A stretch of 64,000 nt of DNA from an uncultured bacterium (GTDB lineage: Bacteria > Verrucomicrobiota > Kiritimatiellia > RFP12 > UBA1067), in NCBI GenBank assembly GCA_902779565.1, contig CACZCD010000006.1:11413-75412 (forward strand), given 5' to 3'. Below are positions 1-64,000 of the stretch, one piece after another. The notes beneath the pieces were generated by a model. The model did no database searches. It was not told where the DNA came from and saw nothing but the letters and a program-made list of their open reading frames with translations. A program made the translations under genes and the position numbers. Positions within the stretch are counted from its first letter, which is position 1. Each line of letters begins with the position of its first letter.

Positions 1-270
1 GCGCAGCGTGTCCGCTGCGACGTATGCGTAAGCACGCGCACGCACCGCAACAGCCATGCCAGCCAGCTCCGCAAGGCGTGCGATCTTCACGCCGGACACC
101 GTGACGGCATACTGCGGGTTCGCCTTAAACGAGCGCAGCAGGTGCAGCAGGTACTTTGCAGCAAGCGAAGCGTTCGCGTTCATTTCTGCCCAGCCATCGT
201 CGGCGGGGTTCCACTTCCACGGCTGCGCCTTGCGCTTTGCCGTGCCTGTTTGCAGCTTCTTTTCCATGTG
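1..270 (-). CDS. hypothetical protein, 5'-partial at window edge (integrated element)
   Basis: Minus-strand ATG at 270 reads MEKKLQTGTAKRKAQPWKW... and runs off the window start; co-oriented with the other element genes; the + strand ORF 56..709 is Cys/Arg-rich junk. Confidence 0.35.
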
Positions 271-280
271 TTGCGTCTCC

Positions 281-718
281 TTACTTGCCGAGCATTTTCT
301 TTCGCGCCTGCTTGCGTGCAAGCATAAGCTCCTCGTTTTCGCGTTCCTGCTTTTCCGCTTCCAGCCGTTCGCGTTCCGCCCGTGCTGCCGCCAGCCGTTC
401 GCGTTCCGCCTGTGCTGCCGCTTCCGCCTTGCGCAGCCGTTTCGTCTCGGCTGCGATCTCTGCGGGTGTCATCTTGCGGAAGTCAATGAAACGCAAGCCG
501 CAATGCTTGCATTTGCCGATGGAGATTGCAGCGTTTACCCGTTCGCTCATTTCATACCGGGTCGCCTTCACCACTTGCCAATTACCGCGTTTGCAGCCGG
601 GGCATTTCGCGCTGCTGCCGCGTTTCTCAATCTTCGCGTCCGTTCGTGTCCGTGCCATTGCCTTTCCCTCCTGTCTATGCGCACGCCCTGCCGCGTGCAA
701 ATGCGTTGACCGATTCAA
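281..718 (-). CDS. zinc-ribbon (CPGC...CKHC) plus coiled-coil protein; alternative start at 658
   Basis: ORF track 281..718; two CxxC pairs; Ala/Glu/Arg-rich coiled coil; contains a 30-bp tandem duplication at about 361-420. Confidence 0.5.
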   Translation of the reverse strand: MNRSTHLHAAGRAHRQEGKAMARTRTDAKIEKRGSSAKCPGCKRGNWQVVKATRYEMSERVNAAISIGKCKHCGLRFIDFRKMTPAEIAAETKRLRKAEAAAQAERERLAAARAERERLEAEKQERENEELMLARKQARKKMLGK

Positions 719-959
719 GCGTCACGCGGGTTGAACCCAGCAGCGGCACCGTTTCAAGTTTGCCGCTCCTAACAAGCTGGTAAACCGTTGACCGGGAAAC
801 GCCGAGACGCTTTGCCGCGTCCGTGTGTGTTAGCAGCCTGTTTTCCCGTTCCGCACTCGCGGGTCGGGTGTCGCTGCCGTCCAATATAGCGTCAATGCGT
901 GAAAGCTGCGCCGGGTTCGCCGCAAGCATTTTCTGCATTCGCTCTGTTGCGTTCATCAT
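675..959 (-). CDS. excisionase/AlpA-like HTH DNA-binding protein
   Basis: Internal start MMNATER; HTH segment LLTHTDAAKRLGVSRSTVYQLVRSGKLETV typical of the excisionase/MerR-like HTH_17 family. Confidence 0.55.
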   Translation of the reverse strand: MMNATERMQKMLAANPAQLSRIDAILDGSDTRPASAERENRLLTHTDAAKRLGVSRSTVYQLVRSGKLETVPLLGSTRVTLESVNAFARGRACA

Positions 960-1182
960 GTTTTGCTCCTTTGCATTATTGCACGCACACACGCGGCACC
1001 GCACCGCGATTGCTTGCGCACGCGGACAATATAGCACAGCGCAAGCAATGTAAAATCATTTTGGCGTATGTTGGCGCAAATGGCGCGTATGCGGCACAAA
1101 AAAAACGGGGTCGGCTCCCAATGCCGAACCCCGCCGACGCTCTGCGCGTCTTTCCGTACGGTTGACCTTTCGTTCGTACAAG

Positions 1183-1830
1183 CTACTTGAAATCAAGCGG
1201 GAACTTATACAGCGCACGCGCTTGCTTTGCCGGGGGCAAATTGCTGTCGCCGTTGCCCTTGCGCATTACGGGCTTTTTCGGTTCCGCAGCCTTAAACCTG
1301 CGCCGCACCGTGCGCACGCTGCATTGCAGCCGCTGCGCAACCTCGCCAATCGTCAACCATTCCGCGCCCTGTATCTCGTCCGCTTCAATGCGTTTCATAA
1401 GCCGATAGCATTGCGCCTCGGCTTCGCGCAGCTGCTCCCGTGCGTGCGCCAGCTCTGCGCCTATGGTTTGCGCCATGCTTGCCATGTCCTGCGCATGGTC
1501 TTCGCGCTCTGCCGCAAGCTGCGCTTCAAGCCCTGCCGCCCTGCGTGCCATGCGCAACGCCTCGCGGGGTCGCAGCGGTCGCGGCACCGGGTGCCCGTTC
1601 TCTTCCGCGTCCGCAACCTCCGCCGCACGCGCTTGCATGAACTCTGCGCCCATGATGTCGGCACGGTACAGCTTGCCGCGTCTGCTTGCGCGTGCGTGCG
1701 CCTTGCGCTCCGTCTCGCGCACCTGCGCAACGGTACAGCCGCGCACCTGCGCAAGCTTGCGCTCCGCCTTGCGTGCTTGCGCCGGGGTTGTCCGTGCAAG
1801 CGTTGTTTTTCCGTTCTTCGGTTTTTTCAT
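1183..1830 (-). CDS. hypothetical phage-like protein with C-terminal HTH
   Basis: 215 aa, basic N-terminus, coiled coil, C-terminal WLTIGEVAQRLQCSVRTVRRRF HTH. Confidence 0.5.
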   Translation of the reverse strand: MKKPKNGKTTLARTTPAQARKAERKLAQVRGCTVAQVRETERKAHARASRRGKLYRADIMGAEFMQARAAEVADAEENGHPVPRPLRPREALRMARRAAGLEAQLAAEREDHAQDMASMAQTIGAELAHAREQLREAEAQCYRLMKRIEADEIQGAEWLTIGEVAQRLQCSVRTVRRRFKAAEPKKPVMRKGNGDSNLPPAKQARALYKFPLDFK

Positions 1831-1854
1831 TGCTGGTTCCTCCTGTGTTGTCTG

Positions 1855-3633
1855 TTAGTGATTGTTCCGGCTGCGCAGCGCGTTTGCGCCGCTTGCCCTG
1901 ATAAGCTTTTCACGCGCTGCCTTTGGCATTGCCGCCAGCAGCAGCAGCACAGCCCGTGCGGGGTCTGCGTCCGCTTCCACGCCAGCCGCACGCATTACGG
2001 CTTCCGCCGTCGCCTCGTCTGCCGTCAACTGCCTTGCTGCGCCTCCTTCAAGCACGGTGCCCGACATCTGCTTGCGCACGCGCTCCGCTTCGCTTTCCTT
2101 GGTCGGGTTGAAATAGTTGTCAAGCGTTGTTTCAACATCGCCATGACCGACGATCTTGCGCACCTTCTCCGCAGGTACTCCCGCCTGTATCGCAAGCACG
2201 ACAAATGTGTGCCGCAGGTTGTGCCAGCCGAGCAGCGAGGCGGCATACTTGCCGACCGTGCGCCGCTGCCGCGTGCGCTCCGTCAAGTCGGCAGCGGAAG
2301 GGGCACGCCCCCGGCTGCGCATACCTTCAACGCGGGGTCGGTATGTCTCGCCCGTGATAGCTTCAAGCTCTTTCAGATAATTTGAAACCTGCCCCCGCGC
2401 AATGCCCATGCCCTCCGCAATCTTCACGCACGCCTCGCCGCTCCTGTGGCGTGCGTAAACCTCGCGCAGCCGCGCAGCCTTGCCCGGCGCGAACCGTGCG
2501 CCGTCAATGAGCTTCGCCACGGCTGCCGCTTCAAGCGGCTTCTCGTCCTTCAAGCGTGCGGGTGCCGGTTCCTCCTCCGTGAACACGGCACGCGCAAAGT
2601 AAGGTTTAACCATGCGCACAAGCCCCGTGCGCTGGTCGGGATAGCCTTTCGCGTTCGCGTGATTGTACCTTGCTGCGGCTGCGGGGAAGACATACGGCGA
2701 ATCATTCACGGCGTGCTTTGCCTCGCGCTCCTCCAGCACGGCACGCAGCCGGGCGAAGATCGGGATTGTCACGCGCACGCCAGCTTTCGCCGTTATGCAG
2801 TCTATCACGCCCCCTTGCAGGTCAATGTCGCCCCATTTCAGATTGCACACATCACCGAGGCGCATACCCGTGCAAGCAGCGCAAACCACAAGCTCATGCA
2901 GCGCAGGGCGTTCCTCCGTCACTTCAAACAGCCGCGCAAGCTCCGCCTCCGTCAGCGGTCGGCGTTCCACCTTCGCGCCGTCCTTCTCGCCCCTGCGCAG
3001 CACAATGCCCTCAAACGGGTTGCGCCCCGCGTATGCGTGCCAGCGCGTCCACGCCTTGGAGACGAGGTGCCATTGGTCTTTTACTGTGCCCCACGCATAG
3101 GTCGTGCGCAGCTCCTCAAACCATGCCGCAGCAAGTTCGGGCGTTATCTCGTCAAGGGTGTCGCACGCGCCCCCATGCTCCGAGCAATAAGCCCTTGCGA
3201 ACTTTGCGAACCGATTGAAGGTCGCGCCAGCAATGCGCTTGCGCTCCGCCGTCGGCTCGTAGTTCCGCGCCAGCCCCGTCCACAGGTCAAGCAGCCCCGC
3301 CAGCTTCGGGCTTTCAATCGCCTTGCCCGTCCGCGCAATGTGATACCGATTGACAAGATCGGCTTCCTCCGCCTGCCGCACCGCCTCCGTTTTGCCCGTG
3401 GTCTTCGCCGCCGTCTGCATTTTGGCAAGCGCAGCAAGCGCAGCCTTGCGCGACCGCTCAAAATCCGCGTTGCCCTTCGCCGCAAGGTCAATGCGCCCGT
3501 CCGCGTCAAGCGGCAGCGTGCCGCGTATCGGCACGCGCAAGGGCACATTCACCTTTTGCCCGTTGCGGGTGAAACGCGCATACCATGTGTCGCGGTATCC
3601 GCCTTTCCCGTCTGTCATAATCTTCAAGCCCAT
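1855..3633 (-). CDS. int: site-specific tyrosine recombinase (phage integrase), unusually long
   Basis: C-terminal catalytic region HNLRHTFVV...GHGDVETTLDNYFNP (R..HxxR..Y motif); start refined to MGLKIMTDGKGG at 3633 with an AGGAG RBS 7 nt upstream; ORF track extends to 3720. Confidence 0.85.
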   Translation of the reverse strand: MGLKIMTDGKGGYRDTWYARFTRNGQKVNVPLRVPIRGTLPLDADGRIDLAAKGNADFERSRKAALAALAKMQTAAKTTGKTEAVRQAEEADLVNRYHIARTGKAIESPKLAGLLDLWTGLARNYEPTAERKRIAGATFNRFAKFARAYCSEHGGACDTLDEITPELAAAWFEELRTTYAWGTVKDQWHLVSKAWTRWHAYAGRNPFEGIVLRRGEKDGAKVERRPLTEAELARLFEVTEERPALHELVVCAACTGMRLGDVCNLKWGDIDLQGGVIDCITAKAGVRVTIPIFARLRAVLEEREAKHAVNDSPYVFPAAAARYNHANAKGYPDQRTGLVRMVKPYFARAVFTEEEPAPARLKDEKPLEAAAVAKLIDGARFAPGKAARLREVYARHRSGEACVKIAEGMGIARGQVSNYLKELEAITGETYRPRVEGMRSRGRAPSAADLTERTRQRRTVGKYAASLLGWHNLRHTFVVLAIQAGVPAEKVRKIVGHGDVETTLDNYFNPTKESEAERVRKQMSGTVLEGGAARQLTADEATAEAVMRAAGVEADADPARAVLLLLAAMPKAAREKLIRASGANALRSRNNH

Positions 3634-3807
3634 TTTCTGCTCCTGTTCGTTTTGTGCCGTTCGCCGTTGACTCGCGCTCGGCGGTGTGATAAACTGTTTG
3701 CCATGAGAAACACTATACAATATCGGTCAACGCCGCACATAATAACACATCGCGTCGGCAAACGCAACTCCAAAAGGGGGCACAAATGGGGGGCACGGCG
3801 AATGTTA

Positions 3808-3825
3808 TAGCGCGTTATAACGCGC
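3808..3825. promoter_or_regulatory. 18-bp perfect palindrome AGCGCGTTATAACGCGCT between the integrase start and the tRNA-like fragment
   Basis: Seen directly; candidate operator or recombinase core site. Confidence 0.4.
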
Positions 3826-3854
3826 TTTTGCAAGGGCTTTCCCGTGTTAGCGTA

Positions 3855-3904
3855 CCGCTTTCGCAACGTGGGGGTCGAGAGTTCGAATCTCTTCTTCTCC
3901 ACCA
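3855..3904 (+). other. tRNA-Ala(CGC)-like 3' half (anticodon arm, T-arm, acceptor 3' strand with U70, A73, CCA); putative att site of the integrated element
   Basis: T-arm GAGAG-TTCGAAT-CTCTT, acceptor CTTCTCC-A-CCA, anticodon loop TTCGCAA; no compatible 5' acceptor strand or D-arm found upstream, so not a complete tRNA. Confidence 0.5.
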
Positions 3905-4486
3905 TTTGAAAAGGTGGCAGAGTTCCAATTCCGGAACCGCCGCCTTTCTTGTTTTTAAGTGCGTATGGGATATTGAAATGCGTGCTTGGTTCTGGATTGT
4001 GGGTTGTAGTGTTGGTTATGGGTTTGCCTGTCAGTATGCGGCGGCATTCCCCGCCCAGCACATTCGGTCAGCGCTGAGCTTGGCTGTGGCCGTCTCGGCG
4101 GCGCACGCGGCGCCTTGCGGCCCCTTTGGGCGCTTCGCTTCGCTCGCGGCTGCCCTCCGCTTCGCTCCGGCGCATTTCCGGCGTCGGCGGGTTCCTGCGG
4201 GGCGCCGCGTCCGTATGCGGCGCGATCTGCCGTCGCCCGGCTCGGTCGGAATACCTCCCATCGCCGGATCGGCGGCACCTCGCTTGCCTCCGTCCGCGTC
4301 ACCCGCCGTCACCACCTCTGCCTCGTGTCGCCGCCTCGCCGTCCCGCTCCGCTCATTCGAAGCAGCACATCAGTATGGAATAAAATTCGATTAGCGCAAA
4401 GCTCACGCAGGGCGGCGGATGCCGCCCTGAATTTAGCGGAGTGAGGGGTGAGTGGTGGGATGCTTCGAGGGAAACCCGGAACGCGG

Positions 4487-4583
4487 CATGGCATTCGGTG
4501 CGCATGAGCCGCCACGGACGCGGCAGGAGCCGCGCCCGTGCCGAGCGAATCCCCACTGACAAGGCGCACCGACGAATGCCGCC
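4487..4583 (+). repeat. 95-bp structured dispersed repeat, copy A
   Basis: About 90% identical to the reverse complement of 58549-58640; long-range stem GGCATTCGGTGCGC / GCGCACCGACGAATGCC enclosing nested GC-rich hairpins. Confidence 0.8.
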
Positions 4584-4619
4584 GTGTCACGGAGCGGTGG
4601 GTATTGCGTGAGGGCGCGA

Positions 4620-4640
4620 TTTTCGGTATAATAGGCGGCA
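4620..4640 (+). promoter_or_regulatory. efp promoter, -10 GGTATAAT
   Basis: TATAAT 40 nt upstream of the AAGGAG RBS and ATG. Confidence 0.45.
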
Positions 4641-4670
4641 AATTTCATTCAAACAGATAAGGAGCAAAAA

Positions 4671-5246
4671 ATGGGCGAAGTCATCGGCGCGGGCGAACTG
4701 CACAAAGGCGTCAAACTCTTGATCGACGGGGAACCGTGGGAAATAACGGAGTTTGATTTCTCGAAGCCAGGCAAGGGCCAGGCCATCTACAACTGCAAGC
4801 TGCGCAACATGATCACGGGCGGCGGCATGAGCCGCAGCTACCGTTCGGGCGACAAGTTCGAGAAGCCGGAGTTGATCCAGCGCGACGTCACGTATTCGTA
4901 CGACGACGGCACCGCGTACGTGTTCACGGACGAGAACTTCGAGGAGATCCGCGTGTCGGCGGACGTGATGGGCGACAAGAAGTACTTCCTGATGGACGAG
5001 ATGGAGGTCTCCGCGCTCTTCTTCAATGACAAGGTGATCGGCGTCGCCCTACCGCAGCTTGTGACGCGCAAGGTCATCAAGGTCGAGCCGGGCGTGAAGG
5101 GCAATACCGCCTCCGGCAAGGTTACGAAGCCGGCGACGGTCGAAGGCGGCTATACGCTTGCGGTCCCGCTCTTCATCAACGAAGGCGACATCATCCGCAT
5201 CAACACCGAGACCGGCGAATACAACGACCGGACGGCGACGAAGTAG
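4671..5246 (+). CDS. efp: elongation factor P
   Basis: 191 aa; KPGKGQA loop and overall EF-P pattern. Confidence 0.95.
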   Translation: MGEVIGAGELHKGVKLLIDGEPWEITEFDFSKPGKGQAIYNCKLRNMITGGGMSRSYRSGDKFEKPELIQRDVTYSYDDGTAYVFTDENFEEIRVSADVMGDKKYFLMDEMEVSALFFNDKVIGVALPQLVTRKVIKVEPGVKGNTASGKVTKPATVEGGYTLAVPLFINEGDIIRINTETGEYNDRTATK

Positions 5247-5255
5247 GTTAAGAAG

Positions 5256-6200
5256 ATGAAGGTGTTTGTGACAGGTGGCGCCGGGTTCATCGGTAGCCAT
5301 ACATGCGTTGAGCTTCTGAATGCGGGACATGAGGTCGTCGTGGTGGACAACCTCTGCAACTCGTCGAAGGAGTCGCTGCGGCGGGTCCGGAAGATCACGG
5401 GGAAGACCGTTAAGTTCTACAAGGCGGACATCCGGGACGAGAAGCGTTTGGACAAGATCATCGGCGCGGAGGCGCCGTTCGATGCGACCATCCATTTCGC
5501 CGCCCTGAAAGCCGTCGGCGAGTCGGTGCAGATTCCGCTCAAGTACTACCAGAACAATCTTGGCGGCACGTTCACGCTCCTGAAGGTCCTGGCCGCGCAC
5601 GGCTGCAAGAACATCGTGTTCTCGTCGAGCGCCACCGTCTATGGCCAGCCGCAGTCCGTGCCGATCCGCGAAGACTTCCCCACACCCGGCTGCACGAATC
5701 CGTACGGCTGGACGAAGCTGATGATGGAGCAGGTGTTCAAGGACGTGCAGAAGGCCGATCCGTCGTGGAACGTGATCCTGCTGCGCTACTTCAACCCCAT
5801 CGGCGCCCACGAGAGCGGACTCATCGGCGAGGATCCCGCCGGCATCCCCAACAACCTGCTGCCGTATGTCGCGCAGGTGGCGATCGGCCGCCTCAAGGAG
5901 CTTTCCGTTTTCGGCAACGACTATCCGACGCCTGATGGCACGGGCGTGCGCGACTACATCCATGTGGTCGATCTCGCCAACGCCCATCTGAAGGCGGTCG
6001 AGAAGCTCGGCAAGGTGAAGAAGTACGGTCTCAAGATCATCAATCTTGGGACGGGCAACGGGTACTCCGTGCTCCAGATCGTCAAGGCCTTCGAGAAGGC
6101 GAGCGGACGGAAGGTGCCGTATGTCATCAAGCCGCGCCGTTCCGGCGATGTAGCCGAGTGCTGGGCCGTCCATGAATCCGTATGGGTTCAAGAAAGTTGA
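5256..6200 (+). CDS. galE: UDP-glucose 4-epimerase; C-terminus shorter/divergent than typical
   Basis: GGAGFIGSH Rossmann motif, YxxxK, NPIGAH, characteristic GalE pattern; ends about 25 aa early after AECWA. Confidence 0.85.
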
Positions 6201-6222
6201 GCGTTGAGGGGCGAGTTGAGGG

Positions 6223-6855
6223 TTGGACATTTACGATCAGATACTTGAGAACCTCGAGCTGGAACGGGAGCTCGGTACGCGTACGGTCGAGATCGACCGT
6301 GCGCTTCTTTTGCCGCCCAAGCCAGAATCCGCCTCCGCTGAACCCGCGGCGGACAAGTCGGCGAGCAAGCCCGAGACCCCCACACCGCAACCCGCGGCCA
6401 TCAGCCCACAACCTGCGGTACCATCCCCGCAACCCGTTGTGGCGACACCGGTCGCATCAACCCCGTCTGCTCCGTCGCCTGCTGCGCCGAATTCGTCCGG
6501 TGGCTGTGATATCGCGTTCCTGACGGGACGTCCGCTTTCGCCGGCGGGGGCAGAGGCGATGGCGAAGACCTTCGCGGCGATGAAGCGGATCAAGCCGGAT
6601 ATCCAGGTGGCGCTCAATGAAAGCCGAAAGTCACGCGTGATCGTTCTCCTGGGTTCCGATGCTTTGAAGAAGCTGTTGCCGACCGCGCGCCCGGTCCGCG
6701 GACAATGGATTCAGATCAATGGGGTGCCGGCCATGATGACATTCTCCCCCGATTACATCTTTTCCCATTTTCAGGCGGGTTCGCCGCATGAGCGGCAGGC
6801 CAAGAGCGAGATGTGGGAGGATATCAAGTCCGCCCTCGCGCGTCTCCACGTTTGA
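6223..6855 (+). CDS. hypothetical protein with Pro/Ala-rich linker and a C-terminal domain of possible UDG-superfamily fold
   Basis: 210 aa; PQPAAISPQPAVPSPQP low-complexity stretch; weak resemblance only. Confidence 0.45.
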   Translation: MDIYDQILENLELERELGTRTVEIDRALLLPPKPESASAEPAADKSASKPETPTPQPAAISPQPAVPSPQPVVATPVASTPSAPSPAAPNSSGGCDIAFLTGRPLSPAGAEAMAKTFAAMKRIKPDIQVALNESRKSRVIVLLGSDALKKLLPTARPVRGQWIQINGVPAMMTFSPDYIFSHFQAGSPHERQAKSEMWEDIKSALARLHV

Positions 6856-6899
6856 TCGCTTTGACCGTCTTCGCAGGGCGGTTCAACCCGTAGCTGCGG

Positions 6900-6920
6900 A
6901 AGTATGGTAGAATACGCGCC
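6900..6920 (+). promoter_or_regulatory. extended -10 promoter TATGGTAGAATACGCGCC for the SPFH operon
   Basis: Matches the recurring TGGTAtAAT-ACGCGCC motif. Confidence 0.4.
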
Positions 6921-6963
6921 GAAACGTTTTAGGGTTTCAGGGTTTCACATAACGGAGAACAAG

Positions 6964-8508
6964 ATGGCACAGAAGACGATAGGCGCCGCTGTGGGCGCGT
7001 GCGCGTTTGCGGCGCTTGTGGTGCTGCCGCTGTGGATATGGTACGGCTGGCGGATCGAGCCGGAGAACGGGCAGATCGCAATCCTGCTGAAAAAGACAGG
7101 GCGCAATCTGCCGCCCGAGGCGATTCTCGCCCCCGGGCCGGAGTACAAGGGCATTCAGGAGGAAGTGCTTCCAGAGGGCCGCCACTTCCGGAATCCTTGG
7201 ACGTGGGAATGGCATTACGCGAAGATGGTGGATATTCCCGCCGGAAAGTTCGGCGTGTTGGTGCGCAAGTTCGGCAAGGACCTTCCGGAGGGTGAGATCC
7301 TCGCGCGCGACGGCACGCGCGGCATTCTGCGCGATGTGCTCGGTACCGGCAAGCACCGCATCAACCCTTACGCCTACGATGTGAAGGTGTATGACGACAT
7401 CACCATCAAGCCCGGCCATGTGGGGGTTGTCACGGAGTTGACGGGTGACGATATCCTTGCCGCAGGAGGTGCCAAGGCACCCGAGACCGGATCCGGTTTC
7501 CTCGTGAAGCCGGGCGCAAAGGGAGTCTCTCCCCGCATACTCAAGGAGGGCACGCACCGGCTCAACCCGTTCGTCTATTCCGTTTCGATCGTGAACATCC
7601 AAAGTCAGCGGTTCGAGCTGAGCGGGGCGGACGCGATCTCGTTCCTCACGCTCGACGGCTTCACGGTGAACGCCGAGGGCACGCTTGAGTTCAACATCGA
7701 CGTTGACAAGGTGGCGCTCCTTTCGCATGAGGTGGGTGACATGGACGACATCCTGCAGAAGATCGTCCTGCCGGCGGCACGCGGCTTCTCGCGCATTGAG
7801 GGCAGCAAGAAGAACGCCACGGAGTTCATCGTGGGCGAATCGCGCCAGGCGTTCCAGAACTCGCTGGAGAAGTACCTGAAGGACGTCTGCAAGCCGTGGG
7901 GCGTGTCGCTCAACTCCGTGCTGATCCGCGACATCTTCGCGCCGCAGGAGGTGGCGGCGATCATCCGCCAGCGCGAGCTCGCCGTGCAGGAAGGGCTCAA
8001 GATCGAGCAGCAGATCGTGCAGGCGAAGTCCCAGGCCGAGCTTGAGAAGCAGAAGGCGCTCGCGGCGCAGAACAGCGCGCGTGTCGCCGCCAACACGAAG
8101 TCCATCCAGGCGAAGATCGCCGCCGAACAGGCGAGCGTGGAGAAGGTGGTCGCCGCCCAGACGCAGCTGGAGGTGGCCGAGCGCGAACTGAAGGCCGCGC
8201 AGGCCGATGCCACCGCGAAGCTGACGGTGGCCGAGGCTGAGCGCAAAGTGGTGGAGGTGCGTACCGTGGCTGAGGCGGATGTGCTGAAGCAGGAGGTCGC
8301 GGCTTACGGCGGTGAAGCCAACTACGTGCGGGCGAAGCTGTACGAGAAGACCGCTCCGCGTCTGCGCGACGTGGTGACGGGTGATTCGCCGGGCGAGATA
8401 TTCGGTCTGCCGATTCGGGGAACGGGGAATGGGGAACGGGAAACGGGGAACGGGAGATCTCAATCCCCAACTCCCAACTCGCAACCCATGAAAGGAGGTG
8501 CGAAATGA
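6964..8508 (+). CDS. SPFH/band-7 (flotillin-like) membrane protein with triplicated N-terminal beta module and C-terminal coiled coil
   Basis: N-terminal TM, three repeats of the G..ILA..G...GV.....G.H..NP pattern, SPFH-like core, long Ala/Glu/Lys coiled coil; start refined to MAQKT with a GGAG RBS; C-terminal tail encoded by a G-rich tract. Confidence 0.8.
   Translation: MAQKTIGAAVGACAFAALVVLPLWIWYGWRIEPENGQIAILLKKTGRNLPPEAILAPGPEYKGIQEEVLPEGRHFRNPWTWEWHYAKMVDIPAGKFGVLVRKFGKDLPEGEILARDGTRGILRDVLGTGKHRINPYAYDVKVYDDITIKPGHVGVVTELTGDDILAAGGAKAPETGSGFLVKPGAKGVSPRILKEGTHRLNPFVYSVSIVNIQSQRFELSGADAISFLTLDGFTVNAEGTLEFNIDVDKVALLSHEVGDMDDILQKIVLPAARGFSRIEGSKKNATEFIVGESRQAFQNSLEKYLKDVCKPWGVSLNSVLIRDIFAPQEVAAIIRQRELAVQEGLKIEQQIVQAKSQAELEKQKALAAQNSARVAANTKSIQAKIAAEQASVEKVVAAQTQLEVAERELKAAQADATAKLTVAEAERKVVEVRTVAEADVLKQEVAAYGGEANYVRAKLYEKTAPRLRDVVTGDSPGEIFGLPIRGTGNGERETGNGRSQSPTPNSQPMKGGAK
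8417..8455 (+). repeat. G-quadruplex-type tract (GGGGAAY)n in-frame at the 3' end of SPFH gene 1, followed by a C-rich tract
   Basis: GGGGAACGGGGAATGGGGAACGGGAAACGGGGAACGGG, encoding GTGNGERETGNG. Confidence 0.8.
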
Positions 8509-10301
8509 GAAAGGCAAGTGGATGTCTTGTTGGCGCGGCGGCGCTCGTCGCATTGGCGCTGTTTGGGTTCATCTGGACTTTCTGCCGCGTGTATGTGCCG
8601 GCGGGGTACATGGCGATCGTCACGGCGAAGACGGGCAAGCCGCTTCCGTCCGGGCGCATCCTTGCCGAACCGGGCGAGAAAGGCGTGCAGCGCGTACCCC
8701 TCGCGGAAGGGCGTCACTTCCTCAACCCGATCAACAACGACTGGCGGATTGTGCCGGTCATCACGGTTCCGGCGGGGAGCGTGGGCGTGGTGACGTCCAA
8801 GACCGGCAAGGAGCTCGCCGCCGGCGAGATTCTTGCGCCTGACGACGACTCGAAGGGTGTGTGGCGGCGCGTGCTCGGTCCGGGCACCTATCGGTTGAAC
8901 CCGGAAGGGTACGACGTGGAGGTGGTGAATGCGATCAACATCCCGATCGGCTACGCGGGCGTGGTGACATCACTCGCCGGAAAGCCCGCACCGGTGGGCA
9001 AGTTCGCCGGACCGGGAGAGAAAGGCGTGTTCGAGAAGATCCTTCAGCCCGGACTCTACTACGTGAACCCACGCGCGTATCAGGTGGACGTGGTGGAGAT
9101 CGGCATGAATCAGGTGTCGATCGTGGGCAAGAGCGGCACGGTGGTGCTCACCAAGGCGCAGTCCACGAGCGCCAACGGTCTCGCCGAACTGCAGCAGAAC
9201 ACGCTTCTGACGCAGAACGCGAAGCGGGCAGATTACATGAGCCGCAACGCCGACCTCGGCATCCTCAACGCGGAGGAGGCGCAGCTGAACTTGTCTCAGG
9301 CACCGCTCGGTTCGGCGGCGCGTGCGAAGGGGGCTCCCAAGAAGACGGCAAGCGTACAACAGCAAGGCGGACGGCCGTCGTATGGGAGGCAACAGCAGGG
9401 TTACAGGGCACCGACCCCGGCTGCCACAAAGCCGCCGGTTCAGACAAGCGATTCCGTCGCCTTCGGCATGAACCAGTTCGTGCAGTTTCCGTCGTCGGAC
9501 GGTTTCGCGATCATGCTCGACATGACGGTGGAGTTCGAGCTAATGCCTGAGAACATCTCGCGCATTTACATGCTCTACGGCGACCTGCCGGCCGTCGTCT
9601 CGAAGATCATCCTGCCGCAGATTCTCTCCGTCTCGCGCATGAAGGGCTCGGGCTACAAGGCGCGCGAGTTCATCGACGGCGAGGGACGCCAGAAGTTCCA
9701 GAAGGAGATGACGGACGAGCTCGTGAAGATCCTCGGCGAAAAGAGCATCCTCGTGCGCAACGCCATCGTGCGCCACGTGGAGGTGCCGTCGGACATCCTC
9801 CAGCCGATCCAGGAGACGAGCATCGCGAAGGAGCAGGACCTCACGAACAAGACTCAGCAGGAGACCGCGAAGAAACAGGCGAAACTCAACACGGAGCTCG
9901 CGATGGTGGACCAGCGCAAGCGCGAGACGGAGCAGGAGACGGAGAAGATCACCGCGACCATCGCCGCCGAGATGCGCAAGGATGTGGCCGGTATCGCCGC
10001 CGATGCGCAGCTGAAGGTGGCGGAGATCAACCTGAACGCTGCGAAGATACAGGCCGAGATCTCCCGGACGCGGGGCGAAGCCGAAGCCAAGGCGAAGTTT
10101 CTCGTGGAGAACGAAAAGGCACTCGGCGCCAAGCGGCGCGCAGACGTGTTCAAGGATGCCGGCACGCTCGCCGACCTGCAGTTCGTGGATTCGCTCAGCC
10201 CCAATCTCTCCATCCGCGTGCTGCATTCGGGCGAAGGCACGCTGTGGACGGATCTCAAGGGATCGTCACTCGCCCTCCCGTCAGCTTCCGGGAAGAAATG
10301 A
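8505..10301 (+). CDS. SPFH/band-7 paralog, translationally coupled (ATGA overlap)
   Basis: Same triplicated module, SPFH core and coiled coil as the upstream gene. Confidence 0.8.
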   Translation: MRKASGCLVGAAALVALALFGFIWTFCRVYVPAGYMAIVTAKTGKPLPSGRILAEPGEKGVQRVPLAEGRHFLNPINNDWRIVPVITVPAGSVGVVTSKTGKELAAGEILAPDDDSKGVWRRVLGPGTYRLNPEGYDVEVVNAINIPIGYAGVVTSLAGKPAPVGKFAGPGEKGVFEKILQPGLYYVNPRAYQVDVVEIGMNQVSIVGKSGTVVLTKAQSTSANGLAELQQNTLLTQNAKRADYMSRNADLGILNAEEAQLNLSQAPLGSAARAKGAPKKTASVQQQGGRPSYGRQQQGYRAPTPAATKPPVQTSDSVAFGMNQFVQFPSSDGFAIMLDMTVEFELMPENISRIYMLYGDLPAVVSKIILPQILSVSRMKGSGYKAREFIDGEGRQKFQKEMTDELVKILGEKSILVRNAIVRHVEVPSDILQPIQETSIAKEQDLTNKTQQETAKKQAKLNTELAMVDQRKRETEQETEKITATIAAEMRKDVAGIAADAQLKVAEINLNAAKIQAEISRTRGEAEAKAKFLVENEKALGAKRRADVFKDAGTLADLQFVDSLSPNLSIRVLHSGEGTLWTDLKGSSLALPSASGKK

Positions 10302-10348
10302 TTCCCTCGATTTTGCGAAATTCCCTTGTCTTTCCTTGTCATCTGGTT

Positions 10349-10359
10349 TTGTGGTATAA
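10349..10359 (+). promoter_or_regulatory. extended -10 TGTGGTATAAT, 8 nt before the ATG (leaderless-type)
   Basis: Motif recurs window-wide. Confidence 0.45.
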
Positions 10360-10368
10360 TTCCGAAGC

Positions 10369-11340
10369 ATGAAACACATCCTTTGTCTGATTTCGGCAGT
10401 TCTGCTGTGCGCGGCGACGGCACAGGCGGCGTGGTACTGGCCGTTCGGCAGCGATGAGGATTCGCCCGACCGTCCGCCGCGCCTGCACCGTCTGCTCGAA
10501 AACGCCAACGACCTCATCGAACAGGCCGAGGACGCGTCTCTCGACGGCGACGCCGAAAAGGCGCTGGAGCTTTACAACGCGGCGCTCACGAATCTTGTCG
10601 ATATCGCGAACCAGAATCCCGAGCGCGCCGAGAAGCCGGAGTTCGCGCCGCTCCGGAACAAGATCGCCGCCACCTCCGCCGCCATTGACTCGATCCGTTT
10701 CGCCCAGGTGAACCAGAACATCCGCGCCGTGGCCGTCACCGACACGACGGAGCTTCAGAAGAGGTACGATGCCGAGCAGGCGAAGAAGAAGGGATTGGAC
10801 AAGGTCCTTGAAAAGAAGGAGGAACCTGAGGCGAAGAAGGACGATGTCCCGACAAAGGAACCGGTCGCGGAACCTGTGAAGAAACCCGCCGAGCCGGCGC
10901 CCGCCGAGTCGCCGCCCGCCGCGCCGCCTAAGCCGTCTGCCGCCCCGAAGTCCGTCCTCGCCCCGGCGTCCGAGCCGGCGCCCGCCACGATTGCGGTGTT
11001 CGACGAGAAGATCCAGCTTGCGATCAAGGAACTGAAGGCGAAAGACTATGCGGCGGCCGATCTGCTGTTGGAGGAGCTGGAGAAGGAGCGCAAGGGGGAC
11101 CTCAATGTGCTGATCCTGCGCGCCGCCGCGCAGAACGGGATGAAGTACCATCTTGCCGCGCGCCGTACGCTCGAGAAGGCGATGCGCGCGCATCCGAAGA
11201 GCTATCTGCCCTACTACAACCTCGCCTATCTTATGTTCAAGCTTGAGGATGAAGGGGTGGAAAGTGCTCGCCAATACTATGAGCTCGGACGCGCCCTCGG
11301 CGGTCCCATGGATGAGAGAATTGAAAGTCGGTTGAAATGA
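10369..11340 (+). CDS. secreted hypothetical protein (signal peptide, helical/TPR-like, Pro/Ala/Lys-rich linker)
   Basis: N-terminal MKHILCLISAVLLCAATAQA signal peptide. Confidence 0.6.
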   Translation: MKHILCLISAVLLCAATAQAAWYWPFGSDEDSPDRPPRLHRLLENANDLIEQAEDASLDGDAEKALELYNAALTNLVDIANQNPERAEKPEFAPLRNKIAATSAAIDSIRFAQVNQNIRAVAVTDTTELQKRYDAEQAKKKGLDKVLEKKEEPEAKKDDVPTKEPVAEPVKKPAEPAPAESPPAAPPKPSAAPKSVLAPASEPAPATIAVFDEKIQLAIKELKAKDYAAADLLLEELEKERKGDLNVLILRAAAQNGMKYHLAARRTLEKAMRAHPKSYLPYYNLAYLMFKLEDEGVESARQYYELGRALGGPMDERIESRLK

Positions 11341-11945
11341 TTGCGCTGCTCTTTTTCTGCTCGGCGATGGATATCCTCGCCAACTGCCGTGCCATGCTGC
11401 CGGCGGAACCCGTCGTCCTGACGGGCGAGATCGTGTTGCGCAACCGGAAGGGCATTCCGTCGGGTGAGTACGACTATACGCTCCGCGCCGACCGCACGGC
11501 CACGCCCGCGAGGCTTGCGCTTGAGTTCCGGGAGCATGACACGACAAATGTGCTTGAGAAGATTGAGATCCTGCGCCCGGGACCGGTCCCCGAGGGTCGC
11601 GTGCTGAAGACGGACGTGACATGGCTCGATCTCACGCTCGACTTCCTCTGGTGGCCGAAGGCCGAGTATGAGGCGGACCGCGAGGGCGAATCCGTCCATG
11701 GCCAGAAGTGCGATGTGATTCTCATCTCGAACGGCGACCGGCAGGTGCGGGCGTGGTGCGACAAAAAGACGGGCTGTCTGATGCAGGCCGAGGAGTTGAA
11801 GGAGGGCAAGCCGCGACGGCGACTCTGGGGGACGCGCATCAAGAAATTCGACGGCCGCTGGTTCCCCAATGTGTTGGAGGTGGAGACGCTCGGTTCCGGC
11901 CACCGCACGAAGATTCTCGTGGACCGTCTGGAGGTTGGACGATAA
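11337..11945 (+). CDS. hypothetical protein, possibly LolA-like lipoprotein-sorting fold
   Basis: ATGA-coupled to the upstream gene; 202 aa; weak pattern only. Confidence 0.45.
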   Translation: MIALLFFCSAMDILANCRAMLPAEPVVLTGEIVLRNRKGIPSGEYDYTLRADRTATPARLALEFREHDTTNVLEKIEILRPGPVPEGRVLKTDVTWLDLTLDFLWWPKAEYEADREGESVHGQKCDVILISNGDRQVRAWCDKKTGCLMQAEELKEGKPRRRLWGTRIKKFDGRWFPNVLEVETLGSGHRTKILVDRLEVGR

Positions 11946-12034
11946 GAGGTAGGCGGTTTGCGGCAGAGGATTTGATGGGTTGCGTGGGTGCGCACTCATC
12001 ATGTTCGAAAACTCAAAACAAAGGAAACACAGAA

Positions 12035-12499
12035 ATGAAGAAACTGATGATGGCGGCGGCGCTTGCGGCTCTTGCCTGCGGCTGCGTGACGGTCAACAAG
12101 AATGATGGCGGCGATGCCTGCCTGAAACCGAAAATCTGCAAGGATTGCGTGCATGAGAAGTACACGGTCGCCCAGCAGCCTGTCACGGCCAAGTCCACGG
12201 CTATCGGCATCTGCGGACTGTTTGTGATTGGCGATCCCGAAGTCACGCATTTCTCGGATCAGACATGTGACAGGTTCCTGTTTGGGTCCGCTGGAGCGGC
12301 AAAGAATGGGGCCTACTCCAAGGCCTGCGATGCGGCGAAGTGCGATTCCATCGTTGGCGCGCGCTACACGCTTACCAGGACGAATTACTTCGTCTATGAC
12401 ACCTCTACGGTTGAGCTTACCGGCTATCCGGCCAAGCTGACGGGTGTCGAGCTGATCTCCGCGCCCTGCTGCTGCAAGCCGGGCTGCGACAAGAAGTAA
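12035..12499 (+). CDS. Cys-rich lipoprotein (14 Cys, lipobox LAALACGC, C-terminal CCCKPGCDKK)
   Basis: Internal ATG with an AAAGGA RBS; ORF track N-terminal extension rejected. Confidence 0.6.
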   Translation: MKKLMMAAALAALACGCVTVNKNDGGDACLKPKICKDCVHEKYTVAQQPVTAKSTAIGICGLFVIGDPEVTHFSDQTCDRFLFGSAGAAKNGAYSKACDAAKCDSIVGARYTLTRTNYFVYDTSTVELTGYPAKLTGVELISAPCCCKPGCDKK

Positions 12500-12516
12500 T
12501 CCTTGTTGCAGATCTG

Positions 12517-12552
12517 AAAAAGGCCGTCTCCGCGAGGGGACGGCTTTTTTGG
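12517..12552 (+). terminator. rho-independent terminator GGCCGTCTCC-GCGA-GGGGACGGC-TTTTTT
   Basis: GC stem plus T-run immediately after the lipoprotein gene; overlaps the next promoter. Confidence 0.7.
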
Positions 12553-12566
12553 TATAATACGCGCCA
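12548..12566 (+). promoter_or_regulatory. promoter TTTTGGTATAATACGCGCC
   Basis: Consensus motif 4 nt upstream of the ATG at 12570 (leaderless-type). Confidence 0.45.
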
Positions 12567-12569
12567 TCT

Positions 12570-14264
12570 ATGAGAGATATTCTGCTCGTTCTCGTGACGG
12601 TGCTTGGCGGCCTCGGAGTCTTCCTCCTGGGGATGAAGCATCTTTCCGAGGGGCTTCAGGCGGTCGCGGGGCGGGAGCTCCGCCGGTTCATGGCGCTTGC
12701 CACGACGCATCGCATCGCGGGCGTCGGGACGGGCATCATTTCGACAATTCTCGTTCAGTCCTCGTCGATCATCTCCGTGATGCTGGTGGGGTTCGTCTCG
12801 TCGGGGCTGATGACGCTCCAGCAGGCGATCAACGTGATCATCGGCGCGAACATCGGCACCACGGCGACGGTCTGGATTGTCGCCTTTGCGCCGGATCCTC
12901 AGATCATCGGGCTTGTCGGCCTCGGGCTGGGCGGCATGCTGTATTTCTTTTTCCGCCGCGAGAGTGTCCACAACCTCGGTTTGGCGATTCTCGGCCTCGG
13001 TCTCGTGTTCCTCGGCATGTACTTCATGTCCAAAGGCGTCATGCCCATCCGGCAGAACCCTGACATCCAGGCGGCGTTCGCCCGGTTGGGGGCGACAACG
13101 CTGGGAGACGTCGCGCTCGTCGCGCTGGCGGCGGTGGTCTTCACGGCCGTCGTCCAGAGTTCGGCGGCCTCCATCGCCATCGGCATGACGCTGGCGGCGC
13201 AGCAGCTCATCACCTACGAAATGGCCATCGCCGTGCTGTTTGGCGCGAACATCGGCACCACGATGACCGCCTGGCTGGCCGCCATCGGCGGATCGGCGGC
13301 GGCGAAGCGGACGGCGCTCGCGCACACGCTCTCGAACATCATCGGGTCCGTCCTGTTCCTGCCGTTCGTGCTGCCGGTGTTTGTGCCGATGGGCAAGGCG
13401 CTCTTCCCTCACTGGAATGTGGTGACCGAAACGGCCAAGGGCCCCATGCTGCTCGGCGTGATGGCGCCGATTGCCGTCACCGACACGATCTTCTCCGTGC
13501 TGCGCGGACTCCTCTTCTTCCCGTTCGTGCAGCCGTTTGCGGCGTTGGTCGAGCGGATTGTGCCGCAGAAGGAGGAGGAGAAACCGCATCTCTCCGTGCT
13601 TAAGATCGGCGTGAAGCTATCGCCGATTATCGCCTGCGACCAGGCGCTTCTCGAGATTCAGTTCATGCGCGAGTCCAACATCGACCTCCTGGAATGCGCG
13701 CGCAAGGTGCTCGCCGGCGAATCGGACGAAGCTGACGAACGCCACATCATCCACCGCGAGGGCATCCTCGACAACGTGCAGCGCGAGGTGACGGAGTTTC
13801 TCGGCAGCATCATGACGAAACGACTGCCGCAGGACGTCGCGGAGCGCGCGCGCCGTCTGCTGCGTCTCACCGACGAGCTGGAGTCCGTCTCCGACGAGGC
13901 GGCGCAGATTCTCAAGGTGATCAAGCGCCTGCGCAAGCAGGGACAGAAGATCTCGGATGTTTCGGCGGCCCTGCTGCTTGAGGTGTTCGATCGCGTCTAT
14001 GCGTTCGCCGAGAAGGTGACGCCGTGGATCCGGTCGCCGCGTCCGACGATCGACATCGAGGCGGTGCAGGCCGAATCGACGGAGATCCACGAGTTCATCC
14101 GCGGTTGCCGCCGCACGCAGCTCGGGCGCGTGGGGCCGGACGATCCCGACTCGCCGCTGCGCGTGTTGGGCGAGCTGGACATCATCAACGCCTGCGAGCG
14201 CGTGCGCGCCTATTACCTGAACATCGCCGAAACCCTTGCCGGCGGTAAGAAGTTGGACGACTAG
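12570..14264 (+). CDS. Na+/phosphate cotransporter family protein with PhoU-like C-terminal domain
   Basis: Two Na/Pi-cotransporter repeats (QSSS, GANIGTT motifs) plus a soluble PhoU-like tail. Confidence 0.85.
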   Translation: MRDILLVLVTVLGGLGVFLLGMKHLSEGLQAVAGRELRRFMALATTHRIAGVGTGIISTILVQSSSIISVMLVGFVSSGLMTLQQAINVIIGANIGTTATVWIVAFAPDPQIIGLVGLGLGGMLYFFFRRESVHNLGLAILGLGLVFLGMYFMSKGVMPIRQNPDIQAAFARLGATTLGDVALVALAAVVFTAVVQSSAASIAIGMTLAAQQLITYEMAIAVLFGANIGTTMTAWLAAIGGSAAAKRTALAHTLSNIIGSVLFLPFVLPVFVPMGKALFPHWNVVTETAKGPMLLGVMAPIAVTDTIFSVLRGLLFFPFVQPFAALVERIVPQKEEEKPHLSVLKIGVKLSPIIACDQALLEIQFMRESNIDLLECARKVLAGESDEADERHIIHREGILDNVQREVTEFLGSIMTKRLPQDVAERARRLLRLTDELESVSDEAAQILKVIKRLRKQGQKISDVSAALLLEVFDRVYAFAEKVTPWIRSPRPTIDIEAVQAESTEIHEFIRGCRRTQLGRVGPDDPDSPLRVLGELDIINACERVRAYYLNIAETLAGGKKLDD

Positions 14265-14274
14265 GGTTCTGCGC

Positions 14275-15534
14275 ATGATCGAGCTGCTGACCCTGCCGCC
14301 GCTGTTCGTTTTGTCGGCGTTCTTCTCCGGATCCGAGACCGTGCTCTTTTCGCTCACCGGCTCGCAGCGTGCGCGTATCCGGGAGCGCAACCCGAAGGCC
14401 GATGCGCGGATCTCCCGCTGCCTCTCCGACAAGGCGGTGCTGTTCTCCACGCTGCTCGTGGGAAACACGTTCGTCAACTTCATCATCTCGACCGTCGGCT
14501 ACTGTCTTTTCGACAACCTCGGCTTCGACGGCAGTGGACTTCTCGCGCTTCCGGTGATGACCCTGCTGCTCCTCCTCTTCGGGGAGATCACGCCGAAGCG
14601 TCTCGCCCTGCGGTACGCGGAGGAGGTTGCGCCGTTCTGTGCCCGCCTCCTGTGGTTCTGGCGCACGATCCTCTCGCCGTTCAACTTCATCCTGCGCTTC
14701 ACCTCGCGCGCCTTCGCCGCCGCGCTTGAACGCGAGCGCCGTGCGCTCTCCGACGATGAACTCGTCTCGGTGATGGAGGCGGCGGCCGAACACGGCGACG
14801 TGACGGCCGCGGACGCGCAGATGGTGGAGGGCGTGCTGCGGCTTTCGGAACTGTGCGCCAACGACGAGATGACGCCGCGCGTCGATATCGTGGGCTACGA
14901 CATCGATTTGGATGAAACCGCCCGCGCCGCCGCGCTCGCGGGCGCGAAGCACAGCCATCTGCCGGTGTTCCGCCGCACGCCGGATGCCATCGAGGGTGTG
15001 ATCGAGGTGGCGACGGGCAAGATCGAGGATGCGCTTTTCGTTCCCGAAACCGTCACGCTCGACGACCTGCTCGCCACCTTCGCCAAGAGCCGCAAGCAGC
15101 TCGCGGTGGTGCTGGACGAATACGGCGGCACGGCGGGCATCATCACGCCCAACGACATTCTGGAGCTGATCGTCGGACCCGGTGTGTTCGCGAACCCTGA
15201 CGAGGAGCCGGCCATCGTCCGGAAGGGCCCAAACGTTTGGGAGATCGATGCGCGCGCGAGCATCGACGAGATCAACCGCGCCCTCGATGTCGAGCTGGAA
15301 GCGGAAGATGCCGACCGCCTTTCCGGCTGGGTGCAGTTCCATGCTGAGCGGATCCCGCATGTCGGGCAGGAGATTGAGGCCGATGGTTGCCGCGCCACGG
15401 TGCTGAAACGCCGTCGCCGCCGTGTGACGCAGGTGCGGCTGGAGGTGCTGAAGCGTGCCGCCGCCGGCACGGACGAGGAGATCGTGGCCGAGACCGACGA
15501 GGCGGTGCGGCGCACCGAGGAGGACAACGAATGA
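14275..15534 (+). CDS. HlyC/CorC family transporter (DUF21, CBS pair, CorC_HlyC)
   Basis: Domain order typical of the family. Confidence 0.85.
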   Translation: MIELLTLPPLFVLSAFFSGSETVLFSLTGSQRARIRERNPKADARISRCLSDKAVLFSTLLVGNTFVNFIISTVGYCLFDNLGFDGSGLLALPVMTLLLLLFGEITPKRLALRYAEEVAPFCARLLWFWRTILSPFNFILRFTSRAFAAALERERRALSDDELVSVMEAAAEHGDVTAADAQMVEGVLRLSELCANDEMTPRVDIVGYDIDLDETARAAALAGAKHSHLPVFRRTPDAIEGVIEVATGKIEDALFVPETVTLDDLLATFAKSRKQLAVVLDEYGGTAGIITPNDILELIVGPGVFANPDEEPAIVRKGPNVWEIDARASIDEINRALDVELEAEDADRLSGWVQFHAERIPHVGQEIEADGCRATVLKRRRRRVTQVRLEVLKRAAAGTDEEIVAETDEAVRRTEEDNE

Positions 15535-16184
15535 TCGTGGTTCTCCTGATTCTCGCCGCTGTGGCGATGCTGGCCCTCACGGCGTTCTGCGCCGGCGCGG
15601 AGACGGCTTTCCTTTCCGTGAGCCGCGAACGGATCCTGCATCTTGCGCGCGAAGGCGGAAAGAAGGCGAAGGTCGTCCAGAAGGCGCTGGCCGCGATGCC
15701 GCGCACGATGACCACATTGCTCATCGGCAGCAACCTTGCGAGCGTGGCGTACTCTTGCGCCATGGCGGAATTGGCCGAGGAGTTCTTCCAGAACCGCGCG
15801 GCGGCGAGCGCCCTCTGGAGCTTCAGCGCGGCATTTACGATCCTCTATGTCGCCGAATTTCTGCCGAAGATGCTGTGTGCGGCGCGTCCGCTCCGGCGGG
15901 TGCTGACGATGGCACCCGCCTATCGGGTGCTGAATGCGGTTTTGCGTCCGCTCACGGCGCTCGGCATGAAGCTCACGGATCTGTTCGTGCCGCGCAAGGA
16001 GGCGAAATCCCGCCTCACCTCAGCTGATCTTCTGCGCATTCTTCAGGACCGCAAGGATGGCGTGTGCCTCTCGGATATCGAGAGCGCGCTCATCACACGG
16101 ATCGTCGTTTTGCGTGTCAAGGGCAAGCCCATCACGCCGGAGGCGATCCTCTCGGCGCTTCGTGAGGACGAGGCGACGGAATGA
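15531..16184 (+). CDS. DUF21 (CNNM transmembrane) domain protein
   Basis: ATGA-coupled; 217 aa TM-only paralog. Confidence 0.6.
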   Translation: MIVVLLILAAVAMLALTAFCAGAETAFLSVSRERILHLAREGGKKAKVVQKALAAMPRTMTTLLIGSNLASVAYSCAMAELAEEFFQNRAAASALWSFSAAFTILYVAEFLPKMLCAARPLRRVLTMAPAYRVLNAVLRPLTALGMKLTDLFVPRKEAKSRLTSADLLRILQDRKDGVCLSDIESALITRIVVLRVKGKPITPEAILSALREDEATE

Positions 16185-17644
16185 ACGAGGTGCTGAAAGA
16201 ACGGCTGAAGACCGTGCCGAACAAGCCCGGCTGCTACCTGATGCGGGACAGCCGTGGCGTGATTATTTACGTCGGCAAGGCGAAGAATCTCCGCAAGCGT
16301 GTGCTGAGCTATTTCCGCCCCGGCGCGCATCACGCGCCGAAGGTGCGGTCGATGGTGCACACCGTCGCCGACCTCGAGTTCATGACGGTGAAGAACGAGG
16401 CGGAAGCGCTGCTCACCGAGGCTTCGCTCATCAAGAAGTACAAGCCGCACTTCAACATCCTCATGCGGGACGACAAACGCTACCTCGCGTTGCGGGCCGA
16501 TCCGCTGCAGGACTTCCCGATGTTCACGACATGCCGTATCGTTCGAGACGACGGCGCGTTCTACTTTGGCCCCTTTCCGTCCGCGCCGGTGGTGCGGGCG
16601 GCGAAGGATTTCGTGGAGAAGCATTACGGTCTGCGCGGCTGCAAGTGCCTTACGCCGGATGCGGAGGCGAAGCGGCACTGCATGGCTGATAAGATCCGCT
16701 ACTGCACCGCGCCGTGTCTGGGACGCATTTCGCCGGACGATTACCGCGAACGCTTCAACGAGGCTTGTTCGTTTCTGCGCGGGGACCGTCCGCAGGTGAT
16801 TGGCGAATTGGTGGAGGAAATGACGTCCGCCGCCGACGAGAACGATTTTGAGAAGGCGGCGCGTCTCAGGGACACCATCGCGGCGTTGAAGGAGATGACG
16901 AAGCGGCATTTCGTGCGGAAGGCACCCGAGATGCACCGGACGGACGCGCAGAAGGGGCTTGAGGAACTGGCGGTGGCGCTGAAGCTCGAAAAGCCGCCGC
17001 ACGTGATCGAGTGCGTCGATATCTCGAATCTCTTCGGCACGCACTCCGTCGCCTCTCTCGTCGTGGCGATCGATGGTCTGCCTGACCGCCGCTACTACCG
17101 TCATTTCCGCATCGAGACGGTTGAGGGTGCGGATGATCCGCGCAGCATGGCGGAGATCGTGCGGCGGCGCTATGGACCGGAATCGTCCCTCACGGCAAAG
17201 TCGCCGCGCGCCGATCTTTTCATCTGCGACGGCGGCATTACGCAGCTGCGCGCGGCACGGGCGGCGTTCCGGGAGATCGGCGTGACGGACATCCCGACGG
17301 TGGGGCTTGCCGAACGGATGGAAATCCTTGTCACGGACGATGCGCGCGGCGATATCTTCCTGCCGCGTGATTCGCAGGGACTGTTCGTGGCGACGCGGCT
17401 CCGCGATGAGGCACACCGGTTCGCGATCACCTATCACCGTTCATTGCGTGAACGGACGATCCGCGAGTCAGTTTTGGACGAAATCCCTGGCATTGGCGCG
17501 GCGAAGAAGATCGCGCTTCTGAAGAGATTCCATTCCACGCGCGGTATCGCAAAGGCATCGGTCGAGGAGATCGCCGCCGTCGCCGCCGTGAACGAAACGA
17601 TCGCGACGCAGGTCAAGAACGCCTGTTCCTCGGTCGGTGGTTAG
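16181..17644 (+). CDS. uvrC: excinuclease ABC subunit C, short form
   Basis: GIY-YIG N-terminus (YLMRD..GVIIYVGKAKNLRKR), UvrC endonuclease domain, C-terminal HhH. Confidence 0.85.
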   Translation: MNEVLKERLKTVPNKPGCYLMRDSRGVIIYVGKAKNLRKRVLSYFRPGAHHAPKVRSMVHTVADLEFMTVKNEAEALLTEASLIKKYKPHFNILMRDDKRYLALRADPLQDFPMFTTCRIVRDDGAFYFGPFPSAPVVRAAKDFVEKHYGLRGCKCLTPDAEAKRHCMADKIRYCTAPCLGRISPDDYRERFNEACSFLRGDRPQVIGELVEEMTSAADENDFEKAARLRDTIAALKEMTKRHFVRKAPEMHRTDAQKGLEELAVALKLEKPPHVIECVDISNLFGTHSVASLVVAIDGLPDRRYYRHFRIETVEGADDPRSMAEIVRRRYGPESSLTAKSPRADLFICDGGITQLRAARAAFREIGVTDIPTVGLAERMEILVTDDARGDIFLPRDSQGLFVATRLRDEAHRFAITYHRSLRERTIRESVLDEIPGIGAAKKIALLKRFHSTRGIAKASVEEIAAVAAVNETIATQVKNACSSVGG

Positions 17645-17677
17645 TCCTTTCGCAGGCGAATAGAAACCCACATTTGG

Positions 17678-17696
17678 GAATTGTGCTATAATTCCG
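17678..17696 (+). promoter_or_regulatory. promoter TTGTGCTATAATTCCGCGCC
   Basis: Consensus motif. Confidence 0.4.
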
Positions 17697-17700
17697 CGCC

Positions 17701-18534
17701 GTGAAAAGCATGCTAGTCATAGCGGGGACGGGAGTCTATCCCGAGCTTGTGGTGCGCGGGGCGAAAGCCGCCGGTGTGCCGAGGGTGGATGTGCTGGCGG
17801 TGCGCGGTTCCGCGAGCCGGGCCACGATGCGGGCGGCGGATGGCGTCCAGGTGTTCGGCATCGGCGAAATCGTCGCTGCGATCCGCTGGGTCGCGGCGCA
17901 GGGGTACGATGGCGCGGTGTTGGCGGGGCAGATCAATCCGCTTTCGCTTTTCCGCACCCGCTTTGACGAGGAGGTGAAGGAGTGGCTCCGTTCCATGCCC
18001 TCCAAGAATGCGCACACCATCTTTGGCAAGCTTGTCGCGGAGTTCGAGAAGGCGGGCGTACGGATGCTGCCTGCCACCTCCTACATGGAATCCTGCCTGC
18101 CAGGCGAAGGCGTGCTGACGGCGCGTGCGCCGGATGCGCGCGAGGCGAAGGACATCGCCTACGGCGCCGTGATCGTCCGGGACATGGGGCGGCACGATGT
18201 GGGACAGACCGTTCTCGTGAAGGAGGGCATGGTGTTGGCCGTCGAGGCGTTTGAGGGAACGAACGCGGCCATCAAGCGTGGCGGCAAGTTGGGCGGCAAG
18301 GGCGCGGTGGTCTTCAAGGGGGCGCGCGAGGGGCATGACATGCGTTTCGATGTGCCCGTAATGGGACTCAAAACGGTGAAAGTGATGAAAAGCGCCGGCG
18401 TCACGGCGCTGGCGTTCCAGGCCGGCCGGCAGATTGTGCTCGAAAAGGAAGCGGTCGTCAATTACGCCAACCGGCACGGCATTGCCCTTATTGGCGTCAA
18501 GACCGATCTCCCCCCCGCACCGACACGCCCCTAG
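17701..18534 (+). CDS. DUF1009/LpxI-family protein (candidate UDP-2,3-diacylglucosamine hydrolase)
   Basis: Size and pattern resemble LpxI; low certainty. Confidence 0.5.
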   Translation: MKSMLVIAGTGVYPELVVRGAKAAGVPRVDVLAVRGSASRATMRAADGVQVFGIGEIVAAIRWVAAQGYDGAVLAGQINPLSLFRTRFDEEVKEWLRSMPSKNAHTIFGKLVAEFEKAGVRMLPATSYMESCLPGEGVLTARAPDAREAKDIAYGAVIVRDMGRHDVGQTVLVKEGMVLAVEAFEGTNAAIKRGGKLGGKGAVVFKGAREGHDMRFDVPVMGLKTVKVMKSAGVTALAFQAGRQIVLEKEAVVNYANRHGIALIGVKTDLPPAPTRP

Positions 18535-18638
18535 TCAGACGGGTGCCGGTCTGCCGACCACATGGTATCCCTCACAGTGAAAAAATAGATTGATTTTCGG
18601 TCTGATGTTCCGCATATTGATCGTTTGTGGTATAATTT

Positions 18639-18656
18639 CCCGCCAACAATCAAGGA
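18639..18656 (+). promoter_or_regulatory. promoter TTGTGGTATAATTTCCCGCC
   Basis: Consensus motif upstream of the RND operon. Confidence 0.45.
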
Positions 18657-18662
18657 GAGACG

Positions 18663-19697
18663 ATGCTTAACGCAATATTGCTGGCGGCCTCGATCACGGT
18701 ACCCGTCGCCGAGGTTTCCGAAATCGCGGATTACAAGACGCGCACCTACCCGGGGCGCGTGGTGCCGATCGCTCAGGTGAACGTAGTGCCGCAAGTCTCA
18801 GGCGAGATCCTTGAGGTCGGATTCGAGAACGGCACCCGAATCAAGGAAGGACAGCTTCTGTATCGGCTCGACCCCGTGAAGTACGAGGCGGCCGTGAAGA
18901 ACGCCGAGGCGAAGGTGGCGGAGTGCAAGGCGAACCTCTCCTACGCCGAACTCTCCTACACGCGCCACAAGAAGCTGCTCGAATCCCGCGCCGTCTCGCT
19001 TGACGCGGTCGATAACGCGCTCTCGCAGCGTGACTCGTCGCGCGCGGCATACGCCGCCGCACAGGCAGAACTCATCTCCGCCCGCGACAACCTCAAGCAC
19101 TGCTCCATCACGGCCCCGATCACCGCCAAGGCGGGTTCTACGGCGTTCACCAAGGGCAACTACGTGACCACCTCCTCCGGTACGCTCGTCTCCCTCGTGC
19201 AGTACCGCCCGATCCGCGTGCGGTTCTCGATCTCGAACCGTGAATACCTTGAGATGTTCGGCGGCAACACGAAGTCGCTCCAGGAGGACGGCGTGGTGCA
19301 GCTGACGCTCGCAGATGGACGGGAGTACACGGAGCCGGGCGCGATCGAATACACGGAGAACGCGGCCGACGCGAACACCGATACGATGCAGGTGTATGCC
19401 TGCTTCCAGAATGAGGCGTTCAACCTGAAGCCTGGCGGCACGGTCACCGTGACGCTCAAAACGAAGAAGGGCGTGAAGCGCCCGGCGATCCCGCCGACCG
19501 CCATCCTTCAGGACACTCAAGGGCCCTATGTGTGGGCGGTGGGATCCGACGGAAAGGTCGAGCGGCGCACGATTGCGCGCGGCGACCAGGAGGGCGATTG
19601 GCTGTTCGTCGAGAAGGGACTCAAGCCCGGTGAGCGGATTGTGGCGGATGGTGCCCACAGGGTTCATAGAGGTGACATCGTAAAGGCGGCAGAATGA
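18663..19697 (+). CDS. RND efflux periplasmic adaptor (membrane fusion protein)
   Basis: HlyD/AcrA-like coiled-coil hairpin and beta-barrel pattern. Confidence 0.8.
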   Translation: MLNAILLAASITVPVAEVSEIADYKTRTYPGRVVPIAQVNVVPQVSGEILEVGFENGTRIKEGQLLYRLDPVKYEAAVKNAEAKVAECKANLSYAELSYTRHKKLLESRAVSLDAVDNALSQRDSSRAAYAAAQAELISARDNLKHCSITAPITAKAGSTAFTKGNYVTTSSGTLVSLVQYRPIRVRFSISNREYLEMFGGNTKSLQEDGVVQLTLADGREYTEPGAIEYTENAADANTDTMQVYACFQNEAFNLKPGGTVTVTLKTKKGVKRPAIPPTAILQDTQGPYVWAVGSDGKVERRTIARGDQEGDWLFVEKGLKPGERIVADGAHRVHRGDIVKAAE

Positions 19698-22600
19698 GAA
19701 ACATCTCCCAGGTGTTCATTAACCACCCGAAGGCGGCGTGGGTGGTGGCGATTCTCATCGCGCTCTGTGGCGCAATCTGCCTTTCGCGCATGGCGGTGGC
19801 GGAGTATCCGCAGATCACCCCGGTCACGATCACCGTCTCGTGCAGCTACACAGGGGCGGGGGCGCAGGATCTTTCGGACACGGTGGCGCAGATCCTTGAG
19901 GACCAGATCAATGGCGTAGAGGACATCTGGTACTACAAGTCAAGCTGTTCGATGAAGGGACTCTACACCTGCTACTGCACGTTCCGCCCCGGAACCCCGT
20001 CGAACGTGGCGCTCATGAACGTGCAGAACGCCGTCAAGCGGGCGGAGCCGAAGCTGCCGACGGAGGTTGTGCAGAACGGCATAACTGTCAGGAAGCGCCC
20101 CGAGGACCGAATGGTCATGTATGTGTTCATGACCGATGGGCGCGAGATGGACCTCATGGATCTTTCGAACTTCGTCGAAAAGCAGATGGCGGACGCCGTG
20201 GCGCGCCTCGACGGCGTTGGGCAGGTGGAGACGTCGGGACGCCAGTACGCCATGCGCATCTGGCTTGACCCGCTGAAGCTCGCCGGTCTCAACGTGCAGA
20301 TCTCCGAGATCAAGAGCGCCATCGAGTCCCAGAACATACAGGCGGCGGCCGGCATGGTGGGTGGCGAATACGCAAACAGGTACATCAACTTCAAGCTCAA
20401 CGTGAAGGGCCGGCTGAAGACCAAGGAGGAGTTCGAGAACATCGTGGTGCGGAACAACCCCGCGACCGGTGCGCAGGTGCTGGTGAAGGACGTCGCGCGG
20501 GTCGAGCTTGGCTGCAAGGGCTACACCGTGCGGAGCCGGTTCAACGAGAGCCCCGCCGTCTATCTCGAAGTGTACAAGTCCCCAGACGCGAACGCCGTGG
20601 AGACGGCGGCGCGCGTGAAGAAGGAGGTTGAGAAGTGGATCGCGCGCCTTCCGGCCGGCGTCGAGGGGGTGCTGGGCGACGATTCCACCGCGTTCACGCT
20701 CGTGTTCCTGAAGGAGACGTTCCGCACGTTGCTCATCGCGCTCGTTCTCGTCATTGCGATCACCTACCTCTTCCTTCAGGACTGGCGCGCCACGTTCGTT
20801 CCGGCGATCGCGATTCCCATCGCGCTGCTCGGGACGTTCGCGTTCCTGTATCCGCTCGGGTTCACATTGAACGTGTTGACGATGTTCGGGTTGATCCTTG
20901 TGATCGGGTCGTTGGTCGATGACGCCATCGTTGTGGTTGAAAATACGCAGTCGCTCATGATCCGCGAAGGGTTGTCGGCGAAGGAGGCGGCGTCCAAATC
21001 CATGACCCAGATCACGAGCGCCATCATCGCCACCACGCTCGTGACGCTCTCCTGCTATCTGCCGCTCGCGTTCTACACGGGGATGACAGGCATGATGTAC
21101 GTCCAGTTCGCCGTCACCATGTGCATTGCGCTCTGCCTGTCGACCGTGATCGCGCTCGTCCTCTCCCCGGTTCTCTGTGCGTACATGCTCAAGCCGCCGC
21201 GGAAGAAGCCCCTGTGGGTGTTTGCGCCCTTCAACTGGACGCTTGACGTGTCGCGGCGTGGCTACCTTCAGTTCGTGAAGCTCTTTGTGCGGCACGGCCT
21301 CCTTTCGCTTCTGGTGTTCGCGGCGGTGGCCACGGCGCTGTGGTTCGTCACGAAAAAGGTGCCGACCACCTTCCTGCCGAAGGAGGATCGCGGCTACATC
21401 CTGTGGTACGTCCGTTTGGCCGAAGGGCAGTCCTTGGATCGCACGATCGCCCTTGTGGACGAGTTCCATGATCGCGTGGCGAAGATACCGGGCGTCCAGT
21501 CGATGTCCTCCCGGTGCGGTTCGAACGGTCTGTGGGGTTCTGGCGAGAACCTTGGGGGAGGCATGATCCGTCTGGAGCACTGGGACCAGCGGACCACCCC
21601 GGAGACGCGCATCGACCACGTGCTGGAGAAGGTGCGCGAGGCGGCGGCCGGTCTGTATGCGGGGCAGTTCGTTTTCACCCAGCCGCCGCCCATCCGCGGA
21701 CTCGGCGGCACGTCGGGCGTCGGTTTCAACTTCTGCTCAATCATGGGCTGCGAGCCGCATGAACTTTTGGTGGCGGTTGATGAATTCGTCGAGACACTGA
21801 AGAAGGATCCGCGGGTGAAGTCGGCGGTGCACGGCTTTACCTGCGCCACGCCTCAGCTTGAGCTGAAGTTCGATCGCCGCAAGGCCGAACTTCTCGGTCT
21901 TACGCCGAAGATCGTGTTTTCGACGCTCCAGAACAAGCTTGCCTCGTACTATGTGAACGACTTCAACCTCAAGGGTGGCGTCTATCAGGTGAAGCTGCAG
22001 AACGACCCCGACTACCGTGGCGGGCTCGATGACGTGCTGGCGATCCGCATCCCGGCGCCGAACGGGGAGGCCGTGCCGCTTTCGGCGATCGGAACGATCG
22101 AATACATTGTCGGCACCCGCGAGACGATGAGCTACAACAAGATGCTTGCGGCGTGGTGCGACGTGACGCCTGTTCCGGGCGTGCCGTCGTCGGAGATCAT
22201 GCGCCTCATTGAGACCGCGCCCAAGCCGAAGGGCTTTGACACGGAATGGGGCCCCGTGCAACTTCAGGAGAAAGCCAATGAGGGCAAGCTCGTCTGGCTG
22301 ATGTCGGCCGCGCTCCTGTTCGCCTACCTCTTCCTCGTGGCGCAGTACGAGAGCTGGACGATACCGGTCTCGGTGATGATGTCGGTGCTTTTCGCGGTCA
22401 CGGGCGCATTTGTCGGGTTGTGGATCACCGACATCCCGCTGTCGGTCTATGCCCAGCTCGGATGCGTGATGCTGATCGGGCTTTCGGGCAAGAACGCGAT
22501 TCTCATGGTCGAGTTCTCGCGGCAGCGGCGCCGGGACGGTGCTGAGATCAATACCGCTGCGATTGACGGTGCCTCCCTCCGTTTCCGTGCGGTGCAGATG

Positions 22601-22825
22601 ACGGCGTGGAGCTTCATCATCGGCGTGCTGCCGCTCATGTTCGCAAAATCCGCCGGTGCCGCCTCCATGCGCGCCATCGGCGTCTGCACCTGTTCGGGGA
22701 TGCTGGCCGCCACACTCGTTGGAATCATCTTCGTGCCGTCGTTCTATGCGATTTTTCAGCGTTTCCGGGAATTCGTGAAGGGGGAAAAACGTCCGCCATG
22801 CCCATCTGCCGCCGCAGCTTCCTGA
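19694..22825 (+). CDS. RND efflux permease, AcrB/HAE1 family
   Basis: 1043 aa, 12 TM, two large periplasmic loops; ATGA-coupled to the adaptor. Confidence 0.9.
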   Translation: MRNISQVFINHPKAAWVVAILIALCGAICLSRMAVAEYPQITPVTITVSCSYTGAGAQDLSDTVAQILEDQINGVEDIWYYKSSCSMKGLYTCYCTFRPGTPSNVALMNVQNAVKRAEPKLPTEVVQNGITVRKRPEDRMVMYVFMTDGREMDLMDLSNFVEKQMADAVARLDGVGQVETSGRQYAMRIWLDPLKLAGLNVQISEIKSAIESQNIQAAAGMVGGEYANRYINFKLNVKGRLKTKEEFENIVVRNNPATGAQVLVKDVARVELGCKGYTVRSRFNESPAVYLEVYKSPDANAVETAARVKKEVEKWIARLPAGVEGVLGDDSTAFTLVFLKETFRTLLIALVLVIAITYLFLQDWRATFVPAIAIPIALLGTFAFLYPLGFTLNVLTMFGLILVIGSLVDDAIVVVENTQSLMIREGLSAKEAASKSMTQITSAIIATTLVTLSCYLPLAFYTGMTGMMYVQFAVTMCIALCLSTVIALVLSPVLCAYMLKPPRKKPLWVFAPFNWTLDVSRRGYLQFVKLFVRHGLLSLLVFAAVATALWFVTKKVPTTFLPKEDRGYILWYVRLAEGQSLDRTIALVDEFHDRVAKIPGVQSMSSRCGSNGLWGSGENLGGGMIRLEHWDQRTTPETRIDHVLEKVREAAAGLYAGQFVFTQPPPIRGLGGTSGVGFNFCSIMGCEPHELLVAVDEFVETLKKDPRVKSAVHGFTCATPQLELKFDRRKAELLGLTPKIVFSTLQNKLASYYVNDFNLKGGVYQVKLQNDPDYRGGLDDVLAIRIPAPNGEAVPLSAIGTIEYIVGTRETMSYNKMLAAWCDVTPVPGVPSSEIMRLIETAPKPKGFDTEWGPVQLQEKANEGKLVWLMSAALLFAYLFLVAQYESWTIPVSVMMSVLFAVTGAFVGLWITDIPLSVYAQLGCVMLIGLSGKNAILMVEFSRQRRRDGAEINTAAIDGASLRFRAVQMTAWSFIIGVLPLMFAKSAGAASMRAIGVCTCSGMLAATLVGIIFVPSFYAIFQRFREFVKGEKRPPCPSAAAAS

Positions 22826-24528
22826 AATCCACCGCCGCAACGGGCACGGCCTTCTGCCTGCCGACCCTACGCGCGGAGGCGCGCCCCGTGCTGACGGTCG
22901 GCCTGATGAGTGACACCCACCTCACGCGCGAACCATCCTCCGCCGTCCGCTCGCGTCTGGCGATGGAGCTTTTCAAGAAGCTCGGCGCGGACGTGATCGC
23001 CCATCTCGGTGACCTCGCCGACTGGCATTACAAAGAGGCGTACACCTTCTACCGTGAGGCGCTCGATGCCGTCTTCCCGCCGTCCACCCGTCGCCCAGAG
23101 CTGCTGTACGCCTTTGGCGACCACGACGCCCTCGATCCCGCTCGCCGCAAGGAACCGCGCGCCAGCTGGCGCGGCGACTGTCGTCAGAGCTTTGCCGACA
23201 TGGCGGCGCGTCTCGGTATCGACCATGGCTACTCCGACCTCAAGGTGATCGCGGGCTATCCGTTCCTCATCTTCCCGCAGACCCTCGACAGTCAGCTCAC
23301 CCTCGCCGACTACGAGCGCACGATCGCCGAGACCTGCGCGAAGTTCCCGTCTGGTCCGGTGTTCGTGCTGGAGCATCCTCCGGCGTATCAGACGACCTAC
23401 AACTCCTGCTTCCAGGATCCGCGCCGCCGCGCCGTTTTGGACAAGTTCCCGCGTGTCGTGGACATCTGCGGACACAAGCACGCCTCCGTCAAGAATGAAC
23501 TCTGCATTTGGCAAGGAACCTTCACGGCGATCCAGACGAGTTGCCTCCAGAAGTGGTACGGGCTCAACATCGGCGGGCGAATCGTCGGGAAGGAGTCCTG
23601 GTGCGTTTGCGTGATGCAGGTGTTTCCGGATCGCCTTGTGATCCGCCGCTATGATGTACGCGATGGCGTCGAGTTCCGTCCGGACGCGCCTTGGACGGTG
23701 CCGTTGCCGTTTGTGTCCGAAACCGCTCCGCTCACCGTCCCCGCGCGGCGGCGCACGGAGCGTGCGGCGGCGTTCCCGGCAGGGGCGGCGCCTTCTGTGG
23801 AGGTGGATGGCACGCCATTTTCGCAGGTCGGCGTGAAGTTCCCCACCGCCACCGATCCTGACATCGTGCTCCACTACCGCGTGGAAGCCGCCCGGCGGAA
23901 CGCCGCCGGCGCATGGGAGAGGTCCGTCAGCGCCGACGTTTTCGGTGACTTCTACGAACGCCCGGTCGATCGGAAGGGGACGCTTTCGTGGAACTTCGAT
24001 TCGGCGCTGTTTGATGCCGGCGGTGAATACCGGTTTACGGTTACGCCCGTCGGATTCTTCGGCACGGAGGGTGCTCCGATTTCCTGCCTCTGGCGTGCGC
24101 CGGAGAAGGTGCTCTCTGAGGTCGTCTGGCGGTGCGACAATCCCATGGAGGAGCTCAAGTTTGTGGGCGCCGCGAAGACCCATCGCGAGGGCGACTGGCT
24201 TGTCTGTGGTCCGGGCGAGTTCAGGATCGATCCGCCGCCGGAGGCGTTCAAGGGACGCAAGGGCGATCGGTTCACCTTCGTCGCGGAGATGCAGACGGTG
24301 CAGACCGCTGTTCCGGTTGGTGTGGCGTTCGGTTTGTCGCGTGCCGTATGGTCTGGCGGACTTCTTACGCCGCTTGGCGATTCCGGCATGGTACGCTATG
24401 CGCTCACAGAAACGTTGGCGGGGGATAAGCCGAAGTGGGCGTTCAAATTCGCCGGCCATGGCAACCTCAAGGTGCGCTTCGCGAAACTCTGGATCCAGAG
24501 GCGGGGGAAAGCGCCAGATGGTATTTGA
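22798..24528 (+). CDS. TAT-secreted metallophosphoesterase (calcineurin-like)
   Basis: RRSFLKS twin-arginine motif; GDLADW, GDHD, HKH phosphoesterase motifs. Confidence 0.75.
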   Translation: MPICRRSFLKSTAATGTAFCLPTLRAEARPVLTVGLMSDTHLTREPSSAVRSRLAMELFKKLGADVIAHLGDLADWHYKEAYTFYREALDAVFPPSTRRPELLYAFGDHDALDPARRKEPRASWRGDCRQSFADMAARLGIDHGYSDLKVIAGYPFLIFPQTLDSQLTLADYERTIAETCAKFPSGPVFVLEHPPAYQTTYNSCFQDPRRRAVLDKFPRVVDICGHKHASVKNELCIWQGTFTAIQTSCLQKWYGLNIGGRIVGKESWCVCVMQVFPDRLVIRRYDVRDGVEFRPDAPWTVPLPFVSETAPLTVPARRRTERAAAFPAGAAPSVEVDGTPFSQVGVKFPTATDPDIVLHYRVEAARRNAAGAWERSVSADVFGDFYERPVDRKGTLSWNFDSALFDAGGEYRFTVTPVGFFGTEGAPISCLWRAPEKVLSEVVWRCDNPMEELKFVGAAKTHREGDWLVCGPGEFRIDPPPEAFKGRKGDRFTFVAEMQTVQTAVPVGVAFGLSRAVWSGGLLTPLGDSGMVRYALTETLAGDKPKWAFKFAGHGNLKVRFAKLWIQRRGKAPDGI

Positions 24529-27500
24529 GCCGGGACAGAAAATCGGTGCATACAAAATAATCCGCCGTCTCGGACAAGGCGGCATGGGGGCGGTGTATCT
24601 CGCACAGGCACCAGACGGGGAGCTGTACGCTATCAAGGTGATGACGTCGAAGGTCGAGGACGATGGTTCGCACACCTGTGAGCGATTTCTTCGTGAAGGC
24701 GAGTTTGCACGCAATATTCGCCATCCTAATCTCATTGCGGTCTATGAGGTTCAAGTCGATCCCTCTACTGGCCTGAATTATATCGTGATGGAATATGCGC
24801 CCGGTGGTAGCATACGGGATCGTTTGTCCAAGGAAGGGCGATTTGACATAGCCGAGGCGGTGGAGATAATACGACAGGTGGCCTATGGACTTGCCGCGGC
24901 CCATCAGCACGGGGTCGTCCATCGCGACATCAAGCCGGATAATATCCTTTTTGCCGCAGACGGGACCCCCAAGCTCGCTGACCTCGGCGTTGCTAAATTT
25001 ACGGATGGCCCGAAGAAGATGACAATGACTTTGGCCGAGGAAGTCGTTGGAACCCCCGCATACATGGCGCCCGAGCAGATGATGGATGCGCACAAGGTTG
25101 ATTCGCGCGCCGACATCTATGCGCTAGGTGTCGTGTTCTACGAGATGTTGGCCGGGGAACGCCCGAATGAAAGTGATACTTACTTGCAGCTGCTGGCGAA
25201 GGCCGTGAAAGGCATCCCTCTTCCCAGTGTGCGCAAGATGAGGCCGGAGGTCTCGGCGGCCCTCGTGCAGATTCTCAACGTGATGTGTGCAATACGAGCC
25301 GACGACAGGTTCGATTCCTCGCAGAAGTTGATTGATGTATTGGAGCGGCTCAAGCGAGAAGGTCTTGACACGCATTTGCGTCTTCGCCAACCGCCGAATC
25401 GCCATCGTCGTCGGCTGCTTGCCCTATCGTTTCTTTTGGGATTGTCATTCCTTGCCATTGGTGCTGTTGCATACGACAGGCTGGCAACATTCGTCGAACA
25501 TTACGGCGATTGGGTGGACGAATGGGGCATTCCGTCCGGCCGCATTCCGCTTGATGAAAAGATTGCCGAGAAGCGCGATCATTTCACGTTTGAGTACCGT
25601 GGTCGCAGTTCGTTCTTCGGAAAGCGCGTCCTACGACGCGTGACGCAAAGGGATATCTTTGGATTCTTCAAATGCACGAAAGACATGATGAACGGCAGAC
25701 GTCCAGAAATCATGGACATTGCCTATGGAGAGGACGGTCGACTGGCTTATATCGACCATGTAAAGCCAAGCGGACGAATCGAGCTCAGATGCCTGTACTC
25801 TGGTGCGGACAGGCGCTACATTGACTTTAAAGTTCCAGAACGGGATGGAGGGTTGATTGCAGCATTCCTATCGGACAGCTATGATGACGAAGATGATTTC
25901 GGAAACGGTGAGCGCAATGATACTGCCCGGATCCGCCGCAATGTAGTGACTCGCGATAAGTATGGGCGCATTGTCAAGGTGGAATTCATGATGAATGATT
26001 CCAATGAACCTACGGCTGATTCAGATGGGTTCTTTGGGAGGGTTTTTGAAAGGGATGAGATGGGACGGGTCTCCTCCATGTACCACATTGACGAGCATGG
26101 AAAGATGGCAGTGGGTGAGTGTGGCGTTGCATTCGTCCGACAGGCCTATAACACGGACGGAAACCTTCGCGAGATAGCATGGTATGACACCTCGACAAAT
26201 GCCGTTCTTTCTGCAAACGGCTATGCATCTCAACTTTTTGATTATGACGATTTCGGGCGTTGTATTAGTGAAACCTACCGCGGCATTGATGGAAAGCCAT
26301 GTTTGTCACCCAGTGACGGGTATGCCGGGAGTAAAACGACGTTTGATGCAGAAAACAGAATTATGAGGACGATGTATCTAGGTCTGGACGGGAAGCCAAA
26401 ATACGTCAATAATGGATTTGGAGCTGGAGAGGAGGCGACTGTCGATCTTGCCAATCATACGCCATGTCATGTGCGAACAATTCTCCTTGACGAGGATGGC
26501 GAGCCTCGGTCATGCAGAGAGGGATATGCGATAATTGAGCGGTTCTTCGTAAAAGGGATGGAGGTGGAACGGAAATATTTTGATGTGGACGGGAGGCCGG
26601 CCGTCGGAACATATGAATTCCATCGCCGTCAGAAAATATATGATTCCTTTGGAAATCTAAGTGAGATTCGATTTTATGGGACCGACGGCAAGTTGTGCAG
26701 TCATTCGGACGGTATGGCTATCATAACCCATCGCCACGACAGTGCGGGGCGTATGGTTGAACGGAGATTTCGTGACAAGCACGAAAAACCATGTAAAATC
26801 AAATTTGGATATGCGGTAGAAAGATTGCGATACGACTCTTCCGGAAATCTTGTGGAACTCATTTATCTGGACGAGGCAAACAATCCATGTGAAACGAGTC
26901 ATGGATATGCCTCCGTCAGACAGAAATTTAATGCCGAGGGGCGTCTAGTCCGTTGGGAATGTCTATCGAAAGATGGGCGCCCGCCAACAAACAGGATTCC
27001 TGTTGAGGAATATTCCCGTGAGAAGCATGGCCGTATTACTGAGATTCGCCATTGTGATGCATCTGGTGCGCTGTGTGCGAATAAGTCGGGAGTGGCTAGG
27101 ATCACATGTGCATACGATGGACGAGGCCGCAGGGTGAAGGTTGATTCCTACGCTCCGGATGGGAGTCGGATGGGGGTTGCCATTCACTCTGAATATGATT
27201 CGAGAGGATGCGAGACGCTTAGAGAATATATCGGAACAAATGGATGCTTGACAACAGACAGTGTTTGGGGATGCAAGCGTATGCGCATGCGTTATGACGA
27301 CTTCAACAATTGCATTGAGCGAAGTTTCTATGATGAACACGAAAAACCTATGCTAAACCACCATACGTCACAGAAACCTTTTGGCATCTTCCGCATCACT
27401 TATGCAGTGAATCGACAAACCGGAATGACCGAAAAACGATACTATGGTGTGGACGGAAAGCCTTGCTTGTGCGCACGTGGATACGGCGGTCTGCGGGATT

Positions 27501-27976
27501 TTATGGACTCTGAAATTGAACGTCAGGCGTATATTGAATTCCTTGGACTTGGCGGAACGCGTAAGAATCTCCCCAAAGAAGCATGGGGCGGAGGAGGTTT
27601 CTTTGGCTTTGAACAGAGATTCAATTCGCGCGGAGACATTGTATGGAAGATGCACTTTGACGAAGACTACCAATATGTCATGCGTCATGACGAGTGTGGA
27701 TTTCTGGAGGTGCATGACGTGACTGGACGAAAGATCGCACGTCTGCATCTTGGCATGGATGGGAAGCCGCACAAGACGACGCGCGGCGAATGGGGCTGGT
27801 ACTTGCCGGCCGATGCGGACTTAAACGGCAACAAACAGAAGCGCCAGCCAATTAAAGACGAGGGACAGGCTCAGAAGCTGTTTGCGCAGGGAATGGCGGC
27901 GATCGTTGCGCCACGAAACCGATTTGTCGAGGAGTGGAAAAAGGTTCGGCTTGAAAAGGTTCCAAAGCAACTCTGA
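24518..27976 (+). CDS. Ser/Thr protein kinase, one TM, then about 850-aa extracytoplasmic YD (Rhs-like) repeat region
   Basis: Hanks kinase motifs (GQGGMGAVY, AIK, HRDIKPDN, DLG, APE); TM LALSFLLGLSFLAIGAVAY; at least 12 repeats of YDxxGR....Y.G.DGKPC; the repeat region has lower GC. Confidence 0.8.
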   Translation: MVFEPGQKIGAYKIIRRLGQGGMGAVYLAQAPDGELYAIKVMTSKVEDDGSHTCERFLREGEFARNIRHPNLIAVYEVQVDPSTGLNYIVMEYAPGGSIRDRLSKEGRFDIAEAVEIIRQVAYGLAAAHQHGVVHRDIKPDNILFAADGTPKLADLGVAKFTDGPKKMTMTLAEEVVGTPAYMAPEQMMDAHKVDSRADIYALGVVFYEMLAGERPNESDTYLQLLAKAVKGIPLPSVRKMRPEVSAALVQILNVMCAIRADDRFDSSQKLIDVLERLKREGLDTHLRLRQPPNRHRRRLLALSFLLGLSFLAIGAVAYDRLATFVEHYGDWVDEWGIPSGRIPLDEKIAEKRDHFTFEYRGRSSFFGKRVLRRVTQRDIFGFFKCTKDMMNGRRPEIMDIAYGEDGRLAYIDHVKPSGRIELRCLYSGADRRYIDFKVPERDGGLIAAFLSDSYDDEDDFGNGERNDTARIRRNVVTRDKYGRIVKVEFMMNDSNEPTADSDGFFGRVFERDEMGRVSSMYHIDEHGKMAVGECGVAFVRQAYNTDGNLREIAWYDTSTNAVLSANGYASQLFDYDDFGRCISETYRGIDGKPCLSPSDGYAGSKTTFDAENRIMRTMYLGLDGKPKYVNNGFGAGEEATVDLANHTPCHVRTILLDEDGEPRSCREGYAIIERFFVKGMEVERKYFDVDGRPAVGTYEFHRRQKIYDSFGNLSEIRFYGTDGKLCSHSDGMAIITHRHDSAGRMVERRFRDKHEKPCKIKFGYAVERLRYDSSGNLVELIYLDEANNPCETSHGYASVRQKFNAEGRLVRWECLSKDGRPPTNRIPVEEYSREKHGRITEIRHCDASGALCANKSGVARITCAYDGRGRRVKVDSYAPDGSRMGVAIHSEYDSRGCETLREYIGTNGCLTTDSVWGCKRMRMRYDDFNNCIERSFYDEHEKPMLNHHTSQKPFGIFRITYAVNRQTGMTEKRYYGVDGKPCLCARGYGGLRDFMDSEIERQAYIEFLGLGGTRKNLPKEAWGGGGFFGFEQRFNSRGDIVWKMHFDEDYQYVMRHDECGFLEVHDVTGRKIARLHLGMDGKPHKTTRGEWGWYLPADADLNGNKQKRQPIKDEGQAQKLFAQGMAAIVAPRNRFVEEWKKVRLEKVPKQL

Positions 27977-28034
27977 GGCTTTATAATATGAATCACTTTC
28001 AATCAAGAAGGTGACGGGGAGATTTGAAACTGCC

Positions 28035-28997
28035 ATGCTGAGAAATGGATATATTGGCCGGTTGGCGCCAAGCCCGACGGGCGCCTTGCATCTTGGCAAT
28101 GTGCGCACGTTCATGGTTGCGTGGCTCCGTGCGCGTCAGGCCGGCGGCAAGGTGATCCTGCGCATGGAGGATCTTGACCATCCCAAACACAAGCCGGGCG
28201 CGGAGGTGCAGGCGATTGAGGATCTCCGTTGGCTCGGGTTCGACTGGGATGAGGCGTTCACGCAGAGTGAACGGAAGGGGCTTTATGCCGAGGCGCTTGC
28301 GCGACTTCGCGCACAGGGGCTTGCCTATCCGTGCGTCTGCTCGCGTAGCGACATCGAGGCCGTGCAGTCCGCGCCGCACGAAGGGGAGCAGCTCCGCTAT
28401 CCGGGAACGTGCCGGGATCGCTTTGGTTCATGGGCGGAGGCCTCCGCATGGAAGACCTCCCACTGCGGGAAGGGCGGACCGGCTACGTCGCCCATGCCCT
28501 GCTGGCGTTTTCGCACGCGCGAGGGCGCGCGTGTGGCGTTTGAGGACGGCTTCGCCGGACATTACGAGATGGACGTGTGGGAGACGTTGGGCGATTTCCC
28601 GCTTGCGCGAGACGAGGAGGGCGCGGGTTACGCGATAGCCGTGACCGTGGATGACGCCGCGATGGGCGTTACCGAGGTTGTGCGAGGGGATGATCTTTTG
28701 CCGGCGACGCCGCCGCAGATCCTATTGTATCAGGCGTTGGGACTTCCGGTGCCGGTCTTCTTCCACGTGCCGCTCGTGGTGGGGCCGGACGGGCGGCGTC
28801 TTGCGAAGCGGCATGGCGATACGCGCATTGCGAGTTTTTGCGAGGCCGGTGTCTCGCCAGAACGTCTCATCGGTTTCCTGGCCCGTTCGCTGGGGCTTAT
28901 TGAAAACGAAAGGCCGATCGGACTTCGCAGTCTGATCGGTCTCCTCGATCCCGCACGCATTCCGCGCGGGCCTCTCGTGTACCAAGGTCTTACTTGA
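28035..28997 (+). CDS. gluQ: glutamyl-Q tRNA(Asp) synthetase
   Basis: Truncated class I GluRS catalytic domain only, HLGN (HIGH) motif, about 320 aa; alternative start 28011. Confidence 0.75.
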   Translation: MLRNGYIGRLAPSPTGALHLGNVRTFMVAWLRARQAGGKVILRMEDLDHPKHKPGAEVQAIEDLRWLGFDWDEAFTQSERKGLYAEALARLRAQGLAYPCVCSRSDIEAVQSAPHEGEQLRYPGTCRDRFGSWAEASAWKTSHCGKGGPATSPMPCWRFRTREGARVAFEDGFAGHYEMDVWETLGDFPLARDEEGAGYAIAVTVDDAAMGVTEVVRGDDLLPATPPQILLYQALGLPVPVFFHVPLVVGPDGRRLAKRHGDTRIASFCEAGVSPERLIGFLARSLGLIENERPIGLRSLIGLLDPARIPRGPLVYQGLT

Positions 28998-29340
28998 CAA
29001 CGAGCTTGGAGTTGAACGTGCCCTTGTCGTTCGGCACGAACTCTGTGTTCTGGTCATCGGTGGCCCACTTGTCGCCGATGATGAACTTGTACTGGTACTC
29101 GCCGGGTGCCAGTTTCACCGTTGCGGAATAGACGCCGTTCTTCTTCTTGAACGTCATCTTCTTCGCCTTGGTCTCCCAATCGGTGAAGGAACCTGCCAGA
29201 CGGACCTCCTGACCGGCCTCGGCGTGGACGGTGAACGTCACGCTCTTGAGAGCGACCTTCGGCGCCGCGGCCTTCTTGGCGGCCTTGGCGGGCTTCTTCT
29301 TCGTCGCCGTCTTGGCGGCGGCTTTCACTTGCTTCTTCAT
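28990..29340 (-). CDS. small protein: Lys/Ala-rich histone H1-like tail fused to a CBM48/AMPK-beta-type glycogen-binding domain
   Basis: N-terminal KAAAKTATKKKPAKAAKKAAAPK; C-terminal FTDWETKA...EYQYKFIIGDKW pattern. Confidence 0.65.
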   Translation of the reverse strand: MKKQVKAAAKTATKKKPAKAAKKAAAPKVALKSVTFTVHAEAGQEVRLAGSFTDWETKAKKMTFKKKNGVYSATVKLAPGEYQYKFIIGDKWATDDQNTEFVPNDKGTFNSKLVVK

Positions 29341-29446
29341 CTCTGTTCTTCTTCCTTAATTCTCTGGCCGAAAACCGGTCAGATTTGCAAAACGGGCGCG
29401 TATTATACACGATTGAGCATTTTTTTGCAAGATGGTGCAGAATTTC

Positions 29447-29462
29447 TCGGCTTGTGATACAA
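29447..29462 (+). promoter_or_regulatory. promoter CTTGTGATACAATACC, 7 nt before the proA ATG (leaderless-type)
   Basis: Consensus-like motif; supports the 29471 start. Confidence 0.4.
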
Positions 29463-29470
29463 TACCACCC

Positions 29471-30679
29471 ATGGAAACAGCAGAGATTATTCACGATTTG
29501 GCGGTCAAGGCGCGTGCGGCGGCCGCCAAAATGCGGGCTTTTTCGACGGATCGCAAGAACGAGGCGCTCCTTGCTATCGCCGAGGCGCTTGAGGCGATGA
29601 AACCGCAGATTGACGCCGCGAACGCCGAGGATGTGGCGGCGGCGAAGGAAAACGGCCTTGCTCCGTCCATGGTGGATCGTCTTACGCTCACCGAGGCGCG
29701 GTTCAAATCCATGGTGGACGGTGTGCGGCATGTGGCGACGTTGCCGGATCCCGTGGACGAGGTCATTTGGGAGCGGGACCGTCCGAGCGGCATCCACATC
29801 ACGAAGGTGCGGCAGCCGTTCGGCGTGATCGCCGTTGTGTTCGAATCGCGTCCGAACGTGTTTGTCGATACGGCGGCGCTGTGCCTCAAGACGTCGAACG
29901 CGGTCATTCTGCGCGGCGGCAAGGAGGCGATCCGCTCGAACAAGGCGCTCAATGCGGCGGTGCGTGCAGGACTTGAGAAGGCCGGGCTGCCGATGGATGC
30001 GGTGCAGCTGGTGGAGACGACGGATCATGCGGGCGTGACGGCGCTCGTGCGTTCGGTGGGGCTTATCGATATCGCGATCCCGCGCGGCGGCGAGCGGCTC
30101 ATCCGCGCGATGTGCGAGGCGGCGCTCATCCCCGTGCTGAAGCACTACAACGGCATCTGCCATGTGTATGTGGACGACAAGGCCGATCTCGGCATGGCGC
30201 TTTCGATTCTCGACAACGCCAAGACGCAGCGCCCCGGCACGTGCAACGCGGCCGAGTGCCTGCTTGTGCAGAAGGATCTTGCGCCGCTGTTCCTCCCGAT
30301 GGTGAAGGCGTGGGCGGCGGACAAGGGTGTGACGCTCCATGAGGATGGCGTAGGGGTGGAGTATCTCTCGCTCGACCTGAATGTGGCGATCGTCAAGGAT
30401 GTGGACGAGGCGATCGCGTTCATCAACGAGCACGGGTCGCACCATTCGGACTGCATCGTCACGAACGACAAGGCGCGGGCGGAGTCGTTCCTGCACAACG
30501 TCGATTCGGCGGCGGTCTATTGGAACGCCTCGACGCGCTTCACGGACGGCGCGGAGTTCGGCATGGGCGCGGAGATCGGCATCTCCACCGACAAGCTCCA
30601 TGCGCGCGGTCCGATGGGTCTTGAGGAGCTTACGACCTACAAGTACACGGTCACTGGCGACGGTGCCCTTCGGAAATGA
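29471..30679 (+). CDS. proA: gamma-glutamyl phosphate reductase
   Basis: ALDH-fold ProA pattern along the whole length. Confidence 0.9.
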   Translation: METAEIIHDLAVKARAAAAKMRAFSTDRKNEALLAIAEALEAMKPQIDAANAEDVAAAKENGLAPSMVDRLTLTEARFKSMVDGVRHVATLPDPVDEVIWERDRPSGIHITKVRQPFGVIAVVFESRPNVFVDTAALCLKTSNAVILRGGKEAIRSNKALNAAVRAGLEKAGLPMDAVQLVETTDHAGVTALVRSVGLIDIAIPRGGERLIRAMCEAALIPVLKHYNGICHVYVDDKADLGMALSILDNAKTQRPGTCNAAECLLVQKDLAPLFLPMVKAWAADKGVTLHEDGVGVEYLSLDLNVAIVKDVDEAIAFINEHGSHHSDCIVTNDKARAESFLHNVDSAAVYWNASTRFTDGAEFGMGAEIGISTDKLHARGPMGLEELTTYKYTVTGDGALRK

Positions 30680-31389
30680 TTCCAACCGCAGAACAGCTCG
30701 ACGAATGGTTCAAGGCCGGGACGATGAAGCGTCTCGGCATGGGATCGCGCCGTGCCTGCTATGCCATCCCCGATACGAATCTGTGCGTGAAATGCTATCG
30801 GAGTGACGAGGAGATTACGGAAGGCCGATATCCGGGGCGTGCGCCACTGATGCCACTTGCGCCGACTGTTGTCCGTGAAATCAAGAAATACCGTTTTGAT
30901 GAACGGCGCAATACCTGTTGCAGTGAGTATCGCTATTGGAAGACCCTCGCGCAATGCCTCCCCTCCGATTTGATGTCGGTTTTCCCAACGATGGTCTGTT
31001 GTCTGGATGTTCCTTTTCGGGGGTGGTGCATCGTCGAGAACATCATCGCAAATGATGACGGAAGCGATGCCCGGAATTTTCATGAGGTCTTCAAATCGGC
31101 TGAGCCATCCGAGCGATGTCGTCTCCTTGGGGCTTTTGACTGGCTCATTGATCAATTGATCGACCATGCCGTGCGCTTTTATGATCCGCAGAATGTTCTT
31201 GTGACGAAGGGGAAAGATGGTTCCTTCCATCTGCGGATTGCGGATTTTGAGCCGGCAGAACGGACGTTCGTGTCAATCGGCAACCTTTCGCCGTTTTTTG
31301 TGCGTCGAAAGGTCAGGCGGCGGTTCGCCCGCTATCAGAGAATGTTTGGCATCGGGAGCGTTGCCGGTGGCTCATATGAAGGGAAATGA
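30676..31389 (+). CDS. YrbL / PhoP-regulatory-network family protein (kinase-like fold)
   Basis: LGMGSRRACYAIPDTNLCVKCY matches the YrbL N-terminal signature LGTGRHRKCYAHPED..CIKIVY; PQNVLV motif. Confidence 0.65.
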   Translation: MIPTAEQLDEWFKAGTMKRLGMGSRRACYAIPDTNLCVKCYRSDEEITEGRYPGRAPLMPLAPTVVREIKKYRFDERRNTCCSEYRYWKTLAQCLPSDLMSVFPTMVCCLDVPFRGWCIVENIIANDDGSDARNFHEVFKSAEPSERCRLLGAFDWLIDQLIDHAVRFYDPQNVLVTKGKDGSFHLRIADFEPAERTFVSIGNLSPFFVRRKVRRRFARYQRMFGIGSVAGGSYEGK

Positions 31390-31398
31390 GGGGACCGC

Positions 31399-32313
31399 AT
31401 GAGCGACGAACCGATCTCCATGTCATTCTGCATTTCGGACAGCTACGCGCAGCATCTTGCGGTGGTGCTGACGAGCGTGCTCGCCAACAATCCGTCGTCG
31501 CGTTTCGTGTTCCATGTGCTTCATAGCGGGGTTACACCGGAGAATCAGGCACGGGTGAAGAAGCTTGAGAAGTCGTATTCCAACTGTGAGCTTCGTTTCC
31601 ATACGGTGGACATGGCGGCGTTCGCCAACTTTCCGATCCCGCCTGGTCTTGAACACGTGACACGGGAGACGTATTTTCGCTATCTGCTGCCGGATATCCT
31701 TCCGGACGAGTCGCGTACGATCTATTCGGATGTAGATGTCCTCTGCGTTGCGGATATCGCCAAGATCTGGACGATGGATCTAGACGGCATGCTGATGGCC
31801 GCCGTGCGCAACTACAAAGGCGAAGCGCGCGGCGATAGGCGCGATATCGTGAAATTCGGATTCGCTCCCGACTCCCCGTACTTTTTCACAGGTTTTCTTG
31901 TGATGGATCTTGCGGCAATGCGCGCCGGTAACTACGTCAGGCGGCTCATGGATGCCACGGTCTGCTATGGCGAGCGCGTGACGTTCATCGATCTCGACAT
32001 CATGAATCTTGTCTGTGAGGGTCGCATAAAGGAAGTTGACGCGACATGGAACGAGACGGGGCGGTATTCGTTTTTCCGCCGTGACGTGAAGATCTGGCAC
32101 TTTCTCGGGTTCACGCAGAAGCCGTGGTGCAACATCTGGAAGAACTATACCTGGCTCCCCTACCTGAAATATCTGCTCAAGTCGCCGTACCGCATGAACG
32201 CGCTGCGCTTCGTGTGGGGGCATGTCAAGGGGTTCTTCTTCTTCAAGTACACGAAAAGGGGGGTTACGCGTTATCTTGTGTGCGGCCTGCTCGTGTGGAA
32301 AGGAAGGGCATGA
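31399..32313 (+). CDS. glycosyltransferase family 8
   Basis: GT8 fold with DxD (YSDVDVL) and the characteristic WN/HF motifs. Confidence 0.85.
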   Translation: MSDEPISMSFCISDSYAQHLAVVLTSVLANNPSSRFVFHVLHSGVTPENQARVKKLEKSYSNCELRFHTVDMAAFANFPIPPGLEHVTRETYFRYLLPDILPDESRTIYSDVDVLCVADIAKIWTMDLDGMLMAAVRNYKGEARGDRRDIVKFGFAPDSPYFFTGFLVMDLAAMRAGNYVRRLMDATVCYGERVTFIDLDIMNLVCEGRIKEVDATWNETGRYSFFRRDVKIWHFLGFTQKPWCNIWKNYTWLPYLKYLLKSPYRMNALRFVWGHVKGFFFFKYTKRGVTRYLVCGLLVWKGRA

Positions 32314-32870
32314 AGGCATTGGTTTCGTTTCTTGCGGCCCTGATACCGCTGCCGGGTCTGCGCCGGAAGTTTCGCCGGCGGCTTTTGAGTTGGGCCTTCA
32401 CGTATGGCCCGCGCAGACGCGCCAAATCTTTCGGGCCTCATTCTTTTGCGACGGGGCGGTGCGTTCTGTCCAAGCACACCATTGTCGGCGACGGGTCTGG
32501 CCTTGGCGGCGTTGTGGTGTATGGCGACGGGGATGTGAAGATCGGCGACCACGTGTCGATTGGCCCCGGCCTTGTCATTCAGACGCAGAATCACGATTAC
32601 GAAGGTGAGACCTTGCCGTTTGGGCTTAGATTCATGTGCAAGCCGGTGTTGATCGATGATTGCGTGTGGATTGGCATGAATGTCATGCTTCTGCCCGGCA
32701 CACATATTGGAGAGGGCGCCATCATCCAGATGGGCAGTGTCGTGCATGGCGAGATCCCCCCATGCGCCATTGCGGGCGGTAATCCCGCAAAGGTCTTTGC
32801 CTGGCGAGACAGGGCGCATTATGATGAGTTGAAGTCGCAACAACGATTCTTGGGAAAAAGACAAGGATGA
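32310..32870 (+). CDS. hexapeptide-repeat (left-handed beta-helix) O-acetyltransferase
   Basis: [LIV]G hexapeptide repeats; ATGA-coupled. Confidence 0.75.
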   Translation: MKALVSFLAALIPLPGLRRKFRRRLLSWAFTYGPRRRAKSFGPHSFATGRCVLSKHTIVGDGSGLGGVVVYGDGDVKIGDHVSIGPGLVIQTQNHDYEGETLPFGLRFMCKPVLIDDCVWIGMNVMLLPGTHIGEGAIIQMGSVVHGEIPPCAIAGGNPAKVFAWRDRAHYDELKSQQRFLGKRQG

Positions 32871-32904
32871 GAGTTCATGTTATCGTCGTGAATGGAGGGA
32901 TGGC

Positions 32905-34098
32905 ATGTCAAAGCGCATTCTTATTTTTGGAATAGGGAACATCAATAATCTGGGTGACAATCTTCTTATTGAAACCATGCAGTGGCTCGTGCGTGGCCTC
33001 TTGCCAGATTGTGAGGTCCGGTCTGCGAGTTTTGTCCCGAATCGTGCTGATCTGCGCTGCGGTTACCGGTGGAGCAAGCGGGGCTCGGATTTATTTTATC
33101 GTTTGCTCGTTAAACCTTTCGCCGGCGCGGTTCGGTACAGGTTTGAAGACCTGTATTACCGCTTGAGGTATGGACATTATTTTCGTGATGAAATAGAAGG
33201 TGCGGATGCCATTGTCTATGCTGTCGGAATGTTGAAATACGTCACGCAGGACCATAGTTATTTGTTTAACATGATCAATGGGATCGCCGCCGAAAAACAG
33301 ATCCCTGTGTTCATGAATGCGATGAGCGTCGCCGAGCGAGACGATCATGATTGGCGCTCGCGCCAATTGTTGCGGGCTGTCAATGTCCCCAGTGTGCGAA
33401 TGGTGACGACGCGCGACGGCGAACAGGGGCTTGAACGGCTTCGGCGGAATTGGATACGCCGTGAAGAGATCGAAACAGATTGGGTGGGGGATCCGGCATT
33501 GTGGGCGCCAGAATGTTACGGCATCCGTAAAGACCCCCAGGCGCAGAAGGTCGGCATAAATGTTATCCGCGGGAATATTTTTCAAAGCTATTGCGGGGGC
33601 GTGACGGAAGCCCAGTTGTTGGCGGCCTACGCAGAATTGTTGAGGGATCTCGACAGACGGGGAATTGACTGGGTGCTGTTTTCCAATGGTGCGCCCTGCG
33701 ACCAAGAGTTTGGCGAACGGTTGCTGTCTGAGATTGGCGCACCGGCGTCTTGTTTATTGCCGCGACCGGAAAATACGCGCCGTTTTCTCGAATACATCTC
33801 GTCTTTTCGAGCCGTCTTTGCGGGGCGGCTTCATGCCTGTATCACGTCTTTTGCCTTGGATGTTCCCGTGGCGGGGCTGTTATGGGACGACAAGCTGAGA
33901 TTTGTCGCGCGTTCGTTTGGGGTTCTGCCGTTTTTCACGCGCGCGGAGGAGCTTTCGGGCGAGCTCTTGGCGACGCGGCTTGTCCAGGCTTCTGAGACGC
34001 CGTTGGATGATGCGCTTCGCGGTCAGCTCAAGAATCGTGCGCATCGCGCTCTGGAACGATTCCTAAAATCAGTTCAGGATGAAGGGGCAAGGAAATGA
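32905..34098 (+). CDS. polysaccharide pyruvyl transferase family protein
   Basis: PS_pyruv_trans-like pattern, 397 aa. Confidence 0.65.
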   Translation: MSKRILIFGIGNINNLGDNLLIETMQWLVRGLLPDCEVRSASFVPNRADLRCGYRWSKRGSDLFYRLLVKPFAGAVRYRFEDLYYRLRYGHYFRDEIEGADAIVYAVGMLKYVTQDHSYLFNMINGIAAEKQIPVFMNAMSVAERDDHDWRSRQLLRAVNVPSVRMVTTRDGEQGLERLRRNWIRREEIETDWVGDPALWAPECYGIRKDPQAQKVGINVIRGNIFQSYCGGVTEAQLLAAYAELLRDLDRRGIDWVLFSNGAPCDQEFGERLLSEIGAPASCLLPRPENTRRFLEYISSFRAVFAGRLHACITSFALDVPVAGLLWDDKLRFVARSFGVLPFFTRAEELSGELLATRLVQASETPLDDALRGQLKNRAHRALERFLKSVQDEGARK

Positions 34099-35243
34099 TG
34101 AGTGGTCTTAGGATGAGATTCGTCAGCTGGTGTTGTCGCCGTCTCTGGAAAACCAAGCCGGGCAAGGTGTTGTTCATCAACCACACGGGCAGCGGATACA
34201 AGTGCAACCCCAAGTATGTTTGCGAGGAACTGTTACGGCGTGGATATGCGGGTGAGCTTGTCTGGATGGGAGGACTTTCAAGAACGGCTCGCAAGGAGAT
34301 CCCCGCTCGCGTGGCATGTGCTTCGCTGCATGGGCTCCGGGCGCTTTGGCATCTGGCGACGGCTGAAGTCTGGGTCGATAACGTCAGCGTGCTGCGGTTT
34401 TTGAATCGCGGGTTTGTGAAGAAACCCGAACAGATCTATATTCAGACCTGGCACGGCTCAATGGGGCTCAAGCTTGATGGCCTTGACACGAAGACGGCGG
34501 ATCCCGGCACCGTCGCGGCGCTGAAACGCGAGACGCCGCTTGTTGATTTCTGCATCGCCAATTCTGAGCACGAAGCGCAGTTTTACGCGCGCAATTGGTT
34601 TGGGCCGCGCAAGATCGTGAAATACGGCCATCCGCGCAACGACGTCTTTTTCCGCGACCGCGAACCGCTTCGGGACAAGGTCTGTCGCCGCCTGGGGCTT
34701 TCGCCGGCCACGAAGCTCTTCCTGTATGCACCCACGTTTCGCGATGGCGGAACGGCCGATGCGGAGCTTGATGTGCGAAGCACGGTTGCTGCCTTGGAGG
34801 AGCGCTTTGGAGGGGAATGGCGCTTTTTGTTCCGCCCACATCCCAAGGCGAAAGGGCATGGCCTTGCGCCCGGCGCGGCCGACGTCGTCAACGTCGCGGC
34901 CTATGATGACATTCAGGAGCTTCTTGTGGCGGCCGATGCCATGGCGACAGACTATTCGAGCTGCATCTGCGACTTCCTGCTCGGCGGGCGCCCCGGATTC
35001 ATTTTCGCGCCAGATCTCGATGCCTATGCGAATGGGAGAGGGCTCTGCTATCCGTTGGAAACAACGCCGTTCCCGGTTGCGAAGACGTCCTCCGGTCTTG
35101 CCGACGCCATTCGGGCGTTCGATGCTGTTCGATATGCCGAAGCCCGAGAGTCCTTTCTTGAAGCCAGAGGATGTGTGGAGGACGGGCAGGCGTCCGCTCG
35201 TGTGGCGGACTTGATTGTTGCGCAGACTTTAGGTTCAAGATAA
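34095..35243 (+). CDS. CDP-glycerol (polyol-phosphate) glycerophosphotransferase, TagB/TagF family
   Basis: Glyphos_transf pattern; ATGA-coupled. Confidence 0.8.
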   Translation: MMSGLRMRFVSWCCRRLWKTKPGKVLFINHTGSGYKCNPKYVCEELLRRGYAGELVWMGGLSRTARKEIPARVACASLHGLRALWHLATAEVWVDNVSVLRFLNRGFVKKPEQIYIQTWHGSMGLKLDGLDTKTADPGTVAALKRETPLVDFCIANSEHEAQFYARNWFGPRKIVKYGHPRNDVFFRDREPLRDKVCRRLGLSPATKLFLYAPTFRDGGTADAELDVRSTVAALEERFGGEWRFLFRPHPKAKGHGLAPGAADVVNVAAYDDIQELLVAADAMATDYSSCICDFLLGGRPGFIFAPDLDAYANGRGLCYPLETTPFPVAKTSSGLADAIRAFDAVRYAEARESFLEARGCVEDGQASARVADLIVAQTLGSR

Positions 35244-35249
35244 AAGAGG

Positions 35250-36008
35250 GTGTGGAGCATGGAAGGGAAAGACAGAGTGGTGGCAATCGTGTTCGCTGGC
35301 GGCAGCGGGACGCGTATGGGGAATGCGATTCCCAAGCAATTCATTGAGGTTGCCGGATGCCCAATCCTGGCTCATACGCTGAAGTTGTTTCAGCGCCATC
35401 GCCGCATTGACGTGATTTACATGGCTGTACATGCCGATTACGTGTCGTACGCGGAGGAGCTCGCCAACCGCTATGGTATCGGGAAGCTGGCTGGCGTCAC
35501 CAGAGGGGGCGACAGCGCACAGGCCTCCATCTACAACGCGCTTGCACTCGCGCGCGAATCGGGTGAGCCGGACGATGCGATCGTGCTCATACATGATGGC
35601 GTTCGACCGTATGTTGAGGACTCCGTCATCGACGCGAACGTTGACTCTGTTGTGCAGCATGGAAATGCAGTGACCTATACGCCGTGTGTAGAGACGCTTG
35701 TGATCAGCCACGACGGCAAGGCGATCGATGCCTTGCCGTACCGACGCGAATCCTATTCCGCCCAAGCTCCCCAAAGTTTCAGGCTTGGCGATATCATGGC
35801 TGCGCATGACCGCATTCGCGCGAGACCGGAAGGCTATAAGGACATGATCGATCAAGCCACAATCTGTTGGACGCTTGGCATCCCCATCCATCTGGTGCCG
35901 GGAAATCGCGGAAACATCAAGATCACCACACCCGAGGACGTGTACACGTTCAAGGCACTTATGCAGTACAGGGAGGACAAACGGAATGGCCGCACTTCAG
36001 TTGACTGA
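35250..36008 (+). CDS. IspD/TarI-family cytidylyltransferase (CDP-alditol synthesis)
   Basis: VAIVFAGGSGTRMG...PKQF P-loop-like motif of 2-C-methyl-D-erythritol-4-P / ribitol-5-P cytidylyltransferases. Confidence 0.75.
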   Translation: MWSMEGKDRVVAIVFAGGSGTRMGNAIPKQFIEVAGCPILAHTLKLFQRHRRIDVIYMAVHADYVSYAEELANRYGIGKLAGVTRGGDSAQASIYNALALARESGEPDDAIVLIHDGVRPYVEDSVIDANVDSVVQHGNAVTYTPCVETLVISHDGKAIDALPYRRESYSAQAPQSFRLGDIMAAHDRIRARPEGYKDMIDQATICWTLGIPIHLVPGNRGNIKITTPEDVYTFKALMQYREDKRNGRTSVD

Positions 36009-37050
36009 CAACCCGATCCTCCAGGAAGATCTGGAACGGATTGTGTCCTCGGATTTCGTGGATTGGGAGGAATTTCGCGGCAAGTCAATCCTGGTTACGG
36101 GAGCGACGGGTCTCATTGGCGGCGTTTTGGTTCGGGCGCTTGCGCTGGCGAATGCGGCGAGGGGCCTTGACCTGACGATCCTTGCAAATTTCCGGAACCG
36201 GCAGAAGGCCGACGTCTTGTTTGGCGCGGCGTATGCCCACGGGGTCGTTCCGCTGGTCGGAGACGTGCGCGAGCCGCTGAACTATGACGGTCCGGTGGAT
36301 TATTTGGTGCATGGCGCCGCCGATACCGCTTCGCGCACGATGGTCGAGAGGCCGGTGGAGACGGTGCAGACCATTCTGCGCGGCGCGGAAAACATGCTTG
36401 AACTGGCGCGAAACCGGAAATCCCGTGGCGTTGTTATGCTCTCCAGCATGGAAGTGTACGGCGTGCCGCGCACGGGGCAGGATCTTTTCAGGGAATCTGA
36501 TTATGGGTGCGTCGATCCGCTTTCTGTGCGGAACGGATATCCGGAGTCCAAGCGGATGGCCGAGAATCTTGCGGTCGCCTATGCCTCCGAGTACGGCGTG
36601 CCGGTCAGGATTGCGCGGCTTGTTCAGACCATTGGCCCTGGTGCGTCTGAGGACGATCGAAGAGTCTTTGCCGTGTTCTCGCGGGCAGCGGCTTCCGGGC
36701 AGGACATCGTCTTGAAGACGGATGGCTCCAGCACGCGTAATTACTGTTACTGTTCTGATGCGGTCACGGGTCTCCTCACGCTTCTGCAGCGAGGAACCGC
36801 AGGGCAGGCCTACAATGTCGGAAACGACGAAGCATTCCTATCCATTCGCGGCATGGCGCAAATGATCGCCGATTATGCGGGCGTCAAGGTGCTGTTTGAC
36901 ACGCGCCAGTCGCCGGAGGCGCAGGGATTCCCGCCATCGGCGGTCCTTCGGGTGTCCAGCGAACGGCTGCGGGAGTTGGGGTGGCGGCCCCAAGTGGGTC
37001 TCCGCCCGATGATCGAAAGACTTGTAAACGGGTGCCGGCATGTTTCCTGA
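35986..37050 (+). CDS. NAD-dependent epimerase/dehydratase (SDR)
   Basis: VTGATGLIGG Rossmann motif, YxxxK; GGGAGGA RBS before the internal ATG. Confidence 0.8.
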   Translation: MAALQLTDNPILQEDLERIVSSDFVDWEEFRGKSILVTGATGLIGGVLVRALALANAARGLDLTILANFRNRQKADVLFGAAYAHGVVPLVGDVREPLNYDGPVDYLVHGAADTASRTMVERPVETVQTILRGAENMLELARNRKSRGVVMLSSMEVYGVPRTGQDLFRESDYGCVDPLSVRNGYPESKRMAENLAVAYASEYGVPVRIARLVQTIGPGASEDDRRVFAVFSRAAASGQDIVLKTDGSSTRNYCYCSDAVTGLLTLLQRGTAGQAYNVGNDEAFLSIRGMAQMIADYAGVKVLFDTRQSPEAQGFPPSAVLRVSSERLRELGWRPQVGLRPMIERLVNGCRHVS

Positions 37051-37804
37051 ACGATTCCTACCTTGGCGAAACACGTGGTGGTGGCCGCGCTGGCGCGTGC
37101 CGTCGTTCCTCATGCTGCACAGCGTCGGCGAGGCCGTGACGGATCCTTGTTGCGCGAACAACACCATCCGTCCGGACGAGCTGCGCAACCTGGTGCGGGC
37201 GCTGGTAGACGAGGGGTATGAGTTCCGCACGTTCCGCGAGGCCTGTGAGAAGGGTGATCGCCGGACGATGTGCCTCACGTTTGACGATGGCTATGCCGAC
37301 AACTATCAGGTTCTTCTCCCGATCCTGCGGGAGCTGAACGTGCCGGCGACATGCTTTGCCACGAACCGGGGGGACGCGTCGTTCCCGCGCGAACGCTGGT
37401 CGGCAGAGGATCCCATTCCCGCCGACGCAGCGTTCCTGACGGCTGAGATGCTGCGTGAAATGGAGGCCAGCGGCCTCGTTGAGATCGGCGGCCATACGGC
37501 GGGCCACACAACGCTCACGAAGCTTTCCCTTGATGACGCGAGACGCGAAATTGACGACAACAAGGCTTGGCTGGAGGGTGTTTTGGGGCATGAAATCGTG
37601 AGCTTCGCCTATCCTCGCGGGGGCGAGAACGATCAAATCGTCAACCTTGTCAGGGAGGCGGGTTATCGGTATGCGGCGGCGATGGTCAAGAAAATGCGTT
37701 CCGTTGCGGCGGATCCCTATCGTGTCCACCGCCAGATAATTCCACGCGGAATGGAGACGTGGAAGAGTGTCCTTCTTGCCACGCGCGGAAAGTGGAAGAT
37801 ATGA
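37040..37804 (+). CDS. polysaccharide deacetylase (NodB homology)
   Basis: TFDDGY and His-containing NodB motifs. Confidence 0.8.
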   Translation: MFPERFLPWRNTWWWPRWRVPSFLMLHSVGEAVTDPCCANNTIRPDELRNLVRALVDEGYEFRTFREACEKGDRRTMCLTFDDGYADNYQVLLPILRELNVPATCFATNRGDASFPRERWSAEDPIPADAAFLTAEMLREMEASGLVEIGGHTAGHTTLTKLSLDDARREIDDNKAWLEGVLGHEIVSFAYPRGGENDQIVNLVREAGYRYAAAMVKKMRSVAADPYRVHRQIIPRGMETWKSVLLATRGKWKI

Positions 37805-37839
37805 AATCTGCGGAGGATGGAAGTGAGGTGGCTTAGACA

Positions 37840-38460
37840 ATGAAAAACGTGATTGATTTCGTGCGAGAGGTTCTCTTCTACGGCGCAGCCTGTTTGGTGT
37901 GGTCAGGGGTTGTACTCCTGGATGTCATGGTATTCAAGACCAATTGCGCAGAAAACGGCATTGTGGAGTCAAGTCAGCTTGTGGCGATTTTCGCAAGCGG
38001 TGTGTTGCTGATGGTGACGGCGGTGAAACATTCCGACAAGAGAGCGGGACTCGTCCTTGCCGGCGCATTCTTCATTGCGATGGCCATACGGGAGTTGGAC
38101 CAATTTTGGGATGGCGTCTGGCATGGCTTCTGGATAGTCCCGGAAATTGCCTTTTTGTCCGTAGTGGCTGCTTTTGTTCTATTCCACCGCAAAACAATTC
38201 ATCCTGGATTGAAAACTATCGCGGGAGATCGCGACTCGTCCGCTCTTTCCGTAGGAATTCTGATTGTTATGGGTTTTTCCCGAATCATCGGGCACAAGGC
38301 ATTCTGGAGGCTGCTTGCGCCGGGAGGTTCGTTTACAGTTCCGAAACGCTTCGCCGAGGAATCGTGCGAGTTGATAGGCTATTTTATTATTCTTGCATGG
38401 GCGATGAGATTCTTCTCACGCATGAGGGCTGAAAGAAAAAATGAAAATCGGGATCTATAA
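37840..38460 (+). CDS. integral membrane protein, hypothetical
   Basis: About 5 predicted TM helices. Confidence 0.5.
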   Translation: MKNVIDFVREVLFYGAACLVWSGVVLLDVMVFKTNCAENGIVESSQLVAIFASGVLLMVTAVKHSDKRAGLVLAGAFFIAMAIRELDQFWDGVWHGFWIVPEIAFLSVVAAFVLFHRKTIHPGLKTIAGDRDSSALSVGILIVMGFSRIIGHKAFWRLLAPGGSFTVPKRFAEESCELIGYFIILAWAMRFFSRMRAERKNENRDL

Positions 38461-39451
38461 AGACACTCTCGCCAATCGCCGTGGGGCGGATATGGCGGTG
38501 GAGAATCTCGCGTCTGCGCTTCAGGAGCGCGGCGCGAGATTTGGGGAACGGGGAATGGGGAGCGGGGAATGGGAAGTTGTCCTATTTGAGGAGCGCGAAT
38601 TCGAGGCTCGCATGAACGAACGGTGGGATGTCGTGATTTCCACCGGCACTAACGAACTCCTCGACCTCTACGACTATTTTTCTGTACGATCGACACGTTC
38701 TACACGGCTACCCCTATCCCCCGTTCCCCATTTCCCATTCCCCATAATCCAACAATTCCACACCAACCCCAAGAGCCAATTCAAGTGGAAACGGTTCGTC
38801 CGAAACTGGAAGATCAGAAGGGCGCTGCGCCACGTTGCCGCGATTCAGGTGTTGCGTGAAGAGGTCGTGCGGCAAGTTGCGAAGTATGGGCCGCCGGTTT
38901 CGGTGATCGGCAACTGGAGCGAATGGGAGGGACGGGCGCGGATGGAGCCGCCGAGGGGCCAGACAATTATCTATCCCGCCGTTTGGGGCAGGGGCAAGAA
39001 TCAGCGTCTTGCCGTAGAATCATTCGCTTCGGTTTCAAAGGATTTCCCGGGATGGTCGCTTGAACTCTATGGCAACGGGACTCCAACCTTCCCGCTGCCA
39101 GAGGGGGTGGTGCATAAAGGCTACTGCGATTTGGGTGCGGTTTATGCCTCCTGCGCATTTGTTGCATTTCCGTCGCTTGACGAGGGCTTCCCGCTGACGC
39201 TTGTTGATGCCGCAGCATTCGGCCGCCCGGCCGTTACAGTGTGCGATTGGGTCGGGGCCGCCGCCGTTGGCGGCGGAATCGTCGCCGAACCGACGGTCGC
39301 CTCCTATTCTGCCGCATTGCGGCGATTGATGTCCAGCGAAGAGCTGAGGTGCGAGATGGGAAGGGTCGCAAACCGATTCTGCCTGGAACGGTACTCCCGG
39401 AAGGTCATTTTGGACAAGTGGGAAACTTTGCTTGAAAGTGTGGTAAAATAG
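38441..39451 (+). CDS. glycosyltransferase family 4 (GT-B fold), N-domain carrying in-frame G-rich and C-rich repeat insertions
   Basis: C-terminal GT4 pattern (E..FP, FP.L.EGF, G.P.V); insertions at 38543-38574 and 38711-38744. Confidence 0.7.
   Translation: MKIGIYKDTLANRRGADMAVENLASALQERGARFGERGMGSGEWEVVLFEEREFEARMNERWDVVISTGTNELLDLYDYFSVRSTRSTRLPLSPVPHFPFPIIQQFHTNPKSQFKWKRFVRNWKIRRALRHVAAIQVLREEVVRQVAKYGPPVSVIGNWSEWEGRARMEPPRGQTIIYPAVWGRGKNQRLAVESFASVSKDFPGWSLELYGNGTPTFPLPEGVVHKGYCDLGAVYASCAFVAFPSLDEGFPLTLVDAAAFGRPAVTVCDWVGAAAVGGGIVAEPTVASYSAALRRLMSSEELRCEMGRVANRFCLERYSRKVILDKWETLLESVVK
38543..38574 (+). repeat. G-quadruplex-type tract GGGGAACGGGGAATGGGGAGCGGGGAATGGG, in-frame
   Basis: Encodes RFGERGMGSGEW. 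Confidence 0.8.
38711..38744 (-). repeat. same (GGGGAAY)n family in inverted orientation (C-rich on + strand), in-frame
   Basis: CCCCTATCCCCCGTTCCCCATTTCCCATTCCCC. Confidence 0.8.
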
Positions 39452-39465
39452 GCGCCCGTAAAAAC

Positions 39466-41436
<1,971 letters not shown>

Positions 41437-41493
41437 GGAATTTGCGGGCGGACCGTGCGCTGTTGCGCACCCCCTTGCGCGGAAAGAGCGCTT

Positions 41494-41512
41494 GTGCTAC
41501 AATACGCGCCGT
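41494..41512 (+). promoter_or_regulatory. promoter CTTGTGCTACAATACGCGCC for the aro supraoperon
   Basis: Consensus motif 18 nt upstream of the leader-peptide RBS. Confidence 0.5.
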
Positions 41513-41529
41513 TTAAGGCAAAGAAGGCA

Positions 41530-41604
41530 ATGAACGGACAGTTTAAGTTTGCGTGGTATTACTACTTCGGGTTTACGACCCGGAGCGGTTGCTCGCATGC
41601 TTGA
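41530..41604 (+). CDS. attenuator leader peptide MNGQFKFAWYYYFGFTTRSGCSHA (8 aromatic residues in 11)
   Basis: AAGAAGG RBS, ATG, run of F/W/Y codons, stop; followed by an alternative-hairpin region and a terminator. Confidence 0.6.
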   Translation: MNGQFKFAWYYYFGFTTRSGCSHA

Positions 41605-41634
41605 ACGGTCCCATGAACCGGATTCAGACTAAGC

Positions 41635-41671
41635 GACCCCGCTCCAGAAAAGAGCGAGGTCGTTTTTGTTT
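41635..41671 (+). terminator. attenuator terminator GACCCCGCTC-CAGAAAA-GAGCGAGGTC-TTTTTGTTTG
   Basis: 9 of 10 bp stem plus U-run; upstream GGAGCGG (41583-41589) can pair with CCGCTCC of the 5' arm as an antiterminator. Confidence 0.6.
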
Positions 41672-41710
41672 GAACGGGCCGCGAAACGGATTTAGAAAGG
41701 AACAAGAGAA

Positions 41711-42721
41711 ATGATCATCATATTGAAGAAGGACGCAGACCCCAAGCAGGTCGAGAGCCTTGTGAAGTGGCTGAAGGACCGCCACATCACGCCCAACATC
41801 AGCACCGGCGAGCGCGAGACGCTTATCGGCTGCATCGGTGACGTTGCGAAGATGGATATCGGTCTCGTTCAGGCGTTGAGCGTGGTCGAACGCGTTCAGC
41901 GGATCCAGGAGCCGTACAAGGCGGCGAACCGCAAGTTCCATCCCGAGGATTCGGTGGTGGATTGCTCCGGGGTGAAGATCGGCGCCGGGAACTTCCAGGT
42001 GATCGCCGGTCCCTGCAGTGTGGAGTCCGTGGAGCAGATGGTGGGGATCGCCAAGAGCGTGAAGGCGGCCGGCGCCACGCTTCTCCGGGGTGGTGCGTTC
42101 AAGCCGCGCACTTCGCCCTACGCGTTCCAGGGACTCGGCCAGCGCGGAATCGAGATCCTCCTTGAGGCGAAGAAGGAGACGGGGCTTCCCATCGTCACGG
42201 AGCTGATGAGCATCGAGCATCTGCCGCTCTTCAACGATGTGGACGTGATCCAGATCGGGGCGCGGAACATGCAGAACTTCGACCTGCTCAAGGAAGTGGG
42301 GTCGATGACGAAGAAGCCGATCCTTCTCAAGCGCGGCATGAGCGCCACGCTTCAGGAACTGTTGATGAGCGCGGAGTACATCATGGCGAGCGGCAACCCG
42401 AACGTGATGCTCTGCGAGCGCGGCATCCGCACGTTCGAGACGGCGATGCGCAACACGATCGATCTCACGGTGATCCCGATGCTGAAGCGTCTTTCGCATC
42501 TGCCGGTGGTGATCGATCCGAGCCACGCGACCGGCTACTCGTACCTCGTGGAGCCGTGCGCGATGGGCGCGACGGCCATGGGGGCGGACGCCCTCATCAT
42601 CGAGGTCCACAACGATCCGGCGCACGCCCTCTGCGATGGCGTGCAGAGCCAGACGCCTGAGATGTTCGCAGAGATGATGCAGAAGATCAACGCGCTGCGA
42701 CCCTATGCGTGGAAGAGGTGA
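41711..42721 (+). CDS. aroF: 3-deoxy-7-phosphoheptulonate (DAHP) synthase, type I-beta with N-terminal ferredoxin-like regulatory domain
   Basis: KDO8PS/AroA(Q)-family (beta/alpha)8 pattern ([24 protein letters not shown]). Confidence 0.9.
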
Positions 42722-42727
42722 TAACTG

Positions 42728-43016
42728 GTAGGTAATGTCGTAAAATTTGGGAAGATATCATGGGAAAACAGGGAGAGATTCTGGGGGCAGGAAGAAGTTA
42801 TGGGAAAACAGGAAGAGATTATGGGAATACAGGATGATATTACGAGAATGCGGAGTAAAAACTCCCCCTCTAAGATAGAGGGGGTGGCCGGAGGCCGGGG
42901 GAGTATGACGGGGGACGGAATCATACCCCTTCGCCCCTTCGGGGCACTCCCCCTGTCTCAGGGGGAGAGTTTGACATGCCATACCCAACTGTGTGACATT
43001 ACCAACTGATAACTGA
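42728..43016. mobile_element. MITE-like insertion: 9-bp direct repeats TGATAACTG, about 12-bp TIRs GTAGGTAATGTC/GACATTACCAAC, three 21-nt tandem repeats and three GC hairpins
   Basis: Seen in sequence between the aroF stop and pheA; contains a TTGACA -35-like box near its right end. Confidence 0.45.
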
Positions 43017-43061
43017 TAGATGATAACTGACAGATGATAACAGAAGGAGGAGAGACAAGAG

Positions 43062-44207
43062 ATGAATCTGAATGAGATACGGAGCGAGATTGATGCGATC
43101 GACGGCGAACTCGTGAAACTGTTCGTGCGGCGGATGGAAGCCTCCGAGAAGGTCGCGGCGGCGAAGCGCGGGAGCGCGACGCCTGTCCAGGATCCGGCTC
43201 GTGAGCGCGAGATCCTTGCGAAGGTTGCGAAGGCTGTTGGGCCGGACTTCGAGAACGAGGCGCGGCTCCTCTTCACCACATTGATGTCGATGTCGCGGGG
43301 ACGTCAGCGCGCCGAGTTGGCGGCGGACAACGCTTTCGTGAAGGAAATCGCCGCCGCAATCGCCTCCACGCCCGACCGCTTCCCTTCGTCTGCGACGGTC
43401 GCCTGCTCCGGTGTGGAGGGTTCCTACTCGCAGCAGGCCGTTTGTCGGCTCGTGCATTTTCCGACCATCTTCTACTTCAAGGGGTTTGATGACGTGTTTG
43501 CCGCCGTCGAGAAGGGCATGTGCGACTATGGCGTGTTGCCGATCGAGAACTCGGCGGTCGGCAGCGTGACCGCCGTCTATGACCTGATGGCGAAGCACCA
43601 CTTCAAGATCGTGAAGGCGATGAAGCTGCGCATCCGGCATGTGCTGCTCGCCGCGCCGGGCGTGAAGTTCGCGGATGTGAAGGAGATCTCGAGCCATCCG
43701 CACGCGCTGGCGCAGTGTTCGGCGTTCCTGCGCGAACAGCCCAATATCCGCGCGGTGCCGGCGACCAACACGGCGGCGGCCGCCGCGGAGCTGGCGAAGT
43801 CCGGCCGCCGCGACATGGCGGTGATCGCCTCGCGCGAATGCGCGGAGTTGTACGGGCTTGACGTGATCCGCGACGACATCGCGAACATCACAAGCAACTA
43901 CACGCGCTTCATCTGCATCTCGAATCGCGACGAGATCTATCCCGATGCCGACAAGTTTTCGGTGATGATGAGCCTGAACCACCGCCCGGGCGCGCTGACG
44001 GATGTCCTCGTGAAGTTCGCCGCCGCCGGGGTGAACCTCACGAAGCTCGAATCGCGTCCGGTGCCCGGTTCGGACTTCGAGTTCCGCTTCATCTTCGACT
44101 TCGAGGCGTCACCGCGCGATCCGCGTGTGGTGAAGATGCTCGCCGGCTTCACGGTGGATCCGGAGATCGAGCATTTCACGTTCCTTGGTGCTTACTCCGA
44201 AAGGTGA
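43062..44207 (+). CDS. pheA: chorismate mutase / prephenate dehydratase (P-protein) with ACT domain
   Basis: CM domain, PDT, ACT; strong AGGAGG RBS. Confidence 0.9.
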   Translation: MNLNEIRSEIDAIDGELVKLFVRRMEASEKVAAAKRGSATPVQDPAREREILAKVAKAVGPDFENEARLLFTTLMSMSRGRQRAELAADNAFVKEIAAAIASTPDRFPSSATVACSGVEGSYSQQAVCRLVHFPTIFYFKGFDDVFAAVEKGMCDYGVLPIENSAVGSVTAVYDLMAKHHFKIVKAMKLRIRHVLLAAPGVKFADVKEISSHPHALAQCSAFLREQPNIRAVPATNTAAAAAELAKSGRRDMAVIASRECAELYGLDVIRDDIANITSNYTRFICISNRDEIYPDADKFSVMMSLNHRPGALTDVLVKFAAAGVNLTKLESRPVPGSDFEFRFIFDFEASPRDPRVVKMLAGFTVDPEIEHFTFLGAYSER

Positions 44208-44220
44208 GACGTTTCCCGCT

Positions 44221-45276
44221 ATGACACGCATCCGAATACAGACGACGGTGCCGTACGAGGTGGAGATTGGCGCGGGCGTTTCCGTCGCCGCGCCCCAGTT
44301 CGTCCGCGAGGCGCTTCCCCGCGCGCGGAAGGTGGCGGTGGTGACGGATTCCAATCTTGAGCCGTTGCACGCCGTAGCGGTCGTCGCGGATTTTTCCGCT
44401 GCCGGATTTGAAACCGAGACGTTCGTGTTCCCCGCGGGCGAACGGTCCAAGACGCTCGCCACCTACGGTTCGATCCTGGACTTTCTCGCCGCGCACCGGC
44501 TCGACCGGACAGATGTGGTGGTGGCGCTCGGTGGTGGCGTGACGGGAGACATGGCCGGTTTCGCCGCCGCCACCTACAAGCGGGGTATCGCGTTCGTGCA
44601 GATTCCCACGTCTCTGTTGGCGATGGTGGATTCGTCCGTCGGCGGTAAGACGGGTGTGGATCTTCCTGCCGGCAAGAATCTCGTGGGGGCGTTCCATCAG
44701 CCGCGCGCGGTGTTCTGCGACATGGATTATCTGGCGACGCTGCCGGAGGACTGGCGCATGGATGGCATGGGCGAGGTGCTGAAATACGCGATCCTTGGCG
44801 ATGCCAATCTTTTCGCCAAGCTTGAACGTCAGCCGCGCGCACCGATCGGGGAATGCGAAATCGCCGAATGCGTGGGGATGAAGCGTGATATCGTGGAACG
44901 CGACGAGCGCGAAGGGAACGTGCGCAAACTTCTCAATCTCGGGCATACCTTCGCACACGCGATCGAGACGTTGAGCGGCTATGCGGTGTCGCATGGGCGC
45001 GCGGTCGCGACGGGGTTGGCGATGGCTGCGCGTGCGTCCGTGAAGGCGGGCGCGCTCGCCGCGCCGGAGAGTGCGCGCATCGAGGCGCTCGTCGCGGCGA
45101 TGGGCTATGCGACGCATGTCGAGTTCCCTACGGCGGCGCTCGTCGAGGCGATGTTGAGCGACAAGAAGGTGTCGGGCGACGCGATTGATTTTGTACTGCC
45201 CCAGACAATCGGAAAGTGTTTCGTGAAGCGGACGCCGCTCGCGGAGATCGGGAAGGTGGTTGAAGATGCCCGCTGA
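44221..45276 (+). CDS. aroB: 3-dehydroquinate synthase
   Basis: GGGVTGDMAGFAAATYKRGI and metal-binding His pattern. Confidence 0.9.
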   Translation: MTRIRIQTTVPYEVEIGAGVSVAAPQFVREALPRARKVAVVTDSNLEPLHAVAVVADFSAAGFETETFVFPAGERSKTLATYGSILDFLAAHRLDRTDVVVALGGGVTGDMAGFAAATYKRGIAFVQIPTSLLAMVDSSVGGKTGVDLPAGKNLVGAFHQPRAVFCDMDYLATLPEDWRMDGMGEVLKYAILGDANLFAKLERQPRAPIGECEIAECVGMKRDIVERDEREGNVRKLLNLGHTFAHAIETLSGYAVSHGRAVATGLAMAARASVKAGALAAPESARIEALVAAMGYATHVEFPTAALVEAMLSDKKVSGDAIDFVLPQTIGKCFVKRTPLAEIGKVVEDAR

Positions 45277-46333
45277 CGGGAAACGGAAAACCATTCTGCC
45301 TGGTCCGCGTCAAGGGCGCGTGACCGTGCCATCCTCCAAGTCGATCGCCCACCGCGAACTGATCGCGGCGGTCTTGAGCGGTGTGGAGGAGCCGAAAATT
45401 CGTGGCACCTCGAAAGATATCGAGGCCACGCGCCGGTGCTTGGCGGCAATGCAGGCGGGCGATCCGGTCTGGCCCTGCGGCGAGAGCGGCTCCACGCTCC
45501 GTTTCCTCACGCCTCTTGCGGGGGTGATGGGATGGAAGGGACGTTTCCAGTGCGAAGGGCGGTTGGCGGAACGGCCGCAGATGCCGTTCGAGCGGAAATC
45601 GCGATATGTCGTGCCGGGCAACGTGTCGTCGCAGTTTGTCTCGGGGCTTCTGATGGCGTTGCCGTTGGCGGATTGGGACAGTGAGATCGTTGTGGAGGGA
45701 GCGCTCCAGAGCGCGGCCTACGTGGCGCTCACCGAGGCGACGCTGCGTGCGGCGGGATTGAAATTTGAGAAGCCCGCCGCCGGACATTGGAAGATCCCCG
45801 GACATCAGCGTTACCAAATTGCGGGTGGGCGTACGGTGGAGGGCGACTGGTCGCAGGCGGCGTTTTTCTTGGCGATGGACGGCGTAACGGTTGACGGACT
45901 TGACGCGCACTCGCTTCAGGGTGACCGTGCGGTGCTGGAGCTTCTCGGGAAATCGGTCGTGGATGCAGGGCCTGTCCCCGATCTCATTCCCGCCCTTGCG
46001 GCGCATGCCGCCGGACGGGAAGGATGTTCACAGTTTATAAACTGTGGACGTCTGCGGCTCAAGGAAAGCGACCGGCTTGAATCGACGGCGGCGATGATCA
46101 ACGCCGTGGGGGGTGAGGCGCGGATTGAAGGGGACACGTTGATTGTGCAGGGCGTGAAACGGTTGCGTGGCGGGGAGGTCCAGACGATGGGGGATCACCG
46201 TATCGCGATGTCCGCCGCCGTTCTCGCGTGTCGGGCGGAGGGGCCGATCATCGTGGACGATGCGACGGTCGTCGCGAAGTCGTATCCGGCCTTTTGGGAA
46301 GATTTCGAACAGTTAGAAAGGGAGGAGCCATGA
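45260..46333 (+). CDS. aroA: 3-phosphoshikimate 1-carboxyvinyltransferase (EPSP synthase), compact 357 aa
   Basis: SKSIAHR, ESGSTLRFL, RLKESDRL, GDHRIAM motifs; TTG start per ORF track. Confidence 0.85.
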   Translation: MKMPADGKRKTILPGPRQGRVTVPSSKSIAHRELIAAVLSGVEEPKIRGTSKDIEATRRCLAAMQAGDPVWPCGESGSTLRFLTPLAGVMGWKGRFQCEGRLAERPQMPFERKSRYVVPGNVSSQFVSGLLMALPLADWDSEIVVEGALQSAAYVALTEATLRAAGLKFEKPAAGHWKIPGHQRYQIAGGRTVEGDWSQAAFFLAMDGVTVDGLDAHSLQGDRAVLELLGKSVVDAGPVPDLIPALAAHAAGREGCSQFINCGRLRLKESDRLESTAAMINAVGGEARIEGDTLIVQGVKRLRGGEVQTMGDHRIAMSAAVLACRAEGPIIVDDATVVAKSYPAFWEDFEQLEREEP

Positions 46334-47340
46334 ACAGCACCTACGGAACAAACTTCCGCGTGGCGATCTTCGGTGAATCGCATGCGCCGGCGATTGGCGT
46401 GGAGATCGAGGGCGTGCCGGCGGGGATGAAGATCGACCGCGACGCGTTGCAGGCGTTCCTCGACCGCCGTGCGCCGGGACGCGATGCGTATTCGACGTCT
46501 CGCCAGGAGGCGGACATCCCGGAGTTTCTGTGCGGCGTGAAGGAGGGCGTCGCCACGGGTGCGCCGCTCGTGGCGATCATCCGGAATGGCGATACACGTT
46601 CGAAGGATTATGGTAACCTGGCGAATGTGCCGCGTCCGGGTCATGCGGACTATCCCGCCGAGGTGCGTTTCAAGGGACATCAGGACAAGGCCGGCGGCGG
46701 ACATTTCTCCGGTCGGCTGACGGCGCCGCTGTGTATCGCGGGCGGGATTGCCCTTCAGCTGCTGGCGCGTGCGGGCGTGACGATTGAGGCGCGTGCGGTT
46801 CGTATCGGCGGCGAGACGGATCCCGAGAAGATGAAGGACGCCATTGCCGCCGCGCGTGCTGAAGGCGATTCGGTGGGCGGCGTGGTCGAAGCGACGGTGA
46901 AGGGGCTGCCGGTCGGTGTGGGTGACCCGATGTTCGGCGGATTGGAGAATCGCATTGCGCAGGCGGTGTTCGGTATTCCGGCGGTGAAGGGAATCGAGTT
47001 CGGCGAAGGGTTCGCCGCCGCCGAGCTGAAGGGCAGCGAGAACAACGACCCTTACGGAATTGTCGAGGGACAGGTGACGCCGCTCACGAACCATGCGGGC
47101 GGGATTTTGGGTGGGCTCTCCACCGGCGCGCCGCTCGTGTTCCGCGTGGCGTTCAAGCCGACGCCGTCCATCGCCAAAGAGCAGGACTCCGTCGATCTCT
47201 CAACACGGACACCGGTGAAGCTTGTGGTGAAGGGACGCCATGATCCGTGCGTGGTGCTGCGTGCCGTCCCGTGCGTTGAGGCGGCGGCGGCGATTGCGCT
47301 GTACGATGCGATCCTCGAGTGGCGGAAGGAGCCCGCATGA
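46330..47340 (+). CDS. aroC: chorismate synthase
   Basis: FGESHAP...G.P.G N-terminal signature and RHDPCV motif; ATGA-coupled. Confidence 0.85.
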   Translation: MNSTYGTNFRVAIFGESHAPAIGVEIEGVPAGMKIDRDALQAFLDRRAPGRDAYSTSRQEADIPEFLCGVKEGVATGAPLVAIIRNGDTRSKDYGNLANVPRPGHADYPAEVRFKGHQDKAGGGHFSGRLTAPLCIAGGIALQLLARAGVTIEARAVRIGGETDPEKMKDAIAAARAEGDSVGGVVEATVKGLPVGVGDPMFGGLENRIAQAVFGIPAVKGIEFGEGFAAAELKGSENNDPYGIVEGQVTPLTNHAGGILGGLSTGAPLVFRVAFKPTPSIAKEQDSVDLSTRTPVKLVVKGRHDPCVVLRAVPCVEAAAAIALYDAILEWRKEPA

Positions 47341-48113
47341 CGATCGGCATCCGGGGCATGGGGCTGATTGGCGGCTCGTTTGAAAAGGCGTTCGCGCGCG
47401 CAGGGCATCGCGTGGTGAACCTCAAGGAGGCGTCTGCCGCCGACATCCGTTCGTGCGGACTCGTCATCGTGTGTCTGCCGCCGCTGATGGTCGCGCCGTG
47501 GATCGAGGCGCATGCGGCGGAGTTCGCCGACGACGCAATCGTCACCGATGCGGCGGGCGTGAAGGGCGTGGTGTGCGCGGCGTTGGCCGATCTCGCCCGA
47601 AAGGTTCCGTGGACCTATGTGGGCGGACATCCCATGGCGGGAAAGGAACGGAGTGGCTACGAAAACGCCACCGCCGATCTCTTCAAGGGCGCGTCGATGA
47701 TCTTCACGCCGTACGCGGGGGCAGACCCTGCCGTCCTCGAACGGTTGAAGGCGCTGTTCGCGGAGGCGGGGTTCGGTCGGTTCGTCGTCACCGATCCCAA
47801 GCATCACGACGAGATGATCGCGTACACGAGCCAGCTCGCCCATGTCGTTTCGTCGGCGTATGTGCGGGATGAACTGTCCGCGCAGCATCTCGGTTTCTCG
47901 GCGGGCAGCTATCAGGATATGACGCGCGTGGCGACGGTCAATCCCGAGATCTGGACGGATCTCTTCCTGTCGAACCGTGGCGCGCTGGAGGCGGTGCTGA
48001 CGCGTCTCATCGATCGGCTGTCGGGTTACCGCGATGCGCTGCACGCCGCCGACGCCGAGAAGCTGCGCGCGCTGTTGGCGGAAGGGCGCGCCGCCAAGGA
48101 ACGCGTGCATTGA
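47337..48113 (+). CDS. tyrA: prephenate dehydrogenase
   Basis: Rossmann GMGLIGGS plus PDH pattern (HPMAG). Confidence 0.8.
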   Translation: MTIGIRGMGLIGGSFEKAFARAGHRVVNLKEASAADIRSCGLVIVCLPPLMVAPWIEAHAAEFADDAIVTDAAGVKGVVCAALADLARKVPWTYVGGHPMAGKERSGYENATADLFKGASMIFTPYAGADPAVLERLKALFAEAGFGRFVVTDPKHHDEMIAYTSQLAHVVSSAYVRDELSAQHLGFSAGSYQDMTRVATVNPEIWTDLFLSNRGALEAVLTRLIDRLSGYRDALHAADAEKLRALLAEGRAAKERVH

Positions 48114-48126
48114 ATCGGGAGGTGTT

Positions 48127-49290
48127 ATGTCGTTGAAGTGCGGATTGCTGGGCGAGAAACTGGGACACAGCCGGTCGCCGGAGATACACCGGAAGCTGGG
48201 CGGCTACGAATATCGCCTTTACGAAAAGACGCCAGCGGAGGTGGAGGAGTTCCTTCTACGGGGCGATTATGATGTCCTTAATGTGACGATCCCTTACAAA
48301 AAGGTCGCCTTTGGACTTTGCAAGGAGGTTTCGCCCGTCGCCGCCGAACTGGGGAACGTGAATGTGGTCGTGAAGCGGATGGACGGCACGCTCTTCGGCG
48401 ACAACACCGACAAAGCGGGTTTCGAGAAACTGGTGTCGCTCGTGGGGGTGTCGGTGAATGGCCAGAAATGTGTGGTGCTGGGCACGGGCGGCGCGGCGAT
48501 GACGGCAGCGGCGGCGTTGCGCGGATTGGGCGCGGGCGCGGTCGTTCACATTTCGCGTTCAGGTCCGGACAACTACACCAATCTGGAGCGCCATGCCGAT
48601 GCGGCGATCCTCGTGAACGCCACGCCGGTAGGGATGTTCCCGTATGTCGAAGATCAACCGGTTTCGCTTTCGGCGTTTCCGCGCTGCGCGGCGGTGATCG
48701 ATCTCATCTACAATCCGTCGCCCACGAAACTGTTGGCCGAGGCGGCCGCGCGCGGTATCCCGCAGGTGGGCGGGCTGCCGATGTTGGAGGAACAGGCGCG
48801 GCTTGCCAGTGTGTACATGAACGCCAACCTTTATCTCTATGGCGCACCTGGCTCTGGCAAATCGACGTTCGGGCGGCAGCTGGCTGCCACCAAGGAGATG
48901 CCGTTTGTCGATCTGGATGATGAGATTGAAGCGCGTGACGGACGGAAGATCGCAGACATCTTCGCGCAGGACGGGGAGGCGGCGTTCCGTGCGATTGAGA
49001 AGGCGGCGTTGAAGCGCGTTTCCGCCACGCCCGGTCAGGTTGTTGCGTTGGGCGGCGGTGCGCTGCTCGCCCCCGAATCGCGGCAGGTGGCGGAGGCAAC
49101 GGGTCGTGTGATCTTTCTGGAGTGTCCGGAGGAGGAGCTGGTGCGCCGTGTTTCGTTGTCTCAGGCGCGGCCCTTGCTGGCTGGTGAGGCGGCCAAGCGT
49201 CTTCATGCACTGCTCGCCGCCCGCCACGACCACTACGCCTCCTTCAAGGAGCGGATCAAGACAACGCCCGAACGCGTACCGCGTCACTGA
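48127..49290 (+). CDS. aroE/aroK: bifunctional shikimate dehydrogenase / shikimate kinase fusion
   Basis: N-terminal AroE pattern (SRSP, NVTIPYK, NTD, GTGGAA); C-terminal Walker A GAPGSGKST and shikimate-kinase lid; GGGAGG RBS. Confidence 0.85.
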   Translation: MSLKCGLLGEKLGHSRSPEIHRKLGGYEYRLYEKTPAEVEEFLLRGDYDVLNVTIPYKKVAFGLCKEVSPVAAELGNVNVVVKRMDGTLFGDNTDKAGFEKLVSLVGVSVNGQKCVVLGTGGAAMTAAAALRGLGAGAVVHISRSGPDNYTNLERHADAAILVNATPVGMFPYVEDQPVSLSAFPRCAAVIDLIYNPSPTKLLAEAAARGIPQVGGLPMLEEQARLASVYMNANLYLYGAPGSGKSTFGRQLAATKEMPFVDLDDEIEARDGRKIADIFAQDGEAAFRAIEKAALKRVSATPGQVVALGGGALLAPESRQVAEATGRVIFLECPEEELVRRVSLSQARPLLAGEAAKRLHALLAARHDHYASFKERIKTTPERVPRH

Positions 49291-49487
49291 ACCGCAGGCG
49301 CGGAGCAGGGCTTTGCGCGGTTTATCGGGGGCGTGGTTCAGTGACGCAGCTTCGATGGAGGTCTTCCGGGCCACCACCTTGACGTTTTGAGCCGACTGTG
49401 GTACAGTATCCGTCGTTGTGCAAAATAGCACAATGCTTTTTCGCACAACGCCAAACAGTGCAATGTGATTTTAAAGAGGAGTGAGAT

Positions 49488-50594
49488 ATGAGTCCATTCA
49501 AGTACGGCTGCACGGTCAGTGATGAATTCTTCTGTCCGCGCCCTGAGCTTGAGCGTCGCCTTGCCGGGCACATCAAGTCAGGTCAGCATGTGGCGGTTGT
49601 CGGTCCGCGCCGGACTGGCAAGAGTTCGCTTGTTTTGGAGACAGCCCGCAAGGCAAAAGGATATTCGTTGTTTCACGTTGATTTCCTTGATGTACGCAGC
49701 CGTGCCGAAATGTGCAAGCGAATGGTGGCGTCCCTTTCGCGGCTTGAAGCGACGGATTCATGGTTTTCAAAGATGATGAAGATGCTTGTTCGCCTGAGGC
49801 CCACGCTTTCCATCGATCCGCGAGACGGCTCGCCTACCATCTGCATCGACACGCGGGAGGCGGCAGCCCTTGGTTCTCTTGATTGCATCCTCGATGCCCT
49901 TGTCGCGCAGACGGCACGGCGCAAGGTTTGCGTTGTCCTTGACGAATTTCAGGATATAATGGATCTTGATGACGGGGAAAATGTCCTGGCGATAATGCGT
50001 TCGCGCATTCAGCTGGATTCCCGCACCCCCTATATCTTCCTTGGTAGCGTCCGCCACAAGATGCTGGACATTTTCCTGGACTCCCGCAGTCCGTTCTACC
50101 ATGGAGCGGCGCTGTTTGATGTCGGAGACATCAAGGCGGACGACTTCTACCGTTTTCTTTGCCGTCGGTTTGCCGTTGGCAGGCGCTCCTTTCCGCGAGA
50201 GTCTTTTGATGCCATTGCCGCAGCCGTGCGCAACACGCCCGGCTACATCCAGGAAGTAAGCGATGCGCTATGGCAGTCGAGCAAAGCTGGCGACACGCTG
50301 CAGGTGTCAGACATAGCAAAGTCCCTTGATGTCATTTTTGCCCGTGAAAGTGAACACTACTCCTTTGCAATCAGGCAGCTGACTGCGCTTCAGGTACAGG
50401 TTCTTACGGCGATTTCCACGCGAGGCGGGAAGGAGATATATTCTGGCGATTTCCTGACAGCCGCAAGTGTTAAAAGTACCGCCTCGGTGAAGCGAGCGAT
50501 GTCAAGACTTATTGATGAGGGGTTGGTGTATTTCACCGATGGCGAATACCGGATCGACAATCCATTTTTCGCGGAATGGGTGAAGCGTCGATAG
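49488..50594 (+). CDS. AAA ATPase (archaeal-type ATPase_2-like) with C-terminal DUF234-like winged helix
   Basis: Walker A GPRRTGKS, Walker B VVLDEFQ; lower-GC gene. Confidence 0.7.
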   Translation: MSPFKYGCTVSDEFFCPRPELERRLAGHIKSGQHVAVVGPRRTGKSSLVLETARKAKGYSLFHVDFLDVRSRAEMCKRMVASLSRLEATDSWFSKMMKMLVRLRPTLSIDPRDGSPTICIDTREAAALGSLDCILDALVAQTARRKVCVVLDEFQDIMDLDDGENVLAIMRSRIQLDSRTPYIFLGSVRHKMLDIFLDSRSPFYHGAALFDVGDIKADDFYRFLCRRFAVGRRSFPRESFDAIAAAVRNTPGYIQEVSDALWQSSKAGDTLQVSDIAKSLDVIFARESEHYSFAIRQLTALQVQVLTAISTRGGKEIYSGDFLTAASVKSTASVKRAMSRLIDEGLVYFTDGEYRIDNPFFAEWVKRR

Positions 50595-50656
50595 GAGTTG
50601 ATTGCCCGTACTCGGTCTGCGTTCCATCCGGTGGCCGCCCCATGCACTCGACGCGC

Positions 50657-50673
50657 CGTTTTGTGGTATAATT
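50657..50673 (+). promoter_or_regulatory. promoter TTTTGTGGTATAATTGGGG
   Basis: Consensus motif. Confidence 0.45.
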
Positions 50674-50698
50674 GGGGGCAATTACGAGGAGGATTCAA

Positions 50699-51046
50699 AT
50701 GACGATAGCAGATGTAGTGAAGGTTCTGAACGGAAAACTGATGGCAGGCGATGCGGCGAGTCCGCGCGTGGTCGGTGCCGTGGTGGCGAACGACCTGATG
50801 AGCGACGTGCTGCTTTTTGATGCGGACGATGCGCTCCTGCTCACGTCGCTCGCGAGCGACCAGGCGATCCGCACGGCGCACATCGTGGGCGCGATGGGCG
50901 TGGTAGTGCACAACGCAAAGCCGCTTTCCGAAACGATGATCAAGGTCGCGAACGATCTCCATATCCCGCTCGTGTCGTCGCCGCTCTCGAAGTACGACGC
51001 GTGCGTGAAGATGCATGACGCCCTGGAGATGGAGAATAGAGCTTAG
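50699..51046 (+). CDS. DRTGG domain protein
   Basis: 115 aa; DRTGG-like pattern with conserved Asp/Gly positions. Confidence 0.55.
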   Translation: MTIADVVKVLNGKLMAGDAASPRVVGAVVANDLMSDVLLFDADDALLLTSLASDQAIRTAHIVGAMGVVVHNAKPLSETMIKVANDLHIPLVSSPLSKYDACVKMHDALEMENRA

Positions 51047-51086
51047 TGGCTAGTGGTTAGTGATTAGTGGTTAGTGGATAGTGGCT
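51044..51086 (+). repeat. six tandem heptamers TAGTGGC TAGTGGT TAGTGAT TAGTGGT TAGTGGA TAGTGGC
   Basis: Begins at the TAG stop of the DRTGG gene and ends 1 nt before the ATG of the CBS-GHKL gene. Confidence 0.85.
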
Positions 51087-52118
51087 ATGGAAAACTATAC
51101 GCCTACGATCATCACCGGCGAGCAGCAGCAGGACGACGAGATATTCGCGAAGATTCCGGCCTTCGATGCGGACGGTCAGGCGGGGCATGTGACCCTCCCG
51201 AGCGGCGACGGCTCCGTGATCATCATGGAACTGCTGCAGCGGTTCAAGGTGCGCGACGTGATGAAGCGCACCGTCATCTCGGTTTCGCGCGGCACGAAGA
51301 TGCGCGAGGCGCAGCGGATCATGCGCGAGAACCGCATCTCGGGACTTCCCGTCTCGGAGGAAGGGCGGCTGTTCGGGATCGTTTCGGTGAACGACATCAT
51401 CAACGCGCTCGACAACGGCTGGATCGATGAACCGTGCGAGAACCACATGGCGAGCAGTCTGGTGGTGTTGGAGGCCGGCATGCCGCTTGCCTATGCGCTC
51501 CGCTACTTCAACAACTACACGTACGGACGCTTCCCGGTGCTGGACTCCTCGCGCAAGCTCGTGGGGATCATTTCGCAGCGCGACGTGATGCGCGCGCTCC
51601 TCTATGAGCTTTCCGTCGAGATCCGCAAGCTGGAACGCAAGGCGGCGCGCGGCACGAACGCCGGACCGGAGCATGCCTCGGGCGAGAACTACTTCCGCAA
51701 GGAGTTCGCGGTGGTGCACAATGATCTCGGCAGCGCCGGACGCGCGGCGAACGAGATCAAGCAGATTCTGAAGGAGCGCAAGATCGACCGTTCCATCGCC
51801 CGTCGCGTGGCCGTGGCCGCCTACGAGCTTGAGATCAACATCTGCATCCATTCGCACGGCGGCATCCTTACGTTCATTTTGGCGGACGACAAGATCACGA
51901 TCCGCGCGAAGGATCGCGGTCCCGGCATTCCGGATATCGAATGGGCCTGCCGTGACGGCACCTCCACCGCGAACGACTGGATCCGGTCGATGGGCTTCGG
52001 CGCCGGCATGGGGCTTTCGAACTCCAAGCGCGTGTCGGACGAGTTCGACATCAAGTCTGAGGTCGGAAAGTTCACGCAGGTGACCTGTGTGTTCAGCCTT
52101 TCGGCGAAACAAGAATAG
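51087..52118 (+). CDS. CBS-pair plus GHKL (HATPase_c, RsbW/anti-sigma-type) protein kinase-like regulator
   Basis: Two CBS motifs; C-terminal GHKL N, G1 and G2 boxes (EL.IN, DRGPGIPD, GFGAGMG). Confidence 0.75.
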   Translation: MENYTPTIITGEQQQDDEIFAKIPAFDADGQAGHVTLPSGDGSVIIMELLQRFKVRDVMKRTVISVSRGTKMREAQRIMRENRISGLPVSEEGRLFGIVSVNDIINALDNGWIDEPCENHMASSLVVLEAGMPLAYALRYFNNYTYGRFPVLDSSRKLVGIISQRDVMRALLYELSVEIRKLERKAARGTNAGPEHASGENYFRKEFAVVHNDLGSAGRAANEIKQILKERKIDRSIARRVAVAAYELEINICIHSHGGILTFILADDKITIRAKDRGPGIPDIEWACRDGTSTANDWIRSMGFGAGMGLSNSKRVSDEFDIKSEVGKFTQVTCVFSLSAKQE

Positions 52119-52129
52119 GGAGAAAAACA

Positions 52130-54784
52130 ATGATACGAATCTACCTCGCGACGGCGGTGGCGGCGTTCGCCTTTGCCGGCCGCGCCGCGAACTTGATCCA
52201 GAACGCAGATCTTTCCCTCGACGACGGAATGGGCGGCGTGCTGGGCTGGAGCGACATGGCCAAGTCGGATTGCGGCATCGAGGCGCACAACTCCGCGCCC
52301 GGCACGATGACGATCACGTTCACGGGCCAGGAGCGTTCCTACTTCAGGCAGTCGCCGCTCGCGCTCAAATCGGGCGGACGGTTCCGCCTCAGCGCGGAGG
52401 TGCGGACGGCGGGGCTCGGCGGCGCGGCGTTCCAGCTGTTGCTCTGGGATAGCGGATGGCACCGCGATGTGCGGTCAAAAGAGTTTCCCGACGATACGAA
52501 GGGCGAATGGGTTCGCGTGTCGTGGGAAGGGAACATCATGAAGAGCGAGATCCCCGATGGGTACACGGTCGGCATCTGCGGTGACGGTGGAACCAACGGG
52601 ACGGCATGCGTGGAGGTGCGAAACTTCACGCTTGAACCGCTCGATGACGAGACGGCACGCGAGTCGCCGGGGCTTCCGGCGTCGCTCACCCGGAGGATAC
52701 CGATCCGCATCGTGCCGATCGAGCCGCTGCTGTCGCGCGTCTGTGCGAAAAGCGGTGCGTTCACCTTCTACTGGCCGGGCACCCCCGCATGCGACATCCA
52801 GTCCTGCACGCTGAAGGCGTCAGTTGACGGCGCTTCGCCGCTTGAGACGAAGCTTGGGGCGGACGGGCGCGCGCAGGTCGCGTTCGGTCGCATCCGGGTG
52901 GGCGAACACCGTCTCGCGGTGTCGGTCGTCGCGCCGGACGGGAAGACGCTCGCGGAGAACGACTACCGGTTCCAGTCCTGTCCGCCGCTGCCGAAGGGAC
53001 CCGAAGGCAAGCGACTCAACAACTTCGTGACGGAGCTTGTGAACCAGCCGCTCGAGAATGGGGAGGTGCAGTTCTTCCGCCCGACGGCGGGCTGGGTGTG
53101 GATTTCGTTTGAGGGGACGGATCGCGCCGCGCGCGGCTTCCTCGACGGCTGCGCCGTGCCGGCGGTGGAATGGCGGCTGGGCGACCGGCGCCATGAGACG
53201 ATGCGCGATGTGGCGGCGGGTTGGCACACGCTCAAGGTGACGGGCGCGACCGGCGGCAAGCTGCGCATCCATGCGGTGAAGGTCATCGCAACGACCCTCT
53301 GGCCGCTTGCGACGGGACCGTGTGACTTCTCGAAGGGACGGTACAAGTTCTCATTTGCATTCGCACGTCGCTTCCTGATGTCGATGAACACGGTCAACGG
53401 CGCGGAGGCGTTCCTGCGCGTGCGGAACAGTCCGGAGGTGGCGTACTACGCGTCGCGCGGTTTCGGATGCTTCGGCGGCGTGAACATCAAGACCTCCTCG
53501 CCGGTGTGGGTGAAGCCGGAGGAGCAGTGGCAGAAGCTGACGGAGGGGTCGTGGTCGCTTGGACACGACGTCTCCGTGGACGAAAGCCAGATCCATGCCG
53601 GGCGCCAGCAGCACCTGATCTTTGCCGAGAACGTGTGGAAGATGTACGAGCAGCGTCCGGCCCAGCGCGTGAACCTCTACTGGGGCGACGCCACGGAATA
53701 CTGGTACAGCGATCCGAAGGGACACGTGACGGAACTCATGGCGATGGCGAACACGGGCAACGGGCGGGGCGTCGTGCTGCCCGAGACGTATGCGCCGGTG
53801 CTGCGCACCGCCGAAGAGACGGATCGCTGGATCGACCTCTTCGCGCAGCAGGTGAAATCGTTGGGCGAGATCGCGCCGGGTGCGCGGGAGATGACGGTGT
53901 ACAACGTGTCGCCGTGGGTCAATCTGGGGCACTGGAGCGACTATCCGTGTCCGGAAGGGGACATCAAGGCGCACTTCGCGCGCATGATCCAGGCCTTCGC
54001 GACGCGTCCGGAGTTCGCGGCCAACAGCGGCATCGCCGCCGGGGCGTCGGGGGCGGCCGAAGAGGAACTGCGCCGCTGGCACTCGCGTCTTTTCCGCTAC
54101 TACGCGATCGAGGGCGGCACCGAGAATCTGGCGGACGTGTATGGCTTCCGCTGGGCGCCGGGGTTTGTGAAGAACTGCGACTTCGCGGAGGGGCTTGAAG
54201 GCTGGACGGCGACGCCGGCCGCAGGCGGCGAGGTGCGGCACGTGCGGCTGGACAAGTATGGAACCCGTGTGCAGGGCCGCAAGAAGGTGCCGGTGGGAAC
54301 AGGTGATGATGTCGCCGAGTTCGTGACGTCTGAGAAGGGCCCGAACCGTCTCTCGCAGAAGATCACGGGTCTGGAGCCGGGGCGGTACTACGCGCTCATG
54401 TTCTGCGCGCCGAACGCGGCGAATCTTGACAAGGCGACGGCGTCGCCCCTGCCGCTCGCGTTCTCCGCGCGGTTGGAAGGTGCCGAGGAGATTGCGGGGC
54501 TGCGCTTCCGCCACATCGTCACCACACGGCGGAAGCCGAAGGGGTCGGGTCCGAAGGAGAATGTGTATCTGGCGATCTACCGCTATGTGTTCCGTGCGAA
54601 GGCGGCCGAGGCGACGCTGACGTTCAAGGATCGCGCCGAGGACGGCTCCGCGCTTGCCGCCGGCGGTCGACAGGCGCTCAATTACATCATCTTCCGTCCG
54701 TACTATGTGGAGTCGCCCGAGGAGGTCGAGGAGCTTGTCGACATCATCGCAGGCCATGATCCGGTTTACGACGGGAAGAAATAG
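52130..54784 (+). CDS. large secreted hypothetical protein (884 aa)
   Basis: Signal peptide MIRIYLATAVAAFAFAGRAANL; no recognisable family from sequence alone. Confidence 0.6.
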   Translation: MIRIYLATAVAAFAFAGRAANLIQNADLSLDDGMGGVLGWSDMAKSDCGIEAHNSAPGTMTITFTGQERSYFRQSPLALKSGGRFRLSAEVRTAGLGGAAFQLLLWDSGWHRDVRSKEFPDDTKGEWVRVSWEGNIMKSEIPDGYTVGICGDGGTNGTACVEVRNFTLEPLDDETARESPGLPASLTRRIPIRIVPIEPLLSRVCAKSGAFTFYWPGTPACDIQSCTLKASVDGASPLETKLGADGRAQVAFGRIRVGEHRLAVSVVAPDGKTLAENDYRFQSCPPLPKGPEGKRLNNFVTELVNQPLENGEVQFFRPTAGWVWISFEGTDRAARGFLDGCAVPAVEWRLGDRRHETMRDVAAGWHTLKVTGATGGKLRIHAVKVIATTLWPLATGPCDFSKGRYKFSFAFARRFLMSMNTVNGAEAFLRVRNSPEVAYYASRGFGCFGGVNIKTSSPVWVKPEEQWQKLTEGSWSLGHDVSVDESQIHAGRQQHLIFAENVWKMYEQRPAQRVNLYWGDATEYWYSDPKGHVTELMAMANTGNGRGVVLPETYAPVLRTAEETDRWIDLFAQQVKSLGEIAPGAREMTVYNVSPWVNLGHWSDYPCPEGDIKAHFARMIQAFATRPEFAANSGIAAGASGAAEEELRRWHSRLFRYYAIEGGTENLADVYGFRWAPGFVKNCDFAEGLEGWTATPAAGGEVRHVRLDKYGTRVQGRKKVPVGTGDDVAEFVTSEKGPNRLSQKITGLEPGRYYALMFCAPNAANLDKATASPLPLAFSARLEGAEEIAGLRFRHIVTTRRKPKGSGPKENVYLAIYRYVFRAKAAEATLTFKDRAEDGSALAAGGRQALNYIIFRPYYVESPEEVEELVDIIAGHDPVYDGKK

Positions 54785-54796
54785 GGGAAGGATCCG

Positions 54797-57607
54797 ATGA
54801 AGACGCTGTGCGTGATTGACTTGATGCCGTTTCTGTACCGGGGGCACTTCGTGTTCCTCACCAAGCCGCGCATCACCTCCACAGGTCTCAACACGTCGGC
54901 GCTGATCGGTTTTGTGAACGGCGTGCTGGCGGTTCTCAAGGAGCTGTCGCCCACGCATGTGGCGCTCGCGATGGATCCAGACGGTCCGACGTTCCGCCAT
55001 AAGGCGTATCCCGACTACAAGGCCGGACGCGAGAAGATGCCCGAGGATCTTGCCGCCAACATCCCCTATTCCTTTGAGGTCGCCGAGGCGCTGAACATCC
55101 CGGTGGTGCGCGTGAGCGGCTACGAGGCGGACGATGTGATCGGCACGCTCGCGGCGCGCGCCGAGGCTGACGGGTTCGATTCAATCTATGTGGTGACGCC
55201 CGATAAGGACGCCGCCCAGCTCGTGACGCCGCGCATCAAGCTGTTCCGTCCGGGACGGGGTTCGGCACCGTTCGAGGTGTTGGGCATCGACGAGGTGAAA
55301 GAGCATTGGCACCTGACCGATCCGCGCCAGATGATCGACTACCTTGCGCTCGCGGGCGACTCCTCCGACAACATTCCGGGCATTAAGGGCATCGGCGAGA
55401 AGTCGGCGGCGAATCTGCTGGCCACATGGGGTTCGATTGAAGAGCTTCTTGCGCATGGGGATGAGATCGCGGGCAAGACCGGCGAGAAGGTGCGTGCCGG
55501 AGCAGAGGACGCGAAGATGTCGAAGTTCCTCACGACGATCCGCACCGACGTGCCGGTTGACATCGGCTGGGACGCCTGTCGCGTGACGCCGCCGGATCGG
55601 ACGAAGCTCTCGGCGGTCTGTCTCAAGTATGAGCTCTTCAGTCTTGCGAAGCGCTTCGAGATCTCCCTGTCACCGGCAAACGTGCCGGCGGAGCGGAAGG
55701 GACCGACCGGTCCCGAGGTGACGACCGCGCTGCGGACGCTCGCCGATACGCCGCACGACTACCGGCTTGTGACGACGCGGGAGGGAGCGCGGGAGCTGGC
55801 GGCGATTCTTGAGGCCGCGCCGCGCTTTGCGTTCGATACGGAGACCACCAGCACCGACGCGCGGACGGCTGAACTTGTGGGCATGAGCTTCGCGACGGAG
55901 CCGGGGCGGGCGTGGTACGTGGCCGTGCCGCATGGCAGCGACCCAGTGTCGGACGGCGATTTGTTCTCGCTTGCGCCGGCAGGGGCGTCCGGGACGGACG
56001 CGCGGGACCTCGTGCAGGTTTTTGCGAAGGCGTTTGCCGATCCGTCAAAGACGCTTATCGCGCAGAACGCCAAGTTTGACATCACTGTGCTCAAGCGCTA
56101 TGGCATTTCGTTCGGTTCGACGGTGCATGACACGATGCTCGCGCACTATGTGCTGGACGCCGCCGCGCGGCACGGCATGGACGCGATGGCCCGCGAGCGG
56201 CTGGGGTACGTGACCATTCCCATTGAGGATCTGATCGGCGCGAAGGAGCGGGGCAAGCCGCAGCGGAACATGGGCGAGCTTCCGCCGGAGGAGGTGAAGG
56301 ACTATGCCGCCGAAGATGCCGATGTCACGCTGCGGCTGGAGGATTCGCTGCGGCCCACCGTGAAGGAGGCGGGGCTGCTGCCGGTACTGGAGGAGAGCGA
56401 AGAGCCGTTGGTGGCGATTCTCGCGGAGATGGAGTCCGTGGGCGTGAAGATCGATGTCGCCGCGCTGCGCGCCTACGGCATGTCGCTGGACCGCGAGATC
56501 CAGGGATTGCTTTCGTCCATCCACGCCTGTGGCGACCCCGGTCTGAACGTGGATTCGCCCAAGCAGATCGGTGAACTGCTCTTCGACAAACTGAAGCTTG
56601 ATCCCACCGGTGTGAAGCGTACCTCGACGGGGCAGTGGGCCACCGATGAAAAGACGCTCCAGAGCATCGTGGGTCTCCATCCCGTCGTGTTCGACATCCT
56701 CGAATACCGCGCCTGCTCGAAATTGAAATCAACCTACGTGGAGAAGCTGCCGCAGTGCATCGATCTGGCGGATGGACGCGTGCATACGACCTTTGCGCAG
56801 GCGCTCACGGAGACGGGGCGTCTCTCGTCGAGCGACCCGAACCTGCAGAACATCCCGGTGCGTACCGACCGCGGCAAGAACATCCGCGCGGCGATCGTGC
56901 CACGCGACGCGAACCATCTGCTCGTTTCCGCCGACTATTCGCAGATCGAACTGCGTCTGATGGCGGCGATGAGCGGCGACGCGGCGATGAAGGACGCGTT
57001 CGCGCGTGGCGAGGACATCCACCGCGACACGGCGGCGCGTGTCTTCAGCATTCCGGCCGCCGAGGTGACACCGGAGCAGCGCTCGAAGTGCAAGATGGTG
57101 AACTTCGGCATCATCTACGGCATCTCCGCGTTCGGTCTTGCGCAGCGGCTCAAGGTCACGCGCACCGAGGCGGCGTGTCTGATAGAAACCTACTTCAAGC
57201 TCTATCCCGCCGTGCGCCAATACATGGACGAAGCAATCGCCAAGGCGCGCGCGACCGGCTACGCCGTGACGCTCACGGGACGTCGCCGCACGCTCCGCGA
57301 CATCAGTTCCCGCAACGCGACGGCACGTCAGGCGGCGGAGCGCGACGCCATCAACACGCCCGTGCAGGGCACGGCGGCGGACATGATCAAGATCGCGATG
57401 GTGCGCGTGGACCGGGCGCTGAAGAAGGCGGGGCTGAAGGCGAAGATGGTGCTGCAGATCCACGACGAACTGCTCTTCGACGTGCCGCGCGACGAGGTCG
57501 AACAGGTGAAGGAGATCGCACGGCGCGAGATGGAGTCCGCGATGGATGTCGGCGTGCCGCTCGAAGTCTCCGTGGGCGTCGGCGAGAATTGGCTTGAGGC
57601 GCATTGA
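54797..57607 (+). CDS. polA: DNA polymerase I
   Basis: 5'-3' exonuclease, 3'-5' exonuclease, and family A polymerase motifs A/B/C (DYSQIELR, RR.AK..NFG..YG, QIHDEL). Confidence 0.95.
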   Translation: MKTLCVIDLMPFLYRGHFVFLTKPRITSTGLNTSALIGFVNGVLAVLKELSPTHVALAMDPDGPTFRHKAYPDYKAGREKMPEDLAANIPYSFEVAEALNIPVVRVSGYEADDVIGTLAARAEADGFDSIYVVTPDKDAAQLVTPRIKLFRPGRGSAPFEVLGIDEVKEHWHLTDPRQMIDYLALAGDSSDNIPGIKGIGEKSAANLLATWGSIEELLAHGDEIAGKTGEKVRAGAEDAKMSKFLTTIRTDVPVDIGWDACRVTPPDRTKLSAVCLKYELFSLAKRFEISLSPANVPAERKGPTGPEVTTALRTLADTPHDYRLVTTREGARELAAILEAAPRFAFDTETTSTDARTAELVGMSFATEPGRAWYVAVPHGSDPVSDGDLFSLAPAGASGTDARDLVQVFAKAFADPSKTLIAQNAKFDITVLKRYGISFGSTVHDTMLAHYVLDAAARHGMDAMARERLGYVTIPIEDLIGAKERGKPQRNMGELPPEEVKDYAAEDADVTLRLEDSLRPTVKEAGLLPVLEESEEPLVAILAEMESVGVKIDVAALRAYGMSLDREIQGLLSSIHACGDPGLNVDSPKQIGELLFDKLKLDPTGVKRTSTGQWATDEKTLQSIVGLHPVVFDILEYRACSKLKSTYVEKLPQCIDLADGRVHTTFAQALTETGRLSSSDPNLQNIPVRTDRGKNIRAAIVPRDANHLLVSADYSQIELRLMAAMSGDAAMKDAFARGEDIHRDTAARVFSIPAAEVTPEQRSKCKMVNFGIIYGISAFGLAQRLKVTRTEAACLIETYFKLYPAVRQYMDEAIAKARATGYAVTLTGRRRTLRDISSRNATARQAAERDAINTPVQGTAADMIKIAMVRVDRALKKAGLKAKMVLQIHDELLFDVPRDEVEQVKEIARREMESAMDVGVPLEVSVGVGENWLEAH

Positions 57608-57662
57608 TCTCTCCCGATCCCTCTGCGCCTCTGCGTCTCTGCGGGAGATAAAACAACCACCT

Positions 57663-58493
57663 ATGCTAACGACTATGGATGATATCCTTGAGCGGCTCGA
57701 GAATACCCTTGCGGAACTGCTTGCCGAGACGCGCCCGGCGACGCTCTTCAAGGCGATGCGCCATGCCGTTCTGGGTGGCGGCAAGCGGATCCGCCCGCAG
57801 CTCTGCCTCGCGTCGGCGGCCGTGGTGGGCGGACGCGCAGAGGATGCGCTCTATCCCGCCTGCGCCATCGAGCTTCTGCACAGCTACACGCTGGTCCATG
57901 ACGATCTGCCGGCGATGGACAACGACACAACGCGTCGCGGGAAACCCAGCGTGTGGGCGGCATTTGGCGAAGCAACAGCGATCCTCGCGGGCGATGCGCT
58001 TCAGGCGTTGGCGTTCCAGACGGCGGCGCGTGCCCCGCGCAACGGTGAGAAGATTCTGGCGGCGCTCAGCGAAGCCGCTGTCGGCGTGGTGTGCGGCCAA
58101 TCCGAAGAACTCTCCGCCCCCAGCTCACAACCCTCAACTCACAACCCTTCAACCTTTCAACCTTTCAACCTTTCAACCTTTCCACCAGACACCGACTTCA
58201 TCTATCGTCACAAGACAGCCGATCTGTTTATCGCGGCTGCGGTGATGGGCGCGTATGCCGGTGGCGGCACGGAGACTGATGTGGCACGTCTGCGTGAATA
58301 CGCACTCAATCTCGGGTTGGCGTTTCAGTATGAGGACGATCTTTTAGATGGTGATGTGGGCTTCCCCCCAGAAGAGGCCAAGCGCCGCATCGCCGACCAT
58401 ACAGCGGCCGCCCTGGCGTCGTTGGACGGTCTTCCGGGCGACACCGCATTCCTATCCGCGCTCGCGCACCGCCTTGCGCGGCGCACCGCCTGA
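57663..58493 (+). CDS. ispA: (2E,6E)-farnesyl/geranylgeranyl diphosphate synthase with an in-frame low-complexity insertion
   Basis: First DDxxD motif LVHDDLPAMDND and second-motif region; about 14 extra aa between GQ and KT, encoded by a CAACCYT repeat. Confidence 0.85.
   Translation: MLTTMDDILERLENTLAELLAETRPATLFKAMRHAVLGGGKRIRPQLCLASAAVVGGRAEDALYPACAIELLHSYTLVHDDLPAMDNDTTRRGKPSVWAAFGEATAILAGDALQALAFQTAARAPRNGEKILAALSEAAVGVVCGQSEELSAPSSQPSTHNPSTFQPFNLSTFPPDTDFIYRHKTADLFIAAAVMGAYAGGGTETDVARLREYALNLGLAFQYEDDLLDGDVGFPPEEAKRRIADHTAAALASLDGLPGDTAFLSALAHRLARRTA
58122..58178 (+). repeat. C/A-rich tandem repeat (CAACCYT)n, in-frame in ispA
   Basis: CTCACAACCCTCAACTCACAACCCTTCAACCTTTCAACCTTTCAACCTTTCC. 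Confidence 0.8.
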
Positions 58494-58548
58494 TTCCTCT
58501 CGCTGCGGTGCTTCGGAAGGATGCACTTTCGGGGACCCCACCCTTCAA

Positions 58549-58640
58549 GGCGGCATTCGTCGGTGCGCCTCCACAGTGGGGATTCGCTCGGCACGGGCGC
58601 GGCCTGCGCCGCGTCCGTGGCGGCTCATGCGCACCGAATG
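58549..58640 (-). repeat. 95-bp structured dispersed repeat, copy B (inverted relative to copy A)
   Basis: Reverse complement matches 4487-4583 with a few substitutions. Confidence 0.8.
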
Positions 58641-58837
58641 ATATGTAAAGCCGGGAGCGGAGGCGGCTTGCCTGTTTTGAGGGACGCCCGGAATGAGCCA
58701 CGCCAAACGGTGCGTTGACAAGGGCGTGGCGAATGAAGGGTGGGATCCCCAAAACAGGCAACCGCGCAGCGAGCGGCTCCCCGCCTGCCGTTCCGTGACG
58801 TAGTGCAACTTGAGAGGTGACGGCATGGAATCGGCTG

Positions 58838-58858
58838 CGTTTTGTATGATATAATACC
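58838..58858 (+). promoter_or_regulatory. promoter TTGTATGATATAATACCCC, 7 nt before the ATG at 58863
   Basis: Consensus-like. Confidence 0.4.
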
Positions 58859-58862
58859 CCGC

Positions 58863-60392
58863 ATGAAACGAATAGCTTTTTGGATGACGGCGCTTTGCGC
58901 GGTGGGGTGTCTGGCGGCGACGGAACGCATGATCTACCGTCAGGCGTTTGGACGGGTGGCGAGCATGGATCCGCTGCGGGCCGGGGACGAGATGTGCGCG
59001 AAGGCGGTTGCGCTTGTCTATGAGCCGCTTTTGGAGGTCGATTACTATGCGCGGCCCTATCGGCTCAAGTCCTGCGTCTGCGAACTTCCTGACGTGAGTG
59101 CGGATGGTTGCGTCTATACGTTCCGTATCCGGGAAGGGGGCGTAAAGTTCCGCAACGGCAACCCTGTCAAGGCGACCGACATCAAGCGCTGTCTCGATCG
59201 GCTCGCCGACAAGACGAACGCCAGTCCCGGTATGTGGACCATGGCCAGCGTGAAGACGGTGGAGGTTGCCGATGACCAGACGGTCGTGATCACACTCAAG
59301 AAGCCGTTGCACGTTTTCAAATGGCTGATGGCCATGCCGTTTACGGGGGTGATGGCGGAGGATGGCACGGGTTCGGGCGCCTACTGGCTGAAGCACTGGC
59401 GCAAAAACCACGAGATGGTGTTCGAGCGGAATCCCACCTATCGCGACAAGGTGGCCATCGACGAACTGCGCTTCTATGTGGTGGATGACGTCTCCACGCA
59501 GTGGCTGATGTTCCTCGGCGGCGAGCTGGACTATCTCGGCAGCGTGTCGCGGGACAACTGGGATGCCGTGATCGGCAAGGATGGCGATCTGCTGCCGCAG
59601 CTCAAGTCGAAGGGCATGACGCTCAAGACCTCCTCTTCGCTGTCCGTCTTCTACGTGGGCTTCAACATGAAGGATCCGGTTTTGGGTCCGAACAAGAAGC
59701 TGCGTCAGGCCCTCAACTGCGCGTTTGACTTCCCGGCGTGGCAGCGGTTCCTGAACAACCGGATCCTGCCGAGCAATGGTCCGTTGCCGCCCGGCATCGA
59801 CGGACGGCTCGAAACGCCGTTTGCCTACGCCTACGACGAGACGAAGGCGAAGAAGCTCTTGGCGGAGGCGGGTTATCCCAACGGCGTCGATCCGAAAACG
59901 GGGCGGCGTCTTCATCTGGAGATCTCCATTGGCCGCGCCACGCAGGATGCGCGCGAGATGGCGGAGCTGATGGCGTCGTTCTACGACCGCGTGGGAATCG
60001 AGTTGGTGGCGCGGTACATGACGTGGGACGCGTTCCTCACCGCCGTGAACGAAGGGCGTACGCAGATGTTCAATCTGGGCTGGATCGGCGATTATCCCGA
60101 CCCCGAGAACTTCATGCAGCTCTTCCACTCCAAGAACGTTCCGCCCGGCGCGAACCATGGAGCCTACATCAATCCCGCCTTCGACAAGGCGTTCGACTCC
60201 TTGGACTGGAAGACGGCTCAGGAGATCGTGCGCGAGGATTGCCCGTGGGTCTTTCTCCATTCGCCCAAGGTCTATTCGCTCATCTGGAACCGGGTTGAGA
60301 ACTACATCCCGACCGATTTCGCGTACGGCATCGAAAAGCACCTCCGCCTCAAGCGCGCGGGCGCCCCAGACGGTCCATCACAAGCGCGATAG
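58863..60392 (+). CDS. ABC transporter substrate-binding protein, family 5 (peptide/nickel type)
   Basis: Signal peptide; SBP_bac_5 pattern. Confidence 0.8.
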   Translation: MKRIAFWMTALCAVGCLAATERMIYRQAFGRVASMDPLRAGDEMCAKAVALVYEPLLEVDYYARPYRLKSCVCELPDVSADGCVYTFRIREGGVKFRNGNPVKATDIKRCLDRLADKTNASPGMWTMASVKTVEVADDQTVVITLKKPLHVFKWLMAMPFTGVMAEDGTGSGAYWLKHWRKNHEMVFERNPTYRDKVAIDELRFYVVDDVSTQWLMFLGGELDYLGSVSRDNWDAVIGKDGDLLPQLKSKGMTLKTSSSLSVFYVGFNMKDPVLGPNKKLRQALNCAFDFPAWQRFLNNRILPSNGPLPPGIDGRLETPFAYAYDETKAKKLLAEAGYPNGVDPKTGRRLHLEISIGRATQDAREMAELMASFYDRVGIELVARYMTWDAFLTAVNEGRTQMFNLGWIGDYPDPENFMQLFHSKNVPPGANHGAYINPAFDKAFDSLDWKTAQEIVREDCPWVFLHSPKVYSLIWNRVENYIPTDFAYGIEKHLRLKRAGAPDGPSQAR

Positions 60393-61518
60393 CGCCATCG
60401 CCCGTGATGTTGCAGGCGGTGCCGATGGAGTCGGTCGCCACATAGAGCGTGATCATCAGCGCAAGCTGCGCTTGGTCAAATCCCAGGATCGATTCGAGGA
60501 TGCCGAGTGCCGCCATCACCGCGCCGCCGGGCACGCCGGGGGCCGCCACCATCACCACGCCCACCATGGCGATGAAGCCCGCGAAGGTCGAGAGCGTGAT
60601 TTGGTCCGTCTGTCCGTTCATCAGCATGAGGGCGACGGCGCACGAGACGATCTTCACGGTTGAGCCGGCAAGATGGACCGTGGCGCAGAGCGGCACCACG
60701 AAGTCCGCCACCTCCGGACGCACGCCGTTCGCGATGGTCTGGGCGCGGGTGACGGGGATGGTGGCCGCCGAGGACGAGGTGCCGAGCGCGGTCAGGTAGG
60801 CGGGCAGCATCGTCCAGAGAGCCTTGAACGGGTTCTTGCGGGCGATCGCGCCGGCAATGCAGAACTGGATCAGGATCACCACGAGGGTGAGCAGCGAAAA
60901 GACGACGATGATGGCGGCGAAGGCGGTGAGCACGGTCTTCGTTTTGCCGGCGGCGGTCATGTCAAGGAACAGGCCGAAGATGTAGAGCGGCAGGAGCGGT
61001 ACGAGGGCGACGGAGATCGTCTTGGTGATCACGGTGCGGAACTCGAGGAAACCGCGCTTGAGGATGTCGGAGTCGGCGAAGATCATGCCGAGACCGATGA
61101 TGAAGGAGAAGACGAGCGCGCTCATCACGTCCAACATCGCGGGGATCTTGATCATGACGTAGGGCTTGAACTCATGTGCCGCCTCGCGCACGGCATCGGC
61201 GGCGTTGGCTGAGACGAGCGACGGAAACGCCTCCACCGAGACGAAGTAACCCAGAAAGCCGGCGAAAAGGGTGGAGGCGTAGGCGAGGGCGACGGTGGTG
61301 AGCAGCATCCGCCCGGCACCGCGTCCGGTTTCGGCGATGGCGGGCGCCACAAGACCGAGAATGATGAGCGGTACCATGAACTTGATGAACTGGTCGAATA
61401 TCGCCGCAAAGGTGTTTACGCCCCTTACGATGGGAGCGGGGGCGATGCCGCCGAGCGCGATGCCGAGAATGATCGCGAGGGCGATGCGAGGCAGAAGTCC
61501 GAACTTTATGCTTTTCAT
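60349..61518 (-). CDS. dicarboxylate/amino acid:cation symporter (DAACS family)
   Basis: 8 TM plus re-entrant loops pattern; its 3' end overlaps the convergent SBP gene by 44 nt. Confidence 0.8.
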   Translation of the reverse strand: MKSIKFGLLPRIALAIILGIALGGIAPAPIVRGVNTFAAIFDQFIKFMVPLIILGLVAPAIAETGRGAGRMLLTTVALAYASTLFAGFLGYFVSVEAFPSLVSANAADAVREAAHEFKPYVMIKIPAMLDVMSALVFSFIIGLGMIFADSDILKRGFLEFRTVITKTISVALVPLLPLYIFGLFLDMTAAGKTKTVLTAFAAIIVVFSLLTLVVILIQFCIAGAIARKNPFKALWTMLPAYLTALGTSSSAATIPVTRAQTIANGVRPEVADFVVPLCATVHLAGSTVKIVSCAVALMLMNGQTDQITLSTFAGFIAMVGVVMVAAPGVPGGAVMAALGILESILGFDQAQLALMITLYVATDSIGTACNITGDGAIALVMDRLGRPRA

Positions 61519-61526
61519 GGCGAGGA

Positions 61527-61550
61527 ATTATACCACATGTGGTATAATTT
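61527..61550. promoter_or_regulatory. 24-bp perfect palindrome AATTATACCACATGTGGTATAATT: back-to-back extended -10 boxes for divergent genes
   Basis: Seen directly; the minus-gene ATG lies 9 nt from its -10. Confidence 0.5.
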
Positions 61551-61620
61551 TTGCCTGTCGGAGAAGTTGCGCGGTCAACGGGTGACGGCGGCTCCTGTCG
61601 GCGCAAGAAAAGGAACGATA

Positions 61621-64000
61621 AATGAAGAGGACGAAACTGAAGGGTCTCGCGGTAGGACTGGCGGCTCTGTTCGCAATGGAAGCGGGGGCCGCCGCAACGG
61701 AGGTGCCAATGCCCGAAGGGGAGACGCCCCTGCGTATCACCGGGACAGGAAGCGGCTCGGAAACGCGTGCTTGGACGGCGGGGAAGGTTGACCTTGCAGC
61801 CGACCGCTGCTACCGCGTGACCTTCTCGCACCGCAAGGAACCTGAAACGCTCGGTACCACGCTCTGCACAGGGGTGAGCCGGCTCAATTTCGATACGGGG
61901 GTCGGCAATGAATGGAAAACGCGCACGTTTATCCTGTTGACGGGCGAGGGGAAGGAGGGGCGGTTCGAGTCGCCGTGGCATTTTGGTCTCTACAACGTGA
62001 AGGGGGCGGTCGAGGTCAAGAACCTGAAGCGTGTGACGGTGGTGCCGCGTCACGCCGTCTTCGAAAGCGGAGAGCTTGGGCGCGGCGAGATGATCCTGGC
62101 GAACCGGTATTCCTGCGATGTCGTCTGGGGCGGCGAACTGGGTAACTATGCGCGGGCGCTCAAGTCGTTTCGCGGGCGGGTGTCGTTCAACACCACGCGT
62201 TGGGAATTCTCGGGCGGCGGCGAGATGGTTTTCGCCCATGAACTTTCTGGTCGTCGGTTCTTGAAGGGAGACCTGACGGTGCGCCTGCAGCGGTATTGGC
62301 GCGGCAGTTTGAATGTGGATGCGTCAGGCGATGACGGGAAAACCTGGCATCGTGTGGGCGTTTTGGATGCGAACCATAAACCGTTGATCGCGCCGGTTCC
62401 CGAGGCGGTGCTTCGCGCCAGCGGCGGTCGGGCGCTTCTCGTGCGCCTGACAGGGGCCTCAGATGCGTCCATGCAGGTTTCGGGCTACACGCTTTCGGCG
62501 GATGTGGATGGACCGTCGGCCTATGTGACGGGGGCGACTGATTTTGTGGCGGACGGTGAGGAGAAACCGCTTCCGAAAGTGGGAGACATCCCGTACTATA
62601 CCGACCGATTCGGCGAACGGCTTCCTTGTGGCGAGACGGATCTTGCGTTGTGGCGCGCGTCCAGTGGATGGAAGGTGGCGCGCACCCGGAAGCCGCCGAC
62701 GGATCGCGCGACCGAGCTTCGCATCGGAACGGCCATCAACGAGGCAGAAGCGGTGCAGCTCGTCGTGACGCCGGCGGTTGCGCTGGCGGGCGTCTGTGTC
62801 ACGGCGACGGCGCCGTCAAACGCGCAAGGCGCCGAGATTCCCCTGTCGGCGGTGGACGTGCTGCGCGTTCGCTATGTGAACATAACGGATGTTGTGGAGC
62901 ATGGTGCCGTGCGGGGACTTTACCCCGACCCGTTGCCGCCGCAGCGCGCGGAGGGCGTCTCCGTGGCGGCGAACGAAAGCCAGCCGTTCTGGGTGCGGGT
63001 GAAGCCGCCGAAGGGAACGGCGCCGGGACTCTATCGCGGACGGCTCCGCGTCTCCGGACGTCGACAGGCGGGCGGTCAGGCGTTCGTGTGCGAGGTGCCG
63101 TACGAAGTGGAGGTTTTCGGTTTTCAGCTACCGGATGTGATGACCTGCCGGACGGCGTTTGGCTTACGTGGTCCCATCGACAAGATTCACAACGCCAAGA
63201 CTTCCGCCGAACGCCGCCTCACGCTCGACCGTTATTTCAAGGCGATGGACGACTGGCATCTCTCCCCCTACTATCCGGCGGCGCGTGCCGGGAAGTGGAA
63301 GGTGCGCTGGACGGGGTTGGACGAGGTGCGTGCGGGAAGACCGGAGAAGGCCGAGCCGGTGTTCGACTGGACGGAATGGGACCGCGAGATGGAAGAGTCG
63401 TTTTCGAAGTACCACTTTACGTCATTCCGTCTGGATCGTGAACTCGGTCTGGGCGTGGGGGCATCGGGCGGTCCCGGCAAGGTGTCGCTTGCTGGCATCC
63501 CTGAGACGGATCCCGGCTATGAGGTGATGTTGGCGAAGTATCTCGGGGCGGTAGAGCGCCATCTGAAGGAGAAGGGTTGGCTGGATAAGGCGCTCGTCTA
63601 TTGCTTTGACGAACCGCGGGCGAGCGACTCGGAGTTTGTCATGCGCGGGTTCATGCGCGCGAAGCGCTACGCGCCGGGTCTGCGGCGCTTCCTTACGGCG
63701 CCCGTGCGCCGCGAGCTCGTGGGCGGACCGGATATTTGGTGCCCGATCTTTCCCGATTACGACGAGAAGACGGCGGCGGAGCGGAAGGCGGCGGGCGACG
63801 AATTCTGGTCTTACGTCTGTATGTTTCCGCGTGCACCGTACGCGACGCTCTTCATCGAGCATCCCGGTGTGGAGATGCGCACATGGCTGTGGCAGTGCCG
63901 CGCCGCCGGCATGACGGGCGTGCTCGTTTGGGATACAAACAACTGGATGGATCGCAACCCTTATGAGACGCCGATGGCGCGCAATCGCGAGGGTGGGTTC
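61621..64000 (+). CDS. large secreted hypothetical protein, 3'-partial at window end
   Basis: ATG, signal peptide MKRTKLKGLAVGLAALFAMEAGAA, open frame to the window end; absent from the ORF track because no stop is reached. Confidence 0.6.

Follow-up and report, generated by a model that had tools for sequence, protein, structure and literature searches.

Two inverted hairpin-forming repeats at either end of a 54-kb segment are probably the remnants of a family of non-autonomous, hairpin-rich MITEs that is mobilized in trans in an uncultured gut or rumen bacterium of the Kiritimatiellia. Both lie in a 64-kb window, by which we mean the whole 64,000-nt stretch of DNA that was analyzed. The family is previously undescribed, given that a brief literature search returned no described repeat family in Kiritimatiellia, and the category of the element itself is that of an ordinary selfish repeat.

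An inverted pair of intergenic hairpins

The window contains an inverted pair of 100-nt arms, 4487-4586 on the plus strand (copy A) and 58546-58645 on the minus strand (copy B), that are 90% identical, in agreement with the original prediction of two inverted copies of about that identity. A 33-mer of the repeat was found at exactly two places in the window and in none of 100 shuffles, and no third copy of the core was found in the 64 kb by low-stringency BLAST or by an unfiltered covariance-model search. The two copies differ at 10 positions, of which four fall in the apical tetraloop (4525-4528; AGGA versus GCAG), three in a second variable patch of 3 to 4 nt (at 4559-4561 of copy A) and three at the edges, while none falls in a predicted stem. 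Copy A folds with -49.7 kcal/mol (z = -3.3) and its complementary strand folds better (-57.3 kcal/mol); stems are predicted on both strands, and the description of the repeat as hairpin-forming holds. Pfam annotation of the neighboring genes likewise confirmed that both copies are intergenic. Copy A is located upstream of efp (EF-P at 4671-5246), and copy B has a polyprenyl synthase gene (ispA-like, ~57663-58493) on one side and an SBP_bac_5 gene (~58863-60392) on the other. The peptides said to be shared between spurious ORFs at the two sites were also recovered. What has to be corrected is the size of the unit: the 95 nt first taken for the repeat are the part surviving in both decayed copies, and they form the apex of a hairpin of ~200 nt.

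The complete element

The complete element is 420 to 480 nt long and non-coding. In the alignment it is bounded by terminal inverted repeats of ~17 bp (GTACTGCGTCACAGAAC ... GTTCTGTGACGCAGTAC), and it carries two long related hairpins, H1 on the left and H2 (~200 nt) on the right, with the 95-nt repeat as the near-invariant apex of H2. All-against-all BLAST aligned two metagenome loci, L016 (1494-1921) and L072 (3511-3937), over ~428 nt at 88% identity with unrelated flanks. The whole element folded far better than its shuffles, with a z of -8.9 on one strand and -11.7 on the other, and ORFs across the complete copies were frame-inconsistent and matched no family. In one further locus, L079, a deletion derivative of ~130 nt, H1 and H2 are joined.

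The terminal repeats are present at both ends in L016, L072, L053, L211 and a mini element of the window. A terminal-repeat 14-mer, with two mismatches or fewer allowed, occurs in the family loci only at element ends, against a background of one match in 1.45 Mb of unrelated loci. Variants of the terminal repeat are concordant within a copy, with GCGCCACAGAGC at both ends of L072 and CCGCG at both ends of L053. Putative target duplications in the form of 8-bp direct repeats flank three of the seven complete copies, with 8/8 matches in L211 (GTCACGGG) and 7/8 in both L016 (GTGAACTG/GTGGACTG) and L053; the maximum among 42 mismatched left/right pairs, which served as the control, was 6/8. A recognizable target duplication is absent in the remaining 4/7 complete copies, and the loci include no clean filled/empty site pair for a copy of the TIR type. 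We also considered a TA target duplication of the IS630-like kind, which was dropped because this TA belongs to the palindromic end GTAC, outside which the 8-bp repeats lie.

Bacterial MITEs are intergenic elements of less than 600 bp that encode no protein and are present in many copies. Terminal inverted repeats bound them, target duplications flank them, and their transposase is provided in trans; they can fold into a long hairpin if transcribed, and truncated or internally deleted derivatives occur. The family described here is similar to Correia/NEMIS of Neisseria and MITEAba12 of Acinetobacter in its size, its non-coding nature, its apparent dispersal, its ends and its truncated copies, and has no sequence relationship to either. 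It differs from Correia elements in its putative 8-bp duplication, where theirs is TA, and from the MITEs named in its interior, which consists of two ~140-200-nt covarying hairpins with a near-invariant apex and nested palindromic modules.

We propose that the element is inserted by a DDE transposase whose gene would lie elsewhere in the genome; this enzyme would bind the terminal repeats and make a staggered 8-bp cut, which would produce the 8-bp target-site duplications. Judging only by the 8-bp duplication and the resemblance of the ends, the mobilizing enzyme may be of the IS66/ISBst12 type. IS66 makes 8-bp target duplications (PMC6778807), and in ISDge4, which belongs to the IS66/ISBst12 group, the ends are GTAACTGCTCAGCA and the direct repeat is 8 bp long (PMC12898284). 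The ends of the family described here also begin with GTA and have GTA-CTGC-TCA in common with GTAACTGCTCAGCA. The match of GTACTGCGTCACAG to the ISDge4 ends covers 12 bases, is gapped and short, and is equaled in score by 10 of 5000 shuffles. The window and the family loci revealed neither an autonomous partner with matching ends nor an IS66-type transposase gene.

Three copies in the window

The window contains three element copies in all. The features at and around copy A, upstream of efp, are as follows.

4487-4586, plus strand: copy A, the H2 apex (covariance model 119.6 bits, model positions 50-149)
4406-4596, plus strand: A-type H2 unit with copy A, made up of the parts below (homology to L036 and L050 begins at 4406-4408)
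4409-4431, plus strand: small GC hairpin of the A-type unit
4434-4486, plus strand: left outer arm of the A-type unit
4587-4596, plus strand: end motif TCACGGAGCG of the A-type unit
3967-4596, no strand assigned: repeat-rich mosaic block of 630 nt with copy A at its right end (missing in L002 and L007)
4099-4352, no strand assigned: module X (in the opposite orientation beside H2 in L050, 545-292, 93% identity)
4038-4054, no strand assigned: single terminal repeat GCGGCGGCATTCCCCGC of module Z (one end only in the window)

The unit that contains copy A has lost 37 nt of its right outer arm between 4586 and 4587. These 37 nt are retained in L001, L004 and L006, which represent near-identical strains found as contigs encoding an identical EF-P, and also in L003, L005 and L008; the extra bases in the near-identical strains resemble the sequence after copy B. 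The A-type copies (window A, L001, L036, L050 and L052) have no terminal repeats, and their flanks carry a recurring GCGGAG ... CGGAGCG that is unexplained by DDE transposition of an element with terminal inverted repeats. H2 may be, or may formerly have been, a separately mobile palindromic module, because it is found alone without terminal repeats in the A-type form, as at efp.

The 630-nt block is bracketed by the direct repeats GTGCGTAT (3959-3966) and GTGGGTAT (4597-4604), which match at 7/8 positions. In L002 and L007, one GTGCGTAT directly links the tRNA-Ala terminator to the efp -35 box, and the strain difference at efp reflects either insertion or deletion of the block. Several smaller modules contribute to this mosaic. 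Module Y (~75-100 nt) splits both H1 and the H2 apex in L024; it also interrupts H1 in L013 and the apex in L075, and it recurs at window 4106-4159, which matches the ~75-nt insert within the H2 apex of L024 and L075. Module Z is small, has 17-nt inverted ends and is complete in L004 (9-167) and L061 (571-737). Some copies of the family are thus interrupted by small palindromic modules, and copies decay through internal deletions.

A "202-aa protein" appears in public assemblies at this locus (L001; window 3786-4394); it runs through the repeat modules and has no family match. Its start is inside a tRNA fragment (translation ...GREFESLLLHH), and this ORF upstream of efp is almost certainly spurious. 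A role for it as a RAYT was rejected on the same two grounds, the start within the tRNA fragment and the absence of a Pfam match.

The second element and the mini element comprise the following features.

58500-58805, minus strand: element B, a TIR-type MITE copy (orthologous to L013 and L061)
58546-58645, minus strand: copy B, the H2 apex (covariance model 110.7 bits over 58537-58655)
58790-58805, minus strand: left terminal repeat of element B
58647-58790, minus strand: hairpin H1 of element B (covariance-model match 46.9 bits)
58500-58545, minus strand: right H2 arm of element B
49276-49351, plus strand: mini element of 75 nt, GTACCGCGTCACTGAACC ... GGTTCAGTGACGCAG around a ~40-nt spacer (two terminal inverted repeats only)

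Element B is without a stretch directly to the left of the apex, which comprises the 76-nt left H2 arm and is retained in L013 and L061, the only loci orthologous to locus B. Its right terminal repeat is missing as well, and the element lies directly against the ispA stop codon (58493). Only ~100 nt are common to the two window sites because both copies have decayed by internal deletions. The sequence of the mini element is identical in the orthologous locus L209. The TGA (49288-49290) of the upstream shikimate dehydrogenase/kinase fusion gene (48034-49290) is inside the left repeat of the mini element, so that the final codons of this gene may have been reshaped when the element inserted.

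Dispersal and lineage

A metagenome scan with an 18-mer yielded at least 16 true family loci, and two more were reached via spurious-ORF peptides; the copy number is a lower bound, and most of the 18-mer matches listed were chance matches in soil contigs. The loci represent at least about 15 distinct flanking contexts across metagenome contigs, several of them from the same metagenome project. The flanking genes are unrelated to one another and include those for a chromate transporter, a xylose-isomerase-like protein, an FGE-sulfatase, an epimerase and NifU, as well as MnmG, DUF975, a 2-hydroxyacid dehydrogenase, a thioredoxin-like protein and an AraC-type regulator. Both orientations relative to the flanking genes were found, with no orientation bias, and no conserved neighbor gene or transposase accompanied the copies among the family loci. 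Many contigs end within the element, as is expected for a multi-copy repeat.

An 87-aa element peptide, used as a single-frame query in an exhaustive search, was present in only 20 of 1.84 billion representative proteins, which suggests that the family is restricted to its lineage. By PolA (77-78% identity), the nearest genomes are Kiritimatiellia or "Verrucomicrobia" MAGs from animal guts, and the element is absent at the polA loci of these relatives. The core 23-mer had no match in a genome collection in which the closest PolA is 77-78% identical, and searches based on copy A found no match in 72,556 plasmids (by BLAST) or in viral contigs.

Hairpin maintenance

Twelve distinct H2 copies gave a consensus hairpin of 62 pairs. 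Compensatory double changes were present in 20 of these pairs, mostly between A-type and TIR-type arms, and 96.4% of cells were paired compared to 88.5% in shuffles (0/500 reached the observed value) and 30-46% with slid partners. The compensatory arm changes indicate that hairpin formation is maintained. The pair does not stand alone with substitutions that break its stems, which was the outcome named as refuting the original prediction: further copies exist, and pairs are kept. The assignment to a REP/MITE-like family was supported by the many further copies at unrelated loci, the pair-preserving substitutions, the terminal inverted repeats and the putative 8-bp target duplications.

The apex of H2 and its internal loops (CATGAGCC and GAGCGAATCCCCACTG, both fixed) are invariant, and the tetraloops vary freely. 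Apex conservation is far above that of the arms, which hints at a sequence-specific role of the apex. The reverse-strand H2 consensus forms 71 pairs (-109.8 kcal/mol) compared to 62 pairs (-100.6 kcal/mol), and the wobble positions of the apex are all G·U on the reverse strand only, which corresponds to the window plus strand at B and the minus strand at A. The G·U and A·C cells of the outer arms are balanced between the strands, and the strand signal is therefore weak.

Within-copy compensatory changes in terminal repeats or arms are not required by classical DDE transposition. Upkeep of the hairpin could involve single-stranded DNA during mobilization or arm-to-arm templated repair. Such within-copy changes are more typical of hairpin-dependent HUH/RAYT systems (PMC3116915). 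In the main alternative, which we consider unlikely, H2 and the 75-nt doublet are REPIN- or REP-like: they would move as hairpins of single-stranded DNA, and the enzyme would be an HUH tyrosine transposase (RAYT-like or IS200/IS605-like) with a single gene copy at another place in the genome, with no DDE enzyme. REPINs have inverted halves, conserved blocks and a variable spacer, show compensatory changes and form clusters (PMC3116915). The units described here are likewise long hairpins of two inverted halves: they have conserved blocks, their spacer or loops vary, and compensatory changes are frequent. The mini element (49276-49351) is laid out like a REP doublet, the A-type H2 copies are without terminal repeats of the DDE kind, the modules cluster and nest like REP/BIME arrays, and the invariant internal loops of the apex would suit a protein recognition site. 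The family is thus like REP/REPIN sequences in its extragenic palindromes, inverted doublets, hairpin-keeping changes and clusters or mosaics.

However, three complete TIR-type copies are surrounded by 8-bp direct duplications, and HUH/RAYT transposition is not known to make target duplications. The family is also larger, given that H2 measures ~200 nt whereas a REP has ~20-40 nt and a REPIN ~100 nt, and the copies observed number at least about 15 rather than hundreds. No transposase domain, Y1_Tnp included, was found in about 45 window ORFs scanned with Pfam, and neither a Y1_Tnp domain nor a RAYT gene was seen in these ORFs or beside any copy. REP sequences have a GTAG-type 5' tetranucleotide, whereas the ends of the family described here read GTAC. 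As in E. coli BIMEs and pneumococcal BOX elements, several short repeat types are built into modular arrays in varied combinations and orientations; the modules of the present family have no sequence relationship to these and are much longer, and at least the outer frame acts like a transposon bounded by terminal repeats.

A second alternative is that the repeat acts as RNA, which we consider improbable. In this case, the copies would be structured noncoding RNA genes or cis-acting RNA (e.g., mRNA-stabilizing or terminating hairpins), with the apex as a functional RNA. The stems covary, the internal loops are invariant while the terminal loops vary freely, the apex wobbles are G·U on the one strand that folds better (-109.8 versus -100.6 kcal/mol), and copies are often just downstream of, or between, same-strand genes. 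Against this, no Rfam family matched even at permissive thresholds: no match reached the gathering score in the window, and for copy A and the complete element only chance-level matches were returned at E values up to 10. No promoter-like site is present within the element, and one weak terminator-like hairpin near its left end is no better than chance. Copies occur in both orientations relative to their neighbors, and the balanced outer-arm G·U and A·C cells also speak against this alternative. Near-identical strains carry copies with half of the hairpin deleted, other modules are inserted in the apex of L024 and L075, and the terminal inverted repeats and target duplications are properties of DNA transposition. 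The original prediction had offered a small structured RNA as its second option, which found no support in view of the missing Rfam match, the missing internal promoter and the mixed orientation relative to genes.

A further reading would give the apex a role of its own: the H2 apex would serve as the recognition module for a replicator of the REPIN-RAYT type that is specific to the lineage and persists by vertical descent, or would be a structured RNA co-opted by Kiritimatiellia, with the TIR MITE as only one of its vehicles. We regard this as unlikely. Remnants of a MITE family mobilized in trans remain our preferred interpretation.

The neighboring integrase and other features of the window

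Window positions 1-3903 are the right end of an island integrated in tRNA-Ala(CGC), with the following features.

675-1037, minus strand: Xis-like HTH_17 gene
1183-1830, minus strand: 215-aa ORF
1855-3720, minus strand: tyrosine integrase, ~590-620 aa
3853-3903: displaced tRNA-Ala 3' fragment, followed by the tRNA terminator

L002 and L007 have an intact tRNA-Ala and no island. The proximity of this integrase raises the possibility that the inverted copies are recombination sites of the neighboring tyrosine recombinase (1855-3720), which would invert the 54-kb segment. A long Phage_integrase gene does lie ~770 nt from copy A, the two copies are inverted, and in L061 the flank joined to copy B on its ispA side is a different one. 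Nevertheless, the integrase ends the tRNA-Ala island and has its own attachment site, the tRNA 3' fragment at 3853-3903, the same repeat is present at at least about 15 other loci without an integrase, and the 54-kb segment contains housekeeping genes. The foreign flank of L061 is absent from the window and matches the flank of another element copy, in L053, which points to an ordinary repeat-mediated rearrangement or a chimeric assembly. We consider such an inversion system very improbable, and the integrase is unrelated to the repeats. An attC-like or recombinase site was rejected given that the integrase has its own tRNA-Ala attachment site and that other copies have no recombinase nearby. 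A tRNA-derived origin of the sequence was also rejected, the T-arm-like alignment being an artifact.

In L061 (1-1592), the ispA side of element B is joined to the flank that adjoins another copy in L053 (575-1840), and the NifU flank of L053 is common to L082. This junction has one of two origins: rearrangement between strains mediated by the repeat, or a metagenome assembly that is chimeric across it.

Other repeats were observed in the window. A second, unrelated intergenic repeat at 42750-43002 comprises tandem units of ~20-40 nt (42750-42846) and a GC-rich structured segment (42856-43002), the latter with 85% identity to L023 (2369-2505) and a match to L079 (5820-5877). A tandem repeat of about 7 nt is common to window 51034-51091, L050 (2035-2298) and L004 (1399-1448), and G-rich repeats (GGGGAACGGGGAATGGGGA...) are located at 8412-8461 and 38524-38573, 30 kb apart. 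A 1343-aa ORF at 23945-27976 has a Ser/Thr protein kinase domain together with RHS-repeat-like sequence, an architecture that is unusual in a region otherwise made up of housekeeping genes.

Implications

In summary, our analysis provides the first description of a repeat family in Kiritimatiellia, and it opens no new category of system. The elements break metagenome assemblies of this rumen/gut lineage, so that chimeric contigs are possible, and they seed spurious ORFs such as the annotated "202-aa protein" upstream of efp. They also mark sites of rapid strain-level structural change, and two of them touch on neighboring genes, given that one copy provides the stop codon of a shikimate-pathway gene and another adjoins the efp -35 box. 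Finally, the nested palindromic modules with co-evolving arms offer material with which to separate single-stranded DNA intermediates, RNA and repair in the upkeep of MITE hairpins.

Follow-up and report, generated by a model that had tools for sequence, protein, structure and literature searches.

A Hanks-type kinase joined to an array of YD-like repeats: a putative single-pass receptor of bacteria

The gene at positions 24518..27976 (+) of the 64-kb window (the whole stretch of DNA analysed) encodes a kinase, one transmembrane (TM) helix and an ectodomain of YD-like repeats. We lean towards the explanation that its product is a single-pass receptor Ser/Thr kinase in N-in/C-out orientation with a putative extracytoplasmic ligand, and that the gene is a horizontally exchanged allele. 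Most likely, the protein is a type II receptor kinase that would sense a periplasmic or envelope ligand. The analyses directly reveal the order of the domains, the logic of the topology, how the repeats are built and that they are related to YD repeats, that toxin machinery is lacking, and that one module recurs under three different heads. We infer that the ectodomain acts as a sensor, and that ligand binding and activation by oligomerisation would take place.

By fold score and motif content, the head of the protein (aa 12-268; 24551..25321, +) is an intact Hanks-type Ser/Thr kinase, as the original prediction had proposed, and it is placed in the cytoplasm. Pfam PF00069 (Pkinase) matches it with 180.8 bits against a cut-off of 31.7 (E 4e-53), and all five catalytic motifs could be located, namely GQGGMG (aa 19), YAIK (aa 37), HRDIKPDN (aa 135), DLG (aa 155), which is a tolerated variant of DFG, and APE (aa 184). 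This domain is 75-81% identical among orthologues, and its best NCBIfam and PDB matches are of the PASTA-kinase type (PknB/StkP/Stk1). The NCBIfam model NF033483 (Stk1, PASTA kinases) gives 238 bits, below its cut-off of 450, with a match confined to aa 12-285, and the protein as a whole does not appear to be a PASTA kinase. A search of genome contigs with the full protein returned 78 loci, each of which was matched through the kinase domain and none of which has the repeat region. The kinase relatives at these loci carry many different tails, and a soluble form of ~312 aa is among them.

A hydropathy scan yields one TM helix (aa ~299-321; 25412..25480, +), so the single helix expected after the kinase was found. 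An RHRRR cluster lies on its N-terminal side, which implies an N-in/C-out (type II) topology. Most family members carry the same single helix at the junction of head and repeats. Furthermore, heads that need ATP or NAD (kinase, TIR, STAND NTPase, PNP) always precede the helix in family members, and domains typical of the periplasm (PDZ, LolA) come after the repeats in some relatives. The repeats are therefore placed outside the cytoplasm.

The ectodomain comprises ~830 aa in total. Its membrane-proximal region (aa 322-512; 25481..26053, +), delimited by the A1 family consensus and by AlphaFold strands, opens with a family-conserved start (HYGDWVDEWGIPSGRIPL...) that is followed by irregular or degenerate hairpins. 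An acidic disordered loop at aa ~453-469 corresponds to a segment of low pLDDT (residues 124-140) in the AlphaFold model. Next comes a regular array of YD-like beta-hairpin repeats (aa 513-1088; 26054..27781, +), defined by a repeat HMM and AlphaFold, in which 13-18 units are detectable by sequence. The unit consensus is GYAxxxxxYDxxGNxxxxxYFGxDGKPxL, with a length of 32 aa. A period of 40 aa had been proposed, and this must be corrected, since 407 of the 702 spacings measured in 75 homologues are exactly 32 aa. The count of at least a dozen repeats stands: an HMM of the 32-aa unit, built from distant relatives only, scores 283 bits against the window protein and finds 13 units of at least 5 bits, whereas 100 shuffled ectodomains reached at most 4.8 bits and produced no units. 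Only ~60 residues follow the repeats, and these are conserved among orthologues. They hold a C-terminal two-helix tail (aa ~1115-1147, LFAQGMAAIV..RNRFVEEWKKVRLEKVPK; 27860..27958, +) that is recognised from AlphaFold helices 786-799 and 806-818 and from the tails of orthologues, and that is better conserved than the repeats in the orthologue comparison. Judged by its unit array and domain order, the window protein can be assigned to a family with 32-aa YD-like ectodomains.

AlphaFold models aa 330-1152 as 24 beta-hairpins and two helices (pLDDT 87.5, pTM 0.83) with short predicted strands of 6-7 residues, and a model of six repeats reaches a pLDDT of 94.9. The high pTM of the longer model could mean that the repeats form a closed body instead of an open binding surface. 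Because no tandem repeats were found at the DNA level in the repeat-coding region, the repeats are old and not the product of a recent expansion. Among orthologues the ectodomain is 48-63% identical, compared with the 75-81% noted for the kinase, and it evolves about twice as fast.

The module formed by the TM helix and the repeats has 916 representatives at E<=1e-30, with 3669 hits in all, and most of 220 collected members share the order of head, single TM helix, conserved membrane-proximal start and repeats. The family consensus that follows the helix is also present in the window protein. Heads among these 220 members include TIR (75), kinase (56) and nSTAND1 (43), and relatives of the ectodomain carry nSTAND1 together with AAA_16, or TIR_2/ThsB_TIR heads. 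A search of metagenome contigs with the ectodomain returned one fragment of 1.2 kb. We found no description in the open-access literature searched of YD/RHS repeats joined to a Ser/Thr kinase, TIR, STAND or nSTAND1 domain, and this large family appears to be undescribed in that literature. Hence the architecture, which had been called unusual, does seem to be unstudied, but it is common, given that a kinase head occurs in 56 of the 220 members. More strikingly, other bacteria join the outer module to immune-type TIR and STAND domains, so that it probably serves as a surface sensor with wide reuse.

In the mechanism that we favour, ~830 residues outside the membrane would form a curved single-layer sheet of roughly 24 beta-hairpins, mostly built of 32-residue units that descend from the same stock as the YD repeats of Rhs proteins and teneurins, with the conserved two-helix tail closing the chain. 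The sheet would bind a ligand outside the cytoplasm, which could be a component of the envelope or a foreign molecule. Binding would alter the oligomeric state across the single helix, and the kinase heads would then trans-phosphorylate and signal to cytoplasmic substrates. The intact kinase and the single helix with its positive charges inside speak for such a receptor, as does the setting of a kinase-type relative (P0049). Its operon also encodes FHA-trypsin and FHA proteins, a PP2C phosphatase and an FHA-kinase, a combination that is classical for phospho-signalling.

Several points count against this receptor-kinase explanation. No ligand, substrate, phosphatase, PP2C or FHA partner gene occurs within the 64-kb window, where the neighbours of the gene are unrelated housekeeping genes. 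In addition, the TIR and STAND heads elsewhere in the family suggest conflict or immunity over ordinary signalling. The TM of only 0.10-0.32 between the full ectodomain model and solved shells, and the high pTM with the closed body that it could mean, also weigh against it. The downstream gene encodes a GluQ-tRNA synthetase, and a cluster of LPS/polysaccharide genes lies 3 kb downstream. The window has neither tRNAs nor Rfam families, and therefore no tRNA-linked island. Gene neighbourhoods are not conserved across the family.

The family heads make it necessary to consider that the protein is an immune-type receptor for surveillance of the envelope, whose ectodomain would detect molecules of phages or competitors at the cell surface and whose kinase would be an interchangeable alarm or effector head serving defence rather than housekeeping. 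We regard this as rather unlikely, although several lines of evidence are consistent with it. Among the 220 members, TIR and nSTAND1 heads (75 and 43) stand beside 56 kinase heads, and one nSTAND1 member sits in an operon of overlapping genes with a separate TIR protein and also has a Tim44-like partner. Fast evolution of the ectodomain and signs of horizontal allele exchange are both typical of conflict genes. The PADLOC models for the defence kinases PD-T4-6 and Mad6 also score the kinase head highly. However, these matches cover aa ~1-300 only and reflect the generic kinase fold, since PknB-type models score equally well, and neither the repeats nor the nSTAND1 member is matched by any PADLOC model. 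Moreover, the surroundings of the gene contain no defence island, and the kinase-type relative P0049 belongs to an FHA/PP2C signalling operon.

Known anti-phage defence kinases (PD-T4-6, MADS Mad6 and PglW) were considered as a separate identity for the head and rejected, as the matches are to the generic kinase fold and no partner genes are nearby. The NCBIfam models for Mad6 and PglW give 174 and 87 against cut-offs of 460 and 990, respectively.

Another possibility is that the protein serves as an envelope scaffold or an adhesin-coupled regulator. Its sheet would bind a structure of the cell itself, such as peptidoglycan, an outer-membrane lipoprotein, or capsular or LPS polysaccharide, and would report the state of the envelope or growth in the manner of PASTA kinases, with no foreign ligand involved. 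The architecture parallels that of PknB and StkP, the C-terminal tail is conserved, and the LPS/polysaccharide cluster is only 3 kb away. At the end of some relatives there is a PDZ or LolA domain, of the kinds that handle envelope proteins and lipoproteins. Nevertheless, this proposal seems improbable to us. A sensor of a self ligand should be conserved, but in this protein it is the ectodomain that evolves fast, the gene neighbourhoods vary, and TIR and STAND heads are difficult to reconcile with housekeeping of the envelope.

Among known systems, PASTA kinases (PknB, StkP, Stk1) and PknD, whose ectodomain is an NHL beta-propeller, are close to the window protein. All share a Hanks-type head, one TM segment and a repeated extracytoplasmic sensor, and by analogy we presume that ligand-driven dimerisation would be their common activation logic. 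In contrast to the three or four PASTA units or the propeller of those proteins, the window protein has ~24 YD-like hairpins (830 aa), and its gene has no cell-division or peptidoglycan gene context.

The evidence that ties the repeats to the YD repeats of Rhs proteins, Tc toxins and teneurins comes from both sequence and predicted structure. Pfam RHS_repeat (PF05593) scores 28 bits against a cut-off of 22 and NCBIfam TIGR01643 scores 29.6 bits against a cut-off of 15.8, both being summed scores in which no single stretch is significant. Although phmmer found no match between the ectodomain and PDB sequences, a two-unit family profile matches RhsP (1.7e-7), RhsA (4e-6), teneurin-3 (2e-4) and Tse5 (8e-4) in the PDB. 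The corresponding search with the A1 profile is dominated by kinase columns and says nothing on the repeats. With the full and six-repeat models alike, all good Foldseek matches are Rhs, Tc or teneurin shells or the single-layer sheet of OspA, and neither model has CROP, choline-binding or MORN proteins among its good matches. The six-repeat model superposes locally on the wall of Rhs/Tc shells (TMq 0.52-0.53). The full ectodomain model does not superpose globally on any solved shell (TM 0.10-0.32), and for this reason a closed shell is unproven.

We conclude that these units are distant relatives of the YD repeats in Rhs proteins and teneurins, with a weak sequence link that runs through the YDxxGN half of the unit only. 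Therefore, the description of these repeats as YD/Rhs-type was right as to kinship (both repeat models exceed their cut-offs, and the fold matches agree) but too broad, as only the YDxxGN half is canonical. The original prediction had named a better match to an unrelated beta-solenoid family as grounds for abandoning it; instead, Pfam, NCBIfam, the PDB profile and Foldseek all group the repeats with the YD/Rhs kind. Clostridial CROP, choline-binding, glucan-binding and MORN repeats, an idea raised by the YFGxDGK motif, were likewise rejected, with no significant Pfam hit and no place among the fold matches.

Like the shells of RhsA, RhsP, Tse5, Tse15, TcdB2-TccC3 and YenBC, the ectodomain uses a YDxxG(R/N) hairpin in a single-layer antiparallel sheet. 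It differs in that its unit has 32 aa, short strands and an extra GxDGKPxL loop, whereas we take the canonical unit to be ~21 aa from the name of the 42-position TIGR01643 model, 'YD_repeat_2x'. A plug, an aspartyl-protease core and a toxin are absent from the window protein, whose repeats are anchored to the membrane under a kinase. With teneurins and the bacterial TLPs (PMC13018210, PMC5851990), the protein shares an intracellular N-terminus, one TM segment and a YD-type scaffold at the outer surface. However, besides its YD shell the teneurin/TLP superfold requires an FN-plug, NHL propeller, ABD and toxin domain (PMC13018210, PMC5851990). The non-YD parts of this superfold are missing here, and the intracellular part is an enzyme, which sets the window protein apart from that group.

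It is consequently very improbable that the protein is a polymorphic toxin of the Rhs type or a teneurin-like protein, in which a closed cocoon would encapsulate and deliver a C-terminal toxic domain. Its best sequence and fold matches are indeed Rhs, Tc and teneurin shells, a pTM of 0.83 fits a compact body, and teneurins have type II topology too. Yet the expectation that no Rhs core or toxin tip would be found has proven correct: a motif scan of the whole protein detects neither PxxxxDPxG, the mark of the aspartyl-protease core, nor any DPxG, NCBIfam families of the RHS-associated core give no match at E<=1, and the ~60 residues after the repeats are conserved rather than polymorphic. There is no NHL or FN-plug domain according to Pfam and the model, which contains hairpins and two helices only. 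No immunity gene, PAAR, VgrG or TcA/Tc partner is nearby, a cytoplasmic kinase with a TM helix as its anchor makes up the N-terminus, and the full model reaches a TM of at most 0.32 with any shell. Thus, with the Rhs core, toxin, plug and NHL domain all absent, the protein is neither an Rhs toxin nor teneurin-like, and it lacks the core, toxin, immunity gene and adaptor by which Rhs toxins and Tc BC proteins are recognised.

The composition of the gene sets it apart from its surroundings. The kinase part has a GC content of 0.553 (GC3 0.63) and the repeat part one of 0.494 (GC3 0.49), compared with 0.62-0.64 (GC3 0.70-0.84) for neighbouring genes, and the array at aa 513-1088 is the stretch of lowest GC in the gene (GC3 0.38-0.55). 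The repeat DNA is therefore AT-rich as had been judged by eye, and GC over 25300-27976 is not equal to that of the surroundings. The shift nevertheless begins at the start codon and not at ~25300, so the distinct composition is not limited to the 3' two-thirds; the whole gene is low, as even the GC3 of the kinase falls below that of the neighbours. Amino acid composition can be rejected as the cause, given that GC2 is normal and only GC3, which reflects synonymous sites, is low. In all four family loci examined, the GC3 of the repeats is below that of the head by a milder 0.05-0.14, so that repeat-coding DNA may by its nature account for some of the anomaly.

The reading frame is single and uninterrupted (1152 aa plus stop), with an 11-nt overlap between its ATG and the stop of the metallophosphoesterase gene upstream. 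The gene recurs in an independent metagenome assembly (L081), where an identical ORF call lies between the same two neighbours with one amino acid change (A11V), and the architecture is shared by four orthologues (1152-1203 aa); the fusion is real, and these copies exclude a two-ORF artefact. The notion that two genes or a chimeric contig were fused at the composition boundary by assembly or annotation can safely be dismissed, for despite the difference in GC3 between kinase and repeats (0.63 versus 0.49), the frame is continuous, the L081 copy is 99.7% identical in DNA and has the same flanks, the order of head, TM helix and repeats recurs in the four orthologues and in dozens of distant relatives, and GC3 is higher in the head than in the repeats at other family loci also.

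Alignment with the L081 strain exposes a tract of low divergence (24445..28174) whose limits match the gene almost exactly (gene versus flanks, Fisher p = 3e-18). The 3730 nt of the tract contain 11 differences, whereas the ~410 nt that precede it contain 12 and the 254 nt that follow contain 30. Within the gene, 0.3% of sites differ between the two strains (10 synonymous changes and one non-synonymous), whereas the flanks differ by 2-6% over aligned stretches and by up to 12% just outside the tract. This tract, together with an ectodomain that evolves about twice as fast as the kinase, points to horizontal exchange of alleles at the gene, a recombination event deduced from two strains. One orthologue (P0005) adjoins uvrC, and the C-terminus of that UvrC is 84% identical to the UvrC encoded in the window, 7 kb upstream of the gene; this neighbourhood suggests that the locus is old. 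The best explanation for the anomaly in composition is that the locus is old but the gene is an allele received by horizontal exchange, whose ectodomain evolves fast.

A broader interpretation can be offered tentatively, as one possible but not probable proposition. The module may define a widespread class of single-pass surface receptors, undescribed in the open-access literature searched, in which TIR, STAND NTPase and Hanks kinase heads are interchangeable. By convergence, such a class would be for bacteria what Toll-like receptors are for animals and receptor kinases for plants, and it would sense phages, competitors or molecules of a host on the outer side of the cell. In this class, the window gene would stand for the version with a kinase output, and an arms race would explain why its ectodomain evolves fast and its alleles are exchanged horizontally. 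The family does resemble Toll-like receptors and plant receptor-like kinases in having a repeat ectodomain, a single TM segment and a cytoplasmic TIR or Ser/Thr kinase domain. The orientation of those receptors is the opposite, given that the head is N-terminal in the family, and they use LRRs in place of YD-like hairpins, so that this is analogy and not homology.

To our knowledge, almost all bacterial immune sensors that have been characterised (STAND/Avs, TIR/Thoeris, CBASS) recognise invaders once these are within the cell. If the broader interpretation is true, a large family with TIR, STAND and kinase heads under common extracellular repeats would be a candidate for surveillance on the outside. 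The nSTAND1/TIR conflict systems (Kaur et al. 2021, PMC8195603) are similar in that relatives of the ectodomain bear nSTAND1 or TIR heads, one of them with a TIR partner gene, but the window protein has a kinase head and is without TIR or STAND partners. A search of that paper by terms revealed no YD-repeat, Rhs or periplasmic sensor.

Should the protein be an ordinary receptor kinase with an uncommon ectodomain, the value of the finding would be modest and would lie in a defined family, a consensus for its repeats and clear constructs with which structure and ligands can be studied. If the broader interpretation is true, the YD-repeat fold, seen in toxin cocoons and in the scaffolds of teneurins, would extend to a signalling ectodomain whose 32-residue unit is distinct and very regular, and the family would represent a new receptor class for Ser/Thr kinase signalling among gut and rumen bacteria of the PVC group.

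The kinase-repeat gene occupies 24518-27976 on the forward strand as a single open frame of 1152 codons. It begins with an ATG that overlaps by 11 nt with the stop codon of the preceding gene, whose product is a metallophosphoesterase carrying a twin-arginine-type RRSFLK motif close to the N-terminus. The Hanks-type kinase named in the original prediction is intact, with a Pfam protein kinase domain at residues 12-268 (E 4e-53) and the full set of catalytic motifs (GQGGMG, YAIK, HRDIKPDN, DLG and APE). The single membrane helix was also correctly anticipated, being present as one hydrophobic helix at residues ~299-321 that is preceded by an RHRRR cluster. The ectodomain comprises ~830 residues, in which D, G, R, Y and F are abundant, and includes 21 cysteines.

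The dozen or so repeats reported in this ectodomain are real, but when the motif hits are laid out their period proves to be 32 residues rather than 40. Among 75 homologues, 407 of the 702 unit spacings are exactly 32 residues, and the family consensus is KDGYAxxxxxYDERGNxTExAYFGxDGKPTLx. A window-independent HMM, trained on 476 units taken solely from distant relatives, gives the window protein 283 bits and recovers 13 units that score 5 bits or more, whereas 100 shuffled ectodomains reach a maximum of 4.8 bits and yield no units. The repeat-coding region lacks repetition at the DNA level, which argues that the array is ancient. The two-helix tail at the C-terminus of the protein (LFAQGMAAIV..RNRFVEEWKKVRLEKVPK; residues ~1115-1147, positions 27860-27958) is the best-conserved part of the ectodomain among orthologues, far above the repeats, and could serve as a plug or cap or as a binding site for a partner.

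When the ectodomain by itself was used as the query, the TM-plus-repeat module proved to be common to proteins with quite different N-termini. An exhaustive phmmer run against 1.84 billion representatives returned 3669 matches at E<=1e-3, of which 2305 reach E<=1e-10 and 916 reach E<=1e-30; proteins of up to 3000 aa are among them. Among 220 collected family members, 75 have a TIR head, 56 a Hanks kinase, 43 an nSTAND1 NTPase and one a nucleoside phosphorylase (PNP), with two double-headed members entered under both heads; several of the 47 that have no recognised head carry multi-TM N-termini or signal peptides. The receptor architecture originally called unusual is therefore recurrent, although we found no description of a kinase-plus-YD-like protein in the searchable literature. 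Almost all members place the head before a single TM helix, and PDZ or LolA domains form the C-terminal end of some. Heads that require ATP or NAD have to lie in the cytoplasm, and the PDZ and LolA domains are of periplasmic type, which places the repeats outside the cytoplasm.

The best-supported mechanism, which we consider somewhat probable, is that the window protein is a type II receptor Ser/Thr kinase activated via a ligand-bound periplasmic sheet and oligomerisation. The YD-like hairpin sheet would bind a ligand in the periplasm, and oligomerisation across the single helix would then activate the kinase. This working principle is the same as that of PknB/StkP or PknD, but the ectodomain differs.

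The main rival, which we judge unlikely, sees the module as an envelope-surveillance sensor of conflict systems and the window protein as its kinase-output form. Gene contexts differ among family members. In soil Verrucomicrobia (L082-L084, 6643-12643), three genes whose starts and stops overlap form an operon for a 453-aa TIR_2 protein, an nSTAND1-TM-repeat protein (P0018) and a Tim44-like protein of 230 aa. PADLOC does not include this operon, which is a candidate for a membrane-linked conflict system. The TIR-head member examined stands alone, and PADLOC recognises only generic kinase or TIR folds in the family and never the repeats. The kinase-type member P0049 (listed in 54 contig-collection blocks; 24 contigs read) closes an operon (L087-L089, 709-10355) that encodes an FHA-trypsin protein, an FHA protein, a PP2C and an FHA-kinase; the gene after it, which overlaps it and encodes 183 aa, has a product with a hydrophobic, signal-like N-terminus. 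Less probable still is a sensor or scaffold devoted to the cell's own envelope.

The original prediction also assigned the repeats the YD signature of Rhs and teneurin shells, and this kinship is supported but distant. RHS_repeat (28 bits; cut-off 22) and YD_repeat_2x (29.6 bits; cut-off 15.8) match the window protein, each passing only as a summed score. A two-unit family profile finds RhsP (1.7e-7), RhsA (4e-6), teneurin-3 (2e-4) and Tse5 (8e-4) among PDB sequences, with all matches running through the xYDxxGN half of the hairpin. An AlphaFold2 model of residues 330-1152, built from a 59-sequence alignment, is confident (pLDDT 87.5, pTM 0.83) and consists of 24 beta-hairpins with strands of 6-7 residues, followed by two helices. 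Foldseek matches this model in the PDB only to Rhs cores, Tc BC shells and teneurins (E 1e-25 to 1e-13) and then to OspA single-layer sheets, rather than to an unrelated beta-solenoid, although the TM-scores are 0.10-0.32. A six-repeat fragment model (pLDDT 94.9) superposes on the VgrG-Rhs core and TcdB2-TccC3 with TMq 0.52-0.53 and an rmsd of 7-9 A. Collectively, the profile, fold and superposition results indicate that the local sheet is YD-like. The period and global geometry of the ectodomain differ from those of YD/Rhs shells.

That the window protein might be an Rhs-type toxin is very improbable. A motif search of the protein found no PxxxxDPxG core, and there is no RHS-associated-core hit and no variable C-terminal domain, in agreement with the earlier failure to see an Rhs core or toxin tip. 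The tail is conserved rather than variable, and no immunity or secretion gene lies near the kinase-repeat gene. The parts of the teneurin/TLP superfold, namely FN-plug, NHL, ABD and toxin (PMC13018210), are absent from the protein as well, which is outside both the Rhs toxin and teneurin families. An assembly artefact such as two joined ORFs can be dismissed almost entirely, given that the frame is continuous, that the independent metagenome assembly of a second strain (L081) carries the gene at 99.7% DNA identity between the same two neighbours, and that four orthologues (1152-1203 aa) repeat the layout.

The predicted AT-richness of the 3' two-thirds holds for the repeats, but the drop begins at the start codon and not at ~25300: the kinase part has a GC of 0.553 and the repeat part one of 0.494, against a window average of ~0.62. 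GC2 of the gene is ordinary (0.43), while GC3 falls from 0.63 in the kinase part to 0.49 in the repeats, the lowest value in the window; the three genes closest by have 0.79, 0.84 and 0.70. Thus, the anomaly lies at synonymous sites and is not an amino-acid by-product. The gene for the orthologue P0005 has a GC3 of 0.65 between flanks of 0.79-0.81. In more distant family loci the deficit is slight or absent, although the repeat part lies 0.05-0.14 below the head in every family locus examined.

Elsewhere in the window, a gene run at 30676-39451 has GC3 values (0.56-0.73) below the rest and probably represents an LPS or polysaccharide island; a YrbL/PhoP-network kinase-like protein, a family 8 glycosyltransferase and a polysaccharide pyruvyl transferase are among its products. 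A 206-aa ORF at 37840-38460 (GC 0.496, GC3 0.56), which has no Pfam match, ranks second in AT content among the coding stretches of the window. A 368-aa AAA-type ATPase at 49488-50594 (weak AAA_25, AAA_14 and AAA_22 hits; GC3 0.61 among genes at 0.75-0.85) is possibly another acquired gene.

Comparison of the window with L081 reveals 11 differences in the 3730 nt of 24445-28174 (0.3%; 10 synonymous changes and A11V), against 12 in ~410 nt (2.9%) before this tract and 30 in 254 nt (11.8%) after it (tract versus flanks, Fisher p = 3e-18), with an indel-rich stretch in gluQ beyond. The diverged flanks place the gene in a recently shared tract, which looks like a product of recent recombination or transfer and matches the gene almost exactly. 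The locus itself is old. P0005, whose ectodomain is 50% identical, is encoded directly after a uvrC whose product is 84% identical at its C-terminus to the window UvrC, encoded 7 kb upstream of the kinase-repeat gene. A small CBM48/AMPK1_CBM glycogen-binding protein with a lysine/alanine-rich N-terminus is encoded at 28990-29340 (reverse strand), and a homologue with 64% identity is found ~2 kb away from kinase paralogues at two loci of Lentisphaerae MAGs (L010 and L016), which hints at a conserved linkage.

The closest relatives come from rumen/gut MAGs labelled Victivallales, Lentisphaerae, Kiritimatiellae or Verrucomicrobia, which encode many Hanks kinases with varied tails. A PVC-group bacterium of the gut or rumen is accordingly the most likely source of the window. 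Four loci in gut/rumen PVC MAGs (L003, L010, L011 and L012) carry a soluble kinase version of ~312 aa that ends in a conserved RRWWHRFGLSGKAST tail, directly followed in L010 by another and far larger kinase, which is fused to a histidine-kinase and receiver region. Within this clade, the kinase head has evidently been combined with numerous distinct tails. One MAG (GCA_016648615.1) holds two diverged copies, P0002 and P0003, with ectodomains 63% and 52% identical to that of the window protein. All close orthologues are on contigs of only 4.2-5.1 kb, and assemblies therefore appear to break just outside the gene. Orthologues are 75-81% identical in the kinase and 48-63% in the ectodomain. From these few genomes, we infer an old receptor locus whose alleles, the ectodomain above all, change rapidly and pass by horizontal exchange between lineages that differ in GC. 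Of greater interest than this sign of allele exchange, which ranks second, is the modularity of the family, in which a single ectodomain is combined with TIR, STAND or kinase heads.

Follow-up and report, generated by a model that had tools for sequence, protein, structure and literature searches.

Proteobacteria and Actinobacteria are the groups in which classical transcription attenuation is best known. In the model for pheL-pheA and trpL-trpEDCBA of E. coli, a 5' region of the leader transcript pairs with region 2, region 2 pairs alternatively with region 3, and the stop codon lets the terminating ribosome block region 2 (PMC11802643). In C. glutamicum, a leader with mixed Phe/Tyr codons (F-Y-F), aroR, lies 5' of an aroF-led operon; according to Neshat et al. 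(2014), as presented in PMC11802643, stalling raises transcription and Phe limitation alone had an effect. Related elements have been predicted from sequence, namely uORFC-13-1 5' of aroF in Acholeplasma (PMC8632094) and two F/Y uORF candidates before shikimate genes (PMC6429828). The motifs of these predicted uORFs are not contained in Rfam 15, or are at least without a match there.

A 64,000-nt stretch of DNA from a gut/rumen Kiritimatiellae bacterium, referred to as the window, was analyzed in silico. Judged from its sequence, the aroF-led cluster is very probably controlled by a classical ribosome-mediated leader-peptide transcription attenuator. The leader has the four-region logic, the short ORF with codons for the product amino acids, and the intrinsic 3:4 terminator in common with pheL and trpL of E. 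coli. It differs from them in the lack of any detectable sequence or covariance model similarity, in a codon run that is not restricted to one amino acid but combines Phe and Tyr with a single Trp, in its location 5' of the first common-pathway enzyme and of the Phe and Tyr branches instead of one terminal branch, and in its host, which belongs to the Kiritimatiellae (PVC group) and is not a proteobacterium. The resemblance to aroR is functional only, judged by description: both are mixed Phe/Tyr leaders located directly 5' of a DAHP synthase gene. Compared with aroR, the run in the window is far longer (8 aromatic codons of 11), includes a Trp codon, and the leader is part of a family found in both gut Clostridia and Kiritimatiellae. 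The Acholeplasma and F/Y uORFs likewise combine a predicted promoter, an RBS, a short ORF with Phe (and Tyr) codons and a terminator directly 5' of their genes; they were found in other taxa (Acholeplasma; the five genomes of the study) and have fewer regulatory codons.

Leader ORF, promoter and downstream aro genes

The following elements were located in front of and within the leader ORF.

41475..41480, plus strand: -35-like hexamer TTGCGC, 3/6 match, read from the sequence, 17 nt 5' of the -10
41493..41503, plus strand: extended -10 element TGTGCTACAAT, read from the sequence, with the -10 hexamer TACAAT at 41498-41503
41521..41527, plus strand: SD-like purine-rich AAGAAGG, read from the sequence, 2 nt to the leader ATG
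41530..41604, plus strand: leader peptide ORF, 24 codons plus TGA, peptide MNGQFKFAWYYYFGFTTRSGCSHA, ATG at 41530, TGA at 41602-41604
41542..41574, plus strand: regulatory codon run F-K-F-A-W-Y-Y-Y-F-G-F (4 Phe, 3 Tyr, 1 Trp)

A preliminary description of this DNA had reported a 24-codon ORF in which eight of eleven central codons are aromatic. The codon list agrees, with 8/11 F/W/Y codons at 41542-41574. All ATG ORFs of 8-50 codons on both strands of the 64-kb window (n=851) were taken for comparison, and the leader ORF alone contained at least six aromatic residues per 11-residue span; its score was 8, and that of the runner-up 5. The ORF is located 27 nt 3' of the -10 box and 106 nt 5' of aroF.

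The extended -10 promoter described before is present and conserved in relatives. TGTGnTACAAT is invariant in the window and in loci L180, L181, L161 and L082, whereas the flanks diverge, and CTTGCG of the -35 region is invariant in the 5-sequence alignment (DAHPS identity of the relatives 80-99%). The leader promoter was not called by a promoter consensus scan because the -35 element is weak (3/6 match); support was taken from conservation in relatives instead. The AAGAAGG proposed as RBS was found, with an atypically short spacing of only 2 nt to the ATG. Several relatives have no SD sequence, and there the -10 box lies 8-11 nt 5' of the leader ATG. Because of this spacing and these relatives, initiation of leader translation is given here as presumed.

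The genes 3' of the leader were assigned as follows.

41711..42721, plus strand: aroF, DAHP synthase with N-terminal ferredoxin-like regulatory domain (Pfam PF18152 and PF00793, E 4.7e-70)
42722..43061, no strand: repeat-rich aroF-pheA spacer, 340 nt, outside the attenuator, bearing on operon continuity
43062..44207, plus strand: pheA, chorismate mutase / prephenate dehydratase / ACT (Pfam PF01817, PF00800, PF01842)
44185..45276, plus strand: aroB, 3-dehydroquinate synthase (Pfam PF01761, PF24621)
45260..46333, plus strand: aroA, EPSP synthase, short form of ~355 aa (Pfam PF00275)
46228..47340, plus strand: aroC, chorismate synthase, ORF as listed (Pfam PF01264, E 1.1e-115, match from residue 43)
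47319..48113, plus strand: tyrA, prephenate dehydrogenase (Pfam PF02153, PF20463)
48034..49290, plus strand: aroE/aroK fusion, shikimate dehydrogenase N-domain plus shikimate kinase, ORF as listed (Pfam PF08501, PF01202)

Pfam agrees with the gene order aroF-pheA-aroB-aroA-aroC-tyrA-aroE/K given before, and the operon comprises the common pathway plus pheA and tyrA. Orthologues of the short aroA are of similar length (339-357 aa). The true start of aroC is probably near 46330 (the orthologue in L161 has 336 aa), and that of aroE/K is probably later than the listed ORF start. One leader had been claimed for all seven genes; the seven genes stand in the stated order, and its reach over them is uncertain here in view of the 340-nt spacer with a promoter-like site (42718-42746, consensus scan). 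No terminator-like site was called by the same scan on the plus strand inside this spacer. The spacer is hypervariable: in strains that are 99% identical it measures 218-222 nt and has other repeats, and in L161 it measures 3 nt. Together with the promoter-like site it may take the genes from pheA to aroE/K out of the attenuator's control.

Alternative structures of the leader transcript

Three alternative helices were found by folding.

41536..41611, plus strand: 1:2 hairpin (anti-antiterminator), -38.7 kcal/mol; 5' arm formed by the aromatic codons, 3' arm by region 2
41582..41596, plus strand: region 2, antiterminator 5' strand GGAGCGGUUGCUCGC, inside the 3' part of the leader ORF
41582..41645, plus strand: 2:3 antiterminator hairpin, -22.5 to -24.0 kcal/mol
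41631..41645, plus strand: region 3, terminator 5' arm, common to the antiterminator (pair list and covariation)
41652..41671, plus strand: region 4, terminator 3' arm at 41652-41665 plus T-run TTTTTGTTT at 41663-41671 (folding and consensus scan)

The GC hairpin with U-run reported after the stop codon corresponds to the stem at 41631-41665 and the T-run at 41663-41671. Positions 41631-41644 form 13 pairs with 41652-41665 round one C.A mismatch and enclose a 7-nt loop (-18.8 to -21.4 kcal/mol); this terminator was also called by the consensus scan. It is precisely the 5' arm of the anti-antiterminator that carries the regulatory codons; the conserved core of this hairpin is CUUCGGG (41565-41571) paired with CCCGGAG (41579-41585). 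GGAGCGG can pair with CCGCTCC (41639-41645), as had been noted, at 41582-41588 and not, by an offset of one, at 41583-41589. Antiterminator and terminator are mutually exclusive, both helices covary, and the antiterminator is larger than first described (41582-41645, about -23 kcal/mol).

The fold of 41505-41680 reached -77.2 kcal/mol compared to -51.8 +/- 4.7 for shuffled sequences (z = -5.4). A ribosome-free transcript ending at 41651 folded into the 1:2 hairpin. When the aromatic codons were masked and region 4 was left out, the 2:3 hairpin formed and region 2 paired with 41633-41645; the antiterminator takes 10 of the 13 paired bases of the terminator 5' arm (shuffles 4.4). Of the two alternatives, whose folding had been recommended earlier as a check, truncated, masked folds gave 2:3 and full folds the terminator. 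In equilibrium folds with region 4 present the terminator won under every ribosome-sized mask, and therefore the switch must be kinetic. These full-terminator folds were replaced by folds ending before region 4, which showed the antiterminator. The calculated energies of the three helices fit a kinetic attenuation model. For a ribosome whose A site has advanced no further than F13, a ~12-nt downstream footprint (textbook size) would end at ~41580. The antiterminator of the window is less perfect than those of relatives (7 bp plus 4 bp round an internal loop), and its stability taken alone was not significant against shuffles (z = -1.4, p about 0.1).

Conservation and covariation in related loci

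Loci of relatives were fetched through DAHP synthase, which resulted in 173 loci of Kiritimatiellae and gut Clostridia. A metagenome scan gave few close relatives; the close Kiritimatiellae loci were obtained by exact-protein look-ups. An aromatic-rich ATG ORF with hairpin and T-run was present in 142/173 loci. The distinct leader peptides directly 5' of an aro gene numbered 117 (aroF in 110, pheA in 7), compared to about six off-target aromatic ORFs per ~1 Mb of the same strand. Nearly all aromatic small ORFs scanned (144/148) were followed by a hairpin of -8 kcal/mol or stronger and a T-rich tail. Many relatives have weak U-tracts, e.g. GCCGUUUCUUCGU. Homologous leaders of Kiritimatiellae include MNTFKFAWFYYFGFTAGAACAC, MNENFQFAWFYYFGFMPERGRSC and MKGLFKFTWRYYFGRRVQSG and have the peptide motif F.FAW.YYFGF..RSG. 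The leader was not found in the fetched DNA of six Kiritimatiellae loci with 73-87% identical DAHPS (L004, L083, L084, L166, L167, L170); the attenuator is therefore dispensable. A search of the window for a second copy with covariance model R1 returned the leader itself as the sole match, and no tRNA genes were found in the window.

The genes 5' of the leader vary between loci (a CBS/HATPase gene, an FAD oxidoreductase, an opposite-strand T2SS ATPase and others), and the leader stays with the aro genes. It precedes aroF in L161, L171-L173 and L176, and pheA in L162-L165, L168 and L179. To judge from these loci, the leader follows the operon, whichever aro gene leads it, and not the neighbourhood. 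This bears on a reading in which the hairpin and T-run terminate the upstream ABC exporter gene (39466-41436) or act as a constitutive insulator, the aromatic ORF being due to chance. The hairpin does lie ~200 nt 3' of the end of this same-strand gene, and no other terminator was called between the two; a conserved promoter, however, intervenes, the upstream gene differs in relatives while leader and terminator remain with the aro genes, and an ORF with a chance of ~1 in 851 in the window recurs in 142/173 loci. The reading is extremely improbable, and the hairpin as the end of the ABC gene was rejected on account of the intervening promoter, the varying upstream genes and the recurrence with aro genes.

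Covariation, which argues for the attenuator, was assessed in 16 Kiritimatiellae sequences, from which regions 2, 3 and 4 were cut out by the invariant anchors GCGG, CCCGC and CG[AG]G[GA] and not by structure. Extraction by anchors was chosen because MAFFT, applied plainly to whole leaders, put region 2 out of register in the three sequences that diverge most. For the antiterminator, 78.8% of cells were paired, with double changes at 8/13 pairs; for the terminator, 87.5% were paired, with double changes at 7 pairs. None of 500 shuffles was as high in either case, and sliding the partner by 1-3 columns lowered pairing to 34-53% in both helices. Position 41643 of region 3 (U) is G in L003 and C in L002, and the partners in regions 2 and 4 both change to match. 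The shared strand thus co-varies, at the level of sequence comparison, with both partners in these two loci. RNAalifold on 17 Kiritimatiellae leaders independently predicted the CUUCGG:CCGGAG core of the anti-antiterminator and the terminator. In 17/18 leaders, the distance from the start of region 2 to the end of the stop codon is 21-26 nt. Among 124 distinct leaders the antiterminator reached a median z of -1.38 against shuffles, with 37% at p <= 0.05 (5% expected), and most Kiritimatiellae leaders had z values of -2 to -5.7. Conservation of the aromatic run and of covarying stems, the second check that had been recommended, was thereby obtained (142/173 loci; 0/500 shuffles).

The same data bear on the suggestion that the small ORF encodes a functional aromatic or hydrophobic micropeptide, such as a membrane peptide or toxin, and that the hairpin is its own terminator and unrelated to tRNA charging. 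In its favour, the ORF is conserved, with the recognisable motif F.FAW.YYFGF..RSG in Kiritimatiellae, and hydrophobic peptides of small size are common. Over the 117 distinct leaders, however, the composition (F/Y run) alone is kept whereas sequence and length (12 to ~45 aa) vary; the C-terminal 'motif' falls on the very RNA strand, GGAGCGGGG, that pairs and co-varies with the terminator; the element invariably lies directly 5' of aro genes and on their strand; and a stand-alone gene would have no use for an alternative antiterminator. Such a peptide is very improbable. The ORF as a micropeptide gene was rejected for its composition-only conservation, the RNA pairing of its C-terminal part and its aro linkage.

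Codon-level alignment of the leaders revealed synonymous TTT/TTC and TAT/TAC changes and F<->Y swaps, and the positions of the run stay aromatic. These changes are codon-level evidence suggesting that the leader is translated. They also bear on the question whether a real switch is operated by an agent other than the ribosome (a T-box-like tRNA element, a small-molecule riboswitch, or a TRAP- or PyrR-like protein), with the ORF incidental. Alternative helices alone are silent on what flips them, and Firmicutes generally use T-boxes or TRAP for aromatic and aminoacyl-tRNA genes (PMC1262725). T-box leaders agree with the window leader in their targets (amino acid genes), their terminator/antiterminator read-out and their tRNA-charging signal; they differ in binding uncharged tRNA directly and in needing no ORF. 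At ~140 nt, most of it ORF, the element of the window is too small for a T-box. No Rfam family, the T-box (RF00230), Phe_leader, Trp_leader and other curated leaders included, matched at E <= 10 in window positions 38000-54000, and none matched at gathering score in 20 related loci; T-boxes, known leaders and riboswitches were rejected on this basis. The leader shares the mechanism of Phe_leader and Trp_leader and is not a member of these sequence families. Start codon, frame, stop position and aromatic codon identity are kept through synonymous and F<->Y changes, for which translation is the sole explanation we can give; the regulatory codons lie exactly in the anti-antiterminator 5' arm, and no sizeable conserved unpaired RNA domain is left for a ligand. 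Control by a non-ribosomal agent is quite improbable, and the gut Kiritimatiellae leader is a real but ordinary case of classical ribosome-mediated attenuation.

Joint sensing of Phe, Tyr and Trp had been proposed. The Phe and Tyr part was backed by 421 F and 412 Y in the aromatic run over the 117 distinct leaders, and the Trp part did not find equal support (22 W). TGG occupies the position of the Trp codon in 7/14 codon-aligned close Kiritimatiellae leaders, the others having R, G or Y, and trp genes are absent from the aro operon. By these codon counts, the leader family would sense mainly Phe and Tyr, the single Trp codon being semi-conserved.

Predicted mechanism and wider family

From the features described above we infer leader translation, stalling, termination at the U-run, a response to amino acids and regulated read-through. 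Transcription would start ~20 nt 5' of the leader ATG from the extended -10 promoter (41493-41503), and the 24-codon leader would be translated by a ribosome. With ample Phe-tRNA and Tyr-tRNA (possibly also Trp-tRNA), the ribosome would reach the stop codon at 41602 and cover region 2 (41582-41596); in an untranslated leader, region 2 would be locked in the 1:2 hairpin. In either case regions 3 and 4 would form the terminator (41631-41665 plus U-run), and the polymerase would halt before aroF. If charged aromatic tRNAs are scarce, the ribosome would stall within F5 to F13 (41542-41568), so that 1:2 is melted and region 2 is free. Free region 2 would pair with region 3 (41582-41645) before region 4 is made, and the polymerase would enter aroF and beyond.

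The locus offers each structural part of this scheme. A short promoter-proximal ORF lies on the same strand 5' of a biosynthetic operon and carries a codon cluster cognate to the operon's end products (8/11 F/Y/W). An intrinsic terminator is located between leader ORF and first gene, the antiterminator shares a strand with it (2:3 vs 3:4), and the 5' strand of the 1:2 hairpin overlaps the regulatory codons. The stop codon is placed for occlusion of region 2 at termination, and a stalled ribosome would leave region 2 free (textbook footprint sizes). The original proposal of trp/pheA-type ribosome-mediated attenuation upstream of the aro cluster was supported by every in silico test.

The leader-peptide attenuator was the most frequent device found 5' of aroF in the Clostridia and Kiritimatiellae sampled (173 loci). 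The best DAHPS matches outside the Kiritimatiellae were from gut Clostridia (56-65% identity), and a covariance model built from Kiritimatiellae leaders alone matched Clostridial leaders full-length at E values of 2e-4 to 0.5. A search of the literature for such a leader family in Kiritimatiellae, Verrucomicrobia or Clostridia returned nothing specific. We tentatively put forward, as a possibility that we hold to be somewhat doubtful, that these leaders form one large uncatalogued Phe/Tyr leader family, absent from Rfam and from the literature searched, which governs aroF-led shikimate operons in more than 100 gut Clostridia lineages and a Kiritimatiellae clade. It may have moved between phyla with the operon, the Kiritimatiellae may have added the semi-conserved Trp codon (three-amino-acid sensing), and in some members the leader peptide may be translated from a leaderless mRNA.

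No new mechanism is opened by this leader, for which E. coli pheL/trpL, C. glutamicum aroR-aroF and the predicted F/Y uORFs are precedents. For an uncultured Kiritimatiellae lineage of the gut/rumen it provides a concrete and testable annotation of how the aromatic amino acid genes would be regulated. The mixed F/Y(/W) run is a natural attenuator integrating several amino acids and would be useful for synthetic biosensors. A curated model of this non-Rfam leader family would improve the annotation of many metagenome-assembled genomes and would stop leaders of 12-45 codons from passing for small-protein genes.

Leader ORF and alternative RNA structures

Features of the leader region in the window (all on the + strand)
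41475-41480: -35-like TTGCGC, 17 nt before the extended -10 element
41493-41503: extended -10 element TGTGCTACAAT (sequence reading)
41521-41527: purine-rich AAGAAGG, 3' of the extended -10 and 5' of the ATG
41530 (ATG) to 41602-41604 (TGA): leader peptide ORF, 24 codons, MNGQFKFAWYYYFGFTTRSGCSHA (sequence reading)
41542-41574: aromatic codon run F-K-F-A-W-Y-Y-Y-F-G-F, codons 5-15, 8/11 aromatic
41582-41588: GGAGCGG
41639-41645: CCGCTCC
41631-41644 with 41652-41665: terminator stem, 13 pairs, one C.A mismatch, 7-nt loop
41663-41671: T-run TTTTTGTTT

The extended -10 promoter and the 24-codon ORF with eight aromatic residues among eleven central codons were found as proposed in the preliminary description. 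The motif AAGAAGG, proposed as ribosome-binding site, is present, but with 2 nt to the ATG its spacing is shorter than usual for Shine-Dalgarno sequences. A survey of both strands of the window covered 851 ORFs of 8-50 codons that start with ATG. Only the leader ORF had at least six aromatic residues per 11-residue span, with a maximum of eight versus five for the runner-up. The fold of 41505-41680 had a z of -5.4 compared to dinucleotide shuffles, and the combination of aromatic ORF and fold is not due to chance.

Folding of the transcript to 41651 without a ribosome resulted in a long hairpin (41536-41611, -38.7 kcal/mol) with the aromatic codons as 5' arm; its 3' arm was the downstream half of the ORF, which contains GGAGCGG. 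With the aromatic codons masked (stalled ribosome) and region 4 (41652-41671) not yet transcribed, region 2 (41582-41596) paired with 41633-41645 of region 3 in a 64-nt antiterminator hairpin (-22.5 to -24.0 kcal/mol). The terminator (41631-41665) had -18.8 kcal/mol, its extended form -21.4, and the GC hairpin and U-run were located after the leader stop as claimed. Anti-antiterminator, antiterminator and terminator helices were all obtained by folding, the second requiring masked aromatic codons and the absence of region 4. The GGAGCGG/CCGCTCC pairing, exclusive of the terminator, was reproduced, with GGAGCGG shifted by one base from its initial assignment. As the terminator won in every equilibrium fold containing region 4, the modelled switch has to work kinetically, like that of the trp model.

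The leader very probably represents classical ribosome-mediated attenuation. Without a ribosome, the aromatic codons would pair with the ORF 3' half and sequester region 2 within 41536-41611. Assuming a textbook footprint size, a ribosome stalled with F13 (41566) or an earlier codon in its A site would have its edge at about 41580, leaving region 2 free to form the antiterminator before region 4 is transcribed; a ribosome at the stop codon would mask the greater part of region 2 together with its extension. This presumes that the leader is translated, that ribosomes stall, that transcription ends at the U-run and that a physiological response follows.

Downstream genes and the aroF-pheA spacer

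Genes adjoining the leader (products of the seven aro-pathway genes by Pfam)
39466-41436: ABC exporter gene, upstream neighbour
41711-42721: DAHP synthase with ferredoxin-like N-domain (aroF)
42722-43061: aroF-pheA spacer, 340 nt, short tandem repeats and GC hairpins
43062-44207: CM-PDT-ACT (pheA)
44185-45276: DHQ synthase
45260-46333: EPSP synthase
46228-47340: chorismate synthase
47319-48113: prephenate dehydrogenase
48034-49290: shikimate dehydrogenase/kinase fusion

All seven products of the proposed supraoperon were recognized, but a 340-nt repeat spacer follows aroF. It contains three copies of approximately 36 nt (42750-42846) and GATAACTGA-like repeats near 43007-43045, with GC hairpins in between. 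A promoter-like site (42718-42746) marks a possible internal promoter of the spacer, and the scan of its + strand called no terminator-like site. In strains with 99%-identical DAHP synthase the spacer has 218-222 nt (L180 3015-3232, L181 3015-3236; L numbers denote loci fetched for relatives of this enzyme) and consists of heptamer arrays of another kind (GATTGGN... and ...CCAACTA). The two genes are adjacent in a relative at 93% (L161, 10014-10017), with a gap of 3 nt. By comparison of these sequences, the spacer is a hypervariable repeat element. Because of this variable spacer with its promoter-like site, it is plausible but uncertain that the attenuated promoter drives all seven genes as one transcript.

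The EPSP synthases of this clade are short, with approximately 350-357 residues versus the usual 430 or so, and match Pfam in three stretches (window 45260-46333, L161 12227-13291, L168 5812-6864, L173 5185-6240). G-rich heptamer arrays (GGGGAAC/GGGGAAT) were observed at 8412-8461 and 38524-38573. A hairpin of roughly 200 nt (38543-38743), whose arms are G-rich heptamer repeats and their complement, caused a spurious Rfam microRNA match. It resembles the aroF-pheA spacer in architecture and may belong to a genome-wide intergenic repeat-hairpin element. A 100-nt inverted repeat (4487-4586/58546-58645; 90% complementary, arms 54 kb apart) overlaps no tRNA gene, since ARAGORN detected none in the window.

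Comparative analysis and covariation

Loci were taken from species-representative genomes (L001-L080), metagenomes (L081-L160) and, for Kiritimatiellae homologues with 86-99% identity, exact-protein look-ups (L161-L186). The nearest named homologues of the window DAHP synthase were from Kiritimatiellae MAGs, and L186 is an identical copy of the contig in a metagenome assembly. A blind scan for ATG ORFs that have at least six aromatic residues within 11 and lie ahead of a hairpin with T-rich tail detected the element in 142 of 173 loci, mostly Clostridia of gut or rumen (Oscillibacter, Faecousia, Ruminococcaceae, Lachnospiraceae, Christensenellaceae); the predicted conservation of codon run and hairpin in related genomes was thereby confirmed. 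After deduplication, 117 distinct leader peptides were located directly 5' of an aro gene (aroF 110, pheA 7). Off-target matches amounted to about six per about 1 Mb. The DNA fetched for L004, L083, L084, L166, L167 and L170 showed no such leader.

By sequence, Kiritimatiellae leaders are a recognisable sub-family, examples of which are listed below; others exist.

Kiritimatiellae leader peptides
L082: MNTFKFAWFYYFGFTAGAACAC
L161: MKGLFKFTWRYYFGRRVQSG
L162: MNENFQFAWFYYFGFMPERGRSC
L171: MINYFKFARYYYFGFMSERGLAY
L001: MRKYFEYTRFYYFGFSRRSGVAYT

In an alignment of 14 close leaders anchored on the in-frame Y-F-G codons, run positions stayed aromatic despite synonymous changes (TTT/TTC, TAT/TAC) and F<->Y swaps. 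The Trp position was TGG in 7/14 and CGC, CGA, GGC or TAC in the remainder. The best 11-residue spans of the 117 leaders contained 421 F, 412 Y and 22 W, with W in 20 leaders only. Since F and Y dominate, the family is best read as a Phe plus Tyr sensor, in agreement with an operon that has pheA and tyrA but lacks trp genes. DAHP synthases with a ferredoxin-like domain are feedback-sensitive to Tyr/Phe, which also agrees. Of the joint Phe/Tyr/Trp sensing claimed earlier, the Phe and Tyr parts are supported; Trp sensing would be a clade-specific addition at most.

The promoter elements CTTGCG and TGTGnTACAAT were invariant between divergent flanks in five sequences (80-99% DAHP synthase identity). 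Other relatives have a TTGAC(A/C/G) -35 and a TAAACT or TATAAT -10 box only 8-11 nt 5' of the leader ATG, and lack a Shine-Dalgarno site (L162 1429-1476, L168 1598-1645, L171 2782-2829, L172 2803-2850, L176 about 905-950, L179 1536-1583). This spacing suggests translation of these six leaders from leaderless or near-leaderless mRNA, whereas the window leader has a 5' UTR of approximately 20 nt with AAGAAGG.

For covariation analysis, regions 2, 3 and 4 were excised from 16 distinct Kiritimatiellae sequences with invariant sequence motifs, rather than structure, as anchors. The antiterminator helix (13 pairs) had 78.8% of cells paired and both-side changes in eight pairs, the terminator helix (12 pairs) 87.5% and seven pairs, so the expected covarying stems occur in relatives. 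None of 500 shuffles reached the observed value for either helix, and sliding the partners by 1-3 columns reduced pairing to 36-53% (antiterminator) and 34-52% (terminator). The shared strand, region 3 (41631-41645), co-varies with both partners: U41643 faces A in regions 2 and 4, and the equivalent position is G with C and C in L003 and C with G and G in L002. The window terminator pair A41636-U41660 is G-C in most relatives. From 17 full leaders aligned with plain MAFFT, RNAalifold recovered, as an independent result, the terminator and a conserved CUUCGG:CCGGAG hairpin, the modelled anti-antiterminator core, which links the Y/F-F-G codons with the beginning of region 2. The distance from this beginning to the end of the stop codon was 21-26 nt in 17/18 leaders. 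Among 124 distinct leaders, the antiterminator exceeded controls with shuffled upstream strand in stability (median z -1.38; p <= 0.05 in 37%); most Kiritimatiellae leaders had z values of -2 to -5.7, the window a weaker -1.4.

ORF, codon bias and all three helices are conserved, and antiterminator and terminator covary, which supports the proposed trp/pheA-type attenuation. Three rival readings, namely a gene for a micropeptide, a trigger other than the ribosome (T-box, riboswitch or protein) and termination of the upstream gene, are disfavoured because of the codon-level conservation, the conserved intervening promoter, the aro linkage across varying neighbourhoods and the lack of a relevant Rfam match in window 38000-54000 (E <= 10) or 20 related loci (gathering score).

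Distribution and relation to known leaders

The element moves with the aro cluster regardless of the upstream neighbour or first aro gene. In the Kiritimatiellae/'Verrucomicrobia' MAG locus L003 (534-669), an aromatic leader (MNKQFSLYFAWYYGSGRTRGVGAI) with terminator lies approximately 2.4 kb 5' of aroF, ahead of pheA-aroA-aroF; the attenuator therefore keeps its cluster-head position despite gene-order shuffling. Genome matches of the window DAHP synthase were four Kiritimatiellae followed by gut Clostridia (56-65% identity), not other PVC bacteria. The Clostridial matches (L005-L080 are mostly Clostridia), typically with the order aroF-tyrA-aroB-aroA, bear the same leader type, which hints at inter-phylum transfer of the operon together with its attenuator. 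A covariance model built only from Kiritimatiellae leaders matched the window once, at the leader itself, and gave weak matches to Clostridial leaders (E of 2e-4 to 0.5), full-length and precisely placed; shared ancestry and convergent constraints would each fit this result.

The logic of the leader is shared with trpL and pheL of E. coli. Functionally, the nearest precedent comes from C. glutamicum, where the aroR leader (F-Y-F) precedes aroF and a response to Phe limitation was demonstrated (PMC11802643). Surveys of the Breaker laboratory predicted a Phe uORF 5' of aroF in Acholeplasma (uORFC-13-1; PMC8632094) and two F/Y uORFs 5' of shikimate genes (PMC6429828). For Kiritimatiellae, Verrucomicrobia and Clostridia, the literature search returned no description of a Phe/Tyr aro leader family. 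The original observation holds, and its interpretation was correct: the leader is a well-known type of regulator in a phylum new for it, and part of a large uncatalogued family. It will not surprise specialists, and is useful for annotation.

Follow-up and report, generated by a model that had tools for sequence, protein, structure and literature searches.

A probable MITE family of rumen Kiritimatiellia with a copy between the DAHP synthase gene and pheA of an aro operon

Between the DAHP synthase gene (aroF) and pheA of a bacterial aro operon lies a spacer rich in repeats and palindromes, which raises the question of whether it is a mobile element, a regulatory RNA, a cluster of palindromes moved by other means or a small gene. 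A first-pass annotation of the window (the whole 64-kb stretch of DNA analyzed here) had taken it for a MITE-like element inserted inside the operon. We find this reading supported once its borders are corrected: other copies exist with different flanks, inverted ends and flanking duplications are reproduced at these copies, and a comparison of orthologous aroF-pheA junctions uncovers some without the element. We consider it very probable that the segment 42731-43003 of the window is one copy of a family of non-autonomous DNA transposons (MITEs) of rumen Kiritimatiellia.

The spacer and its corrected borders

The window belongs to the genome of a rumen member of the Kiritimatiellia. A comparison of DAHP synthases places ruminant Kiritimatiellia MAGs closest among species representatives (85% and 75% identity), and the exact protein of the window is present in rumen metagenome assemblies. 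By their Pfam domains, the genes run in the order ABC transporter, DAHP synthase, pheA, aroB, aroA, aroC, tyrA and an aroE-aroK fusion (Table 1). The first-pass remark that the DAHP synthase is under attenuator control appears plausible from the sequence because an aromatic leader ORF and a terminator-like hairpin precede aroF, and the relatives are similar, with comparable aromatic-rich small ORFs 5' of aroF in L217, L218, L213, L219, L002 and L003.

All the features listed in the first-pass annotation are confirmed to be present where it placed them, far above chance. The 9-mer TGATAACTG occurs at 42719, 43007 and 43021 (three matches vs. 0.10 expected), the 12-nt terminus GTAGGTAATGTC at 42728 with its inverted partner at 42995-43006 (three found vs. 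0.13 expected), and the 21-nt unit at 42760, 42800 and 42821 (three found vs. 0 expected). The perfect hairpins correspond to H1, H4 and H5 of Table 1, and the C5/G5 hairpin pattern is found twice vs. 0.03 expected by chance; the TTGACA box lies at 42972-42977. Two further hairpins, H2 and H3, complete the set.

The borders, when set by comparison with other copies, come out differently. The element proper spans 42731-43003 (273 bp, GGTAATG...CATTACC) and lies within a GATAACT-like heptamer array, between the aroF stop and the ribosome-binding site of pheA. The 12-nt inverted pair is thus real as a repeat but does not mark the termini, since the ends begin at the GG of 42731 and not at the GTA of 42728. 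Likewise, the true target duplication is an 8-mer that directly abuts the ends, 8 bp and not 9 bp long. We reject TGATAACTG as the duplication: it recurs because the insertion sits in a GATAACT-type heptamer array, and the 9-mer is a composite of array and duplication, three bases out of register. What had been described as partial copies of GATAACTGA to the right of the element is this same heptamer array, which predates the insertion and was used as its target.

From left to right, the element consists of the left end, a minisatellite, five hairpins, a variable linker and the right end. The terminal inverted repeats are 21 nt long and imperfect, with about 74% complementarity over 23 nt. When folded as RNA, the window copy is predicted to pair its ends and to form all five hairpins (MFE -99.4 kcal/mol, z = -2.65). 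A profile HMM built from family members detects only this one copy in the 64-kb window. The arms of H3 can also be given as GGGGGAGTATGA and TCATACCCCC. Set beside the CsrA-type motif RUACARGGAUGU, the 21-nt unit (AUACAGGAUGAU) would admit a CsrA-like reading.

Table 1. Features of the aroF-pheA region, in window coordinates
Feature	Position	Strand	Remarks
Leader peptide ORF MNGQFKFAWYYYFGFTTRSGCSHA, 5' of aroF	41530..41604	+	24 codons, 8 aromatic residues
Terminator-like hairpin and T-run in the aroF leader (putative attenuator)	41640..41668	+	Stem 41640-41656, then T-run
aroF-type DAHP synthase gene, ferredoxin-like domain at the N terminus	41711..42721	+	Pfam DAHP_synth_1 4.7e-70, DAHP_snth_FXD 9.6e-18
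Left 8-bp target-site duplication AACTGGTA	42723..42730	+	7/8 match to 43004-43011
Left terminal inverted repeat GGTAATGTCGTAAAATTTGGG	42731..42751	+	Family consensus GGTAATGTCGCAAAGTTGGGG
Minisatellite, purine-rich 21-nt unit ATGGGAAWACAGGRWGAKATT	42750..42842	+	4.5 copies (TRF)
69-aa ORF through the element, spurious	42800..43009	+	Annotated as a gene in public assemblies; no Pfam family
Core hairpin H1, CCCCCTCTA-AGA-TAGAGGGGG	42864..42884	+	Perfect; identical in 17 copies
Core hairpin H2, GGCC-GNA-GGCC	42886..42896	+	Variation confined to the middle loop base
Core hairpin H3, GGGGGAGTATGA-loop-TCATACCCC	42897..42929	+	Loop enlarged by heptamer repeats in L098 and L138
Core hairpin H4, GCCCC-TTC-GGGGC	42933..42945	+	Stem bases differ between copies and phyla, pairing kept
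Core hairpin H5, CTCCCCCTG-TCT-CAGGGGGAG	42947..42967	+	Perfect; G-C to C-G compensatory change in L146 and L200
Right terminal inverted repeat ACCCAACTGTGTGACATTACC	42983..43003	+	Recurs across copies
Right 8-bp target-site duplication AACTGATA	43004..43011	+	Abuts the right end
Heptamer array GATAACT / GATAGAT / GACAGAT, insertion target	43004..43041	+	TRF period 7/14; length varies in L213 and L216
Shine-Dalgarno of pheA, GGAGGAG	43046-43052	+	9 nt 5' of the ATG, strong
pheA, chorismate mutase / prephenate dehydratase / ACT	43062..44207	+	Pfam PDT 5.4e-56, CM_2 5.1e-18

A dispersed family with recurrent ends and target duplications

A 21-base pattern derived from hairpin H5, applied to metagenomes in a strand-neutral scan, retrieved 115 stretches. 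Outside the window locus, the element is present in other contexts in at least 16 distinct copies, and from all the loci we extracted 17 distinct sequences with both ends, the window copy included; the full copies represent at least 14 independent contexts. Contigs that encode homologs of the 69-aa ORF place copies in the trpD-trpC interval (one such contig stems from the sample that also gave the window contig), in the trpB-trpA interval and 5' of a DUF3990 gene; further copies lie upstream of ispG, and at an LptA-like ORF, a PMT-like ORF, a nadE-like gene and others. Their length ranges from 172 to 273 bp, mostly 172-208 nt, the number of 21-nt units varying between copies from 0 to more than 6; the window copy reaches 273 nt because of its extra units.

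The consensus start GGTAATGTCGCAAAGTTGGGG, with its complement at the end, recurs in all 17 sequences. The flanking 8-mers are identical (8/8) in six copies (L082, L092b, L113, L121, L177 and L200) and agree at 7/8 positions in the window, L092a and L098, so that a match of at least 7/8 is seen in 9/16 copies vs. 2.2% of 408 offset controls; in another 4/16 the flanks match at no more than 4/8 positions. The periodicity of the arrays is not the cause of these duplications, since the perfect cases of L113 (AAGGTTGA) and L200 (AATTTTTT) lie outside repeat arrays. AA stands at the start of all ten clear duplications, and TA at the end of most. Moreover, if the element and one 8-mer are deleted from the window, the array register is unbroken (GATAACT GGTAACT GATAGAT GATAACT GACAGAT), and the same holds for L082. 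As a side observation, an array of period 7 would mimic a 7-bp repeat and not an 8-bp one.

The junction itself is polymorphic among relatives. L213 and L216 share both junctions with the window; they hold additional 21-nt units, another linker on the right and an array of greater length. In L217 and L218, whose aroF is 99% identical, there is no element: a 220-nt spacer is instead filled with unrelated 7-8-nt arrays, not the same ones in L217 as in L218. In L219 and L002 (aroF 93% and 85% identical) the aroF stop lies 2 nt from the pheA ATG, and in L003 (aroF 75% identical) the junction holds only a 15-nt tandem array. The heptamer arrays are thus hypervariable between strains. These alignments point to a likely history in which a tight junction was followed by array growth and then by insertion; the element would have entered a heptamer array that had already opened the gap between aroF and pheA. 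The difference between the window and L213 copies at one and the same site further suggests gene conversion between copies.

A real small-protein gene, in the form of the 69-aa ORF, can be weighed against the same alignment of copies. It is predicted by gene callers and has 11 homologs, and many copies can be read from end to end without a stop in one forward frame; however, these homologs share only the core-encoded part, their unrelated N- and C-termini being derived from the flanks of each copy, the differences in length between copies are not divisible by 3, no Pfam family is matched, and the ATG has no Shine-Dalgarno before it and itself falls within the 21-nt repeat. We give such a gene next to no credence, and treat the element as one without coding capacity whose sole ORF is spurious.

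One aspect of the alignment counts against the MITE reading: the core is almost invariant and far better conserved than the ends and linkers, which is the reverse of the usual MITE pattern. Mismatches between the two ends are uncompensated, and covariation in the family is limited to the G-C to C-G swap atop H5 in L146 and L200 and to altered H4 stems (GCCCC/GGGGC, GCCGC/GCGGC and GGCGCG/CGCGCC). The lack of compensation would fit ends that serve as protein-binding sites in DNA, with the core constrained for some other reason. In addition, there are core-only copies without ends, in permuted, inverted and tandem arrangements, because of which part of the spread may have taken place via another route than the ends. 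As a new MITE family, that is, a known kind of element in a little-studied phylum, the finding is genuine.

Orientation, a candidate transposase and the effect on the operon

We read gene directions from the GC content at codon positions, and Pfam domains backed the call in several cases. In 14/14 independent contexts that could be oriented, the copy with both ends runs in the sense direction (two-sided binomial p ~1e-4), whereas core-only copies without ends also occur antisense (L127, L130 and L117). Two of the copies are in-frame insertions within coding regions: that of L113 (172+8 = 180 nt) is located in the Pro/Ala/Lys linker before an LptA/LptD_N domain, and that of L205 (184+8 = 192 nt) lies in a PMT-like membrane protein.

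Strict sense orientation is not by itself expected of a DDE transposon. It would suit a different reading, in which the element acts in cis as a structured RNA to regulate aromatic amino-acid operons and tune downstream expression, with the inverted ends as its closing stem. This reading is also favored by the copies inside the aro operon of the window and inside a trp operon (two of them in L092), by the near-invariance of the five hairpins and by the trpD-trpC copy, where H5 together with the TTTTAT behind it is scored as a terminator on the sense strand. However, other copies lie beside or inside unrelated genes (LptA-like, PMT-like, ispG, nadE-like and others), the element is missing in strains with a 99% identical aroF, 8-bp duplications flank most copies, the mismatches of the supposed closing stem are uncompensated, and the aro operon already has a putative aromatic leader-peptide attenuator. 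There is also no Rfam match: a search of Rfam 15 yielded nothing at the gathering threshold across the whole window, nor did the permissive mode at 42650-43100, the best sub-threshold match being Atu_C7 on the opposite strand, with 20.5 bits vs. a threshold of 45. We hold such a regulatory RNA to be highly improbable.

Under the preferred MITE reading, the sense bias calls for a cause of its own. Open frames were considered and rejected, as the reverse frames are often open too. The antisense strands of the window and L082 copies present a hairpin plus T5; an antisense terminator as the general cause was nevertheless rejected, as the required A-run is missing from most copies. We infer that only sense insertions persist, either through an asymmetric target that starts with AA or through selection against antisense copies.

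The ends point to a possible source of the transposase. The 14-bp end consensus of the IS6/IS26 family is GGTTCTGTTGCAAA (PMC6807381), in which G1, G2 and G7 are nearly universal, TGT at 6-8 and G10 are highly conserved, and variation falls mostly on positions 3-4 (PMC6807381, PMC8477213); the family generates an 8-bp target duplication and has two MITEs listed in ISfinder (PMC7986276). The element end GGTAATGTCGCAAA agrees with this consensus at 11/14 positions, with every conserved position matched, and is identical at 14/17 positions to an IS26 end from a plasmid (L211). The IS6/IS26 match is not exclusive, as an IS1 end, GGTAATGACTCCAACTT, is identical to the element end at 13/17 positions. 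IS1 duplications measure 8-9 bp. Seventeen bases of end similarity are, as such, too few to settle a family.

Movement of IS26 has been reported via cointegrates only (PMC8477213), and this fits poorly with many simple intrachromosomal insertions. A tblastn search with the IS26 transposase (Tnp26) in 1.3 Mb of related loci gave chance matches only, a fuzzy search for extra ends in the window and the loci recovered only the ends of MITE copies, and a scan of viral contigs for the end sequence returned 13 single unpaired matches, with no transposase and no core. Judged on end sequence and duplication length, an IS6/IS26 origin of the ends has roughly an even chance, the remaining probability falling to IS1 or another DDE family. 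The element would be mobilized in trans by a DDE transposase, with IS6/IS26 as the best fit and IS1 as the alternative, and an autonomous partner would carry the same ends, GGTAATGTCGCAAAGTT.

Among known IS6/IS26 derivatives, MITEBth2 and MITEHarch3 (ISfinder; 227 and 336 bp) are, like the element, short and non-coding, and share with it the GG tips, TGT at 6-8, G10, CAAA, the 8-bp duplication and the size (PMC7986276, PMC6807381). Unlike them, the element has a Kiritimatiellia host and an inverted repeat of 21-24 nt vs. 14, and its interior is a five-hairpin core with a minisatellite in place of an IS remnant; the loci searched yielded no cognate IS.

With regard to the operon, the first-pass annotation had suggested that the element could terminate or re-initiate transcription and so decouple pheA and the genes after it from the DAHP synthase. 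In the window copy there is no terminator-like site on the sense strand. TTGACA is not conserved, other copies having GTTTGATG or GTCTTATC in its place, and is without an acceptable -10 box; the sole promoter-like match is at the left junction and is at shuffled expectation. Sequence predictions of this kind neither support nor exclude termination or re-initiation by the element. In the proposed mechanism, the element is probably co-transcribed with the aro operon as a stable multi-hairpin RNA closed by its paired ends, and the window copy would cause no termination. Its main effect would be to replace a tight translational coupling of aroF and pheA by independent initiation at the pheA Shine-Dalgarno. 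The coupled genes, which in relatives are 2 nt apart, have been pushed 340 nt apart by arrays and then by a mobile element, with the operon not visibly destroyed. The junction thereby offers a natural pair of alleles, with and without the element, for tests of polarity and coupling.

A wider 45-nt module and comparison with known systems

The right half of the core constitutes a 45-nt module (CCCCCTC, then H4, then ACTCCCCCT-N5-AGGGGGAGA), which is also found by itself, both in Kiritimatiellia contigs and in contigs whose GC content ranges from 32 to 66%. Across 66 distinct variants, retrieved with a pattern that did not specify CCCCCTC or any of H4 except its last three bases, a closed H4 hairpin of very diverse sequence and length is present in 58 and CCCCCTC is kept in 53. 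In AT-rich contigs, 24/55 modules lie inside long ORFs, 15 in the sense and 9 in the antisense orientation, and the same site of an IF-2-like gene carries the module in four contigs. CCCCCTC mirrors the H5 arm CTCCCCC, so that a parallel intramolecular triplex on the purine arm GGGGGAG is geometrically possible, a notion that we offer as speculation. For the module, a literature search gave no matching paper and there is no Rfam family; literature searches with core strings and for Kiritimatiellae repeats likewise returned nothing relevant.

REP/BIME elements are palindromes of 20-40 nt that bear a GTAG or CGTC tag, cause no target duplication and are associated with a RAYT gene. The element could accordingly be viewed as a REP/BIME-like palindrome cluster moved by a single-strand transposase of the Y1/RAYT or IS200/IS605 type, with H1, H3 and H5 as the mobile units and the ends incidental. 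These three hairpins are indeed versions of one palindromic unit in alternating orientation; copies of the core alone or of the 45-nt module alone, without ends, occur in permuted, inverted and tandem form, and the module is spread over contigs of 32-66% GC, within ORFs and in both orientations. Yet single-strand transposition leaves no target duplication, whereas 9/16 full copies have one, neither GTAG nor CGTC, the tags that mark known REP superfamilies, is present on the hairpins, and no RAYT gene was noticed. We rate this view as highly improbable too, a shade below the regulatory RNA.

A less conventional extension of the MITE reading is that the IS-like ends are only a vehicle, and that the five-hairpin core, above all its 45-nt module, is an undescribed structured mini-element that spreads itself across phyla; we deem this unlikely, if worth keeping in mind. 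The module and the hypervariable heptamer target arrays may point to an unfamiliar mechanism that generates or targets repeats. Ordinary MITE biology does not account for the restriction of full copies to the sense orientation, for the invariance of the core or for the occurrence of the module across phyla.

The family also has practical consequences for annotation. Gene callers turn the element into 'hypothetical proteins' of 60-115 aa or fuse it to real genes, and assemblies break at it, with several contigs beginning or ending within a copy. A family model would clean up the annotation of Kiritimatiellia MAGs.

Several known repeat families invite comparison. Correia/NEMIS of Neisseria, ERIC, pneumococcal BOX (boxA-boxB(n)-boxC) and RUP are co-transcribed, MITE-like intergenic repeats. 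The Correia duplication is TA. Like these, the element is small, lies between the genes of operons and is predicted to form a stable RNA, and its variable internal units recall those of BOX; its ends and the length of its duplication are different, and we know of no strict sense orientation reported for any of them. BOX and ERIC are named in a review (PMC10969869), which also covers the Rickettsia palindromic elements (RPE), palindromic sequences some 150 bp long whose in-frame insertions in protein genes are translated (PMC10969869). The in-frame copies of L113 and L205 within ORFs resemble RPE; unlike these, copies of the element are mostly intergenic in operons and have clear inverted ends and 8-bp duplications.

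For Porphyromonas gingivalis, a MITE that holds a variable-number tandem repeat or minisatellite has been described (PMC4596501). The element likewise has an internal 21-nt repeat of variable copy number, whereas its phylum, its repeat unit and its ends are unrelated.

The arrays at the loci studied here have 7-nt units such as GATAACT, CTAACGA, GGGGAAY, TTAGTGG and AAAGGTT. Elhai et al. are said to have described in 2008 heptamer arrays of cyanobacteria (STRR) into which small dispersed repeats and MITEs (Nezha) are inserted. The two systems are alike in that intergenic 7-nt arrays are preferred insertion sites and that arrays are also found inside ORFs. They differ in that the host of the element is a rumen member of the PVC group with 61% GC, and in that what is inserted is larger and has IS-like ends.

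The aromatic operon around the element

A conserved Phe-, Trp- and Tyr-rich leader ORF lies 5' of aroF (DAHP synthase) and is followed by a hairpin and a T-run; together these have the look of a leader-peptide attenuator of an aromatic operon in Kiritimatiellia. The aro cluster has been rearranged within the clade, since two relatives (L220 and L221, DAHP synthase 89% identical) show the order pheA-aroF-tyrA as against aroF-pheA-aroB.

CsrA has the SELEX consensus RUACARGGAUGU. Within the 21-nt unit of the internal minisatellite in the MITE between aroF and pheA, AUACAGGAUGAU is identical to this consensus at 11/12 positions, and the region of the units holds about nine GGA motifs over 115 nt. 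The likeness could be a chance one in a purine-rich repeat.

Core hairpins and the 45-nt module outside the element

The core hairpins of the MITE (H1-H5) also occur in inverted, tandem and circularly permuted arrangements. The 45-nt module forming the right half of the core (CCCCCTC-hairpin-ACTCCCCCT-N5-AGGGGGAGA) was found in AT-rich (CPR-like) and other contigs, frequently within long ORFs and in both orientations; in four contigs it occupies the identical site of an IF-2-like gene. Other hairpins of C/G runs, e.g., CTCCCCTCCTT...AAGGAGGGG, frequently adjoin it.

Coordinates of the features (~, approximate)
Feature	Sequence	Position
aroF leader ORF, peptide MNGQFKFAWYYYFGFTTRSGCSHA	window	41530-41604
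Hairpin and T-run 3' of leader ORF	window	41640-41668
aroF leader in relatives	L217; L219; L002; L003	1313; 1324; 1713; 3833
pheA-aroF-tyrA	L220, L221	173-3292
21-nt units	window	42750-42842
Inverted core, H1-H2 after H5	L162	~240-360, 672-729
Tandem core	L140	5-221
Tandem core	L108	5807-5934
Circularly permuted core in 802-aa ORF, bounded by both arms of H3	L168	2473-2625
45-nt module	L102	~1257-1321
45-nt module	L114	5473-5519
45-nt module	L118	39-81
45-nt module	L206	8875-8929
45-nt module	L172, L108, L210, others	
Shared MITE insertion site	L177	9187-9372
Shared MITE insertion site	L197	1956-2130
7-8-nt array	window	8416-8485
GT4-type glycosyltransferase ORF	window	38441-39451
7-8-nt arrays in this ORF	window	38543-38573, 38719-38745
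7-8-nt array	window	43004-43041
7-8-nt array	window	51036-51084
ORF with internal heptamer array	window	57546-58493
7-8-nt array in this ORF	window	58124-58186
7-8-nt arrays	L217, L218	2515-2730
7-8-nt array	L003	5008-5075

Short-unit arrays

Many intergenic spacers, in the window and in the relatives L217, L218 and L003, are filled by arrays of 7-8-nt units (GGGGAAY, CCCAACT, CCCCATT, TTAGTGG, GATAACT, CAACCTTT, GATTGGAG and CAACTAC), which are wholly unlike between strains with 99% identical aroF. Heptamer arrays also lie inside open reading frames and keep the frame; in the glycosyltransferase ORF, a GGGGAAY array and its inverse, an RTTCCCC array, flank ordinary coding DNA of about 145 nt.

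Such arrays are favoured sites of MITE insertion. One insertion site was recovered from two samples, and in L197 a CCAAACA-type array stands in place of the right end of the element, so that, set against L177, arrays give the impression of spreading into the ends of elements or removing them. The 7-8-nt arrays are similar to the STRR heptamers of cyanobacteria.
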